Virus record (IMG/VR): IMGVR_UViG_3300031994_000010
Location: 1 to 64,000 of that record
From: a virus
Lineage: Duplodnaviria > Caudoviricetes
Strand: one strand, 5' to 3'
Length of the DNA stretch: 64,000 nt
Shown: positions 1-64,000 of the stretch, one piece after another
How the letters are laid out: every line of letters starts with the position of its first letter
Position numbering within the stretch: the first letter of the stretch is position 1
The notes under the pieces: generated by a model
The model's database searches: none
What the model was told of the DNA's origin: nothing
The model's input: the letters and a program-made list of their open reading frames with translations, nothing else
Position numbers and translations under genes: made by a program

Positions 1-1
1 T

Positions 2-895
2 TCAACTTTAAACCATAATGCAAAAGCTACTCCAAGAGAAAATGATACATATTTTACATATCCAGCACTAGAAGCTATGGAAATAAAATATGATATAGAT
101 GGACAAAATTTTCCATATTGCAACGGCAATGGGTGGATATACTATATGAAGGATCAGTTTGGAAATGAGGCCAATTATGACTTTAAAAATTTATTGTTTA
201 TTAAAAACAATGTAACTTCTTATACTTTTAATGAATTTGTGAATGATCAAATTTAGGACTTTAGTCTTTCCGGACATTGTTCGAATAATAAAATTATAAA
301 TTTAAATCCACAATCACTGTCTTATACTACTTTTTAGGTTATTACTCCTAATGCTTACGTGCTTTCTAATACTGTGATACACACAAGTAATAATGGAACT
401 GTAACTTTAAACAAGTCGTCTCAATTTAATATAATAGTAGTTGGAGGAAGTGATTTATCTGTGACTGGAAATTATAATACTTTGACTAATTGTAGCGGAA
501 TTATTCTAGGAGATCATAATGTTATTCAAGGATAGTGCGATATGTATATGAAAAGAGATAATTTCGAAGGATTTAATATCTCCAGACTAGAGTTTGATAA
601 TTACTAGGGAGATATACCAATTTTACAATTTCATATACTACCGAAAGGAATAGACAGAAGTATATCTCGTCTTAAAGTTAGATATATAGTTGATAGTTAT
701 GGAATAACTACAGAAAAATTTTTTACAAATATTCATTATTATGAAGGCAATACCCTTAGTATTCCTATGAATATAAATTAGGATGCTCTTGAAGATTATA
801 ATTCAGATTGGGAAGTTATAACAATTCAAATTTCGATTATGGATGGAAATAATCCAGTAATAACACAATCGTATTAGTTCTTTAACGAAGAATAA
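2..895 (+). CDS. Fibre/spike-like structural protein, 5' partial (TAG=Gln)
   Basis: Frame open from the window edge to TAA 893-895 when TAG is read through. Contains GWIYYMKDQFGNEANYDFKN, similar to a motif I recognise in Bacteroidota phage fibre proteins, followed by Asn-rich beta-helix-like sequence. Confidence 0.6.
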
Positions 896-899
896 ATAA

Positions 900-3182
900 A
901 TGGCTAATTGTGGACCTAAAAAAATCAGTCAATTAAATTATGCTGAGCATCTTTCTGATGAAGCTATTTTTCCAATAGTTTAGGATGAAGATAATTATAT
1001 AATTCAAGCAAAAGATTTAATTGATTAGATTGTAAAGAAAATTACTGGAGCAGATAATCCAGATGCTCTTAGTATAGCCTTATACGCAAAGGAGCTAGCA
1101 GAACACGCTGACTCCAATGCAGATTAGGCATTAAAAGATGTGGCATCCGCTCTTGCATATGCTACTAAAGCATATCAAATGGTATGTCAATTTGAAGATA
1201 GACTTAGTGAACTGGAATCCCATTGGGCTTTTATATAGAAACTTAAGAATACTTTTTACAATTTGGTTGAACAAATAAGCAATCTTTCTATCGAGATAGA
1301 GAACTTATGGAATAGTAAAGTAGTCCGAATTGAATAGTCGTAGGACAACAACTCTACTATTTATATATTCTATCAAGACGATGAAAAAGTAGGAGAAGTA
1401 GTAGTCCCAAGAGGAGGAATATATAGAGGAAGTCAATATGTTAATATCAGCAGTGACAATGTTATAAGTCTTAAGAACTTAGGTAGAGCAGCTTATACTA
1501 ATAATTACTGGCATTTAGATAATCTTCCAACTAAACTTAGTTAGTTTGAAAATGACGTCCCATTTTTAACTGTCAAAGACTTATGCTGTGATGATTTATA
1601 TGATCTTATATAGAAGCTAACTAAAAGAGTAGAAGCCTTAGAAAGATGTTGTGCTTAGATGCATAATAACTATCAAGTTTATTTAACTCTAGGAGAAGGA
1701 GTTAATGCTACTGATACAAGAGCCTAGATTGAAGTAGTAAAAGGTTATAAATATGTTAATCAGTTTACTTTAAAACCTGGATATGAAAATTTAAGAATTG
1801 TTTGTACCCCTAATACTGCTACTATAAATAACGGAGCTCTTTCTATAGTTGTGTAGAGTGATGTATCAATAGTAGTAACTGCTACTAAAACATCTGTAAC
1901 TCCCACTACTCATACAATTTCTTGGAACGACCCAACTGGACAAGTTACTATAGATGAACACTCTTCTGGTCAAGAAACAGTTAATCATTTAGGTAGCTGG
2001 GGTAGAAATGTTGTAATACCTGAAGATACTGAAGTTAAAGTATTAGTAGATGGTAGAGAATTTGTTACTATAGATAGTAATGAATCGAATTTTATAACAT
2101 TAAGTGATATAGATGCTGATCATACATTAACCTTTGAAATTAGTGAAAAAACTCCATATAAATTTGAAGATATAACTAATGATTATGCAATCTTCTTTTA
2201 TGGAACTTAGACATCTAGACTAAAAACAGTTGGTGACGAAGATGTTAGTTATAGTGAAGTAGGAGAGGATAAAAACTTCATTAACTTTAAAGCTAAAAAA
2301 CTAAATACTGAAACTGGTAACTATGAAATCTTTACTGATATTCATACCAGATTAAAAAATGATAGTAATTCTAATAAAATTACTATAGGCCAATGTGGTG
2401 AATGGTAGGATAAAAATAATTCTCCAGGAATCAATGAACCTTATTGGGTACATATTCCTATAGAAATATTACCAAAAGATTCATTTGCAGCTAAATCAGG
2501 AAGTACTTATAATCCAGCGAATGATGATGAAATTTATGAAATAGAACTATATTATATAGACGATGAAAATAATGAAGTCATTATTGATACTGTAAAAATT
2601 TCAGTAAAGGATTTAGAATCTACAGATTTATATAAAGATCCATCAAAGCCATATGTATAGTTCTTCTATTATGCAAATGATGGAGCTGCTTATGTCCAGG
2701 GTTCAGCACCGAATGTCTCTTCATTACAGTAGTATCATGGTATAATACCTCCATCTGGGGGAACTAATATAAAAGAAGTTTCTACAGATGTTCCTTGGGA
2801 AGAATTTAGTGATACTGGCGCTGCTACAATGCATTTCTTAATAAGACCTTTTGGTATTAAAAACAGACTTACTGAAAGGCCAAGTAATGGTTATACAATT
2901 CAAGGTAACTAGATTATTTATTGTCCTGGAACTATGAATGAAGTTATAGTTACTTTAGATATGGAGGCTAATAATAATTGGTTAACAATAACTAATTTAG
3001 AAGAGAACTTAAATGGTACTTAGGATGAGGCAAAAGAATGTATTCAATACACTTTAAGTGCTGATGCTAATACTACAAACATAGTAAGATATGCTGTATT
3101 AACTGCTACAATTAGTGGTAATAAACTCGGAGGTAAAACTTTCTCCTCACATGTTCAATTTAAACAAGAACCTATATCATGA
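900..3182 (+). CDS. Fibre protein paralog A, ~760 aa, with C-terminal BACON/Ig-like domain
   Basis: Starts MANCGPKKISQL. Has a coiled coil and fibre motifs (GRAAYTNNYWHLDNLPTKLSQFEND). The C-terminus NWLTIT...ADANTTNIVRYAVLT...VQFKQE is BACON-like. Its TGA overlaps the next ATG (ATGA). Confidence 0.7.
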
Positions 3183-6100
3183 ACACATGTAAACCACAAA
3201 AAATTAGCTAGTTAGACAATACTAACTGCCTCCTTCCGAACGACATAATTCCTGTCGTTCAGAAGGGGGCAAATAGAACTATCTCAGCTAAGAATTTAAT
3301 CGATTAGATTATAAATAGAATTAAAGATATACTTCCTGGAAGTAGTGAGGCTATGTGTATAGCTGTTGAAGCAAAGAAGTTAGCAGAATAGGCAAGTGCA
3401 GATGCTACTTAGGCTTTAAAAAATCTTGCTAATGCTCTAGCTTATGCAACTAAAGCGTATCAACTAGCTTGTTAGATGGATGCTCGAATTTAGGCATTAG
3501 AAGGAGATCATGCTCTTATTATTGAATTGCAGGATGCATTAGCATTATTAACTAGACAAGTTAATATTAATACTCAGAGAATTAATGATATTATCAATAG
3601 TAATATCTTAAAAATTACTACTGATGCAGACAATAATTATACTATTTATACTTTTTATGTAGATAATAGAAAGATTGGGGAAATAAAAGTACCTAAGTCT
3701 AAAGAGTATACTGGAAGTCAATATATTGATATTAATGAAGAAAGAGTTATAAGTCTCACAGGATTAGCTAATGTGGCTTTTACAGGAGATTATACTGATT
3801 TAAGTAATCGTCCAACTAAGTTAACTGATTTTTATATAGATATTGACTTTTTAAAAGATAGTGACTTGGAAGATATAGAAGATAGAATCACTGACTTGGA
3901 AGAATGCTGTGAAGAATTACACACTAAGTATTTTAAGTTAATAAATTAGTTAGAGGAAAATACTTAGAATATTGTCTATACCATAAAAGTAGATAATACT
4001 AGGTATATTGTTCCGTATGACAGTACTTGGGATGATATAAAAATTCCTTCAGGTTCTCATAATATAGAAATTGCAGTTAATGAAGAGTCTTTCATAGAAG
4101 ATTATCCAACATTAAGTTATAACTATGTAACAGAAACTACTATGATTAAAAAGAATGAAATTGGAACCTTATGGGGAAGTTCTCTTAAGAATATAAACTC
4201 TAATGTGATTCTCAAAGGAAAAATTTGGTCTTCTTAGGCCAATGGAACTTTAAAAGTTTATGATATAGATACCAATACATTATTATTTAGTTCTAAAACT
4301 GTAAGAGCAGCTAAGTCTTATACTACTAATATAAATGCTCCTTAGGGCTATGTATTTTTGGCTAGCGTGGAGATTAATAATTAGATTCCTAGCTCTTTAA
4401 ATGCCAAAGTCACTTATAATAGTGATTCTTAGATAGAGTTAAATATAACTAATCCGGTTAAAGATAATATAATTTATATTAAAGGTCTTTAGTTAGAAAC
4501 TACTCCAGTAACAGATCAACAGTATCCAATTTATTATTCAACAATAGGACGGTGTTAGGGAACTTTAAATGGACCAAGTTATTATAAGGAATCTGATACT
4601 AGTTTAAATATATAGGCTATACCAACTGTTGGTGTTTTAGAAACTGTTGACGTACTTATAGAATCTTAGGGAAGTTATACTGAAGTACCACCATAGTGTG
4701 TTCAAGTATCACATAATAATATAACTGTTGATGTAGCTTTATTATAGACTCTCCAAAGTTTATCTGCATTAAAAATAGTTGTAAAATTTGATTTTGATGA
4801 CTTCGATCCTACAATAACAACATATTATTCAATACGTTTATCTGACTATCTCAGTAATTATGCTACTATTACTACTCCTAATCCTAAAAGTAATCCTTCA
4901 TCCATACGAGAACATACGGATTTTACTTTAACAGTAGTTCCAAATACTGGATATACAATTAATTTAACAGGAGTAACAGAAGAGGAAACATCATCTGACA
5001 GTTTATTATAGAGAGAATCTATAGTCATTATAGAAGGAAATGTTGTAACTGTAAAAAATATTAGCAATAATATAATAATAGAAGGAGAAGCTATACCAGA
5101 AAGTCTTCCAGATGCACGCAACGCTACTGTTACTAATAAGATCTCAAATAGTAAATGTAATCTTAGTACCACACCTATTGGTTAGGAAGCAGTAATTACT
5201 ATAACTCCAGACGATGGATATTAGATTAAAGTTAATAGTATTACAATTACAAATAATGGAGTTAAAGAAACTATAACACCTCATGCTAATGATTATGGTG
5301 TAGATATTACTATTCCAACGGTAAACGGTGATATAGTAATTAATGGAGAATCTATACAGCTTAAATACACAGCTAGTTTAGGTACAAATCTTAAAAAGAT
5401 AACTGGTGCTTCTATTTCTCCTACAGGAGGTATTATAGGTGAAAATAGGGAATTTACTATAACTCTTCCTAATACTCATAAACTTAATGCAATAACTTTA
5501 GTTAAAGAAGCTAATAAAAAATTAATTATAAATAATACTACAAAAGTAGTAATAAATGGTAATAAAGTTACAGTAAAAAATATTGCAGGAGATATAGTTA
5601 TTGATGGTACTGCTGAGAAATTATCTCAACCTAAATTATATTTGTAGGTTCAAGATAATCAAAATGTTTATGGAGAACCTTTAGATAAAAATGCTGATGC
5701 AAATATAAGAAGAGGGCGCTCCGTAAGTGCTGGAGGTTCTGGAAGTATAGTTACTAAATTTGTACATAGATCTACTAGTAATACTGTTGGAGACTGGCAA
5801 TTAGTAGATATAGTTAGTTTAGCATATGACTTTGATAATGATACTATACAGATAGGAAATGATGGTAGACCAGTTGGAGGACGAACCGATATAATTGCTC
5901 CTACTATTTAGGGTATTAGTACACCTCTTAATGGTAATGGAGTATAGACTATAAATTTCCAAGTACCAAAGAATGACACAGAGGCGTGGTTATAGCACTG
6001 GTTTATATTTACTCAAGGAACCGCTACTAAATATGTAGTAATTGTATAGTATATTTCTTCTGAAAAAGGAGTGTAGTTATCTCGTAGATTCCATGCAAGT

Positions 6101-6901
6101 CCTTATTCTAAGGATAAAACAGTTAAACTGAAGTTTAATGATAATTGGAGAATTGTAATGCCAGAAGATGGTGTATATAAAGAATCCAGTGCTTTAACAT
6201 ATAACGATTATTATAATGATGGATCTAGAATAATAACGTATAGTGTAAATCGTACTAGTGGTTCTGCTAATGATTTGTTAATAATCAACAGTGACGTAGA
6301 CTTTGACAAAAATTGGACCCCGCTTAGTTCTACTACTTATACTCAACCAATTTTCTATGTTAATACTGGAGAATCTGCTCAAAGCTATGATGAAGCCGAA
6401 GAAATTTATATTAAACACGACTCTATTGCTGCTTAGATTTATGTAGTTACACCACCAGAAGGATCTAACAAGACTCCTACTCCTCCTTGTTGGATAAAGA
6501 AAGTTGAGGTGGGAGGTAATGTAGTATTTGAAGGAAACACCACTACTACCTATAGTGTTCCTATAGGAGTCTATAATAAGTCTGATGATATTGTAGTAAC
6601 TTTAGAAGGACATGATGGAAGTTATGGTACTGTTGATATTGGAGATATTTCTTTTGCAGTATATTATGGAGCACATAAACATAGTGATGACACTGTTCCA
6701 GAATCCATGGATGAATATGGAAATGGAGTAACTTGGACGAGTGAACCCATTCCTTATACAATTAGCAATTATACAAGTAAATTGGGATATGCTTCAGAGA
6801 AAATTACTTTTAATGCAAATGCAGGACTTATAACTCCTGATTAGAGAGTTCTTAATAGCGGAGAATTACCTTGGGCATTTGAAATAATAGCTACAAAATA
6901 A
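3179..6901 (+). CDS. Fibre protein paralog B, ~1240 aa, with Ig-like repeats
   Basis: Starts MNTCKPQKISQL and joins track fragments 3527, 6158 and 6509 in one frame. The N-terminal ~250 aa align with 900..3182. Ig-like repeat motifs include TVVPNTGY and TITPDDGYQI. Ends TAA. Confidence 0.72.
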
Positions 6902-6902
6902 T

Positions 6903-7883
6903 ATGACAAATATATCTTATGCTGATATTATTAATAGTAAAGATTTAATCCCTCTTTTATAGAATTAGAAGACTAAATATGTTACTATTAATAATTTAAT
7001 TGAAAAAATCATTAACTCGGTTCCTAGGGAAAATCCCTAGGATCCCTGTTATGAACAAGATAAAGAAATTCATAGATTATGGGAGTCTCTGAAATGTATT
7101 ATTAAGAAAGTTAATGATACTATTTTATTAGCTGAAAAAACTTGGAAATTTGCTAATACTTCTGGATATAAAACCAAAGAGTTAGAACTTCAAGTAAAAG
7201 AACTAAAAACTTAGTTAGAAGATATTCCTGAAATTAAATCTGATTTAGAGTTAGTTAAAGAGACTTTAGCTAATGTAAAAGAGATTAAGATTACAACAGC
7301 AGAAACCAATACTAAGGTAATCTATACTTTTACTAGGGGAACAGCTATTGTTGGAACAATTGAAGTTCCAAAAACTACTTTATATAGAGGCGGAAATAAT
7401 ATAAAGATTCAAGATAATGTAATTTCTGTCACTGGATTATCTAGAGTAGCAACTTCTGGTAACTATAACGATTTATCAAATAAGCCTGTTTATTATACTA
7501 AACTTTCGGAATTAGAAAATGATACTAATTTTGTAAAAGAAACTGAAATTAAACAGTATGTAGATAGACAAATACCAAAAGTTCAAGGAAAGACTGGAGA
7601 TACTCATATACAAGTAACTGAAAGAACTGTTAATAACTAGAAAGTTTATACTGTAGCAGAGAATAATATAGCCTCAGCAAGTACTTTATCCTAGTCGATT
7701 CAAGAAAACACTGCTAATGCTAATGCACTAGCTAATTAGATAAGTGCTGAAAGAAATAGAGCATAGGCAGCTGAATAGGCTATATAGACTGTAATAGAGG
7801 ATAATGAATTAACAACCGCAGCAGCTTTAAATGAATTAAATGCTAGATTAACAGCTTTAGAAACAAAAGTAAATTCTCTTTAA
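6903..7883 (+). CDS. Fibre protein paralog C, ~326 aa
   Basis: Shares the IYTF..G..VG.I.VP / SRVATSGNYNDLSNKP / TKLSELEND block with the two upstream genes. Ends in the coiled coil DNELTTAAALNELNARL. Confidence 0.7.
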
Positions 7884-7895
7884 TAATTTTTGAAT

Positions 7896-8510
7896 ATGAG
7901 TAATTGCCTAAATATAATTGAAGAAGAAAATGGGATTACTTTTGAAAATACTATACAGGATGTAATGTTCTATAATAGAATAATCAAAATTACTACTGAT
8001 GGAGAAAAGGAAGTTTCTGTAACTAGTGGGGATGATATAACAGTTCCTTCTGATGGATGGTTTAAAATTATAAGAATAGGAATTCCTACTACTTATAAAA
8101 ATGAGTACGCCCTTAATATTTATGTTTGGAAAGATTCAAATATATATAAAAGAGTGTAGGATAATGTATTTCAAAAAGTTACTTTATAGGAAATTTTAGA
8201 AATAAATCCTAGAACTACTAATTTATATTATTCAGAAGTAGAAGTTTTTAATACTGGGAATTTAAAACAGTGTTTATTAAAAAAGAATTAGAACTCAGAA
8301 GTTTCTTGTGGTAGTAATTCAGACCCATGTAATTCTAATAATTGTATAAGAAATCATATCTGGCATATATTAAATATAATAGATTATTATGTAAATTGTG
8401 GTTGCACTATAAAAGCTCAGCAATTATTAGAAAAATTTAATAAGTGCTTTAATTTTTGTTCAACCAATTAGAGTTGTCACTGTTTAAAAAAGTGTAAGTG
8501 TAATGGATAA
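7896..8510 (+). CDS. Cys-rich putative structural protein, ~204 aa
   Basis: Extends track ORF 7890..8159 through TAG to TAA. Cys-rich C-terminus. Paralog of 8618..9406. Confidence 0.65.
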
Positions 8511-8652
8511 CATAATAAAACAATATCTATATATGATATATAGGCTATAGAGAGGGTATCAAGAAGATATTAATCCATTACTAGATAAAATATTTGAACA
8601 AACATTTTTAATGGATAATGAAAGTAGATTTTAGTGTGGATTAGAATTGTAA
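8503..8652 (+). CDS. Small hypothetical protein, 49 aa
   Basis: ATG overlaps the end of the upstream gene (MDNIIKQYLYMIYRLQRGYQED...). It fills the gap between the two Cys-rich paralogs. Confidence 0.4.
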
Positions 8653-9406
8653 TGGCCTTTTAACCATTACTGGGGAATCTACTTACGATGAAACTGAGGA
8701 CTATTAGAGCTTTAAATATGAAGATTCTGTTACTATAAACATTGTTACATATGAAGGCTCGAAAACTATGGAATTTGTTGCTACAAGTCATAATTTACAT
8801 ACTACTTATCTAGATGAAACTCATTTGTAGACCACAAAAGATGGATTATACAATATTACATAGTTAATAGTTCCTTCAGTTCATTGGTATGAGAGAGAAT
8901 CCCATCATAAAATAAATAATTTCCACAGATATGATAAAATTTTCGTTTCCGATGGTAAAAATCTATATTTAGCAAAAGATTCTACTTTTGAAATTGTAGA
9001 TGAACTTAACTTTATTACTAATATAGATTTAAACAGAACTACCATAAGCAAACACCAAAAAATAGCGTTTCTTACTTGTTTTCTTTGGAAATGTTATATA
9101 AGTTTGGCTAACGAAGTTTTGACTGACCTATTGAAGAATAATTAGGGAAAAGGCAAAATTTCTAAATGTGGAAATGAAAATGAAGATACTAAAGATAAAA
9201 TTTATAGAAGAGACTTTGTCTGGGCAACTATAAATGTATTAAAATACTTAACAGATTAGTGCAAATTTGAAGAAGCACAAAAGATATTAGAACAAATTCA
9301 AGGCTGCAATGGTTTTTGTACAAATTTTGGTGACGAAGATTTCTCGTCTTTTATAGGAGAAGGTCTTAACCTAAATTTCAAAAAGAGTTGCGGATGTAAT
9401 AGTTAA
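8618..9406 (+). CDS. Cys-rich putative structural protein, ~262 aa
   Basis: MKVDFSVDQNCNG...RDFVWATINVLKYLTDQCKFEEAQKILEQIQGCNGFC...SCGCNS, ending TAA. Confidence 0.7.
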
Positions 9407-9443
9407 GATATATAATAAAACTAATATTAAAAAATTACTTAAT

Positions 9444-11384
9444 ATGATAAAAAAAGGATGTGGTTGCAATAAAAAACAACCTGAAACAGTAATTATTGAC
9501 CCTGTTCCAGAATGGGAACCAGTCAACCCTTGTCCAGAAAATACTTAGGTAAGAATAGAGAACCACCCAGACGAAGAAGATTTAACTGAAGTACTGCGCG
9601 GAGAAGAACTTGTCTTAAAGTTTAAAGACAAAGTTTATAATCCAATGACATATAGCGGATATGGTAGAGTATTCTTAAGAAAGAATATGCAACCTTCCCA
9701 AGAAGAATGTCCAGGTGAAATGAATGTTCTCACTTAGAGTATGTTTATGGATGCTACAGGACAATTAGCTGAACATACTATATTTATAGTACAATATGAT
9801 TATGATTTAAATGGTAAGTTTATAACTATGCCTTAGGATAGTATATTATTATTCTTAGGTGGTTCTTTTAAGAATGGTACTTTAGTATTAAATCGCACCT
9901 TAATTCTTCCTTAGGCACTTCCATATAATACTTACATTAAGTGTACAGTTACAGGACCTTATATGAATGGATAGATGTTCTATAATGAAGATGGCCTTCG
10001 TATATGGAATGGAACTGAATGGGTAGTATTAGACGGAACTGGAACTATTGATTTACAATCAGTTGTAAGAGAACTTCAAACTAAAGTATAGAATTTAATA
10101 TCTAATATTACTAATGTACAAGAAGCTTTAGATACTAAATCAAATGTTGGTCATACTCATGCTATAGCTAATATTACTGGATTACAGACTACTTTAGATA
10201 GCCTTCAAGATAGCAAACTTACTGCTGGAACAATAAAAATAAATGGTAATGTTCTTAGAGATAATGTTGATATAAACATTGAAGCAGGTAGTGGTGGAGG
10301 TAGTGGAAGCAGTACTTATACTCTACCAGTTGCTACTAGAAACGTTCTTGGAGGAATTAAAGTAGGGTATAAAAAATATCAAAATAATGTTCCCGTAGTA
10401 TTAGACTCTTATAACAGAGCCTACGTTACTTTGGAAAAATATGATGATACTGGTATTAATAATAGATTGAGATTAGTAGAGGGAGAAGTTACTAGAATTA
10501 GTACTATTGAACAAAGTGTTGAGACTGTTAGAATAGCTGTAGAAGCTATATCTAAATTAGAAGACGGTTCGTCTATTGTAGATGCTCTAGCAGAAATGAG
10601 AGCATACGTAACTGAACAATTAGAACCAGTTGTGGAACTATCTACTACAGTGTCAAATCTTAATACTGAAGTTGATACACTTCGAGCTAATTAGGCAAAA
10701 TGTTTATTAACATCTTCATTAGAAGGAGCTGTTGCTGAATTATTAGCTTCTTCTTCTGGACCAGACAATTCTGTAGTTGCAAGTATTAAAGCAATTGTAG
10801 AGGGAGATAGTCAAATAATCTTATCCGCTAATAGAATTAATTTCAGTTCTTCTTATTTAAATATTGAAAAAAGAGAAGCTGATAGTGATGAGCCGGTTCT
10901 TAAAGTTAAAACCACAATTGACCAAAATACTTCAAACTATACCTATATAAAACCTTCTGAAATTCATTTGTAGAGTAGCTTTGATGAACGTAACTAGAGG
11001 GTAAACTCTAATCAACGTGATGCTATACTCACTCCAACAGAATTAAGTTTTAAGTCTGCAAGTGAAGGTGAATCTAAAGTAACAGCCTCACTTATATCTC
11101 TTACAAATGGAGGACTTTATAATTAGACGGATTATCCAGTAACTCTTTCTGGTTTAGGATTAAAAATCTTGTATCAAGGAAATAGTTTTGCTCAAGAAAG
11201 TTCGGAAGCCATTTAGCACAATGATAAAGCTGAACTCACTGCTAGTAAGTTATAGTTTAATGATATCCAAAATAATAAAACTTTAACATTAGGTATTAAT
11301 CAAAACTATACTGGCACATTTACAGTAGATAATTAGACAATAACTGTATAGGATGGTATTATTACAAAAATAACAACTAATTAA
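9444..11384 (+). CDS. Tail fibre/spike protein, ~646 aa (start approximate)
   Basis: N-terminal Bacteroidota phage module HPDEEDLT...FKDKVYNP...GRVFLRKN...YDYDLNG...GGSFKNG. Also contains the fibre repeat KSNVGHTHAIANITGLQ and YTLPVATRNVLGGIKVG. Includes track ORF 10431. Confidence 0.75.
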
Positions 11385-11385
11385 T

Positions 11386-11643
11386 ATGACAATTGATTTT
11401 GAAAATGTAAATGTTTATGCGGATTTGAAACATGAACAATGTGTTACAGTTAATTTAAAAGAACAATTTGCTGAACTTGTATATTAGAAAGGTACTGGTA
11501 TACAAGCTCATGCATTAGCTTTAAAGATTTTTAATGGGGATAAAGAATTTAATGATAACGAAGTTGCGTTAATTAAAAGTTTTACAGAAAAGTTCTGTAC
11601 CCCTATGATTATCGATGCAATACATACATTATGCAAACAATAA
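11386..11643 (+). CDS. Small conserved phage protein, possible fibre chaperone, 85 aa
   Basis: MTIDFENVNVYADL...FAELVYQKGTGIQAHALALKIF...FCTPMIIDAI. This type of small protein often follows Bacteroidota phage fibre genes. The chaperone role is inferred from position only. Confidence 0.6.
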
Positions 11644-12548
11644 AAACTTGTGAATTAGATAATAATAAAAAACACGTATGTTTCTAGGATTTATAGGACT
11701 ATTGGAGAAAAGATGAATACTTAACAGGTCTTTCTGCAGCTGAAACAGCTTAGATTCGTTAGAATTTAGGCCTTCCAACAGAAATGGCTGTTGATTCAAC
11801 TTTAGATGAACAATCGAAAAATCCTGTTTAGAATCGTGTTGTCACAAAGTAGTTACAAAAGAAGCCCGATATTGACCAGATTTCCAAAGTTGGAATAACT
11901 GGTCAATATGGGGATTTAAGAAATAAACCATGTGGATTACCTAATCCCTATAGTTTGGTTATAGTAGGATTAGATGCTAATGGAGAAGCTGCTGAGTGGA
12001 GATACGATGGCTCTGAATTAACTTACGTTAATTTAAATACTAAGTTATCTAATTTTGAAAACGATAAATGTTTTGTAGATAAAGACCAACTAAATCAAGC
12101 GATTACTGTAAAGGGAATAATCGTAAATGGAGAACTTCTTACAGCAGACTGTGATAAGTTCGTAAAAATAGATGTTCCTACAAGACTATCATAGTTGATT
12201 TAGGATATGTCTTATATGACATCCTTAGATGCAGCTAATAGATTTGCAGATAAATCTGATGTAGAAAATTTACTTTCAAAAGAAGAGGCTAATAGAACTT
12301 ACGTAGCTAAGTCTGCAATAGACTAGGTTGTGAGTAGTACTTCTAGTAACGCAGTTTCTAGTGCTGCAGTGTATAATACTACTTCATAGATAAACAATAG
12401 GGTTACTGCTACTAATTCTATAATAGATACTTTAAATTCTACAGTAACTACTTTAGAAAATCAAATAAGAAGCCTTAACACTAGATATGAAGATTTAAAA
12501 GCTAGATTAGAAATTGTTGAAAGACGATTATCTGCATAGAATCAATGA
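11631..12548 (+). CDS. Fibre-like structural protein, ~305 aa
   Basis: Contains QIRQNLG, VDSTLDEQSKNPVQNRVV (Q encoded by TAG), GQYGDLRNKP, TKLSNFEND and a C-terminal coiled coil. ATGA overlap with the next gene. Confidence 0.7.
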
Positions 12549-13021
12549 TTAGTTTAACATTGGTTAGAAGTTATCTTGGCCCGAGTTATACAATAGGACA
12601 TTTGTACATTGATGATAAGTATTTCTGTGATACTTTAGAGGACGTTGACAGAGGACTTACATCTAAAATGAGTACTTAGGAGATATTAAAAGTAAAAATA
12701 AAACATGAAACAGCAATTCCAGTAGGAATATATTATGTTGATATGAATACTATATCTCCTAAGTATTCTAATTTTGCTAAATATCCTTATGCTAAACCTT
12801 ATAACGGTAAAATGCCTAGAATATTAAATATTCCTGGATATGATGGAGTGTTAATTCACCCTGGAAATAATAAAAATCATACTTCTGGATGTATTTTAGT
12901 AGGAGAAAATAAGGTAAAAGGTTAGGTTATAAATTCCTAGGCAACTTGGAAAAAGTTAATGGAAATTCTTACAAAGAAGAAAGATGTAATAGTTCTTACT
13001 ATTAAATATAAAGATAAATAA
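12545..13021 (+). CDS. DUF5675-family putative L,D-carboxypeptidase/transpeptidase (candidate cell-wall enzyme), 158 aa
   Basis: YTIGHLYIDDKYFCDTLED...ETAIPVGIY...GVLIHPGNNKNHTSGCILVG, with the His/Cys catalytic-type motif. Confidence 0.8.
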
Positions 13022-13047
13022 TAATTTTAATTAAAAATTAAAAGGAA

Positions 13048-14103
13048 ATGGAAATAGGAAGTAATACGTTAAGAGAAAATGGAGAACTCATGAATCTTGA
13101 TTATGAGGATGAAGATTTTTTAGAAGAATAGACTGGATATGAAGAACCTGAAGAGGATCATAATGGAGAAGATATAACTCCAGAACCTACTTTAGTAGAG
13201 AGACTTCTCTAGGATAAAGGAATTACTGATACTTCTAAAATAAAGTTTGCTAATGAAGACAATTCAATTGAAGAAAGAGATTGGAATAGTCTATCAGCAG
13301 AAGAACAATATAATATTTTAAGTGAACAGCCCAGTATTCCTCAACAAAACATTTCAGACCAACTATCTGATGAAGAATTATCTCTTCTTAATTATATGAG
13401 ATAGAATAATCTAACCCCATCTGAATATATAAATCTAAGTATTCAACAAGGAGTTTAGAATTATATAAATAATCAACCTGGACCATCATATTAGGTTGAT
13501 GATATGACAGATGAAGATTTATATATGGCAGATTTAAAGCTTAGAACTCCAGATATTACTGATGAAGAGTTGTTGAGTGCTTTAGATACTGCAAAATCTA
13601 ATGAACAACTATTTGCGAAACAGGTAGCTGGACTTAGACAGGAATATAAAGAATTAGAAGAATCAAATAGAGAAGAAGAATATGCAATTTCTCAAGAATA
13701 GGCACAAGAACAATATAATCAATTTGCAGAAACTATCTATGATAGTATAGATTCTCTGAACACTCTTGGGGATATTGATATTGAACTAGACGATAATGAT
13801 AAGGCCGACCTTGCTGAGTATATTTTAGGATATGATTAGGCTGGAGTAAATCACTTACAAAAAGCACTTTCTGATCCTAGAAATTTAACTGCTGCAGCAT
13901 GGTTTTTACTTAAAGGTCAAGAGACCATAGATGGTCTGATATAGTATTTTACTCGAGAGATTTCATAGGTCAGAAGAAATAGTTATATGAAGGGATAGGA
14001 AAGTCGAGAAGATTCTCCTACTGTTGTCGTAAAACAACAATAGCCTGAACGTAGAAGTTCTTTTACTTAGGGCCCCATTAACTCAATTGATGACCTCGAT
14101 TAA
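13048..14103 (+). CDS. Acidic protein upstream of MCP, probable scaffold-like head assembly protein, ~351 aa
   Basis: Very Glu/Asp-rich and helical. Includes track ORF 13504. Its position directly before MCP is typical of crAss-like head modules. Confidence 0.6.
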
Positions 14104-14128
14104 CGCTTAAATGAATTAATATAATTTT

Positions 14129-17100
14129 ATGACTATTGCAAAATTTACAACCGTACGTCCAACAATGAGTGATACACGTACGTACGAAGATTTTTACAAA
14201 TTCTTAGGCACAAAGCCTTATAAGATGGGTATCGTAAGTCGTTTATACCCAGATTTAACTGCATCGTATTTAACTGAGTCTCTTAGAAATATTTTCTACT
14301 AGGGAAGAAAGTCTGGAAATAAGTATCAACCAATTGATTCTCTCTATTTTGAGTGGTCAATCGAAGTTAATGATATTAAGCGCATTGAGTTTGCTGCTAT
14401 TCCAGAAGGAGATGGTGCAGGTGGTTCAGAAATCACTATGGCTTTCAAGGAAAGATATTATGAGAAGTATGATATTTTCCGTATTGATGGTTCAAATCAA
14501 TAGTGTATTGTTGTTGCAAGACCTATTAGAAAAGCTGATAATTATTGGGAAGTTCAAGTAAGACTTATCGATAACGACTACAGTTCTGTTCTCGATTTCA
14601 GTGCTTGCTAGGTAGGTATGACTACTAGATTCTAGTCAAATGCCATTAACTTAATAGTGGCAATTATAAGTAATTATAATTTAAAAAATACCTTAATTGC
14701 TGGAAACTCTTAAAAGATATTTAAGACAATCAGCAGCGAAGATAAATATTTATTTAGAAATAAAAGGAGAAATCCTTAAGATAAAAAATTTTTATAACGT
14801 TCAACGACTATCCGAAAGGAGTAAATTATGAAATATATAGTATATAAAACAACAAATTTAGTAAATAATTATATTTATATTGGAGTACATAAAACTGAAA
14901 ATCCAGATATTTTTGATAATTATATTGGTAACGGAGTATATATAAATAAACCTTATACTTATGAAAAAAGTAAAACTAAATTTCAACAAGCAGTAAATGA
15001 ATTTGGTACAAAATCTTTTAAAAGGGAAGTTTTAGCAATTTATGATACTCCTGAAGAGGCTTATTCTTTGGAAGAACAATTAGTTAATGAGAATTTTCTT
15101 GCAAGAAACGATGTTTATAATATGGTACTTGGAGGAAAAATAAATAATATTGAAGGAATACCAGTTTATATGTACGATGAATCTGGTTTATATATTAAGA
15201 ATTTCTCTAGTTATGAAGATGCAGGGAAGCATTTAGGTGTACAACCATCTTCTATTAGAAGAGCTGTAGTATATAAATATAGAGTTAAAAATAATTATTT
15301 CACTAATATAAAAGTTGATAAAATAGATATAAAAGAATTTAATACTAATAAAAAAATAAAAGTATATCGTTACTTAAAAGATAATAAATATGATTCAGAA
15401 TTTGAGTCTTATAATGAGGCAGCCAGAAATTCTGATTCTTCTCCATCAAATATTAGGTCTGCTACTTTGACTGGTTATTGTGTAAAAGATTTATACTATT
15501 TTTCTTTTATTAAAAAAGATAGTTATGATAAAGCTCGAACAGAACAAATAAAAACCAGAGAAGTTCATAAATATGATTCTGATGGAAATTATCTTTGTAG
15601 TTACAATACTCAGCAAGAAGCAGAATTTGATAATCCTTATAGTAATATTACTAAAGCAATTAAACTAAAGAGTTTAGATGAAAATGGATATCTATGGGGA
15701 TTGGAAAAATTAGAATCCTATAATTCTCCAAAAAGAAAGGGAAAAAGAAAAGTTGGATTGTTTTCTGAAACTGGTGAATTAATTAAAACCTGGGATTCTG
15801 CTAGGGCTTGTGCTAGAGAGGTAGGAACTGCTGTTCAAAATGTATTAAATGGAAAATATCTAAAACATAAAGGAAACATATACAAATATATTGATAATTG
15901 AAATGGGTATTATCCTATTATATGAATAGGATAGTGATATAGTCTGATCTTTGTAGTAATACAAAGTTAACACAAATGGCCTGAGTTACATGAAGAAGGA
16001 TACGTTAAGTATTAGAGCAATATAGAGCAACAACGTAACTATATCACCACTCATAGATGCGATGATAGCTATTCTGCACTCTATGCTGCATTTGAGGATA
16101 AGTTTATCAGCATTGCCGAAGGTAAGGGTCAAGGTGACTTAACAGAGACTATTTATAAGATGGATAAGAAAGAGAAAGTTCTTCTTGATAACTTCCTCTA
16201 TGTAAGAAATAATGGTTTACTCTTCAACAAGTGTAATGTTGATGTTAATGGTAAGCCAACTATTGTCGATCCAGATACAAATAGACCTATTTATATTGGC
16301 GATGGTATCATTCCATAGGTAGAACGCTTTGCAAGTAAGTATGCTTTCAGCAGATTAACCGTAGAGGTATTCCATACTGTAATTGCTACTCTTTGTGAGA
16401 AGGCAGAAAACCCAACAGGTAACAAGTCAAATAAAATACAGGCTTGGGCAGCTTGAAAAAGCTGTAAAAATAAATTATTCAAATTGCTGGAACCCTTTAG
16501 AGCTTTTAGAACTACAAAGTAATCTGTAAAGATAAGCTTGAAAGTTTGAAAATCTAAAAGATTAGGGAATCAGCAGCAAAGGCCACCTAAAGGGTGGAAT
16601 GTTCAACGACTAAATGTTTAATATCTTATGAATTATATAGTTTATAAAACAACTAATTTAATTAATGGAAAAATTTATATTGGAGTCCATAGAACTAATC
16701 CTGATATATTTGATGGATATATAGGATGTGGTATAACATAGAAAGATAAAAAAGAAAAAATATTAAAAGGATTTCCAGCAGCTGTAAAAAAATACGGCTA
16801 TGAAAACTTTAAAAGAGAAACTTTATTTATATATCCAGATACAGAAGAAGGTAAATTACAAGCATATAAAAAAGAGGAAGAATTAGTAAATTTAGATTTT
16901 GTTAAGTCTTCTGAAACTTATAATTTAGCTTTAGGTGGAAAAATTTCAATGGGGGAGTGTAATAAAAAAGAGATTGCACAGTACACCATTGATGGAACTT
17001 TTATTAGAACCTGGGCATCTATAACTGAAGCCGAAGAAACCCTTGGTATACCTAATATTAGTTAGAATTTAATTGGTAAATCTAAATATAGTGGTAATTT

Positions 17101-18049
17101 TCAATGGAAATATTACACTGGAGATGAATCTCCTATACCTCCAGTAGAAACTAAAGAAAAAACAGTTTATCAATTTGATTTACAAGGAAATCTTATTAAA
17201 GTTTGGAAATCTGCAAGTGAAGCAGCTAAACAATTTACTAATGTAAATTCAGCACGAACCGCTATTAGTAACAATTGTTTAAAAAAAGTTAATAAAGCAT
17301 ACGGTTATTTTTGGTCTTATAAACATATATTTGATTATAAGGAAACTAAAGGAAAATCAGTTGCTAAATACAATGATGAAGGAGAATTATTAGAAATATA
17401 TGATTCTATTAAAGAAGCTGCTGAATTAAATAATATTAAAACTCCATCTAATATAAGTGCTGCTATAGCAGGTAAACAAAAAAGATGTGGAGGATTTAGA
17501 TGGAGATATTTCTATGGTAATAAGGATAATATAAAACCCATTTAAGATAAAGATATAGTCTGACCTTATAGGAAACTATAAGATTAACAATGTGTTGTCT
17601 TTATCTGCAACGAGCGTATGTGGTTCTTAATTCAAACAGTGCTTGGAGAGTGGTTAAGTAAGTTTAAGGTAGATGCTACTTATCTTTGGTCTAAGTAGGC
17701 TAATGATTACATTAAGGTAGGTGCTACATTCCAAACTTATGAATGGGGTGGAAACCAAATCAGCTTCAAGGTTGATAGAACATTCTCTCGTGAGTATGGA
17801 TTCGAAAAGGGATATGCATTATGCTTAGATTTAACAGCTGATAGTACTGGTAATGAGCCTCCTATCCAAATGTTCACATTAAAGGGTGGTGACTTTATCC
17901 AAAATAGATTCCCAGGCGTAGGTGGCTTGGATGGTTTAAGCTCTGGTGTTGTTTCTAGCCCAGTAGCTGGAAGTAAGCTGATAGTGTGGGGATATAGTGG
18001 CGTTGCTGTCTTTAATCCCTATAGGTCGTTTATATTAAGAGAGATTTGA
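14129..18049 (+). CDS. Major capsid protein, spliced: join(14129..14646,15979..16427,17595..18049), 473 aa
   Basis: MTIAKFTTVRPTMSDTRTYEDFYKFLG...; splicing restores the frame at SNAM-PELHEEGY and PTGNKF-VFICNERMW. C-terminus GYSGVAVFNPYRSFILREI. Total 1422 nt. crAss-like MCP character. Confidence 0.88.
14647..15978 (+). mobile_element. Group I intron 1 in MCP
   Basis: The exon ends in U and the intron ends in G. P1 pairs TGCCAT with GTGGCA (14657-14662), with a U.G wobble at the splice site. Core elements: P AATTGCTGGAAAC, Q AATCAGCAGC, R GTTCAACGACTA, S GATATAGTCTG. Confidence 0.9.
14828..15901 (+). CDS. Intron-encoded GIY-YIG homing endonuclease with NUMOD1-like repeats, 357 aa
   Basis: N-terminal YIVYKTTNLVNNYIYIGVH and repeated V..YD..G..I..F.S..EA units. 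Lies between R and S of the intron. Contains no TAG codons. Confidence 0.88.
   Translation: MKYIVYKTTNLVNNYIYIGVHKTENPDIFDNYIGNGVYINKPYTYEKSKTKFQQAVNEFGTKSFKREVLAIYDTPEEAYSLEEQLVNENFLARNDVYNMVLGGKINNIEGIPVYMYDESGLYIKNFSSYEDAGKHLGVQPSSIRRAVVYKYRVKNNYFTNIKVDKIDIKEFNTNKKIKVYRYLKDNKYDSEFESYNEAARNSDSSPSNIRSATLTGYCVKDLYYFSFIKKDSYDKARTEQIKTREVHKYDSDGNYLCSYNTQQEAEFDNPYSNITKAIKLKSLDENGYLWGLEKLESYNSPKRKGKRKVGLFSETGELIKTWDSARACAREVGTAVQNVLNGKYLKHKGNIYKYIDN
16428..17594 (+). mobile_element. Group I intron 2 in MCP
   Basis: The exon ends CAAGU and pairs with GCTTG (16442-16446, U.G wobble). Terminal G at 17594. Core elements: P AATTGCTGGAACC, Q AATCAGCAGC, R GTTCAACGACTA, S AGATATAGTCTG. Confidence 0.9.
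16628..17545 (+). CDS. Intron-encoded GIY-YIG homing endonuclease with NUMOD1-like repeats, 305 aa (absent from ORF track)
   Basis: MNYIVYKTTNLINGKIYIGVHRTNPDIFDGYIG... and VYQFDLQGNLIKVWKSASEAA repeats. Two in-frame TAGs (16739, 17063). Ends TAA. Confidence 0.85.
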
Positions 18050-18109
18050 TCTCTTAAATCAGCTTAAACTAAAAAATTTAAAGATAATAACTTAGTTAAA
18101 TAGATTAGC

Positions 18110-18140
18110 GCAGGGGAGCAGCCCTCCCCTGCTTAGTTTA
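18110..18140 (+). terminator. GC-rich hairpin after MCP (leaky terminator or stability hairpin)
   Basis: GCAGGGGA-gcagccc-TCCCCTGC followed by an imperfect T-tract (ttagttta). Confidence 0.55.
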
Positions 18141-18163
18141 AATATATAAAAGTAAATGAATTA

Positions 18164-19015
18164 ATGAGTACAGTAAATGATAGAGGTGCTTTCACCAAAG
18201 AAGTAATTGTTTTAAGAAGTGTGTATAGTAAAACACCAATTAAATACTATATGCAACCTTGTAAAGATAAATATGGACGTTTCCCAAATTGTGTAAAAAG
18301 AGTAAACTCTCAAGGTGACATGATAATGACTGACCAAGAGAGGAATAGCGAGGAATCTAATTACTTCATTCCTGAGAATTAGGTTTTTACAATAACTGAT
18401 GGACAAACTTTTGATTTGACTGACCCATATCAAAAAAATATGTGGGAAGCTATTAAAAATAATCCTATGATTGCTAAAAGTCGTTTTGAGAAAGACGAAA
18501 ATGGTAATTTCAAAATTGATGGAACTCCAGATAAAAATGCACACGTTCAAAGGTATGGTATTGCAGAATTGTATGTAGATATGCCTGGAGTAGAAACAGC
18601 TCAAAAGGTAACTAAGAAAAAGAAGGTACTTAATGCTTGTAATTTCATTATGAATGATCAAAGAGGAGCTGATGGTAGACTGCTTATGGCAAAACTCTTG
18701 GGAAAGAATATGCATAATGCACCAGATGCAGATGTAGAAGATTTCCTTTTCCAAATAGCAGAAAAAGATCCAGATAGGATTATTTCTTTGTATACAGGTG
18801 ATGATTTAAATCTCCGTATTCTTTTTGCTGAAGCTAGAGAACGTAAAGTTATTTTATATAAAAATAAAGTATATACATATGCTCACGGAGATGTAGTCTT
18901 GGGAACAACTGATGACCAAGTACTTACTTGGATGAAAGACTCTAAAAATAAGAAAGTATTAGAATTAATTCGTAAAGATACATACCCAGAAATGTATAAA
19001 AACGAGGATAAATGA
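18164..19015 (+). CDS. Conserved crAss-like protein downstream of MCP, 283 aa
   Basis: Track ORFs 18164 and 18416 are joined by a single TAG at 18380. ATGA overlap with the next gene. Confidence 0.75.
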
Positions 19016-20121
19016 CAGCTAGACAATTATTAAACGGTGTAGTAATTGAACTTAATAAACAATAGGCTCCAAGTCCAACACTTGAAGCTTTTAATTACTT
19101 TGCCAATAAAGCAATTAACTAGTATATAAACAAACGTTATAGTCAAGGCTATGATGTTAACCAACAATTTACTGATGATGTCCGAGTTTTAAAAGCATCT
19201 GCAGTTTTATATGCAAAACCTAATCCTGTTTCCAAAGATGTTACATCTTTGAAATCGTTTCTTACAGATGCTAAATATGATTTTGATTTACCTGCTGACT
19301 ATTTACATTTATTAAATTGTACTTGCGTGTACAAAGTTAATAAAAGATATAGTTGCTATGATGCAGGGACATATTGGGAAGTAGGAGCAACTAGGCTAAC
19401 TGCTGATTTAGCTCCTATTATCCTCAATAATTTTTATATGCGACCAAAGTACGATAAACCGTACTATTATATTAATAATAATAATATTGATACAGGAGCA
19501 TGGGATGCAAAACAATCTTTAACTCCAACTAATCCAGTTGAATTAACTCAAAATAATATTAGTGGAACATTAGATAATAATGGAACTGATAGATAGACTG
19601 GAATTAGTGGACCTATGGAACCAGAACTTGATTATGCACCAATTGTTCAATCAATTAAAGGTGCTCCTAACTCTAAAAATATTCCTCAAGAAAACAGAGT
19701 ATCTAATGATACTAATGACTTTATTGATATTAAAAATCAAATTTTACCAAGATTTCGTGAAGAGCGAGATGGATTACTTGACGATACAGTAGAGCGAACT
19801 GCTGGAAATCGTTATGGTAATTCTAGTAAAGTAAGACTTGAAATTAGATATGGTAAAGATAATTCTGTATTCCAATTAGCCGCTATAAAAATCGATTATA
19901 TTAAAGCTCCACAACATATACGGTTAACTCAAGAACAAATTGATTTAACTGAGGACACATCACAGATATTGGAATTCCCAGATTATGTATGTCAAGAGAT
20001 TATTAATGAGCTGACCCATATTATTATGGAAAATGGAACCGATCCAAGGCTCCAAACACATCCTGTAGTTTCTTAGTCTATCGCATCTCCAGCTCAGGGA
20101 TAGACAACAACCAAAAAATAA
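19012..20121 (+). CDS. Tail ring/adaptor-type structural protein, ~369 aa
   Basis: ELNK...FNYFANKAINQYINKRY...NQQFTDDVRVL, LPADYLHLL, and IDYIKAP...EFPDYVCQEII. These are crAss ring-protein-like motifs, and synteny agrees. Confidence 0.65.
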
Positions 20122-20130
20122 TTATAACGT

Positions 20131-21354
20131 ATGTTTATTTTTTCAACAAACACACTAATTAACGAATACACTGGTTATCCTGGTGGATTCGTAGTAGATG
20201 ACGCTCTTATTGCTAGAAGTGGTAATGATGCAGATTTAACTGCTGTCAAGGGTCAAAAAGTTCGTTGGTATGTAGATAAGACCAATGCTAATGATCCTAT
20301 TTTAAGAATTGGTAGAGATTTCAGATTTGCTTCTTCTAACGTAGTAGCAATTTATAAGAGAGAATGCAATGATCCTGAACTTGCTAAGGTTAATATTGAT
20401 TTAACTGGTATTACTGAAGCTGGTTTCTATAGAATTGCTATTTATGTGAGACTCACTCAAGGTTCTCAGGATTCTTATTATGCTAATGACTTCGTATTCA
20501 AAGGAAAGCCTTTCTTTGTAGAATTTAAGGTAACTACTGCTAACTTAAGTAATAAGGCAGCTCTTGCTAAGAAGGTTGTTGGTATAGTTAAGAAGTATAT
20601 GAATATGCAATACGAGTATCCTCTCTTAACTGTAACTGCTGATGGTACTAAGGTAGTGATTGAAGCTACTGATGAATATTAGAGATTTAAGATGGTAGAG
20701 TTACAATAGCTTGGTGAAGGATTTAACCCTGACTGCTGCCATGCCTTAGAAGTTTATGAAGCTATTGATTCTCTTGACCCAGAATCTGATGCTTATCAAG
20801 GCAATATTGTTTTCGCACAAGATGCTACTGATAATCATCTGCTTAAGGGTAAGGAAGGTTTCGGAACCTATCGTCAAATTACCAAGGACCTCAGACTTCC
20901 TACTGCTGCAAATACTAGATGGAATCGTATTGTTTTAGACGAAGCTCCACAACTTGGAGGTAAGTACGACCAATACATTATCTATATGTGTGTAAATAGA
21001 GGTGTTATGGGAAGCGATGCTGTTGGTGACTTAGTTAAGAGTAGAACTCATCACGTTTTCTATGTTCTTCACGACGAATGTGCTGATATCATAGAAACTT
21101 GGGAGAAGGCTCTTTTAGCTATTGCCCCAGAGATTGAAGTAGTAAACAAGGATAAGGATGATGCAGAACTCGCAACTCCTTACGATTCAGCTGCTGCTAC
21201 TACCGCAATAGGTGTGACTGAAAACACTGCAAGAACTGAAGCTAGCGGTGACCATGAAGAGACTGCTAAGGGAGATGCTTCCAATAAGCAAGTTAATTCT
21301 TTCCACGGAAAACTTGATGATGCTGAAAGTTCTTCTGAAGAAACAGAACCTTAA
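20131..21354 (+). CDS. Probable auxiliary capsid/structural protein, ~407 aa
   Basis: Joins track ORFs 20131 and 20986. Codon usage resembles MCP (AAG, TTC, AAC rich), suggesting high expression. Acidic tail, followed by a strong terminator. Confidence 0.6.
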
Positions 21355-21367
21355 TGATTAATTTATT

Positions 21368-21399
21368 GGGCGAAGGCTTAGTAGCCTTTGCCCTTTTTT
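21368..21399 (+). terminator. Rho-independent terminator
   Basis: GGGCGAAGGCT-tagt-AGCCTTTGCCC followed by TTTTTT. Confidence 0.85.
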
Positions 21400-21402
21400 A
21401 TT

Positions 21403-22089
21403 ATGGCAATATTTGATAAATTAGCATCAGCTATTCAAAATGATGTAATCTCTGGTTTAAGAGGGTATCATCATAATATGTCTATGGATATAGAATAGCT
21501 GAAAGATGAAATAGTAGATACTCGATTGGCAGTATTAAAAGAATACTCATTAAAAGGAATATTGCCACTTCGAGACTTGTTATTGGCAATAAATTGTATA
21601 CCAGTAGACTGTGAGGATTTAGATAGATGTAAATGTACTAATTCTTATACTGGAAAACCTGTAGCTCATTTTGAAATTCCATAGATTTTAAATGATTTTG
21701 GAGGTAAAGCTATTGACTACATAGGCTCTACTGATAGATAGTAGCCTTTTTTATTTACAACTTCTATGTATGTAATGAACTATACTAGAAATTATCGTAA
21801 AAGAGGTAGACATAAACCTTTTGTTTATATTGACACTACTCCTAACGAAAATGGAATGTATGATTGTTTTATCTTTAATGCTCCACTTATTTAGGAAGTA
21901 TCAGTAGTTGCAGTCTTTAAAGATCCAAGATAGCTTGAAAGATACAATTGTTGTAGTGACCTTGGAGATGATAATTTTAATTTCATTAATAATGAAGTAC
22001 GGAATAGGTTAACTTAGAAAAAGATACAATATTATAGATAGTTAGCTGCTCCAATACTTCCTAATACGCAAGAATACGCTGCTGGATAA
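21403..22089 (+). CDS. Putative tail ring/structural protein, ~228 aa
   Basis: MAIFDKLASAIQNDV...VSVVAVFKDPRQL. TAATG junction with the next gene. Function from synteny. Confidence 0.55.
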
Positions 22090-22781
22090 TGCAAGATATA
22101 CATTATGCTTAGTTTTTAGCTAACAGTTTATATGGAGTTGAACTACTCCCGGATGATTTTGAAGAAATGGCTTTAATTGCTTTTAGTATGATAGGCAATA
22201 AAAGAATGCAACTTTTAAGTACTTGTGCTGACGTTTCTTGTGAGGGATTAGTTCAACTTCCATGTGATTGTTCTTAGTTAGAAGCTGTAACTTACTTTTT
22301 TGAAGACTGGAATAGAGTCACTAACAAGTAGTGGTTCGGAGATTTACAGTCTCAATTTACAGAACATTGGATAGAAGGAATGAAAAGAACAAGTGGTCCT
22401 TTTTATATTCCTGGTAAATATGCCAATTATGTAGAAGTATCTGAAGATACTATACAAATAAAAGATCCTTTGGATAATAAAGTGCATATCCTTTATAAAT
22501 CAGAATAGTTAGATGGTAATGGTTTACCTTGGATTACTGATTCTGAAGCTATAGCTATAGCTACTTTTGTGGCATATATGACTAAGTTTAAAGAAGGTAT
22601 GCTTACTAATAATGGAGATACTATAAAAATATCCCAAATGTTATAGTCTGAATGGAATAGGCGATGTGATGCTGCACGGGTAGCTGATCATATTTCACAA
22701 AATGATATGGATAGAGTCTTAGATTCTAAGACTTCTTGGGATAGAAAACAACATGGAAAATCATATAAACCTATAAGATAA
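22089..22781 (+). CDS. Putative tail ring/adaptor protein, ~230 aa
   Basis: MQDIHYAQFLANSLYG...VQLPCD...DGNGLPWI...EAIAIATF. TAATG junctions on both sides. Confidence 0.55.
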
Positions 22782-23011
22782 TGAGCTTTATAAATGATTT
22801 TAAGGAAAGCAATCGTTGGAAACATTTTTTATATGGTATTCCAACAGCATTATTCTGCACTATCTTATGTACTTTAGGAGTAGCTGCAGGAATGGAATTG
22901 AAAGATAAATTATATGGAAACCAGTGGGACTGGAAAGATTTTGGATTTACAATGTTAGGTGGATCTATTGGTTAGATTTTATAGGCAATTATATTATGGC
23001 TTTTACTATAA
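22781..23011 (+). CDS. Small membrane protein, 76 aa
   Basis: ESNRWKHFLYG...AAGMELKDKLYGNQWDWKDFGFTMLGG with hydrophobic helices. Extends past TAG 22973 to TAA. Confidence 0.7.
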
Positions 23012-23015
23012 GCAA

Positions 23016-23594
23016 ATGCAAATAAAAAGAATTTAGGACTACTATGACTAGATTTAGGAGATGTATCCTGATGTTCCTATGTCAGATATAAAGAAAATTC
23101 TTTAGTTTGGATGGAAGTCTTTATATCTACATAGTAGTTATGGTGGTGATGTAATAGTAAAAGATGATAGTTTCTTTTGCTATTTTGGGTGGCTTATGAA
23201 AGATTCGCTAAAATGGTTTACTTATTATAAGAAAAAACTTGGAATTAAGATTTCTGTTTTATTTAAGAGAAGAAATAAGGGTATTCCGTGGGATGGTTAT
23301 TATTATTTTGCTTTAGATAAATAGGCAGAAGCTCGATACTGGGCTTCTATAAGTAAAAGAGGAAGACCAAAGAAGTGGTTTACTTTCGGTCCTATAATAC
23401 TATATAAGATAAAAGAAGAATGTATTGTTAGAGAAGCTGAAAAGTGTATTATATTTAGAGTACCCTATCCAGCAGATTTAGGATATCACTTATTTAAAAG
23501 AAAACTTAAAACAGATAAAGCAGAAATAGTTCTAAGAAGAGATAATAAATTTAAAGATTTATTGATTACTAACAATGAATATGAATATATATGA
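23016..23594 (+). CDS. Basic hypothetical protein (possibly IHF/HU-like), 192 aa
   Basis: Lys/Arg/aromatic-rich ORF that is open only with TAG=Gln. ATGA overlap with the next gene. The DNA-binding role is a positional guess. Confidence 0.5.
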
Positions 23595-26500
23595 GAAAAA
23601 CAGCTACGAATTAGTTTGGGGATGGGTTAGTAACTGATTTCCATCCCCTAACTGCTAAAAATACTACCTTAGTAGATGCATTAAATGCCACATTGGTAAC
23701 TGCTAAAGGTAATGAAATGATATTACAAAACGATGCTGGAAATATTTAGATAAAAACTGGAAATGGCTCTTATGTTAAGCTAAAAGATGGATTTATACCT
23801 ATTGGTATTAAAGAATATAATGGAGTACTTTATATTGTTTCTTATGATTCTGTTAATAAAAATGGTGAGATAGGTTCTTATCCAGGATTTGATGTAGGAA
23901 AGGGAGTAAAATATTATCAACATACTGAAGTAATTAACGATCCTCTTTATCCACGACCTATTTATAAGACAGTTTATTATAAACTAGTATCCTAGTAGAC
24001 ACCTAAAAAAGTAAATGATTATAGACCTTTCTATAATTTTATAAGTCCTTCTGAAGACTCCGACGATAATATAGATGATATTAAATATGGAGGAAATGTT
24101 GTAAAAATATCTAATGAAGAAGAATTACCAGAAAATTCTCAGTTAGTATATACTACCAAAGAATTTAACACTACTAAGTTTAACTTTGATTTGGGGCATC
24201 CAGTAAATATAGAAATTTAGCCGTCCTATGATGGTTCAGTTAATTTAATACTAACTGATGATAAAAATCCACCTCGATTAATAAATAGTGGATTTCGTGT
24301 ATTAGAAAATGGGGAATTTTCTTAGCCAAATAGAAATGATAATAGAGAAAATATCTATACTGAAAACGATTTTGATCTACAAACTTCTTTAATTAAAAGA
24401 ACTGATAAATTTCCAGTTGTAGAATATAATGGAGTTATAAATAACGGTAATCTTAAAGTTGGAAACTATACTCTATATTTTAAATATGCTGATGATGATG
24501 GAAATGAAACTGATTTTATTGCTTGGTCAAATATGATTTCTATATTTAAAGGTAATGATGGAGATCCATTCTCTATAGATGGTGGGATAGAAGATATGAA
24601 TGCTAATAAAAGTATTTCTATAACTTTATCTAATCTAGATTCAGCTTACAGATATATTAAAGTATATTATTCTCGTACTTCTTCTGCTATAGACTCTAAT
24701 AGAATACCTTAGGCATATAGTATTGATAAAAATTTCTAGTATGATAAAAATATTTGTAATATTACTATTACTGGAGATGAAAATATAGAATAGATTCCTT
24801 TATCAGAATTAAATACTTAGTATTTTGTAGCAAACACAGCTAAGACAGAAGCCTAGTGTTAGAATATTTTATTTTTAGGGAATTCTACCACTGCTGAAGT
24901 GGATTATACTAATTTGACAAACTTAAGTTTGTATATTTATCCAGAAGGAATAAAGAAATTATCGTCCTAGGTTATAGGAACAGTTAATCCTAAGGATTAT
25001 ACTACAACAGATGGAGGAGAATATTATAATACAAAGAATATTTATTACCATGTAGGGTATTGGAATGAAGAATTTTATAGATTAGGAATTGTTTATATCT
25101 TAAACGATAATACCAAAACCCCAGTATTTAATATACTAGGAGGAAATCTATAGTTTTCAAATGATACTACAACAGGTTAGTTAGAAGGATTAGATACTAT
25201 AAAACTGACAGAAGAAGCAGATGTTTCTGGATGTGTTATACCTTAGCCTGATTTAAAAACTGTTGAAAATGCGGATTATTTTAATTATAATACTTTTTTA
25301 AATAAACGTGGTGTAATTCATTTTGATGATACTTCAGAAAATTAGTCTTATGTTTATAGTATAAAAATAAATATTCCACCAGAGGTACAAAAGAAATTAA
25401 TAGCCTTAGGAATTAAAGGTTACTTTATAGTAAGATAGAAAAGAATTCCTACTATAATGTGCTAGGGATATACACTCCCTTGGGATAAAGAGGCTAAAGT
25501 CCCTATTGTTACATATCATGGTTATAGGGAATTAAGTAAAAACTTTGAGGTAGACAATATTTATAATGCTAAAGATGCTACAAACCATTATTTTGTAGAA
25601 TCTTTTATGCGACAGTGTTCTGAAGAAATGAGTACTGATAAAAGTTCTGAAGCAAGAGTGGACGTAACTGGGGCTTTACTGGATAAACAAATTATAAATA
25701 GTTATTATCCTAGACTACATTTCATCCCAGAATATGCTATTGATAACCAAATGGTTGCTTCTGAAAAGTAGGATTCAACATCAGATAGCAATAAATCTAT
25801 ATATACTATAGATGGAGATATTATCTATGAAACGGTTTATTTAGAACTGATAAAATCTTATTCTAATATATTAGAATGCATCAAATATTCTTCTGGAATT
25901 ATAAATATAAGATATAATTATGGTTCATCTACCTGGGAAGTTTTAAGTATTGATGTATCGAGTCTTATTTCTAATATCGACGATGTTGTAATTGAATATA
26001 GTATAGACGGACAAAATTATCAATCAGATTCTAGTTTTAAATCCGATACTGAGATTGTTTAGAAACCTCTTTATATACAAGCAAAATTAAACGACACTAC
26101 TTATCCAATTCTTGGAGGAAAACAAGTATTCTTTAAGAAAGACAATTTATATAATAATACTAAAGTTAAGATTGATAAGGGTTATGTAAAAAAGCATTGG
26201 AATGAATAGATAACAACTGAATATGTATTAAAATATGATGGTGTAACTTTATTAACCGAACAAGATAAAGACGTTGATAGAATAGAAAAGTATTATTTAA
26301 ATAGACTCATTGCAGCAACTAAGAAAAATATAAAAAATGAGTCTATTGATATAAGTCTTTATAAACATTTTTATAATTTATATAAATATTGTGACGGAAA
26401 ACAATTAACAGCTATTTGTCCAGAGTTTGAAGTTAGATAGGATTATTACAATTCTTTGTTTACTGGTTCTAAATATAATATAAAATATCCAAAACTTCAA

Positions 26501-29149
26501 TATCCATATTTAACTACATCATCAGAGAGGCTTTATAATATTGGGAAAGACCCTACTTCTAATGAAGAAGAAAAAGATATTTTTAAAATTATTTCTGTAA
26601 CCGACAATGTTCCAATCGTTGCCATTGACCATACTATATTTAAATCAGTAATAGGGTCAGAAGCAGAAGCTTACAGATTCTCATATATAAACGAAGAGCA
26701 TTGTGCATATAGAAGAAATTTATCATTATCTGGACAAGATAATAATTCAGAAAATAGACATGATTTTAATCTAGTGAGAGGAATATACTCTCCATATTTA
26801 GGAATAGTATCTAATAAAGAACACAATAATAATTATTGTAAGTTATTTAATATATATTATCCAGGAACTTTTACTAATGAAGGTAATTTAAATAGTGAAT
26901 CTTTATTCACTATAAGAATTAACAACAATTCTGCATACTATCCTATTACTAGTATAAATAAATTAGAAAAAGATAGTTCTTCAGAAATTTATAACGGAGA
27001 CTGTTTCTTATGTACTTTTACACATAGAGTAAATAGAAACTTTAATGACCAAGTCGCTCCTACTAATGACCATATTTTAGATTCAGAAACTTGGCAAAAG
27101 AATTATGATCCTGATACTACCGCCAGTAATGAGAAAAGTAAAGGAATAGAAAAACTCAACCAAATAAATAGAGGAGATGTTAATGCAGTTAAATTAGGTA
27201 GTTGGATAACTATTAGAGTAAAAGCTTCTTATAATTTATCTATTAGATCTCTTGATGAATCTCATCTTCAAGAAAAAGGAATTATGGGAAGAGCAAGAGG
27301 TTTTTATCCTCTACAATAGGCATCAGCTGACGGCGGATTTAAAATTCCTAATTCTTATGTAATTAACGATGCTTTTGGAGCCACCACAGGTGAACAATAT
27401 TATACTCCAATTATAGATGCTCCTTATATTAACACTGATTATTCTACTCGTATAGCATATTCTGATATAGATGTTACTGGTAATTTCAGAAATGGATATA
27501 GAATATTTAGAGGATAGCATTATAGAGATTATACTAAACAATATGGAGCTATAATTAAGTTAATTGAATTATAGAGTAATCTTTTATGTGTTTTTGAACA
27601 TGGAGTAGCACTTATTCCAGTAAACGAAAGAGCACTCGCAGCCGAAGGAAGTGGCGGAGAAGTTTACATAAACAACTCTAACGTTCTTCCAGAGACACCA
27701 AAAATACTTAGTGATATGTATGGCAGTCAGTGGGCAGAAAGTGTCGTCAAAACGCCTTACTATATTTATGGAATAGATGCGGCCAGAAAGAAGATTTGGA
27801 AGACTAATGGAGTGCAATTTGAGATAATATCTGATTTTAGAATTGAACAATTCTTAATTAATAATCTTACACTTCCAGAAAATGACATTTTACCTTGTTT
27901 AGCTATAAAAAATATTGCTTCTCATTATAATGCAAATAAGTCAGATGTAATATTTACGTTCTATACAAGACCATTTGAATGGAAAGACGTTACAGATAAG
28001 TGTGGAAAAATAATAGGACATGAACCAATACTTTCTACAGAAATTCAAGATGAATTGGCTTGGAGTATATGTTATAATGAAATTCTTCAAAAGTTTGAGA
28101 CTTTCTATTCATGGATTCCTTTGGTATCTGCTAATATAGATAATGAATTCTATTCATTTGATAGAGAATGTAGTAGAGAAATATTGTTAAATTAGGAACA
28201 AGCAGATCATAAAGGAACTAATTAGAGAAAAGATGAAACTGGATATCATAAACCAATAACAGATCCTTATTTATGGAAACATGGAAGTATTGGTACAGAT
28301 AGACCTAAACCAACTCATTGGTATGGAGAACAACATCCATTTGAATTCGAATTTATAGTAAATGCAGAAGCAGGAGTTTAGAAAGTATTTGATAATCTAA
28401 GACTTATAGCTAACAGCGCAGAACCAGAATCTTTCCATTTTACTATAGAAGGAGATAATTATGACTTTAGTAACGATAAACTTAATATGTTCTTTAGATA
28501 GGAAGCTACTAAAGAATTATTCTAGTCTTTAGGTTCACATATATCTTATAATGAAGAATATGCTAAACTTACTCCTAAACAAAATGTAAAATCTACTATA
28601 TTCCCTTTATATTATAATAGAGTGAAAGTATTTAATGATATATATGATCATTATACTTAGATGCTAGATAAATCCCAATCACGTAATTATTGTGAATTAT
28701 CTGGTTCAGAAATTACTTGGGATTAGAGTTTAGGATAGTTCTTTATTACTACACATATGAAGAATAATATCATAGATGACTCAGAAATAGGTTATTTAAG
28801 AGGTAACTCTAGATATTTAGAAGGATAGTGGCAAATCTAGGTTCCGACAATTACTTTAATGTAGAAGAATGAATATAATTATTGGGATAAAGATGTAAAT
28901 TGGAAAAATGGTAAACCACCAATAGTAATAAATCCATATATTATGGTTAATGATTTGTCTAAATTTACTATTGAAAAAACAGGTCTACCAAATACTTATT
29001 CTTTGGGAGATATAGATACTACTAAGTGGACATTTAGACAGGAAACTAAAATACGAGATAAATATTGTAAGATAAGAATTAGATATAGTGGAGAAAAATT
29101 AGCAGTAATATCTGCTGTAATAACAACATTTACACTAAGTTATGCTTGA
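23591..29149 (+). CDS. Tail muzzle/stabilisation protein, ~1852 aa
   Basis: N-terminus NQFGDGLVTD..P....TLVDALNAT...GNEMILQNDAGN. Also YSTRIAYSD, YRDYTKQYGAIIKL, YGSQWAES, and C-terminal IRDKYCKIRIRY. Track ORFs 26456, 27716 and 28943 share its frame. Confidence 0.78.
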
Positions 29150-31376
29150 ATATAATAATTTTAACTCTAGTATCTCTCCATCCATCAGCAACTACGGTTT
29201 ATAGGAATACTTTTAGTAGCCTGCCGTAGCTGTTGGTGGTGCTATGGAGACTAGTAGTAGTGGAACTGTTAGAGGAATTGGAGCAGGTATTAGAACTATC
29301 GGCGCTCCTTTAGCAGAAAATATAGGCAAAGAAATTGCAACTAAAGGACTTACTAAAAATGCATTAAGTACTGGATTTAAAAATACATTTAATTTTAAAG
29401 GAGCAGCTGGTGCAGGCTTTGGAATGGGAGCTGCAGGAGAGGTTCTTAATGCTATAGGAGGCCCTAAAAGAGAATACTCTGGATATAAAGGAGATGTTAC
29501 TAAAGGTTTAGATGCTGCATATGATGGGATTTAGACCGCTGTTAGTTTTATTCCTGGAGTTGGATAGATAGTAGGTGGTGCTATGGGATTAGCTAAAGGA
29601 GTCGGTAGTATGTTTAATAAATGGGGTGGAGGAACTGACGCAATGACTGATGTTGATGCCACTTTGGGTTCTAACTTCTTTAGTTGGAATGTTGGAGCAA
29701 TTAATGGCTTTACAGGTAAAAAATCTCACACTATGGATAATCAAGACTTCATGAATTAGAATAAACTAGATTAGATGTGGTCAGGATATTCTGGTACTCT
29801 TGATACTGATTTATATGCTTAGACTAAGGCAGGTAAGAAATATGGAGGATTTAGTTCTGGAGCTAGAAAAAGAGCTAATAGAATTATTGATACTGCAAAT
29901 ATGAATAGAGAACATTTATTAGATATGCAAAATGATACATTTACTGGTGATATTAGAGGAAATCTTATGGCAGGTATAAATAACGCAGCTTACAACCAAG
30001 AATTATATGGTGGGATTAAACCTGTATTAGCTGGTAAACAAGGATTAAAATTTAATTAGCTAAAACAAGTAGTAAATTTAGTTCATAATATACCTAGACA
30101 TTCTAATGTAACTCCTTGGGAACCTCAAGATAATGAAATTGATAAATTTTAGTTAGGTGGAACTTTTAATCTTGGAAATCCTCAAGCTTTTAAACAAGGA
30201 GGTTCAATGAACGTAATTCCAGAAGGCTCTTTACATGCTAGATTACATCATATGGAAGATGCCGATGGTTTAACTAAAAAAGGTATTCCTGTAGTTGATA
30301 ATAATGGTAATCAATAGGCAGAAATTGAACTTAATGAAATTATCTTCAGAAAAGAAGTTACTGATAAGCTTGAAGAGTTAGCTAAAGATGGTTCTGCGGA
30401 AGCAGCAATTGAAGCTGGAAAACTCTTAGTAGAAGAAATCTTTGAAAATACTGATGATAGAACTGGATTAATTGAACAAATTACTGGAGAAGCTAATTTA
30501 CAAGGAGCAGAAGTATTTAAAGAAGGTGGAATAGTTAAAGCAGGTTTAGGGGATGAATTAGTAACTCCGATAACCTACAAAGAACAACAACAAAATCAGC
30601 AAAAGGCAACTCAAATTACTACTGCTGATAAAAAGAAATTAAAAACTTCTTTATAGTACGCTAATAGTTTAAATAAACAAGATGCTCTATTAAAGTAGTA
30701 GACAGCCTTAGGATTCACTCAAGCTATAGGCAAAGGTGTAGAAGGACTTATGGATGCATTTAATGGTTCATAGTAGGCTAGATAGAAAAGAGAGGAATAG
30801 CTTAATGATGCTTTTACTAATCAAATGGAGTATTCTAATGAGTTAGCAGATCTTAGAAACTGGATGTCCACAGTCGTAAAACTTAAAGAAGATGAGTAGA
30901 ACTAGGATAGAAAAGAATTATATGCACAAACACATGCTGAACCAGTACTATCTGCTTAGGAAGGTGGAGAATTAAATTTAAACTTTAAAACATATTAGGA
31001 ATTATTGGATTATTTAAAACAAACTGATAGAGATTCAGACGAAGACTATGACTTAGAGGCTGCATTTAATGATCCAGAAGCTTTTGCTATATGGAAGGAG
31101 GAGGAGTTTAAAAATCCTGGAAGTGGACATTGGTCTGATAAATATAAAAAACCTTCTCATTTAACATATAGTATAGAATCTGTTTTAGGAGATGATCCTG
31201 TTAATAATGGAGGAATTTGGTCTCATGTAGGAGATAATGATTTATTTATAGTTAGTGACTATCTTGCTAATTAGCATTCTTTATAGGACTACTTAAGATA
31301 TTTTGCTTAGGAAGAACCTTCTGCATATTTTTAGTATAATGGACAAGTTTATGGTTCTGGGAGGAAAAGAAAATGA
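29142..31376 (+). CDS. Cargo (ejected) protein, C1-like, ~744 aa
   Basis: Gly/Ala-rich hydrophobic N-terminal segments, NVIPEGSLHARLHH...KGIPVVD...AEIELNEIIF, and several xxxGG motifs. Directly follows the muzzle gene. Confidence 0.65.
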
Positions 31377-31951
31377 TTAATATAACACTTGGAAATAAAT
31401 AGTTTAAGGTTCGTGAAGCCAAAACTGATGAAGAAAGAAGAGATGGTCTACAAGGAGTTAAAGAACTTGCACCTAATGAAGGTATGATTTTTTACTTTGA
31501 TCCTCCTTAGAGAGTAGAATTTTGGATGCATAATACTGAAGTTCCTCTAGATATTATATATATAAATGAAGACCAAGAAGTAGTAGAAGTTTATAAAGGA
31601 CAACCTAATGATGAAACTTTACATAGCGTAGAAGATATTGCTTATGTAGTTGAAGTTAATTAGAACTCTGGAGTAAAAGAAGGAGATGATTTAGAATTTG
31701 AAGATTCTGAAGAAGACTCCAAATATGTAATGAAAGTTCTAGCTCCAGATGGAAGTACTCAAATGTAGTTAGAAGGAGGAGAACGTATAGTTAGTAGAAA
31801 ACAGACTAAGATTTTAATACGTAAAGCTAAAAAAGCAAGAGATTCTCAAAGTCCAGATGATTTTAGATCTTTAGGACGTTATATCTTTAAAGTCTTTAAA
31901 TAGTAGGACAACCGAGAACCAGAATATGTAGCTAATCCTGACAAAAACTAA
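31373..31951 (+). CDS. DUF192-family protein with C-terminal cargo-like domain, 192 aa
   Basis: AKTDEERRDGLQG...NEGMIFYF...FWMHNTEVPLDIIYI...YVVEVN matches the DUF192 signature. Has a C-terminal extension QLEGGERIVSRKQT. Confidence 0.75.
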
Positions 31952-31977
31952 GAAATTACATAAAGTTCTAAAAATCC

Positions 31978-32008
31978 TTGGTTTATATGAATATTCTATA
32001 TAGATTTG
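31978..32008 (+). promoter_or_regulatory. Bacteroidota sigma-A-type promoter (-33 TTG / -7 TAnnTTTG)
   Basis: TTG at 31978-31980, a 20-nt spacer, then TAGATTTG at 32001-32008, in one of the few intergenic gaps. Confidence 0.55.
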
Positions 32009-32041
32009 AACTCAATAATTAACCTTTAAATATTTAAAGTT

Positions 32042-32377
32042 ATGAACATTAACATTAGAAATTATCAAAGCGAAATTCAAAAATTTCAAGAAGGTGGTGC
32101 TATGCCTGCTGAGGCTGCACCAGAAGCAGCTCCTATGGAAGCTGCTCCAGCAGAAGAAGCTCCACAAGGTGGTGGAGACCCAGTAATGGAACTTGCTCAA
32201 ATGGCAATGCAAGCACTCCAAGGTCAAGATTGTGAAGCAGCTATGGCTGTATGTGAAGGATTTGTCCAGTTAGTTCAAGAAATGGCTGGCGGAGGCGCAG
32301 CAGGTGCTCCAGGTGCAGCTCCAGAAGGCGAACCAGTCTATAGACGTGGTGGTAAGCTTATCGGATACATGAACTAA
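32042..32377 (+). CDS. Small acidic Ala/Pro/Glu-rich protein, 111 aa, TAG-free
   Basis: Intact in the standard code. FQEGG near the N-terminus and YRRGG near the C-terminus. Flanked by a promoter and a terminator. Confidence 0.8.
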   Translation: MNINIRNYQSEIQKFQEGGAMPAEAAPEAAPMEAAPAEEAPQGGGDPVMELAQMAMQALQGQDCEAAMAVCEGFVQLVQEMAGGGAAGAPGAAPEGEPVYRRGGKLIGYMN

Positions 32378-32387
32378 TTCAGATTAT

Positions 32388-32419
32388 AGGGAGCATAGAA
32401 ATTCTATGTTCCCTTTTTT
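32388..32419 (+). terminator. Rho-independent terminator
   Basis: AGGGAGCATAGA-aat-TCTATGTTCCCT followed by a T-run. Confidence 0.85.
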
Positions 32420-32439
32420 ATTTTAAATAATATTTAACT

Positions 32440-35400
32440 ATGGCAGAACAAGTTATAACTACAGCGGGATAGCCCGCTACACCGGAACAGCCTGCTGTAT
32501 TTATAGCAGGTAATAGAAAATTAGATAAAACTCAATTAGAAAATAGTTTAAGTAGATACTTTGATACCTTTGTTAATGCTTATTAGGGCTCTTGGGGAGA
32601 AAAAAATACTCAAGAAGTAAGATAGGCATATTCTAATATGATGAATGCGATTCATGATGGAAAAGTATCTATGAATATTGATGGGTCATTACAGATAAGT
32701 GATGGCTCAATAGTAAATTCGCCAAATAAAAAAGGATTTGATGCGAATGCAGCAGTTGCCTACTTTGTAAAAAAAGTATCTGATACAATTCCTGATTAGA
32801 CTGTTCAAAAACCTAAAAGTAAAAAATACACAGGAAACACTTTTAGAGGAAATTTCATTAAAAGTTTAACTCCAGATGATCCAGCTAATTTAACAAATGA
32901 ATGGTGGAATAATAACTGGATTAATTTAGACTAGGAAGTTACTGATGAATCTGGAAATAGAAGTAGGCCATACACAAATCGATTGAAAGTATTTTAGAAT
33001 TTCTTAGATAAAGAAATTGCTAATCTAGATAATTATAATGAAGCAGGAGAAGAGTATGGAGATATAGACACTGTTAAACAAAGAATGTTAGACTTAAAAG
33101 AACGGTTAGCTGATGGTGATATTTCTGCAGAAGATAATCTTGCTTTAACAAGACTAGGCTTTGAACCTAGTTTTTTCACAACTCTTGGAACCCCCAAAAC
33201 TGAGGAAGAAGTAGCTGCAGAAAAAGAAGCTGCAGAAAAAGCAAAAGCTGAAGAAGCAGCAGCTGCTGCTAAAGCAGAACAGGAAAGACGTTCTAATACA
33301 GGTGTTTTAAACGTTATAAATGGTTTAACTAATAAAGATTCAGCTACTAATCCATAGGAATATGCTAATTACTTAGCAACAACTTATGGTGTAGGAGAAG
33401 AAGGTTTTAGCAGAATTAACCAAACTATAGAAGGGCTTTTAAACAAAGCATATTAGGGTTCTTTATAGGGAGTAGTTGGATTAAATTAGTAGGAACGAAG
33501 ACAATTAGGAAATTTCATTCACTTTATAAGAACTAATAATCCTGCATATCAAAATACATAGTTAACTCAAGAAGAGTTGGCTGAATTACAAACACATAAA
33601 AACTTTACTGGAGGAAGTGTATTTAAACTTCCTTGGAAAACTCAGGATGGAAGAAGTATATATGCAGATAACGCTGGAAAAGTATACTTTTTAAAACCAT
33701 CTAATAATAAAGAATTAACTTCTTAGTTAAAAGGAACAGACGCTCAGTATAAAAAAGGATTTTTATCTGGTACTGAATAGGGCCAAGCAGTTGCTGCTTA
33801 GTTAAAACTTGATGCTGAATAGTAGCGACATATATTTGAAGATATGCAGCCAGAAGATTTATTAGAAATAACTGCAGCTGCCGATGATACTATAGCACTT
33901 ATAGCTTCTTTTGTACCTGTTTATGGTACAGCAATTGCTGCAGCAGCAAGTTTAAAAAGTTTAGGATTAAGTACTTTAGCAGATGTTAGTAAAAGTATCA
34001 GAGGAAAACAGAGTTGGGGAGATACTGGTACATAGTTACTTACTAATGCAGGTCTAGCAGCTTTAGGTCTCTTACCAGGAGGAAAAACAGCTAGTGTCGC
34101 AGCTAAACTAGGAAAATGGAGTAAGGTATTCTTACGTGCATTACCTTTCTATTAGGCAGCAGGAATCATAACTAATCCAGAACCTTATAAATAGGCTATT
34201 TCTAAAATGGTAACTAGTCCTTAGAATTTAAATGTTGAGGATTTAAATAATCTTAAATATCTTTCTAGTACATTAGCAGGTTCTGCAATGTCTGGAAGAC
34301 AAATTCATTAGTCTGCTAAATATGGTGGAGCAAGAGAAGTTAGTGTTAAAGTTAAAAAAGGAACTGGAGAAGCGGCTCAAGAATCTACCGTAAAAATGAC
34401 TTCTAAATAGGCTTAGGAAATTCATAAAGCTGGAGTAGAAAGAGGTAAAGCAGCTGCTGATTAGAAATTACAAGAAGTAGTAAAGAAACAATCTGGAGAA
34501 CAAGCTGCTAAAGACTTAGTTTTAAACGAGGGAAATTATGCTGAAAAACCAGGAGTGCTCTCAAGAAATTGGAATGCTAGTAAAAATAGAATAACCTCTT
34601 TTACTGATTTCTTCCTTGGAGCTAAAGAACCCAAATTAGGAACTCTTACAGGAAAATCTACTATAAAAGGAAACGAAACTCCTGGATAGGTTCTAAGAAC
34701 TGATTATGATGTATATGTTCGTGGAATGTCCCCAATAGGACGTCCATGGGGAACCAGAACCTCTTCTACACAAGAAGGTGCTGTTTAGGAAACTCCTAGA
34801 ACTGGTGGAGAAGATTCTGAAGCTGTTGCAGAAACCTCTGCAGCTGAAACTCCTAGAATAGGAGCAGAAACTCCTATAGCTACAGAGACTCCTGCAAATC
34901 CAGTTAAAAAACCTTATACCTCTCCTTTCACTAAGAATTATCCACTAGAAGCAAGTTGGGAAAATACATTTAAGCCAAGGAACTTTACTATGTCTATGAC
35001 TAGACATTATAATTTTGCTAAACAAGGACTTACTCCTGAGGAACTAGCTATTGCTGATAATATTAAAGCAAAATGGGCAACTGCTACCAATACGGAGAAA
35101 TAGAGATTTGCGTCACTTATGATGGCTGGAACCAATAAAGTAAAAGCTTAGTAGTTAGAAGCCTAGAGACAAAAAGCAGAAAGTGGCGGTGTAAAGTCTG
35201 ATCAATCAAAAAAGATTTTAGCTAAAGCAAAAAAACTAGAAGGAGGAGAACAACTATTCACTGAAGGAAAAGAAATTAGTAAACTGGAAACTCGTCCTTT
35301 CTATCCAAATATTGATGAAAATGCTGCAGCTAATCGTAATGGTCACGGAGGTTTATCTAGTTCTGATAGAATATACAGTACAGACTTAGGTTTACATGAC

Positions 35401-37431
35401 AAATCTGTCTATTTAGTTATGCATAATGGCAAATTTATGCTCTGGAGATATGATCGCGGATATATGACTTTAAAATTGGCCGAAGCCGAGGGTATAGAAA
35501 TGAACATTCCTGAGGCCATTAGAGCGGTATTAGAAAGTGCTCCACAGACAAATAGAAGAGGTGGAAAACTTCAACAACTTCTTGAATTAAAAAGAAGAGG
35601 AGGAGTAATCAAAGCTCAACAAGGTATACAAATAAATCCTGGAACTTCTTGGTATGGAGATATATTCTCTACTTATAAACAACATATATTAAATCAATTA
35701 AAAACATATGGACAATCATATGCTGCCTGGTTAAATAGTATGTAGGATTCTCATTCAGCTATGTATAAAAAAGCTGGTGATAACTTTTTAAATGTAGCTT
35801 ATAATGGAGATCCTGATTCAGTAAGGAGTTATTAGTAGGATTATCTAAGAGATACTGTAGATGAAGCAGATGGAAGACATCCTTTAGGCTACAATGTAGG
35901 TATCGCAAATGCTGCTAAGAAAGGACGTTATAAAAGACTTGGAACTGCTGGTACTGGTACAGACTGGTCAACTACTAGTTATCAACCTGATGGATTATAC
36001 AGTGGAGAAACTGATGATAGAAGAATTCTTGGTAGACAAGGAGATTTTAGCGACGAATAGTTAGCAGAACTTCAGACGGAATTAAAACCCCATGGTTTTC
36101 ATTTATATTTAGATCCTAGTAATAATTATTATAAATTAGGTAGATTTGGAGACAATGGAGAATTAATAAGTCTAGCAGGAGACTCTTTAAACAATTTAGC
36201 TGGGCCTTAGAATCCCAGTTCTTAGAATCCCACTGCTCCTACTGAAGGAGGTAATCCTCAACCACCTAGTTTAGCAACTCCTGGAATTAGTGGAAGTTAG
36301 GTAACAGGAGATAAATAGGCTTAGGGTGTTGATTTAGACAAGTATAGACTACAAGAAAATCTACCACAATTATTAAATACTAGTATGTCTATTGCTAGTA
36401 TGTTGGGTAATATAGGTACAACTAATAGTAATTATAAAACAGCTGTACAAGCTCTGCGTCAACTACGTTTGCTTGATCCAGCATAGAAATATCATCAAGT
36501 TATGGATGATTACGCTGGAAATTAGTTAGCTGCTAATCAAGCTGCTACAGTAAGGAACAGAGCTAATAAAGCAATCTCTTCTGATAGAGCATTTAATGAA
36601 GCTAGAGCATTAGAAGGTGAGAATAAAGCTCTGGATTTAGTGAGACAACAAGCTACTTAGGACTAGAAAATTAGATAGTAGCATGCTTTAACGGCTGAAC
36701 AGTATGGAAATGAAAATAGAGCAGCACGTATTGATGTTGGTAATAAGAATGGTTAGTTAATGTATGATTTAGCTCAAAAGTTAGGTAATGCTGAATAGTC
36801 TAAGCGTTTAGCTAACTGGACTTCTATTGATAACTTTATAAAAGAAAATATTTTCAAAGGTTAGCAAAAGCTCGATAAGAGAGAGGCTATATTAGAAAAT
36901 TGGAAAGCACAAAGACTTGGTGGAAGAAATGCTTGGATTAATAGAAAACTTCAATCTGATCCAGAATATCTACGAGCACTATCTGAGTATGAAAAAATTA
37001 GCAAAAATACCGATGCTACTGAAGAAGAAAAACTTGCAGCAGTTAAAAAAGTTAGACAACGAATAGCTGAAGTATAGTTAGAAGCAGGTAGAGGTTGGGA
37101 TTAGGAATATGCTAAATTATATGGACTACCTTATTATGAATATGATGACCCATTTGAATAGGCACTATCTATATACTAGAGATATAATAGTCCAGTAGCT
37201 AGTGTTACATCTCAACAAACTCCCACAGGAACTCCTGTACTTAGAAAAGGTGGAGTATTAGATGCTTAGGTAGAAGCTTTAAAAAGTATTAATTCTAGAG
37301 CTAATTCTTAGGACGTTACTGAACGTGAAAGACTAAGAGCTAGAAAAGCCGATGCAGATAGATTTATGAAATCTATTTGGAAAGCTATGGATATGTATAT
37401 ATAGCAAACTAAAAATCTAAATAAAAAATGA
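32440..37431 (+). CDS. Large putative cargo/ejection protein with hydrophobic helices, ~1663 aa
   Basis: Track ORFs 33085, 33844 and 35419 share one frame. TM-like segments IALIASFVPVYGTAIAAAASL and LLTNAGLAALGLLPGG. Internal RRGG/AQQG motifs. Confidence 0.65.
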
Positions 37432-39344
37432 GAATTAAAATACGAAAATACTAGTAGGGTGGAGGTGTTATGGCCTCCATCTACTAGCCAGTCACTACAA
37501 CTTCTGGAGCTTCTGGAGTTAATACAGCTCAGTACGCTATAAATCTATTAAATTCTGGAACAACAGGAGGAGGAAGCTCCTCATCATCGTCTTCTTCTTC
37601 TGATAAGGGGAAAATTACTGAAAAAGATTTATATACTGGGTTATATAAAACTATAGCTGAACAAGGGTTGATTAGTGACTCACAATATATAATTAGTCAA
37701 TTATAGAATGATTTATTTAATGAAAGTTTAACAAATCCATTTGGAGATACTTCTGATTTAACTGGAAGATATATGAAAGCTTTATCTTATGTAAATATGG
37801 CAAAGTCTAATTAGAAGTTATATGACGAAGCATATAAATAGGCGGTGTCTAAGGACAGCCTGCACGAAACTGCCGTTACAACGGACGGTAAAGTTGTAGT
37901 AAAAGCTAGAGATGGACAAATTACTATGATTAGTCCAGAATAGTATAGAAAAAATCCAGGTAATTACACCCTAATGACTAATGGAAATCTATTAGCTGAA
38001 AGAATGAATAATCCCAAAATGGCTTTCTAGAATGGAGTATTTGGGGTTGTTCAAAATGGTACTTCTATAAAAGAAATTTCTCAAACTATAGATGCCTTTG
38101 TTAAAAACTTAGGTGAATAGGAAGGTTCCGATGAAAAATTAACTGATGATATTAGAATACAAGATGGTATTCATACTTTAAAATAGGCAGTAGCAAAACA
38201 AGGAGTTGAACCAGTTATATCAGCAATATAGAGTGGAAATTTATATAAAATAGGAATAACTTCAAAAAGCAACGTTGAAAATATACAACTTGCTATTGAA
38301 TCTATATATAATATTCTTCCAGAAAACCAAAAAACTTTATTAGAATTACGTGGAGGAAAAGCTGCTTTAGCTGGATTAATTTCTATTTAGACTAAAGAAT
38401 CCTTTAAATTCACTATAGACGAACAATCTAGTTCTGATAAAAAAGATGGAAAATCAGGAAAATCTGGAAGTGGTAAAGGAGAGGCTGAACTAAATTACGC
38501 TGAAATTCTTTATCATGGAGCTAATGAACCAGAACTAGTATAGTTTGGAATTAAAAATAGTGTAATTCAAGCCATGGGAAGACGTTCTCGTATTACAAAT
38601 TATCAAGGAGAGTCTTTAGGTAGTGATTTTTCTTACTCAGAACTATACAAGTCTTAGGTTGGTAGTGTGTTAAAATTTGATTAGGCAAGTTTTGGAGATG
38701 TACCAATTAATAAAGCTCTAAAAGACAGAATTATTATTGATAATGATGAAATTGTAGGGGTAGATTTACCTTATAAATAGCTTTAGGATGGACGAATTGT
38801 TCCAAACTTTGAACTTCTTACTAAAATAAGGGAACTTGACGATAAAATCCTTTAGCAAGGATTGTCTCCAAGTAATCCTTCAGATATATCCAAGATAAAT
38901 CAGATGTATAAGGATGCGGGTTTACCCATTAAATATGCTCTTAATGGTAGTGGATAGATTTAGTTAACAAAAAATTACAAAAGATTTGCAGCAGTTTAGG
39001 CTACTGCAGATGAAGAAGCTTTAATTGGAGGATACTCTGTATCTAACCCTACTTTAGAAGTAGTAGAGGATGAGAATGAATAGGAAGAATATATAAGGCG
39101 AGTACGTGAAATAACTAAAGATAAAGAGTTTAATCTAGATAAACGAGGATTATTTAGTTTTGGAGACAGGCATTTAGTTAGAGGTACTATTTTCATTCCA
39201 ATAGGAGGTAGTGCTATTGACGCTAGAATGGCTAGTAGTAGTGGTAAAGTCACTGGAGGAACTACTGATTATGATACTATTAGAGGTAGGGACTACGCTA
39301 GGCAAAATTATGTTGTACCAGAAGAAACTAATTTGACACCATAA
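37428..39344 (+). CDS. Putative cargo protein, ~638 aa
   Basis: Starts MRIKIRKYQQGGG (QQ = TAG TAG), followed by a Ser/Gly linker. ATGA and TAATG junctions. Confidence 0.65.
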
Positions 39345-42300
39345 TGGAAAAACAAAATGATTACTTTATAAATTAGCTGTATAATCCTACATTTATGGCA
39401 GGAGACTTTCAGAATGTAGGATTAAATACAACTAATACCACAATATAGGATAAAGAAGTTTATAAAAAATTAGATGTAGTCTAGAATAATGATATGTTCT
39501 AGACTAATGGTAGCTTTGATGAAAATAAATTTAATGCATTTTATGAAAAAGCTTTATTAGGTTATAATGATTTATCTGGAAAAGATCATGCTGAAAGATT
39601 AGCTACTACTTATTCAGCATTTAGAACTGATTTATTCGCTACCTCTTCACAGAATAGAAGTACAGGGCCAGAAACTTTAATTACTAAAATAGCAAATCCT
39701 GAAGGAAATAGTTTAGGATTCGTAAGTAGAAATATAAAAGGAGTTCAAAGGCTTTCTGTTAGAGAAAATGCAGAAGCTCATTTATTTTATGATGGTGCTA
39801 CTAATACTTGGAAGGAGTCCCCAAATAACACAAAATTAGACAACTTTATAAATCCAAAAGTATTAGCTTAGTATGATGAAGATGTAGATATAAATGGTAA
39901 AGTTAGAGGATAGGCAGGATTTGACCCAAATAATATACAATATCATAAAGGGGATAAAAAAATAAATCCAATTACTGGAGAATACTATTATGAATCTTTA
40001 AATGGTCGTTCTATTTATGGAAGAGATGTTTTATCCGGTTGGGACACATTGACTGTGGATGGTTCTACTTTTAACTAGTATGATTTTTTTGATTCAGATG
40101 ATTTAAATAAAAAAACTAGAGGCTCTTTACTTAAAGCAGCAGTCAAAGTTGCTCCTGCTTTAATTTCAAATATATCTCCTTGGTATATTGGAGCGAGGTT
40201 AGCATTATCTTCTGCAGACTTAGTAGCTAAAATAGGAAAAATGCTTCCTGGAGTAAGTAGTGATAATAAAGTATTATCATATTTAGAAGGATTAAATGCA
40301 GCTTGGACCACTTCTACCTCAGATGATGCTTAGTAGCACGCTTGGAAATTAGAAAATATATTTAATCTTGGTGCCGATGTGTTTACTTAGCTAGCAGAAC
40401 AACGTTGGATATTTCAAAGAGCGGGGGCTATTAAAAATGGTAAGTTAGCTTATGATAAAAAAGCCCAAGAAAAATATGTAAAAGAACTTGAAAAGAAATG
40501 GTTTGACAATTTCTCTGGAAAAATAGAAAGTAGAGAAGACTTGTTTGATCTTCCGGCAATGGCTAAATTCGAAGCACAAGCAGCTTTAGAAAGAAAACTT
40601 AAATCCACTGAAAAACTAAGTGAGCAATTATCTAAATTATATATGACAGGAATAACTGTAGCAGATTCATTTAGTGAGGCTAAAGAGTCTGGATTAAGTG
40701 ATGCAGAAGCTGCAGTATTTACTTTAGTTTATGGTTTAGGAGAATATGGTATTCTTAGTACTAATTTAGGAGAACATATTCTTCCAGAATTACGTGCTAA
40801 TAAAATTAGATGGCAAAATATTGCAAAAACATTAGCAGGATTTAAAGAAGAAGCTAAAGGGGATAGTAGAAAGTTTTATCAAAAGATTGTAGATTTTGCT
40901 AAATAGACAGTTGTTGGTGATTATAACGATTCTAAAATTGCTAGAGCATTATCTACTGGAGGAACTAAGAAAGCTTTTGCATTTTCTATGGCTTCTAACG
41001 CTTTGGGAGAAGGTTTAGAAGAAGTATCAGAAGAAGCTTGGTTAGATTTAGCAAAAGGACTATACAATGCGGCTGCTGATATGCATATGACCTAGACTGG
41101 AGCTACCTTCCAAAATAATGGCGGTCTAGAAGAAATGTTGAATAGATATGCCATGAACTTTGTAGGAGGTTTAGTAGGTGGAGGTATAGCAGTTGGACTA
41201 CCAGGTTTTTAGTAGGGAATTAAAAACATGTTAGGAACCAACATGGATACTAAATAGGCATATCAAGAATTAGTTTCTCTTATAAGAAATGGTGAAATGG
41301 AGGATTTCTTAAAGACAATAAAAAAACTAGAATTAAACGACTCTACAAAATCCGCAACATAGTATGAAATATCGGACAATAAGATAATGTATAAGCCAGG
41401 AACTGAAACTGATAATCAAAATAAAGCCACTCATGATATCTTAGAACACGCTGTTAGAATGATAAATGATTTACTAACAGTAAATGGGGCAAATATATCT
41501 GATGATTCAATATTAAAAAATCTAACCTAGGACGCTCAAAAACTATTATAGTTTCACAGAGTATTAGGAAATGATGCAGTAGGTTCTTCTGTTTTAGCTT
41601 CCTATGTATAGGATTATAATACATTAGCCACTTAGATAGCTGATATAGCCCTTAAACTTGATGCATTGGAAAATCCAGCAGTTGACTAGGAAGGTAAAAA
41701 ATAGGCTATTACTGCACAAAACTAGTAGGAAATTACTACTCTCAAAAATAAATTAAATAAATTATTAGAATAGAGAGACTTATATATTAATGGAGGAATG
41801 ACCAAATATGCTCTCCCAGCAGCTATATTTGAGATGTCAGACTTCATATCCAGTCCATACTTATCTACTAATTTTAAACAATATATAGAGAAAGTTGAAG
41901 GAAAACCTTTGGAAGAGTTATCACCTGAAAGAGTTTTAGAACTTAAAGAACAATGGAAATGGTATAAAGAAACTTAGCTTTCTGATGATATAAGAACAGC
42001 TCACGGTTATTTTTAGGAAATTCAAAAAAGATTCTCTAAAAATTTAGAAGAATTTAATCAATTATATTCTAAAACATAGAATGCTTTAGGTAATTTAAGC
42101 ACAATTTTCTAGAGAACTGAAGAAGGAATACTGAATACTCCTGGATAGTTAGCAGAAGATATCTAGGCTAATGCTTAGAGTTATGAAGTTGATGCTATTA
42201 ATAGAAGAGTTTAGCCAAACTCTAAAATTAATGGAACTATTAAAACAGTTCGCTCTTTAGTTACAGCTTTACAAGAACTTAATCCTGAAGATGAATCTTT

Positions 42301-45300
42301 ATAGAAGATTTAGGAAAAGTTAAACTTTTTAAATCTTCCTCCAACTGCTAAAGAATTAAATGCTGATTAGCAATTAATAGTATTAAAGTTAGCTAAGATA
42401 TTGACTCCAGACTTAAATGCTATACAAGATTCAGTATTTAATGCTTTACGAGCTATATAGAATACTGATCCAGCAACTGTTTCTTAGGAAACTATTCTAT
42501 CTACATTAAAACAAATTAATCCTGAAATTAAAGAGCTTAATCAGGAAAACTTAGATTTATTTAATTAGGTAAAAGCCGCATTAGGAACTACTCCTTTACC
42601 TGCTGAACTTAGTAGTTTAGAATTAGAATAGTAGATGCAGTTATTAGAAATAGCTAAACAACTTAATCCTGAATTAACAGCAGTATCTGATGATTAGTTA
42701 AATACACTAAAAGATAGATATTTTAAAGAAGCTTTAATTGAAGCATTTGTAAAAAAGGATCCAGAAACTGATGATGTTAGTCTTAGAGAAGAAATTAAAT
42801 AGATAATTTAGGATATTCCTTATATGAATTAGGACCTAAAAGACTATTTAAAAACTGATTTACTTACTCAGTTGGAAATATATGTAGAACAAGAAAGTGA
42901 TTTGTTTGATACGGATGCTACAAATGAGGATTTAATTAATTTTATTAGGGTTATTGGTATGGAAATTGATAAACTTCCAACAACTCCTATAGAACAATTA
43001 GCTGATTAGTTTATGTTAGCTATTGGAGAAAATAGGTATAAATTATCTTAGTTAATCAAAGCATTATAGACTCAAATGAGAATTTCAGTTGGAAGTGATG
43101 CTATTGGAGAGTTTGGATATTCTGATGAAGTAGCAGACCAAATTGATAATGCTCTACAAATTTTATCACTTTTAGAAGCTCATGTACTAGCTTCTAGGTC
43201 CGATGGTAAAAATATTGGTAATATATTTGGATATAATGTAGTAGTTAACAAATTAATTCCAGAAATGAATTTAGCTACCATAGACAAAAATACTGCTAAT
43301 GTAATTATGTAGGATATAGCCAAACTAAAATCTAAATTACTTTATTATTAGGGTATTTTTAAGGTTAATTCTGGATAGAAACTTTCAGAACAATCTAAAA
43401 TTAATATAAAATTAAAAACAGCATTTGTCAAAAGATTAAAAGCTATAATATCTATTTTGCCGGACGACTGGGAAAAACAAGATGAAAATGGTGTACTTCT
43501 TTTAAGTAACCTAAAATCTATTTTAGAAAAATGCTCTACAATTAATGACATATTAAATAGTTCGGAATCAAATAGATTTTAGTTAAATCCAGAAAAAACA
43601 AAAACATTCGAAAAAGAATATTTAGAAATAAGTGATGCTATTTATGATTTATTTAATTAGAAGGATAATTTAAAGAGGATACAAGATGGAGAACTAGATT
43701 CTTTAATGGATTAGTTGGTATTATTACCTTCTACAACAGGAGATTCAACTACTTTTGATGGTACTAACGTAGATCTAAACTTAGAAACTATTGATGACAG
43801 AAGTTTTTTATGGATGTTAATTGCAAATGCTTCTGTTAAAACTTCTGATTTTTATGCGGAATACATAAAGAGTATTAGTGATAAATATGCTCCTATTCCT
43901 GGACAAGAATTAGCTATTAAAATGGGTTATTCTTTCCTATTAAATCGTCCGATGTTTTAGGCATTTGGAAAAGCTTACAATAAAAAATTCTTGAAAGAAT
44001 TAGAAACTATAGATTCCGATTAGTTAACGATTAAATATGGAAAAGGGGCAAATAAAGACGCAAAGCTGGATAGTGATTATGCTCTTTAGATGCTAAACAC
44101 TTTCTTAGTAGAAGGAATACCAGGAGCAGGTAAGAGTACTGGATATTATTCTATTTTAATAGATATGCTAAAATAGAATCATAAAGAGTTCTTAAGAAAT
44201 GTGTGGGTAGTTCATACTGATGCTACTAAAGCTGCTAAATTTGCAGAAAATATAGGATTAGAAGCAGCAAATGTTACAGCTCTTGATAAAAATTAGTATT
44301 TAAAAAAAATTTGTCCAGACTATTAGTAGCCAACAGTAAAAAATGGAGTAATATCTTTATCTATAAATGAACTGCAAACTGATCCAGAAACCAATTTAAA
44401 ACATTATAAAAATGAAACTCTTTCATAGGATTCTAATATCCCAACATTAATTATAATGGATGAGTCTACTAGATTCTCTTAGTAGGATTTCTTATTATCT
44501 GAAAAATATTAGCAAGAACATGGTGTAGCATCTTTAGCTACTGGTGATTATGATTAGTTAGGAGCATTTGGAAGTACTAAAATTGATGACAAAACTACAT
44601 TGGTATTTAAAACTGCTTCTGATAATTTTGTCCATAGTCCTAAACTTGGTACATCGATGCGTACAGATAATAAAATAAAGGATACTAATATTCAAATTCT
44701 TAGGTCACAAAGGCTTTCTACAGTTAACGCTTTAACTAATAAGGATACTCCTCAACCAGTTTTATTAAATTATTATGAATCAGATGAAGGTTTATGGGGA
44801 GAGAAAATAGTCCCAACAGCATCTGAGTAGGATGTAATTAAATTACTCAATACCTTAAAGGATGGTGAACAATTATTATATATATACTTTAATGAGGATT
44901 CTGATACATATAAAATAATTGATAAGTTATCTAAAGAAGAAGAATATAAAAATAAAATAGTTAAGAAATCTAGTTCTGATTCTTAGGGAGATGAAGCTAA
45001 ATATGCTATTATTGAGACTCTACCTATTGAACAAAATAAATAGAGAGACGATTATGAGTTTGTATATAGTTCCTTCTATACGGGTGTTACAAGATCCAGT
45101 TAGGGAACTTTAATAGTTAATACTGGTGATACTAGTATATTCTAGACAACTAAAGTAAAACAATTAACTAAAAGCCCATTATCTAAGCAAGCTATTCAAT
45201 AGTATGCAAATACTAGAAAAGAAATATTATAGAGTTTATTAACTGGAAATGAAAAACCGACTACTATAATTGGAAAAAAACCTGATACACCTAATCCTCC

Positions 45301-48142
45301 ACCAAATCCAGATGTAGATGACTAGGATACTCCTACTACAGATACTGGTTCTAGTACTACTGAAGATGAAGCTGATACCTTAAATAATAACAAGGTTATT
45401 ACAGTAGAAAATGGTGATGATACTTAGTATAATATGTTACTACATTCTATGCCTATTAGTGAAACAGGATTTGAGTAGGATAGTTCTGGATTAGTAGCAT
45501 CAGAATCTTCTAAAGATAGGATAGATAGTTTAAATGGTCTTATAAAACTTGGAAAATATAGGGAACCAGGTTTAATTGATTTATCTTTAGCTAGTGATGG
45601 AAAGCATCTAAATGATGAACATAATGCTTTGAAAATTTTAACATAGTTGACTCAATTATGTTTATATGAGAAAGATCCAGACAAAATTAAAGCTGGATTT
45701 TCCAAAATCTTGAATCTAAGAAGTGATGTAGATTTCGGTATTAATTTTGGATATATGTCTTGGGGAGAACGTTCCGATGATTTAAACTCCAAAGACCCAA
45801 AATATAAAAGATTCTTTAGGGGATTAAGAGAAAAGTTATATGGAGTATTTACTGGAACTAAATATAAGGATAAAGATATAGCCGCTCAGAGACATGGAAT
45901 TGTTGCAAACCTTTATATTAGAGAAAAACTAGCAAATGGAAAAACTAATAGAAGAATTGTAACTACATTGCCTTTATCTATATTTACTTCTCCTCTTACA
46001 ATGTTAGACACTAAAGGATTTGAGCGTTTTAAACTCTTATTTAACACTATGACCGGAGATTTAGGTCATAGAATGTAGAGTTTTAAAGACTTATTATCTG
46101 ACGAAACTGAATTTAATAATAGAATATCTAGATAGCCCGGAATTACTTAGGAAGAAATAAAGGTAGCTAAGGCTAATAGAGTAAAATTATTAAAACATTT
46201 CATACTTTATACATCTTGGCAAGATTAGATAGCTCTTTTCCCAGATGATTTTGTATTTGCACAATAGTTTTAGCCTTTAGGACCAAATATTACTACTAAA
46301 GATAAAGGTAACGAATATGAATAGCCTAGTGAAATGTTTGTTTGGAAAGGTGAATATATGAGTCTTAAAGACGTCGATCAAAGTATTCATCATATTTCTA
46401 AACACGTTTATTATACTACTGAGGATGTAGTTATTAATGGTAGAACGATAATTAAAGCAGGTCATGGGTTTGTTCTTTGTTCAGATGTTGAAGAAGCTGG
46501 TAATGAACGAGAATTATTAGAAAAATTTGTTGAAGAAGAATTAAAAGATGAGCCTGATGGTAAAATATCTTTACTTTATACTAGTTCTCCAGGAGTAAGT
46601 ATCGATGAATATTTATATAATTTCGCTTAGAGATATCTAAAAGGACAAGTAAACAAGGATTTTGGTAACTATTTAACTGATATTAAATTAGCTTCTGCTA
46701 TAACAAAAGATGACTCTGAATTTTCTAAACTTATGGAAACGAGTCTTAAAGTAGACCTTCCAGATGGAAAAACTATTGATGATTTGGATCCAAAAGACGA
46801 AGTTCGTTTAAAAATAGAAAGATGGAGTACTTTTAAAGCCGTAATGCGTAAAGTTGAAGCAGACTTAGAAGGTAAACCTTTTGAAGAACAAAAGAAACTT
46901 TTAAGTAGTAAAATGTCTGATGAATATTTAAGTATTCTTGACCCAGCTTTGAGAGGAAGATATAAGGATCCTAAACTTACTCTTAAATCCTTCATACAAC
47001 ATCAAATACTTTCTTATGCTTTAAAACCAAGAGTTTTTAGTAAACTACAAGATATAGTTGGTGAAGGACGTTTAATTGTTACTGAGGAGCTAAAGCCTAG
47101 ATTAGAAGCAATTACAAAAGATACTGCTGATATATTTAAAAATGGCATCTATGTTAATTTAACTGGTTTAGGTAGCGATAATAGTATTAATGTCTCTAAA
47201 AATGTAGCTGTTACCTTTGTTCCTGTTAGACATAATGATAAATATGAAATTGAAATAAATAGAGTATGGAAGCCAATTAGAATAAATGGTAAAATAGATA
47301 CTACAATGCACTATGGAGATGTTTCTAGTTTAATGGATTATATATTAGATGGGATTAATAAATTCGATGGATTAAATAAAAAACGTTATTTCGGTGATTG
47401 GGTAGAATCTTCTAAAACAGGAGAAAATGAAAGTACTTAGTTATTTGAAAATTCAAAAAATAAGTTTGATAACAATTCTTAGGATATATTAAGGGATTTA
47501 TGTAAAAATTATACTAAAGATCTTAAAGACGTTCTAAGCTCTAATGATGTTCAGACTCTGTGTAGTTTCTTAGCTAAACATAACTTTTATGTTAGTATTA
47601 ATACTGATAAAAAGATACATCTTAGAAAAGAAAATTCTGGAAGTTTTATCTAGGAATTTGTAACTGGTAAAGACAATAAAGGCGGAGTATTAGTATTTAA
47701 GAATAATAATGTATATTTGAGTACTCCTTCAGCATTAGTTGAACTATCCAAAGAAGATGCCTAGAATTATATTGATTCTGTAAAAAATTAGCAAATCAAG
47801 GATGTTTTATAGGAAATAATTAACGCTAAAGAGCCTGGCAATGAAGGAGGTGGTTCTACTGATGGGACTTTTGATGTTAACTCTAATACATTAGGGGATC
47901 AAGAATAGGTAGATGCTTTTATTGCTTATCTTAAAAGTTTAATTTTAAGTAATGGAAAGTCTGTATATTAGACATTAATGGATGATTATAACTGGATTGA
48001 AGTAGATTTTACTTTTGAAAATATTAAAAATAACGTAAAAGATGGCCTTAGTATAAACTTGGATGAGATTGCGTCAAAAGATAATTCCCTCAATGAAGAA
48101 TTTGACGACTTAAAGGACTGGGCACATAATAAATTATGTTAA
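39344..48142 (+). CDS. Giant virion-type protein with SF1 helicase domain, ~2932 aa
   Basis: Track ORFs from 40541 to 46733 are all in one frame. N-terminal NALGEGLEEVSEE ejection-protein-like motif. Helicase motifs GIPGAGKST, LIIMDES, GDYDQL, SQGDE and YTGVTRS. Confidence 0.8.
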
Positions 48143-48154
48143 ATATAAAATAAT

Positions 48155-51100
48155 ATGCAATATTGTAATATATCTTATAATTTACTTTCAGGGGTTTTTA
48201 CTTAGTGTAAAACTCCTGAAGGTAATTTTAACTTAGAACAATTTAAAGAGAAGATAAAAGACTTAAATAGTAATATAGATGATACTAACGGAATTTCTGA
48301 AGACAAATTTATACAAGTATATAAAGAAGTATTAGCTAGTAGAAATTTTAGGAATTTTATTCTTCCTCTTTTGACTCGAGATTAGAAAGAAACTTTAAAC
48401 AACTTAGAAAATATTAAAGCTTGGGCACATCCTAAAACTGAAGTAAGTGATCCAGTAAGTAATTTGGAATAGCCATCACTAGCTTCTGAAACTTCTTTAA
48501 CTAAAGTTTCTACTAAATGGTTAAACGCTGCTTGGGGATATAATACTCAAGCATTGGATGCTTTTTTAAGACAAACAAGGAGTGATTTCAACGACATTAT
48601 TTCTAAAAAAGGAGTAGATATAACAAATTAGACATCTTTAAATCTAGCTATACAAAACTTTTATAGAGAAAAATTATATTCTATAGCCAATTATTTATCC
48701 TGGGCAAGTAAAGATTTAAAAAAACCTGAATTAGAGGAAGATGCAGCTAGACTAAGATAGTTAACAGAAGGTTTATGGGGTTCCACATAGTAGACTAATT
48801 GGGTAAAAATAAAGGGAATATTAGATACACATTTTTCTACAATAAATGAAAATTTATTTAGGTATTATACTGGTAAGTATGTATCATCTAGAGAAATTCG
48901 ATTATAGAAGTAGATGAGGGCCTATGGTGACTATTTAATGATTTAGCCTACTAATTTTGACTCTTTGATTCGTACTTAGTTAAAAGGAATTAGAATAAAT
49001 CATAGTCCTGGCAAACTTACTTAGTTTGTAAACAAATACATATACGAAAAAACTAGTAGTATAAACACTTGGCAAGAAGAAGATTCTTATTCTATAGCCA
49101 GAGGGGTATCAGATTTATGCTAGGTTTCTGTTATGTCCTGGAAAATGTGGAGAAAACAAGGTAATACTTGGGTAGAGTCATCATTTGAGCATCCTGCAAA
49201 TATTGCATAGGTCTTTACTACTATGAGTAAAATTTATAAATTAGGAAGCTCTCCAAAGGCCAAAAATATTATAATAGACTCTTCATATTTAGGATATTTT
49301 AGGGATTGTGGATTTGACTTTGGTGAAAGTCTTGAAACTCAGAAAATAGATGGAACTGAATTTGTTATTCCAAGGTTAACCAATCTATTTAATAAATATT
49401 TTCAAGGAAAATCTTTAGCTGAAATTGTTTCTTCTATATAGTAGGATCCACTTAGGTTAACTCCAATGATTATGGCTTTATTAGCTCATCCAAAGTTAGG
49501 ATTTGAAACAACTTTTAAAAAGGATTATAAGGCCCCAAATGAATATGGATTTGATTCTAATGACCGAGCAATGGTTTATACCATATGGAAAAACATGTTT
49601 GATCCTAAAGAAAACTCCGTAAATAATCCTGTATTATACACATTTTTAATGTAGTCATTCCTTACACATGATATGAAATCTATGTATGGAATTAAATTTA
49701 AGGATGGAGAACCTAAAAAAGCTTATTATTCTTAGGGAAAAACTGAAAAGAGTCTTAATAATTTATAGTTAAGAATAAACGGATTATATCCTCCAACTTT
49801 AGAAAAGAAGTTTAAATATGCCGAAATAACTACAGACTTAGAACATAATTTAGTTACTATTAAAAGTGGGGATTTTTCTATCCAAATTAAAAATGGAAAA
49901 GTCTCAGTATTTCATAATCGTCAAGAAATAAAAAATAATGATAATGCTTCTTAGGTAAACTTACAAGAAGCATTAGATACATTAACTCCATTTTTCCAAG
50001 AAGCTTTGGCCTTAGACTTTAGTACTAATGTTGAACTTCCATTAATGGAAGCATATCTTGGAATATTAAATGGTTCTAAATATACTGCATTATCAAACTT
50101 AGCTAATATTACAGGTCAATTGATATATGCTTATGAGGTATCTAAACAATATATAGATGAAGATAATTCTTCTGATTTCCTGTCTAAAGTAAGAGAACAC
50201 TATGATAAAAAAGACAAAATAAATCTAGTTAATGGAATAACTGACTACTAGATAGATGTTTTTAAAAATATATTTGCATAGGTATATTTATTATCATTAG
50301 CTAATGATGCTCATAATAAAGTAGTAGGAGAAGCTATGGTTAAAGATGGTTTTGGTAATCCAATTAGTTCAGAAGTATTAACATCTTTAACTACTAAATA
50401 TCCACAATTTGTAGGAGAAAAATGTAGTGGTGATTCTATTATAAAGGATTTTTCTCTTCATAAAATCTTAAAAGAAATTTCTTTCTATAGAGATTATGTA
50501 GATGCTTCAGGTAATATAAAAGCTGCAACAGGAATGTCTGTAGAAGAATTGTTTTTATCTAACTTTCTTTATGGATTTTATTCTCCGAGTAATACATAGG
50601 AAGTAATGCTTGGAGTATTCTCTGATAAACCTAATTTAGGAAGAATTGAATTATACAAGGATCAAACTGTCGAAGTTAATGGTCAAAGTAAAAACTTAAG
50701 TTCCCTTACTATAGCAGAAATAAAAACACTGGCAACTAAAGAACTTGGAGAGTTTTATCTCAAAATGTACAATAATATGTAGAAATAGTTGAACATATTA
50801 AATAAATATTTGCCTGCAAATATACAATTTAATATGGATACAGACTATTCTGAAGTTAATGCTGCTGGATATACAAAATCTTAGCTGTTAGACTACATCC
50901 ATTAGGCTATTGTGGCTGCATAGAATAATGGAGAAGATATTCAAATCAATGATTTACTGTATTTTTATTGGGACAAGGATTAGGTACATGTACGTCCTAC
51001 TATAATTGCAGAATTATATAGAGCTGGATATATTTAGAACACAGAATTTTGGAATAGTAAATTAATAGGTTTAGAAACTGATTAGGACTTTTGGTTCAGA

Positions 51101-54100
51101 AAAGAAACAGAATTTGTAACAAGTTTGTTATAGGATTTACCTAGAGGAATTTCTTTAGTAGATTCAAATGGTGAACCTATGAATTCTGAATCTATGAGGT
51201 TATTATTAGAGAATAATCCAAGAATTGCATATAAAGATGGTAAACCCGATTTTAAAACTGGTTGGGCAACTAATAGAGCACTTATCTTAGGAAAATTTTT
51301 ATATGGGGATGAAGTACATATATTAACAACTAAGGAAGATTTAAAATCTTGGCCTGTATATAGAAATACTTTAGAATATATTAGAGATTTAGGATTAGAT
51401 ACTTCTGAATTTGATATTAATGATAGATTTAATTTAAAAAAATTCCTAAGCTTTGTAGCTGCTAATTATTAGTAGGCTGCAGAACATCATAAATATACAA
51501 GAGCTAAATCTTTAGCAACGAAGTTTTTAACTGAGTATTATAAAAACCATATTAAAACTTTAACTAAAAATCAAAAACAAGAAGTTGCTGATAATTATAG
51601 AAAATTTATCTTAGAAGGAATAGAATTAGGATATTACGATAGATAGTTAGAAGCAGAGGGATATACAAAAGACGATTTTGAGGGATTTGTTTAGGATAAA
51701 ATAACTAAGAGAATGGAAGCCTATGAAGAAGAGCCTGCTAAGATGATTAGTGCATATGCACATGCTGTTGCAGAGTCAACTCCGATGGAATCTATTCAAG
51801 ATATTAAAAAAGCTATTCAAAACAAACGTCCTTAGAATAAAAATAGTTTAGAAAATACCCTATTGACGAATCTTAAAGAAGAACTAGACAAAAAGGATAG
51901 TATTTTAACAGACTTAAAGTTTGAAGTAAATCCTGAGTTAGCTAAATATAATACTTTAGGTTATATGGCATCTGAAGAAGGATTAAATAGCCTTGTTGGA
52001 TCTCATGTTAATCATGAAGTTAAAGGTCCTTATAATCCTAATGTTGTAGAACTAAATTCAGCTGAAGTGTCTGCCTAGTCTAAACGTAATGTATCGTTAT
52101 CTTCTGCAAAAAACTAGTATTTAAGAACCGACCCACGAGGAGTTGGAAAAACCTGTAACTTAGCTATTATAGAAGATACTTATGGACATATATCAACTAT
52201 TAATGGTATTGAAGATAAAAAAGGTACAAAACCTCAGGATGGTGCAACATATGGAAACTACATATATAGAAAACAAGAATTATTTTCATTAGGCTCGCAA
52301 AGAGCTGGAATAGATAACTCAAAGCCTATTGGAAATGATCTTAATCCAGACACAGGAACTGGTACTATAGTAAAAACTGCCGTATTTGTTCTTACTAATC
52401 AACGAATCAGAACTTCTAAAAGGAATATAGATTTACATAGAAAAATGAACCATATTCCTTGGAAACATACTAAAGGATTTAACGGAGATTATCTACATGA
52501 TTATAACGGTAATGAGATTAACTATAATAAAGTCTTTATTTATAAACCTTCTACTGGAAAATACTATCACCGAACTAATTTTAGAATATTGACCGATGGA
52601 AAAACTTAGTTTGATGAATATGAAGTACCAAGCAACTTTTCAGAATTAATGAAAGCTGGTGCTAGTATGAATAACATTTTAACTAACAAGATAGAAAGAA
52701 CTACATCTAGACCTGTAAACACCAATTATGAGTTATGGGATTTATTTGGTGGTGCTTATTCTGCACATATTAATCCAGATACTCTTGAATTGGAATACGC
52801 AAATGATAATACTTCATTAGAAAATGTATATATAGCTAGTTATAATGTTGGAACAGTTCTTGGAAGTGGTTAGGTAATTACAGATGAAGATGTATATTTA
52901 CCAATTAGAGATTCTAAAATAGATTGGGTGGTTACCTAGGGTGCTATTAAACATGGTGCTACTAATGTTAACTATGGTGGTAGTAGAGCTATAGAAGATC
53001 CAAATTATAAATTAACTACTCAAAAAATGAGTACCGCTGATGTAGGTATGTAGCTTAATCCAGAACATATTGCAGATAAATCTACTTTAACTTTGATGAC
53101 TCAGGTTATAAATGCTCTTGGTTTAAGAGGTTATAGTAATATAGAAGCACATAAATGTTATAAAGCTCTGGAATCTTTAACTAATATATGTTTAAAAGAA
53201 GTTTTTGAAGGAATTGGTATTGATGTTGAAACTGGAAATTCTTAGGAATTTAAAGATGCTGTAGCTACAATAGTATTAAAATCTTTAGCTAATACTAGTC
53301 CAACTGGCGGGGATTTATTATCTGCAATAGTAGCATAGCTGGATATGAGCGGAAATGTGGAGCATGCTTATGATGTTATACGTTCTAAGTTACCAGTTAG
53401 TGATCCAGCTATAATGCATAAATTCATAAGCAATATTAATGCTACTATGACTAAAGCTGGAATTAGAATTCCTATGCAAGGTATTATGGATGTACTTGTT
53501 CCTTCAGATGGAATTTACAAAATACATGGAGGGAAAATTAGAAATATAGCTAATACTTCTAAATATCCTGGATAGGATTCCTTAATAACTTTAAACAAGG
53601 ATGAATTATCAGAAAAAGAATTTGAGTTATAGCAATTAAAAGTCCTTCAAGAGGAAGCAGATACACATCCTTTATAGTTACATGAAATAACTATAGGAGC
53701 TTCTTATTATATATAGATAACTAGTCCAGATGGAGAAGTGACTAAATCTTCTATATCAACTAAAATAGATGATAAATTTAGTTACTATAGGTTACGCGAT
53801 AAATTAAAAGACTATGTAGATGCTGGATTTAAATGTAATTTAATAGAAGATGTAATAAAAGGTAGAGAACTTTCGTCTTATGATGCACAATGGCGAGATA
53901 CTAAAGGGTTTAATTATAAACTTTGGGACTTAGAATCTACTTATTACTTAACTAATTTATTAAATGGTTAGGCATCTCAATATTATAATTAGGTATTACA
54001 AAATCCAAATATTTTATCAGAAGTTTTTCATGTAAACCCAACAGCTATAAATTTAGATTCTGAAAAAGAGTTTGTTAACAGTTTACAAAAAGCTTTAAGA

Positions 54101-57100
54101 GCTAATTTATAGAAGGATTTAAATAGTATAGGTAGTGGTAATAGTACTGGTGTAAGAGTTCTTAGAAATATTAATGACTCTTCTTCTGAAAAAGAATTCA
54201 TTACTATTTAGGTAGCAAAAAATAGTACAAAGGTAAAACCTTATGAATTAATTGCTTCTAAAACATATGCTACCACTTTTGGTTTACGAGTTGGTGATGA
54301 CATTTCAGAAATAGTAAATGATTCTAATTTCTTCTTAAAGAGATTACTAGAAAATAAGAAAGAAAATGTAGCTCCTACAGATTATGATTTAGCCTTACGG
54401 TCAGTTTCGGGCAAAAACTATTATATTAGATACAAATGTTAGTATTCTAATACTAATGGCTTAAGTAACTCTCCACTTAGACTAGACACAGAATGGGATG
54501 GAAATACATTGTATAGATTAGATTCAGATTCTGGAAAACGACTATATAAGATTCCATATCATTATGATGATAATCATAGAGTAGTTATGGATATTTAGGT
54601 ATATACTGATGTAAATGGTCATGAAATTATATACACTAATAGATTATCTGAGATACTGGATTTATTTTCTTATTCTTATATAGATTTTGGTTCTCCTACT
54701 GTAAATGATAAAAATGAATAGAAATTTTTAGAAATTTTAAAAGTTTTAGAAACAGTTGATAAGAATTCTGTTAAAAACTTAGTAGAAGCAATTAAAACTA
54801 GTTCTTAGGAATCTAATCTTCCAGCAGTTAATATAATAAAAGAACTTACTACTGCTAAAGAAAATGAATTAGCTAAGTTAAATGCAGCTATTTAGAATAA
54901 AGAAAAAATATCGTTCTTAGAATATTCTCCAGTTACTAGACAATTAATAGCTTCGGGAAATGAATTACATACTTCCTTCTTAGAATCTTGTCATTATCTA
55001 GTATCCAGAACCCCAGCATAGTCTCACCAATCCTTTATGCCTATGGTATTAATAGGTTTTGATGAATCTGGAGTAAACTCTGCTTATGTAAGTAGATATT
55101 AGTTATATTTATAGGGTTCTGACTTTGACGTAGATAAGGCTTCTTTATTAGGATATGTTTTTAATTCTGGTAAATTTGTTACTTGGAGTCCATTTATGAG
55201 CCTAGCTTATTAGGAAATATTTGATGCTTCTAAAGATTTACCTTTCCCTACAGGTAATAAAGTATAGGTTGGAGAAATAACTAGTGATATATATGATTCT
55301 ATAGATAAACCTATTAACATTAATGTATGGGAAGATGATTATGTCGAATTTGAAATCTCTGGACAAATAATTTCTATATAGAATTTGGGTGATAATAAAT
55401 ATTTAATAAATTCGCCTAACTATAATAAGTTGAATAAACTTGATAAATTCTTAATTAAAAAGGCTATATGGGATAAATTACCAGAAGGAGCAAATATTTA
55501 GACAACTATATCTGATTTCTAGATAGGATTTACTAAAAATTCTGAAACTGAGTTAGGTTTTACTTATACTAAGTAGGGAACTTATGATAATTTAAGTTCA
55601 TTTAATGAGTTTATAGATGCATATGCTGACCTATATACTAAAGAAGGCAGATTAAAGAAATCTCCAAATAATATTAGGCGATTAGCTCAACTATTTGACA
55701 TTCTTAATAATTTTGGAGTTATTCCACCTGCTGAAGATAATTCTTTATTAAGTTTTATTTAGAGAGATTTTGATGCACATAATACTTATTTTGAAAAGCA
55801 TTCTGATGCAAAAGATGCTGCAATAAACTATGTTAGTTCTGCTGCATTTAAAGTATCAGCTGACCCTGTAAATAATATTTAGGCATCTACTTCTGTGGAC
55901 TTCTAGACTGGAATAGTTAAAACTCTAGCAAATCAATCTAAGTTAGCAGAATAGTCTAGACATTTTGATACTGGAAATGAAATGTCTAAATTTAGGCTTA
56001 ATAAATTAACATTATCTGGTAAATCAGATACAGGTATTGAAGCTTCTGCACTTAAAGTATATGAAGCTGAATATTAGTATACTTGTCATGTTTTAAATTT
56101 TGGAACAACTTAGGAATAGCATGAGTTACTTTCCGATGCTAGACTGTTAGGAAAGTCTATGCCTTTAGTAGCAAATGCTTTTGCAAAGAATATAACAAAT
56201 ATTAAGGATAAAGATATTTATGATATACTTTAGGAAGTAGATTAGTCAGAAGATGCTGTTATTTGGTTAAGTGCATTTTTAAGTTTATCTACTGATAATG
56301 CAAAAGACCCCACTTTAACTAAGATTAATGCTGACCCAGAAATGATTGGCTTATATAATGCTGGATTTATTCTTGGATTACCTATTGAAACTCTAATTCG
56401 TACTATTAATTCTGATACTGGGCGTATTTTGGCTGAAGTCTAGAAAGGTAATATCTTAACTAACTTAGATGGCCAAAGTATGGTTACTGGTGCTCTTAAT
56501 TATCTACGAAGAGGACCTAACCTTTCCTATATATCTAGCATTACGTCTATTACTGATACTATTGATACTGCATTACAAAACGCAGGATTAAAGTCTGATA
56601 ATGAAAAAATAAATGGGCATAACTTAATATCTTATTTGTTAGGAGGACAACGAGATTTACCTGCTATTTATACAGCCAAAAATGTTATAAGTGCTTTAAG
56701 ACAAACAATCTACGGAGATTCTGAAGTTGATGTAATTAATATTAATTAGGCAATTAGAAATAGACTAAATAGTTAGAAACGTTCATTAAATAGACTGGAC
56801 AGATAGATAATAGGATTAGAGAAGGTTATTGAGGAGTTAAAAGCCAATAAGAAATCTACAAAACGTCTTGAAAATAAAATAACTAAGTTATCTGAGGATA
56901 AAGCTAAGTTATAGAATAGTATAGATTAGTTAGTAGATATAACTGAAAATTTAAGACTAACAGGTGATGTTGGAACTGGCTCTGGGGATGAATATGAATA
57001 TGCTAAAAAGTTATAGAAAGATATTGCAAAAGCAGAGCAGGCACATTCTAGAATAACTGGAACTACTGTTAAAGGAATTATTGATAACATGCATTCCTTT

Positions 57101-58882
57101 AATAGATTATTATCAGATTTAGAAATATATTTAAATTATTTAGAAACTATTGCCAATGAGCCTGGGATTGTTGGAGAAAATGGAAGAGAGTATAACCTTT
57201 TGGATGTTATAACATAGTTAAACTATAAAGCTCAAGAAATGTCTCTATTAAGACCTTTACTTGGATTAAACTAGCAACTTCCAAATTCTTAGGAAGACTT
57301 CTTAGCTTTTGTTAATAATTTTGGTGAAATCATTAATAGTAGAAAAAAATTACTTGGAGATTTTAGTGCTACTGAATTAGATAATTTTGAGTCTTTAAAT
57401 GAAAGTTTGGGTATTTCAGGATTAACTGTAGACTTACATTAGTTTATATGGAACCCAGAATATTAGAAAGCAGCAATTGCAGCATATGGAAGTATAAAAT
57501 ATCAAGTAAACGTCTTAGATTGTATTACTAAAGTTCCTCATTATTTTGGATATTTAAGAACAGCTGAAGCTGCTTATAGAATTAATAAAGCTTTAAGTAT
57601 CCAGTTTAGAGATCAAGATATTATTCTACAAAAAATAATAAGAGGAGATCTTAAGGTTTATAAAAAAGCCGATGTAGCTAAGAGATTAAAATTAGCTTCT
57701 GCTTATTTAGCTAGAAGATTAAACAACGGATTTTTACAAAGATAGAATTTAACAATATCTATAGGAGAAAAGAACATAACTTTGGGTACTCCTGAAGGTA
57801 ATGATGCTTTTATACAATGGATGGAAAATGAAGTAATCCCTTAGTTAAAAGATACTTTTAGAAATAATGAATTCTTAAAAACAATAACTCGGGCTGCTTA
57901 TCATAAAGCAGATAGTAGAAATACTATATATCCATATACAACTTTAGTAGATAGTATGTCTCAAAGTGAATCCGAAAAGAGTTAGTATTACGCTGTTTAG
58001 TAGGGATTAACTGAACTCACTACTTTTAAAAATTCAAAATTTGGAAACATACCATATGTAGATTTATTCTTCTATTATGATTTAATTTGTTATAATAGAC
58101 AACCTGGAAGGTCCAGTTTAACTCCTCTATTTAATAGTTTAGTTGCATCTAGAAGAAGTTCTACTGTAAACAAATATATAGAATACGTTTCTACTTTAGA
58201 CTAGAGTAAACTAAGCTTGTTAGGAGAATTAGATGAGTCTTTAATAGATGAAATTGAAAGATACATAGCTCCAAATGTTTCTATATATGAACTTAATAAA
58301 TCTAAAGAAAAATATTAGTTTGTAAAAGACCCAGCTACTAAAAAGAATTATTTAGTTAGAACATTGGAAAAGTAGAGAAAATCTTCTGGTGTTCCTGATG
58401 AAGCATTAGATTCATTGTATGATGATTTAGAAGCTGATTAGTATTTTAGTTTAGATGATTTATCCGAATTTTCAGTAGAATATTCCGAATATACTAGAAT
58501 GCTTTCTCTTAGGGAAAAAATTAATAATGAATTAAGAGAACAATTTGCTTTAATAGATACTGCCTTAAGTAGATTTAATCCATATTTGATAACTGATAAT
58601 TCTATCTTAGGATTTGGAGAAATGGGCTTAGATATCTAGGTAAATTCTAATAGTGTTAGTATTCAAGGTACAACTGTTACTTTAGATGAAAATGGAAAAT
58701 TAACTAATACTTCAGAATTGTTTGAAAAACTCCAAACTTTAGCTAAACTAAACGGTCATCAAATTAATAGTATAAATGATATAATAGTTTCAAAAGTAGA
58801 TGTAACTAATAAGACCAAAGTTATAGATGTAGAAGAGACAACTAATAATATAAATAATTGTATGCAAAAATGTGAGATATGA
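48155..58882 (+). CDS. Virion RNA polymerase (crAss-type two-barrel), ~3575 aa
   Basis: SRTPAQSHQSFM followed by catalytic QGSDFDVDK (DFDVD at 55121-55135), and later LSTDNAKDP. All + strand track fragments from 49223 to 56480 share the frame. Confidence 0.85.
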
Positions 58883-59940
58883 TAGCTTGTGATATAAATA
58901 AACGTTCATTCAAATACCAGACATTGAAAAAAATGTCTGGTATTTCTGAATTTAATCTAGATAATACTATTACTTTATTTTAGAATAAATTTGGAAGAGA
59001 CCCAGAACTTGATGAATTACCAAGAGTAAATTCCGAACCTTATCTACGTGAAAAGCTTCCTATTAAGAACTATTCTTAGATGGAAGGAGTAAAAAATGAT
59101 GCTGTATTAGAATATACAAGTAGTGATACTATAGAATAGGCCAATATTACCTTAAATAACCAGTATAAAGATTTAGAAATAGAACTAACTCCATATTAGA
59201 CTTTTAGTGTAATAAATATTAAACATAGACCAACTACTACTTAGGATATAGTTGATCCAATCGACGTAGAAACTGATTTTTCTATAGAAAAAAGTAAAAT
59301 AGTTTTAACGAATCAGTTAAATAAATTACAAAAGTTATATGGTATAGATATAGTAGCTACTGATAGTGAAAAATTAAAAGAATTAGGTATACCTAATACT
59401 GATTTGGTTAAAGGAGTAATTCATAATGGAACTATTTATATTAATACTGATAATTCTACCATAGACACTCCAATTCATGAGTTAATGCATATATTTTTTG
59501 GAAGTATTAGATATACTAATCCTAACTTATTTTTTAGTCTAGTAAATTCCGTAGAACAATTACCAAGATATAATGAATTTGCATTATAGTTTCAGGGAAG
59601 AACTAGAGGGGATGTTAATGAAGAAATATTTGTTTAGGAATTTGCTAAATTTTTAACTGGCGCTCCAAGTTTATTTGATAAAGTTTCTGGGATTGACAAA
59701 ATTCTTTATGAAGTACTAAGAAATATTGATTCTTTAATTTCTGGAAATTATAGTGTTAAATCTATATAGAGTGGAATCTTTGATAAATCTGTACTTGAAT
59801 TATCTAAAATATTAGAATCACCAATAGTAAATAATTGTCAATATGGGTCTTTAACTCTAGATACTTTACATAGAGTATTAGCTAATTATAAAGAAGATTT
59901 AATTTCAAAGGGTAAACTAAAAGAAGAATGTTATGGCTAA
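58879..59940 (+). CDS. Zincin-like metalloprotease protein, 353 aa
   Basis: KGVIHNGTIYIN...DTPIHELMH (59476-59490)...EEIFV. Confidence 0.78.
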
Positions 59941-62900
59941 TTGTAGATATGTATTAGGAAGTAAGGTGTTTAATTCAGAAATAGAATTAGATGATTACTT
60001 ATCTGCTATAAAAGATATACATAAAAAATACGGGGATGAAGTTTTTAGTCAAAGATGGAAACCTATTCAATTAGGCTATAGAGACAAACTTTATCATCAA
60101 AAAGATATATTAGAAGAAGAGGTAAAAGCAGGAAGAATTGTTATTGAAACTTCTAATTTAGAAGATAATGATTTAGATGGTATAGTAGGAAAGTTAGATC
60201 GTCGTGGAGTAAGTTAGTTAATGAAAGAACTAGTTTCTACTACTAATGCTTAGTTATTTCCCGAATTTAGAGCAGATGATTATTGGAGTAGAGTTAAACG
60301 TAGAATGGCCGCAGGTGATTTTAGTGACTTTAAAAATGACCAGAAAGATGATTTATGGGTTATTTTTGATGAAAAAGATGCTGAAGGCAATTATATAACT
60401 CATCCTATAACTTCTGAAGAAGAATTTGAACACGTCAGAGAGAAATTTACTAAAATGTGGGAACAACAAAGTATGATTGGTACTGTGGTTCATGATATTT
60501 TTAGTATTTATTATAGTGAATTTTCTTCTGGAGTTCAGAATAAAAGTTTAACAAAAAGTTAGAAACTAGAAAAAATAAAAGAAATTATTTCTAAATCAAA
60601 TAATTATAAAGATTTAGTATCTAAATATAATAACAATATATTATTAAATGATGCTTTTTTAGAAAATGTTTTAAAGAATTGTGATAAATTTAACGAACAT
60701 CTTAGAACTTCTAGGGATTTTGGGCCGAACGTAATGTGTATTCCAGAAGCAACTATAAAAGGTATTGCAGTTACGAATAATGATACTAAGACTGTAGTTG
60801 GTAGAATGGACTTATTGGTAATTGGAGACAAAGGACAAATTGATATTATTGATTTTAAATGTTCTCCAAGAGATTATTCAAAGTATGATTCAGCAAAAAC
60901 TCTTACTTTTGAATATTAGTTAGCTATATATAGAAGAATATTACAATAGCTTGGAATTAATTCTGGAGAAGGTATAAGATTATGGGTTTCTCCAATAAAA
61001 TTCTCTGGCTTTACTCTAGATGACTAGGATAGAGTGCAAGTTACTGGAGTTGAGTTACATGACCCAGTTATAAGGGAACTTCCTAACTCTAGGTCTACTA
61101 TTGATGATACTAGATACTAGACTGTAGAAAATAATCTTGATAAAGCTTTTAAATCTAACTATGTAGAAGATATATCAGCTGATGAGATATTATCAAAAGT
61201 TCAGACTTGGATTAAAAAAGTATTTCCACAATACGGAGAGTTTAAAGAAATTACTGACGAAGGAGTTCAAAAATATGCTAAGGATAAAGTAAAATAGGAT
61301 AAAACTACAGGAAAATGGGCATTTTACAGATATAAGAATCATTCTCCTGAGTTTGTATCAGATACAGAAGAACAAGTTATTGCACAAATTAAATAGGAAT
61401 GGATTTCTAATAGAGCCAGAAATATAGAAAAAACTAAGGAAATTAAACGAGATTTAAAAAGAGCTACTGAACAAAACTTAGGAAAGAGTGCAGAATTTAA
61501 CATAATATATAAGCAAAAAAACTAGAAAACTGCTAAAATACCAGATTGGGCTTAGCAATAGTTACAAAAATATGCCACTAATTTATATTAGATAGTTAAT
61601 ACCCCAGAAGCTTTTGATGCATTAGGAATAATATTAGTTAGAAATACTTTAACTCAACAAATAGATGTAATTAAATTATCTCCAACACATGATTTAGATG
61701 CTAAATTTAATTTTGGCAATGGTAGGAATACCTTATTAGGAAAGTGGTTATCTGATTAGGCAGTCAGAAGTAGACCTAATAATAGAATAATGGATGCTAC
61801 TAGAGGTAATGTGGAGCTTATGGAGACTATGTATGCACTAAATTGTATGCCAAGTCTTTTTGCAAATAATAATGCTCACCTTGGAGAAATTCAAGTATTA
61901 TCTTCCTATAATGAAGGCGGGGGTGCTTATAATGGCATTTTGGTTAATAACTTCAAAGAATTAATTAAGTTTTCTAATAGTAAAGAATCTCCAGAAGTAG
62001 ACCATTTTAGTGATGATACTATTAAAGTTGCCAATTTTCTTTAGCTCGCTACAGATAATTTAAAAAATATAATAACTAATTTTTCTACAGAGGGTAGATG
62101 GGATTTTGCACAAGAGTCTTATGACAACATAGTTAAAGCGGCTGGAAATAGAACTGAAACTATGGCAGAGTTAATGAAACTTAAGGATAAATTAGAAAAA
62201 TTTGCTGGAAATATCCTAGCAAATAATGTGCAAACTACTTTATATGATGAATATGCTTCCCCTGAAGTTAAATTATATGCTTAGGTAATGTTAGCTATAG
62301 GAGAATGTGGAGGATTAAATTATCAATAGCAATATAAAGACCATGCTAAATATTATGAAGGAAATATTATAAGAGCATTCTTATGGGATGGATTTAATGG
62401 AAATTTAGTAGATAATCCAGGAACTTTACGAAGTGAGACTCTAAACCAAGCCTCACACTTGATAGACATAGCTTATTAGAATATTAGAGATTAGTTATCT
62501 AATTATAGAGCAGAATTAGAAAAACCCCTTGATAAAGTTAAAAGTCTTCATTCTACTAACAGTCAAGAAGAATTATATAGAATATTTTATGATAAAAATG
62601 TAAAGGATGATTTAGTATTTAAAAATCCATTTACAGATACTACTCTAGATGATTCTCAAAGAGAATTGTTAAAAAAGGTTCTTTTAGATATTAATAAACG
62701 TAGAGACTCTTCCATAAACACAATGGAAGATTTAGAAGCAAAGATACTTACAGATTCTACCGTTTTATTAGTACCTTTAATTAAAAAGAGTGGTAAATCT
62801 GTTAGTAAATCTATTTCTGGATTTTTCTCTAATCTAAGAGAAACTTTAACTAATTTTAATCCAAAAAATTGGAAAGATTCTATTAAGGAATCTGTTGCAC

Positions 62901-64000
62901 AAATGACTGCCGACCCTGAAGAAAAACCAGAAACTATAGATAACATTTGGGAAATGCAAAATAGTATAGATGCTAGTAAAAATCCTAACAATAGAGAAGA
63001 AATAATAACTATGGGAGGAGGAATTGAAAACTTTGAAATAAACTTAGAAATGCTAGCATTAAAACATGAATATGCTTACATTTAGAAAAATGAAGTTAAT
63101 AAAGTTCTCCCTTTTATTAAAGCATTATCTATACATTTAGCTAATTAGGGTATTATATTGAATGATAACTTTGAAAATGATATAACCTATATTTAGAATT
63201 TTATAAAAGCCAAAGTCTAGAATAAAAGTCTACAAAATTTAGAATCTTTAGGAAAAGCCCAAGAATTAGCTCAAGACTTAATGAAGACTACCTCTATATT
63301 AGCTTTAGCATTTAATCCTAAATAGTTGTATTAGATTATTGACGGCCTGTGGAAAGATATTAGAATAGTATTCTAGAACTCACATATAGATGGAGATAAA
63401 GCTTTCTCCTTTAAAAATTTCAAAGATGCTTTCTTTTGGATATTACACGATGTTGCTAATTTTAATGGAGAATTTTCAGTAGGAGAAGGATTAAACTAGC
63501 TATACGGAATTAATGACATGGATATTAATTCATTACCATCAAGATATGCTAAAGATACCTATGGTACTGATAGATTACAAAAAGCTATGTTTAGGTTTGC
63601 TTCTAGACCAGACTACTATAATCGTCTTACTATATTTGGAGCTCAAATGAGAGGAGATGGATGTTTTGATGCTCACTCTATTAAAGATGGAAAATTAGTA
63701 TATGATTGGACTAAAGATAAACGATTTGATGTTTTTGCAGCTGCGAAGGGAGATATAAATAAAGCTACTGATAAAGAAAAATTTAATCAGTAGAAAGCAT
63801 TATATTATGCTATGGCTTAGGATTTTGTAAGAGAAGGTGCAGTTAATCCGGATGGAACTTTATTTGAGCTTGATATTAATCATCCTAACGCTTTACCGAA
63901 AGCCTACACAGTTAAATAGTCTGAAGCTATGAAGGCTCTTGGAGATAGAACTTATGGTTACTATGCTTCTGAAAAGAAGTCTCTTATTCAAAGTTTTACT
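59933..64000 (+). CDS. Giant virion-type protein with N-terminal RecB-like PD-(D/E)xK nuclease domain, 3' partial (>1350 aa)
   Basis: GTVVH...PE...GRMDLLVI...IDIIDFK...YQLAIY. The frame stays consistent through track ORFs 59933 to 63518 and is open at the window end. Confidence 0.78.

Follow-up and report, generated by a model that had tools for sequence, protein, structure and literature searches.

In vitro, the crAss-type virion RNA polymerase (RNAP) uses DNA that is single-stranded or denatured, a template that it would have to obtain in the cell from a double-stranded genome. The locus described here, in a window of 64,000 nucleotides (the whole stretch of DNA analysed, positions 1 to 64,000 of the virus record IMGVR_UViG_3300031994_000010), bears on it: a conserved and apparently active helicase, as judged from its residues, lies in a protein of the cargo block neighbouring a candidate virion RNAP, and is a concrete candidate for template opening. 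A preliminary description of this DNA had offered three functions for the helicase, namely an injected motor for pulling in the genome, the opening of promoters for the virion RNAP, and the displacement of host proteins. Among these, opening the template for the virion RNAP appears to fit the published biochemistry best.

Reading frame, recoding and parts of the giant protein

Under translation table 11 the region is interrupted by TAG codons, whereas table 15 (TAG=Gln) yields a single ORF, P0001, at 39344..48142 on the + strand. It encodes 2,932 amino acids, in agreement with the size of about 2900 amino acids first estimated, and possesses 93 in-frame TAG codons, a TAA stop codon and a cysteine as its last residue. 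TAG recoding is limited to the late block of the 174,440-bp genome and is found almost entirely within the + strand virion block. Of the Gln codons, 60% are TAG in P0001 and 61% in the RNAP gene, against essentially none in the large genes for replication and metabolism (about 66-132 kb). No tRNA genes were found in the window.

The N-terminal 700 or so amino acids (39344..41500, +) are the most conserved part of the family apart from the helicase and contain a Gly-rich hydrophobic stretch, FVGGxxGGG, at about residues 600-620; no classical transmembrane segment was predicted in P0001 (Kyte-Doolittle 19-aa window, all peaks <1.4). The helicase occupies the middle of the protein and is followed on its 3' side by an acidic Pro/Thr-rich low-complexity linker (45270..45460, +), with a net charge of -14 over residues 1960-2060. 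In the C-terminal region (residues 2040-2932; 45461..48139, +) about 720 residues fold confidently and the tail is helical and of low confidence, the mean pLDDT of the whole model being 77.9. This 893-residue model was searched as one piece, so that single-domain matches may be missed: ESM Atlas gave no usable match, and solved structures gave no clear one, the best being E 0.046 at a probability of 0.10 (phi14:2 gp66) in Foldseek and Z 5.6 in VIA. PHROGs contains no family for P0001, the RNAP-like ORF or most of their neighbours.

A helicase of superfamily 1B in the middle of P0001

The helicase module as modelled (residues 1480-1960; 43781..45223, +) consists of an N-terminal helical bundle, which carries the Q-motif glutamine, followed by two RecA-like domains. 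All six motifs reported in the preliminary description were recovered in order, the five that it gave a position being exactly there, and their conservation was calculated over 169 homologous domains aligned with MAFFT. The Q-motif glutamine, Q1521 (43904-43906, +), is conserved in 98% of these homologues. Walker A (motif I), GIPGAGKST at residues 1591-1599 (44114..44140, +), has G1594, G1596 and K1597 in 100% and G1591 in 96-99%. D1706 and E1707 of Walker B (motif II, LIIMDES; 44447..44467, +), G1734, D1735 and Q1738 of motif III (GDYDQL; 44543..44560, +) and R1773 of the motif IV-like LGTSMR (44645..44662, +) are likewise 100% conserved, as is G1819. Motif V, SQGDE (44981..44995, +), shows somewhat more variation (Q1881 88%, G1882 99%, E1884 96%), and in motif VI, YTGVTRS (45077..45097, +), the arginine finger R1917 reaches 100% and Y1912 and T1913 97-98%. 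The catalytic residues of all motifs are thus 96-100% conserved in homologues that are otherwise 23-50% identical. A motif set of this kind is far beyond chance.

Searches at the level of sequence gave weak matches. Pfam AAA_30 (PF13604) was matched marginally (E 3e-6; 27.4 bits against a gathering cut-off of 27), while several homologues of P0001 carry precomputed PF13604 or PF13245 assignments. Neither a single-sequence phmmer search of P0001 nor a 14-sequence profile matched any PDB sequence. A 32-sequence profile gave weak matches to PDB sequences (E 0.004-3), mostly to SF1B enzymes (Upf1/NAM7, nidovirus nsp13, and RecD at E 3), with some low-complexity and ABC-ATPase chains in the same score range.

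The AlphaFold (AF2) model of residues 1480-1960 (pLDDT 89.7, pTM 0.89) contains two RecA domains, and all its best structural matches, by Foldseek as well as VIA, are SF1 helicases. Foldseek gave E 1e-9 to 1e-7 to nsp13, DSH9, RecD2, Upf1 and Dda. In VIA the nearest structures are DSH9 (Z 21.8, 308 residues aligned, rmsd 3.9) and T4 Dda (Z 20.2, 296/439 residues aligned, spanning model residues 31-446), followed by the other SF1B enzymes Leptospirillum ferriphilum Dda (Z 18.1), Pif1 (16.3) and RecD2 (15.7). The SF1A enzymes Rep (Z 14.6) and UvrD1 (Z 10.6) lie below these SF1B neighbours; SLFN11 (Z 16.7), HelD (Z 15.9) and RecD (Z 12.3) are further matches. Beta-hairpin insertions occur in the model where the accessory 1B pin and 2B SH3/tower domains of SF1B enzymes would be expected (strands 185-209 and 327-344); the alignment, made over the model as a whole, covers about two thirds of Dda. 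With the motifs, the two-RecA model and its structural neighbours in agreement, the original assignment to superfamily 1 stands in full, including the tandem RecA fold on which it depended. Judged by its residues and predicted fold, the middle of P0001 is a catalytically intact SF1B helicase of the Dda/RecD/Pif1 type.

Neighbouring genes and proposed packaging in the virion

Upstream of P0001 is an ORF of 638 amino acids (37428..39344, +) that matches no family and is the positional counterpart of phi14:2 g068 (579 amino acids, found in the virion by mass spectrometry, MS). The adjoining downstream ORF of 3,575 amino acids (48155..58882, +) is the candidate virion RNAP. It contains GSDFDVDK at residues 2321-2328 (about 55115-55138), an 8-residue catalytic loop identical in phi14:2 gp66 and crAss001 gp50, and bears out the placing of the helicase next to the RNAP; a single-sequence phmmer search of this ORF against PDB sequences gave no match. 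Relatives have QGSDYDID in the corresponding downstream ORF. Next comes an ORF of 353 amino acids (58879..59940, +) with a HELMH zincin motif at residue 200 and a weak PHROG metalloprotease match, which corresponds to the zincin domain of phi14:2 gp65. The gene order here is therefore 638, 2,932, 3,575 (GSDFDVDK), and 353 (HELMH) plus 1,614 amino acids, to be set beside g068 (579), g067 (1,797), g066 (RNAP, 2,180) and g065 (1,421 amino acids) in phi14:2, all of which are present in virions by MS. In three other loci (L001, L003 and L014) the helicase giant is likewise followed by an ORF with D[FY]DxD, and in a fourth (L013) by a split one.

We infer that P0001 is packaged in the virion and ejected because the gene order matches the MS-verified g068-g065 of phi14:2, a zincin HExxH protein follows the RNAP, and TAG recoding is almost confined to the + strand virion block. 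The failure to find sequence homology to the proven virion proteins phi14:2 gp67 and crAss001 gp47 counts against it.

Family, distribution and existing annotation

Clustered at 50% identity, the P0001 family falls into at least 192 clusters. Almost all of them hold proteins of 2,600-3,500 amino acids with the helicase domain in a constant middle position, at about residues 1300-1900, and come from 100-200 kb contigs of Zeta-group crAss-like phages. An alignment-based scan of IMG/VR gave 11 loci of three kinds. A tblastn search of phage records with the helicase region gave no match, although MT835470.1 and MT835492.1 possess orthologues detected by HMM; BLAST is too insensitive for this family.

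The best explanation of P0001 is that it represents, in the Zeta group of crAss-like phages, the large protein whose gene immediately precedes that of the virion RNAP. The Zeta assignment rests on genome size, late-gene recoding, gene order and the contigs of the relatives (100-186 kb). The gene order muzzle, cargo, RecD-like giant, RNAP is found here with the order and sizes given for the phage Lera (PV725988; PMC12386605, Table S1). In Lera, the muzzle protein gene lies upstream of ORF 191 (8,346 nt; labelled 'RecD-like protein'), which is flanked by a 1,887-nt ORF and a split RNAP gene; ORF 191 is likened to P0001 by gene order and sizes, not by sequence. The two phages differ in recoding, TGA=Trp in Lera and TAG=Gln in the P0001 phage.

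As annotation, the P0001-type helicase is not new, its relatives being already labelled 'RecD-like', and its immediate novelty is limited to that extent. In their sources the relatives are named 'hypothetical protein' or not at all, while UniProt labels A0A8S5RTY8 as 'RecD-like protein [Siphoviridae sp. gcode 4]' and A0A8S5TKT5 as 'Helicase [Podoviridae sp. ctz6O13]'. Among viral structures, the closest match is part 2 of A0A8S5RTY8 as modelled in BFVD (E 1e-25, TMq 0.73). In the Lera paper (PMC12386605) 'RecD-like' is a pipeline label and the protein is not discussed. No discussion of a RecD-like, embedded or ejected helicase of crAss-like phages was found in the literature covered; the domain figure of Yutin 2021 (Fig. 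3), outside this coverage, may draw a helicase box. In the functional sense, the RecD of RecBCD was considered and rejected: there is no RecB or RecC partner, P0001 being flanked by cargo-like ORFs and the RNAP.

Helicases elsewhere in crAss-like phages

All members of the clade with the largest crAss-type genomes (contigs of 100-200 kb) have the embedded helicase. The cargo blocks of the crAss-like genomes of about 90-103 kb that were examined contain no helicase, with the exception of Suoliviridae cr50_1 (MT774375.1). In this phage a Dda-like helicase (QOR58058.1, 'DNA helicase'; AAA_30, E 4e-22) forms the C-terminus of a 4,774-aa RNAP polyprotein, and cr50_1 thus resembles P0001 in carrying an SF1B helicase as a physical part of the crAss virion RNAP block. 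The cr50_1 helicase differs in being C-terminal, after the DFDID site, and is 25-29% identical to the stand-alone helicases of crAss replication blocks, while it is unrelated by BLAST to the embedded Zeta type. On these sequence comparisons it derives from the stand-alone crAss SF1 lineage and not from the Zeta type, and its fusion is independent of the Zeta one and probably younger. In the Steigviridae phi14:2, crAss001 and cr108_1 no AAA_30 helicase was found in the cargo block or anywhere in the genome, and the P0001 genome has no AAA_30 helicase besides the embedded one at E <= 0.01. The close relatives MT835470.1 and MT835492.1 possess a stand-alone Dda-like helicase as well as the embedded one.

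A tentative proposal, to which appreciably less than an even chance is given, is that crAss-like phages joined an SF1B helicase to the injected RNAP module at least twice independently, deep in the Zeta group and, from a replication helicase, in cr50_1, because helicase and polymerase would act as one particle-delivered machine. The QDE-1-like polymerase would read the single strand laid bare as the helicase opened the incoming end of the genome, making this a virion-borne helicase dedicated to first-round transcription.

Possible functions of the embedded helicase

The best explanation, which is given a probability approaching but short of even, is that P0001 is made late, packaged and co-injected, and that its helicase provides the RNAP with a single-stranded template. 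P0001 would be made only late, while amber suppression is active, and would be packed in the capsid with the neighbouring RNAP and the zincin protein. It would then be ejected into the next host, before the DNA or together with it, and there the ATP-driven helicase would load on the entering genome and unwind it locally, and the crAss-type polymerase would thereby receive the single-stranded template that it needs for early transcription. Recombinant phi14:2 gp66 makes RNA from DNA that is single-stranded or denatured, and QDE-1, its structural relative, depends on RPA and on the helicase QDE-3 (Drobysheva et al.). The fusion of helicase and polymerase in cr50_1, which belongs to another crAss family, points in the same direction. 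Counting against the proposal, a virion helicase is not generally required, because phi14:2, in which no AAA_30 helicase was found, still transcribes its early genes. An SF1B motor also requires a 5' single-stranded loading site, and none is known on the entering genome. The passage of a folded helicase core of about 55 kDa through the tail, which would demand its unfolding and refolding, counts against it as well; unfolding and refolding through the tail have been proposed for the crAss001 cargo.

P0001 might instead be late but unpackaged and serve the cell that makes it, by taking part in late recombination-dependent replication or the processing of concatemers, or by freeing DNA of proteins before packaging, as T4 Dda does, with the giant scaffold as no more than a tether. 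The nearest structures, T4 Dda and Dda-like helicases, would suit such a role, P0001 could be the sole SF1 helicase of its genome (no other AAA_30 at E <= 0.01), and late expression fits a late intracellular function as well as it fits packaging. This reading is nevertheless unlikely. MT835470.1 and MT835492.1 keep both a stand-alone and the embedded helicase, and the two are therefore not redundant. The gene lies in the virion strand block, outside the replication block, always between a cargo-like ORF and the RNAP in the relatives examined, and a scaffold of 2,900 amino acids with a conserved terminal cysteine is unexplained for a replication accessory helicase.

Somewhat less likely again is an injected DNA-import motor, in which P0001 would be part of the ejectosome channel and would use ATP to reel in a genome of 145-192 kb once the capsid pressure is spent. 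In T7 and N4, entry of the genome is known to be driven by enzymes. The universal presence of the helicase in the largest-genome clade and its absence from the cargo blocks of the 90-103 kb genomes except cr50_1 are consistent with a motor of this kind, as is the highly conserved N-terminal third with its Gly-rich hydrophobic stretch, but no transmembrane segment was predicted there or elsewhere in P0001. SF1B enzymes move on single strands, so that import would mean unwinding the genome. Moreover, cr50_1, with a genome of 99 kb, also has an RNAP-fused helicase, and the helicase is therefore linked to the polymerase and not to genome size.

The linkage specifically to the RNAP gene argues equally against an injected counter-defence or clearing factor, which would strip host proteins (nucleoid, restriction or Argonaute-type complexes) or cap the ends against RecBCD/AddAB-type nucleases. 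Dda-type helicases are strong protein displacers, the structural neighbours SLFN11 (Z 16.7) and HelD (Z 15.9) act on stalled nucleoprotein complexes, and injection would place P0001 where defence first meets the DNA. A strict architecture over at least 192 divergent clusters is, however, unlike that of fast-turnover anti-defence genes, no defence-related domain was found elsewhere in P0001, and such a factor is improbable. Retention of the helicase fold as a structural or nucleotide-binding module without motor activity, with which the weak Pfam (27.4 bits) and PDB sequence matches (best E 0.004) and the strong divergence from studied helicases would agree, is very improbable, as the Walker A Lys, Walker B Asp-Glu, motif III Gln and motif VI Arg finger are 100% conserved in 169 sequences, and invariant catalytic residues amid 23-50% identity are the pattern that selection for ATP hydrolysis would leave.

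Comparison with known systems

P0001 shares its two-RecA core with T4 Dda and Dda-like SF1B helicases (PDB 3UPU; 8JX6, DSH9; 9KWF), and more widely with RecD2, Pif1, Upf1 and nsp13. Common to P0001 and the Dda-like enzymes are the motif set GxxGxGKS/T, DE, GDxxQ, QGxE and YTxxTR and Pfam AAA_30, although identity is just 13-16%. The Dda-like helicase is a free enzyme of about 440 amino acids, whereas that of P0001 occupies residues 1480-1960 or so inside a protein of 2,932 amino acids, has about 70 residues between the Q-motif and Walker A, and is encoded in a late TAG-recoded virion block.

In genomic position the counterparts are phi14:2 gp67 (1,797 amino acids) and crAss001 gp47 (2,341 amino acids), encoded, as P0001 is, directly upstream of the DFDxD RNAP gene or in the inverted equivalent. 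The three proteins are alike in giant size, terminal cysteine and zincin-motif neighbours. They differ in that gp67 and gp47, which are proven virion components, have neither Walker A nor a helicase domain. No homology was found in an hmmsearch of the P0001 family profile against gp67 and gp47, hhalign of the family against a 6-member gp67-like alignment gave an insignificant probability of 33%, and none of hmmsearch, BLAST and hhalign gave a significant match to gp67/gp47 or to the fused polyproteins. Cargo proteins of the gp67/gp47 type diverge extremely fast.

Finally, the poxvirus NPH-I and NPH-II are nucleic-acid-dependent ATPases or helicases that are packaged in the particle with the RNAP and serve early transcription. 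They belong to SF2, work within the core of a eukaryotic virus and share no homology with P0001 beyond the RecA fold; the resemblance is one of functional analogy. If P0001 is indeed packaged, a helicase motor would join the known set of phage-injected enzymes.

Reading frame and TAG recoding

Under the bacterial code the region at 38-52 kb holds short open reading frames (ORFs) only, and reading TAG as glutamine turns it into a series of giant + strand ORFs that adjoin one another. These include a 638-aa ORF (37428-39344, +), P0001, the giant protein with the helicase (39344-48142, +; 93 TAG codons), and the candidate RNA polymerase (RNAP) ORF (48155-58882, +; 98 TAG codons, 3,575 aa). At 2,932 aa in this translation, P0001 has the size of about 2,900 aa given in the preliminary description. 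TAG supplies 60% of the glutamines in P0001 and 61% in the candidate RNAP; in the 174,440-bp genome it accounts for 36-73% of the glutamine codons of every gene in the + strand block at 1-64777, with the exception of a few TAG-poor genes at 14.8-21.4 kb, and is essentially absent from the large replication and metabolism genes at about 66-132 kb. TAG recoding is a gene-class marker in this genome, and the P0001 gene belongs to the late, TAG-recoded class. The TAG-poor island within this block (0-5 TAG per gene, up to 21354) consists of two homing-endonuclease genes (14828-15901, phrog_314, E 6e-23; 16628-17545, phrog_314, E 2e-25) and their neighbours, a pattern expected of mobile elements with a recent arrival.

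Structure of P0001

The SF1B core of P0001 is intact and strongly constrained. The SF1 motifs quoted in the preliminary description are found at exactly the positions claimed in the translation of 44102-45120, and the tandem RecA fold on which it made the SF1 helicase call depend is borne out by two structure searches, both headed by SF1B structures. Modelled by AlphaFold2 from 32 sequences, aa 1480-1960 (pLDDT 89.7, pTM 0.89) have almost exclusively SF1B-type helicases as top Foldseek matches: nsp13, DSH9, RecD2, RecD, Upf1, Dna2 and Dda. In the Foldseek-independent search (VIA), Dda-like enzymes rank first (DSH9, Z 21.8; T4 Dda, Z 20.2 over 296 of 439 residues; Dda of L. ferriphilum, 18.1), and Pif1, RecD2, Rep and Upf1 rank below them.

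The Pfam AAA_30 match in P0001 is barely over threshold. An exhaustive representative search gave at least 192 clusters at E <= 1e-3, whose members are nearly all 2,600-3,500 aa long and match in the region of about aa 1300-1900, as also seen in a set of 78 proteins. An alignment of 169 helicase domains, most of them 23-50% identical, shows 100% conservation of the glycines and lysine of Walker A, the Asp-Glu of Walker B, GDxxQ, motif IV Arg and motif VI Arg; QGxE and YT are conserved at 88-99%, and the Q-motif Gln upstream of Walker A at 98%. This pattern in the catalytic residues argues for an active ATPase.

Pfam, PHROG and Atlas searches gave no assignment for P0001 beyond AAA_30. Outside the helicase the best-conserved part is the N-terminal ~700 aa, in which no classical transmembrane segment was found; residues ~700-1470 are helical and variable, and an acidic Pro/Thr-rich linker follows the helicase. 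The C-terminal aa 2040-2760 (45461-47620), about 720 residues modelled with good confidence (pLDDT mostly 85-95), may form one or more undescribed domains: searched whole against solved structures, the model gave a best Foldseek E of 0.046 (phi14:2 RNAP, probability 0.10) and a best VIA Z of 5.6.

Gene neighbourhood and probable cargo block

The place of the helicase is fixed, both within the giant protein and beside the RNAP gene. That P0001 lies next to the RNAP, as had been described, agrees with the catalytic-type loop GSDFDVDK of the ORF directly downstream, identical over eight residues to that of crAss001 gp50 and matching, but for one residue, the GSDFDIDK of phi14:2 gp66. Next after the RNAP, as expected from phi14:2 gp65, comes a zincin motif (HELMH, aa 200) in a 353-aa ORF (58879-59940; weak PHROG metalloprotease match phrog_87, E 1.5e-4), followed by a 1,614-aa ORF (59933-64777). 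The 353-aa ORF looks like the gp65 zincin domain detached into a small gene of its own. The order here (638, 2,932, 3,575 and 353+1,614 aa) matches g068-g067-g066-g065 of phi14:2 (579, 1,797, 2,180 and 1,421 aa), annotated from virion mass spectrometry, so that P0001 is the positional counterpart of gp67. The phi14:2 and crAss001 cargo proteins showed neither a Walker A motif nor significant similarity to P0001.

Consecutive cargo-block proteins carry Cys at their facing ends (48128-48142, 48155-48169, 58868-58893, 59926-59947), the same pattern as in phi14:2 gp67/gp66/gp65. P0001 ends in KLC; the RNAP starts with MQYC and ends in QKCEI; the 353-aa ORF starts with MIAC and ends in EECYG, and the 1,614-aa ORF starts with MANC.

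Relatives in the Zeta group

In IMG/VR relatives (contigs of 100-186 kb) and in two unannotated GenBank gut phages, MT835470.1 and MT835492.1, the giant with the helicase again precedes a D[FY]DxD ORF. The genome matches the Zeta crAss-like group (Yutin 2021) in its size of 174,440 bp, its recoded late genes and the order of its genes, and it also agrees gene for gene with the table published for Lera, a Zeta phage (Table S1). Databases and that one supplementary table already name the helicase domain: Lera ORF 191 (8,346 nt) is called "RecD-like protein", and so is the UniProt entry that gave the best BFVD match. No paper discussing the domain was found in the literature searched.

The helicase giant is split in MT835492.1 (L014:19986-29260; 1,542 and 1,556 aa, the break just before the helicase) and in the comparison locus L009 (3-6372), where the break falls within the helicase domain and a 224-nt gap separates the pieces; an intron, a frameshift or an assembly error may be the cause. 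Downstream of the giant in MT835470.1 (L013:28883-39737), the RNAP-like gene consists of 2,281 aa and then 991 aa with DYDLD, about 1 kb apart, resembling the Lera RNAP split by a homing endonuclease.

Possible role of the helicase

The phi14:2 gp66 polymerase is injected and transcribes early genes, its in vitro template being single-stranded or denatured DNA, and QDE-1, related to it in structure, relies on a helicase and RPA (Drobysheva et al.). Virions of crAss001 hold ~5.5 MDa of cargo, including the three RNAP-associated giants, ejected probably with unfolding. We infer that P0001 is packed and ejected together with the RNAP; its helicase would then, in the most economical reading, supply the polymerase with single-stranded template. 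The whole chain, from packaging to template supply, is put forward tentatively, at somewhat under an even chance. A late intracellular role like that of Dda, the enzyme type closest in fold, has a modest chance of being correct. Service as a DNA import motor is unlikely, and a counter-defence or clearing function improbable. That the domain is an inactive module is scarcely credible given the conserved catalytic residues. The value of the finding lies in a testable link to an open question on crAss transcription.

Helicases across crAss-like families

Whole records were surveyed with the AAA_30 profile. No match was found in the Steigviridae phi14:2, crAss001 and cr108_1, and none above cut-off in the Suoliviridae cr10_1, cr4_1, cr113_1 and cr7_1. 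Intestiviridae (cr8_1, cr271_1, crAss002 and a Carjivirus) have AAA_30 only as a stand-alone helicase of 390-492 aa, far from the RNAP. The embedded helicase is the only match in the whole 174,440-bp genome. In each of the relatives MT835470.1 and MT835492.1 an embedded helicase occurs together with a stand-alone Dda-like one.

In the Suoliviridae phage cr50_1 (MT774375.1), AAA_30 lies inside a 4,774-aa gp67-like and RNAP polyprotein (L019:6237-20561; E 1.8e-24 in this survey). Its C-terminal end, beyond DFDID (aa 3154), is a Dda-like helicase that is complete (AAA_30 E 4e-22; Walker A GYAGTGKST at aa 4275). This domain has no BLAST similarity to the embedded Zeta type; it is closest to stand-alone helicases encoded in the replication block of other crAss phages, and it is 25-29% identical over full length to stand-alone crAss helicases. 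By these sequence comparisons, the helicase and the RNAP block have come together on at least two occasions, with helicases of different origin.

Follow-up and report, generated by a model that had tools for sequence, protein, structure and literature searches.

CrAss-like phages are the most abundant human gut viruses. Relatives of the polymerase described here are, in cultured crAss-like phages, packed in the particle and injected. In crAss001, gp47, gp49 and gp50 are capsid cargo that needs partial unfolding for exit; the three proteins were not resolved in the virion reconstruction, and inter-protein disulfides were resolved in the tail hub, the ring proteins R1-R2 and the gp57 dimer (PMC10172136). 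The virion data of that work include reduced and untreated samples, both of them alkylated with iodoacetamide. The polymerase of the group (vRNAP) has the metal-binding motif DFDxD as its hallmark (bioRxiv 10.1101/2020.03.07.982082). Virion mass spectrometry of crAss001 and phi14:2 reported the cargo proteins as separate gene products, and in the literature the three cargo proteins are already treated as one unit, fused in some phages. The published descriptions of the phi14:2 and crAss001 cargo block make no mention of terminal Cys, the phi14:2 polymerase paper contains nothing on the termini, and we found no paper describing a terminal-Cys rule.

The window analysed here is a stretch of 64,000 nucleotides (IMG/VR record IMGVR_UViG_3300031994_000010, positions 1 to 64,000). 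The region of interest contained no long open reading frames under table 11, and table 4 was rejected together with table 11 since neither gave any; TAG read as glutamine (TAG=Q) was required, and with this translation the entire window is a single gene array on the + strand. The terminase large subunit (TerL, 786 aa) matched phrog_6681 (7e-68), and in tblastn it matched crAss-like phages only (25-28% identity, E about 1e-30 to 1e-38). The portal matched phrog_6547 (1e-52). The candidate head genes at 18164-21354, searched for a major capsid protein, gave no match in PHROG or Pfam. At the end of the window we found four consecutive proteins with the following features.

39344..48142, + strand, giant 1, head of the chain, 2932 aa (TAG=Q), starting MEKQND and ending HNKLC, no N-terminal Cys
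48137..48139, + strand, codon (TGT) of giant 1 Cys2932, the C-terminal residue, facing the polymerase N-end
48155..58882, + strand, giant 2, putative virion RNA polymerase, 3575 aa, starting MQYC and ending NCMQKCEI
48164-48166, 58859-58861 and 58871-58873, terminal Cys of giant 2 (Cys4, Cys3569 and Cys3573, the last two at -7 and -3 from the end)
58879..59940, + strand, zincin-like metalloprotease, 353 aa, starting MIAC and ending KEECYG
58888-58890 and 59929-59931, terminal Cys of the zincin (Cys4 and Cys351), both invariant in 13 aligned orthologues
59933..64000, continuing to 64777 in the genome, + strand, giant 4, tail of the chain, 1614 aa, starting MANC, with Cys4 at 59942-59944

Giant 1 contained a P-loop AAA_30/SF1 helicase-like domain with its Walker A at 44114-44137 (GIPGAGKS at residue 1591); the PF13604 match at residues 1587-1789 was marginal, scoring 27.4 bits where the cut-off is 27. 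Giant 2 carried DFDVD at 55121-55135, and its GSDFDVDK at residue 2323 is identical to the GSDFDVDK at residue 1483 of crAss001 gp50. The zincin possessed HELMH (residues 200-204, at 59476-59490), of which H200, E201 and H204, together with the NEEIF block, are invariant or nearly so among the 13 orthologues; it matched the metalloprotease phrog_87 (1.5e-4) and gave no match in Pfam. In giant 4 a PD-(D/E)XK nuclease motif was located near 60800-60859, the GIIDLLIID...DYKTS.K block was conserved across 14 aligned giant-4 N-terminal regions, and PF12705 was recorded for 22 of the 25 giant-4 homologues. Its end, beyond the window, reads DNGKEE and has no C-terminal Cys. The best explanation of this locus is that the genome is a distant crAss-like phage and the four proteins are its RNA-polymerase-associated cargo block, composed of P-loop giant, DFDxD RNA polymerase, zincin protease and PD-(D/E)XK nuclease giant. 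No significant match of giant 2 to phi14:2 gp66, which represents the two-barrel type of polymerase, or to crAss001 gp50 was obtained by BLASTP, by phmmer against PDB or with a local profile of 40 clade members, and the motif segment alone could be aligned. For giants 1, 2 and 4, a comparison with crAss001 gp47, gp50 and gp49 likewise gave nothing significant by BLASTP, PDB phmmer or local profile. The idea that zincin plus giant 4 equals phi14:2 gp076 was not borne out by the profile comparison, which aligned the HExxH segment only (E 0.09 and 0.67). Because the sequences of this clade and of the cultured crassviruses resemble one another in the catalytic motif alone, we base the equivalence of the blocks on the motif, the architecture and the kinship of the terminases.

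Each protein of the block except the last has a Cys at or near its C-end that faces a Cys near the start of the next protein. The termini quoted by the sequence-only reading of this DNA (giant 1 NKLC, polymerase MQYC and QKCEI, zincin MIAC and EECYG, giant 4 MANC) were exact under TAG=Q, and the starts on which they depend hold, each giant or zincin start being the first ATG, GTG or TTG past the previous in-frame stop. It had also expected the head of the chain to lack an N-terminal Cys; giant 1 does, and the same rule was found in relatives. Its description of the proteins as Cys-poor is true in a relative sense only: with 34 Cys among 8474 aa the four proteins stand at 0.40% and the other late proteins at 1.0%, and 27 of the 34 sit away from the facing ends. 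The four late proteins directly upstream of the block (3237 aa) contain no Cys. By our own arithmetic from Cys frequencies, the chance that each of the six facing ends has a Cys no more than 7 residues away is about 3e-8. The polymerase stop and the zincin start overlap (ATGA), and the zincin and giant 4 genes share 8 bases (59933 against 59940).

The rule was conserved among relatives. The clade of the window comprised 13 IMG/VR relatives (zincin 32-55% identical, all TAG=Q), in which the polymerase/zincin junction and the zincin/giant-4 junction each kept both flanking Cys; the 11 full runs kept all three junctions. The first protein had no N-terminal Cys in 9/9 clade runs covering its start, and the 8 residues that close the last protein were always free of Cys. 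Of the orthologous first proteins examined, 17/17 carried a Cys among their last 13 residues, at positions ranging from -1 to -13; the sequence-only placing of the C-terminal Cys within the last 3 residues therefore applies to this phage, whereas in relatives the Cys of giant 1 may be up to 13 residues away. The giant-4 homologues carried an N-terminal Cys in 25/25 cases and a C-terminal one in 0/25. Among 105 polymerases, the full-length representatives of 50%-identity clusters, 104 had a Cys at residues 3-7 and 102 had one in the last 7 residues, compared with about 2% expected for a terminal Cys from the background of 0.415%. With the N-terminal 500 aa of the polymerase as query, no match was found in relatives. 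Over 27 genomes, both facing ends contained Cys at 60/61 junctions, and fusion or partner loss removed them; N-terminal Cys never occurred on the first protein and C-terminal Cys never on the last. Both TGT and TGC are in use for the junction Cys and the spacing varies from overlaps to 30-base gaps, which argues for selection at the protein level.

The four polymerase exceptions were two gene-calling errors and two cases with no downstream partner gene. P0189 had a missed GTG start and reads MSKC, while P0123 has a single in-frame TAG and really ends in NECGK. P0249 and P0137 had neither a C-terminal Cys nor a downstream partner gene, and the upstream neighbour of P0249 had its sole Cys at -5, facing MGQFKC. 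As a control we used polymerase genes split within the catalytic motif by intron-like inserts, and these false junctions had no Cys. Another control, the ejected vRNAP of N4 with gp51 and gp52, contained zero Cys.

Among the cultured phages, phi14:2 has four Cys in 5,398 residues, every one terminal: gp078 has one Cys, its last residue, the vRNAP gp077 has two (residue 3 and -2), and gp076 has one (residue 3). DAC15 has the same layout. In crAss001, the only Cys among the 2341 aa of gp47 is at -3 (the protein ends CNS), gp50 carries Cys at 5 and -9 (its last tryptic peptide is ICGANTLYEL), and gp49 has a single one at 5; together the three proteins have a mass of about 694 kDa. A homologue search with gp49 found close relatives only. 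gp47 lies on the strand opposite to gp50 and gp49 and the rule is kept, therefore gene overlap or RNA signals at the junction are not the cause. MT835470, an intermediate lineage, uses the standard code and keeps the terminal-Cys rule.

Fusions were analysed in p-crAssphage gp44, crAss002 gp33 and P0274, for which the support is better, rather than in phi14:2 gp076. p-crAssphage gp44 and crAss002 gp33 each align to crAss001 gp50 plus gp49 and are natural fusions, both Cys-free for over 800 residues around the fusion zone. In P0274 the zincin is embedded at 1031-1256 and the single Cys is at residue 4. Hence fused orthologues have no Cys at the fusion point. Terminal Cys were conserved in orthologues from 94% identity to relatives without detectable sequence similarity, and both points had been named as checks beforehand. 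Conservation in orthologues, confirmed starts, loss on fusion and bare outer ends indicate a direct relation of each C-end with the next N-end, as the sequence-only reading had inferred, and give good support to paired facing ends.

The facing-Cys rule across crAss-like phages points to an end-to-end tether, probably a disulfide, that is undescribed so far. From the termini we infer the bond itself, its chemistry, the timing of its formation and its purpose. In the particle, the C-end Cys of each protein would form a bond, most likely a disulfide, with the residue 3-5 Cys of the protein that follows. Four separately made proteins would thereby become a linear thread of about 8,470 residues, joined head to tail and running N-to-C throughout, and the thiol link would take the place of the peptide bond present in fused relatives. 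Such a thread would limit packaging to a single copy of each partner and allow exit of one protein after another through the narrow tail, after which thiol reductases of the host cytoplasm would separate the proteins. That the cargo block is joined end to end in the particle as a single linear thread, most likely by disulfide, we consider fairly probable. That it would amount to a crAss-like non-peptide "polyprotein" (~970 kDa here) with reversible C-to-N thiol links, packaged as a unit, passing out through the tail in the N-to-C direction and separated by host reductases into working enzymes, we propose tentatively and with some doubt. The disulfide chemistry, and one thread for packaging or ejection as its purpose, would go beyond the pairing; in this sense the interpretation given by the earlier reading is partly supported.

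Several observations count against the disulfide tether. The proteins are made in a reducing cytoplasm. A search of this genome for thioredoxin and glutaredoxin found none, and in the search for Erv1 the control itself was silent. The Cys of the first protein may lie anywhere from -1 to -13, and in one relative (L013) the zincin Cys is far from the end, with about 100 further residues after it. The 27 other Cys in the four proteins of this phage make linkage by the ends only a weaker idea here than for phi14:2.

The facing Cys might instead bind a bridging metal ion (e.g. zinc or iron), possibly with two junctions supplying four thiolates, without disulfide. This would agree with the same pairing, polarity and fusion data and would work in the reducing cytoplasm, where disulfides are disfavoured, and the two Cys at the polymerase C-end of this window (C-x3-C) would suit it; however, there is one conserved Cys per end only, the profiles around it show no further conserved residue (Cys, His, Asp or Glu) that could act as a ligand, and in most relatives the polymerase C-end has just one Cys, so that we regard a metal bridge as unlikely. 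It is also quite unlikely that the terminal Cys tie to a non-neighbour such as the portal, the inside of the capsid or further cargo, or to another copy of the same protein. p-crAssphage gp47 and gp48 and crAss002 gp30, which are putative cargo, have a lone C-terminal Cys with no facing N-terminal Cys, indicating that a terminal Cys can have other partners, and the tail parts of crAss001 are disulfide-stapled. But a non-neighbour tie leaves unexplained the Cys-free N-end of the first protein and C-end of the last, the joint loss of both Cys on fusion and the loss of the polymerase C-terminal Cys when the partner gene is absent, and the four late proteins directly upstream in the window are Cys-free.

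The Cys could also be catalytic handles, for thioester-type ligation to a true peptide bond or for trimming by the zincin, which we judge very improbable. Thioester-based ligation requires a Cys at or near a new N-end and another near a C-end, there is an enrichment of Asn or Pro directly before the C-terminal Cys, and the block is always accompanied by a protease; against this, we saw neither an intein-like nor a ligase domain, the distance of the Cys from the ends ranges from 1 to 13, and the virion mass spectrometry gave separate gene products, a result with which a joined fraction would be compatible. Chance, or a by-product of gene overlap, start-codon context or miscalled starts, has a negligible probability and is contradicted by the data: 2/3 junctions of the window do overlap and TGT is the usual Cys codon in this AT-rich genome, yet the rule holds across opposite strands in crAss001, with variable spacing and with TGC, and the polymerase counts stand far above the expectation.

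An end-to-end tether would bear on how crAss-like phages load 0.7 to 1 MDa of cargo proteins, among them the polymerase with which infection begins, and then deliver them by way of a narrow tail. If true, a conserved end-to-end tether would be a simple and concrete answer for stoichiometry, order and direction, and would explain the free fusing and splitting of the block in evolution. For annotation, the terminal Cys could serve as a rule by which the true starts and ends of these giant genes are found. Facing Cys were seen as well in consecutive proteins of the fibre module (8618-9406 and 9444-11384), and if the thiol thread is real, these would make the rule a general assembly code of crAss-like phages.

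Compared with known systems, the block resembles phi14:2 gp67-gp66-gp65 (GenBank gp078-gp077-gp076) and crAss001 gp47-gp50-gp49 in being a run of giant virion proteins in which the DFDxD polymerase is central, one partner has a zincin domain and the terminal-Cys rule is the same. It differs from them in having four proteins, the zincin forming its own link of 353 aa that contains Cys at both ends, in the TAG=Q recoding of late genes, and in the absence of significant sequence similarity beyond the catalytic motif. The disulfides of the crAss001 tail hub, R1-R2 and gp57 are likewise covalent Cys-Cys staples between virion proteins in the same phage order, as proposed here; those staples were seen in density and belong to a static tail and capsid scaffold, whereas the links here are proposed and would join mobile cargo end to end (PMC10172136). 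p-crAssphage gp44 and crAss002 gp33 have the same domains in the same order, linked by peptide bond with a joint free of Cys, while here the proteins are separate with Cys on either side of every joint. N4 (Schitoviridae) also ejects a giant capsid-borne RNA polymerase (gp50) with helpers (gp51 and gp52) through a short tail; N4 and crAss-like polymerases are unrelated types, and the lack of any Cys in gp50, gp51 and gp52 rules out a thiol link in N4. In AB toxins two chains stay joined by an interchain disulfide while they cross a narrow channel, and the cytosol then reduces the bond; in sortase-built pili separately encoded proteins are covalently joined in fixed order; both involve unrelated proteins and machinery, and neither is a head-to-tail chain of megadalton phage cargo.

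The genome containing the window is 174,440 bp in size. With the standard bacterial code no long reading frames were found in the flagged region, and reading TGA as tryptophan did not improve the reading frames in the window; with TAG read as glutamine, the entire 64-kb window became a single late-gene array on the plus strand. Because the large terminase matched crAss-like phages only (25–28% identity, E about 1e-30 to 1e-38; it was also 42–44% identical to two unannotated human-gut records) and the portal matched a PHROG portal family, the genome is that of a distant, TAG-recoded crAss-like phage. Its minus-strand genes are readable with the standard code, and fourteen tRNA genes, including tRNA-Gln(TTG) and tRNA-Cys(GCA), are clustered on that strand outside the window (116347–124783). 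ARAGORN detected no CTA-anticodon suppressor tRNA in the genome, though the plus-strand late genes need TAG as glutamine. Two paralogous NUMOD1 homing-endonuclease-like ORFs (14828–15901 and 16628–17545) lie within the recoded late region and, unlike the neighbouring genes, contain only 0 and 2 TAG codons.

Four consecutive proteins of the array make up the proposed chain, listed here in gene order:

39344–48142, plus strand: giant 1, 2932 aa, marginal AAA_30 P-loop match with Walker A motif
48155–58882, plus strand: giant 2, putative virion RNA polymerase, 3575 aa, GSDFDVDK at residue 2323
58879–59940, plus strand: zincin, 353 aa, conserved HExxH, weak metalloprotease PHROG match
59933 to 64777 (beyond the window), plus strand: giant 4, 1614 aa, PD-(D/E)XK nuclease motif

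The giant 2 motif agrees letter for letter with that of crAss001 gp50, and DFDxD is the signature motif of the virion RNA polymerase in crAss-like phages (bioRxiv 10.1101/2020.03.07.982082). PF12705 was present on giant-4 homologues.

The sequence-only reading had proposed that terminal cysteines link these proteins head to tail into a non-peptide 'polyprotein'. The termini it quoted are exact: giant 1 ends with NKLC, giant 2 begins MQYC and ends with NCMQKCEI, the zincin begins MIAC and ends with KEECYG, and giant 4 begins MANC. The head of the chain lacks an N-terminal Cys as described (MEKQND), and the outer C-end is also Cys-free (DNGKEE). The proteins are indeed Cys-poor, with 34 Cys in 8474 residues (0.40%) versus 1.0% in other late proteins, but they are not Cys-free. 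From those frequencies we calculated a chance of about 3e-8 for a Cys within 7 residues of all six facing ends (the C-end and the N-end that meet at each junction). The four late proteins directly upstream (29142–39344; 744, 192, 1663 and 638 aa, 3237 residues) contained no Cys.

Searching with the zincin retrieved 13 IMG/VR loci (32–55% identity, all with TAG as glutamine), in which the expected conservation was borne out: Cys at the polymerase C-end, at zincin residue 3–4 and at giant 4 residue 3–4 occurred in 13/13. In 12 of the 13, a Cys also lay within the last 1–3 zincin residues; the remaining zincin retained this Cys, followed by about 100 additional residues. All three junctions were present in five relatives read over 40 kb, in four further contigs, and in MT835470, an intermediate lineage with the standard code. 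The first protein of these relatives had no Cys at its start wherever the start was covered, and the final 8 residues of the last protein were Cys-free. At the C-end of the first protein the Cys lay 1 to 13 residues from the end, in many cases with a short hydrophobic tail after it. Both TGT and TGC encoded the facing Cys, and the spacing at the junctions was variable.

The same layout was found in cultured phages. In phi14:2, whose three block proteins are proven virion components, only 4 Cys exist in 5,398 residues: gp078 has one as its last residue, the polymerase gp077 (2180 aa) has two, at 3 and 2179, and gp076 has one, at 3; DAC15 has the same layout. In crAss001, the single Cys of gp47 (2341 aa) is at -3 and that of gp49 (1349 aa) at 5, while gp50 carries Cys at both 5 and -9. 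Since gp47 is encoded on the strand opposite to gp50 and gp49, the pattern cannot be caused by overlapping genes, by translational coupling or by an RNA signal at the junction.

With the catalytic region as query, an exhaustive search gave 105 full-length polymerases, one per 50%-identity cluster. Cys was found at residues 3–7 in 104/105 and within the last 7 residues in 102/105, while about 2% was expected from the background Cys of 0.415%. At the polymerase ends Cys alone is invariant; the N-terminal context is M-x-(K)-C-x-(I/F/L), and the C-terminal one is N-(N/P)-C after an amphipathic helix. Giant-4 homologues had an N-terminal Cys in 25/25 and a C-terminal Cys in 0/25, and both Cys were present at 60 of 61 junctions in 27 genomes.

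Among the exceptions, polymerase P0189 has an overlooked GTG start reading MSKC (locus L029, 5826), the zincin beside it likewise starting at a GTG (MSNC, 16204), and P0123 proved to be a single gene containing one in-frame TAG, with NECGK as its true end. The annotated start of crAss002 gp33 (L028 15996–16100) appears wrong, with a probable start 32 codons later at MSC. The Cys rule is useful for placing gene starts. Only P0249 and P0137 truly lack a C-terminal Cys, and only these lack a downstream partner gene; directly upstream of P0249, a 333-aa product has its sole Cys at -5, facing MGQFKC. P0249 (L032 6001–16611, and L033) is surrounded by genes of ordinary bacterial type (fumarase, exonuclease VII, ParE, serine dehydratase), and P0137 (L030, L031) lies in a low-GC stretch next to a bacterial LplA-type gene on 12–13 kb contigs. 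Both are lower in GC than their flanks; the GSDFDGD motif of P0249 is intact, and no D[FY]DxD motif was found in P0137. These full-length homologues outside a phage context may be domesticated or remnant genes.

Fused orthologues had been expected to lose the joint Cys, and they do. p-crAssphage gp44 and crAss002 gp33 each align to both crAss001 gp50 and gp49 (E 6e-35 to 1e-9) and are Cys-free over a stretch of more than 800 residues about the fusion zone; there the unfused crAss001 proteins bear theirs at -9 and residue 5. P0274 (2884 aa), with an embedded zincin at 1031–1256, has one Cys only, at residue 4, and the protein upstream ends with KCKGL. In P0271 (1397 aa), which has the zincin at its C-end, residue 3 and the final residue are the only Cys, and its neighbours bear facing Cys. 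As the free-standing 353-aa zincin of the window has Cys at each end, the position of the Cys follows the ends of proteins rather than domains.

Cys-bearing ends also occur in another group of late proteins, which are fibre-like (900–12548) and of which three on the plus strand have Cys near the N-end:

900, plus strand: start MANC
3179, plus strand: start MNTC
7896, plus strand: start MSNC

The 7896–8510 protein ends with CKCNG. The 8618–9406 protein ends with SCGCNS, directly ahead of the 9444–11384 protein starting MIKKGCGCN; in a relative (G002, locus L042) the corresponding ends are DCGCNKN and MSC. The facing-Cys rule may also hold in the tail-fibre module. Smaller proteins upstream of the block, p-crAssphage gp47 and gp48 (KQSCR, YRCGGHRR) and crAss002 gp30 (FRCGGKKKIA), carry a lone Cys near the C-end, and the protein following has no facing N-terminal Cys.

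These data mean that each protein's C-end must be directly related to the next protein's N-end. A disulfide would be the simplest bond between two lone thiols; we infer the bond itself, its chemistry, its time of formation and a role in packaging or ejection. A metal bridge between the facing Cys is possible, although no further conserved ligands lie near them, and thioester-type ligation is conceivable but has no support. Alternatively the terminal Cys might be linked to other virion parts: the lone Cys of p-crAssphage gp47 and gp48 and crAss002 gp30 indicate that other partners can exist, but the polarity and the joint loss of Cys would be left unexplained. Only C-to-N links would preserve one chain direction, like a peptide bond, and this fits threading and the way in which fused and split forms interchange freely. 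No thioredoxin or glutaredoxin was found in the phage genome.

Our literature search returned no account of the terminal Cys of these proteins, and the phi14:2 polymerase preprint contains neither 'cysteine' nor 'disulfide'. In the crAss001 structure paper (PMC10172136) the word cysteine is absent and disulfide passages are limited to tail and capsid parts. The paper describes disulfides between virion proteins (tail hub, rings, gp57), and gp47, gp49 and gp50 as capsid cargo, with partial unfolding needed at constrictions under 50 Å; another cargo protein is thought to exit N-end first.

Several relatives have a polymerase gene that is broken precisely within its catalytic motif (LQGSDY / DFDVDK; L036 48–3952, L040 7378–18235, pieces P0138, P0163, P0219–P0221 and others). 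The L036 interruption adjoins a LAGLIDADG endonuclease gene, which is what a self-splicing intron or an intein inserted at the best-conserved position would be expected to show. No Cys was found at these false junctions, and none in the 4,294 residues of the ejected N4 proteins gp50 (the polymerase, 3500 aa), gp51 and gp52. Therefore Cys seems to be avoided in ejected giants, and those of crAss-like phages seem to retain it only at facing ends.
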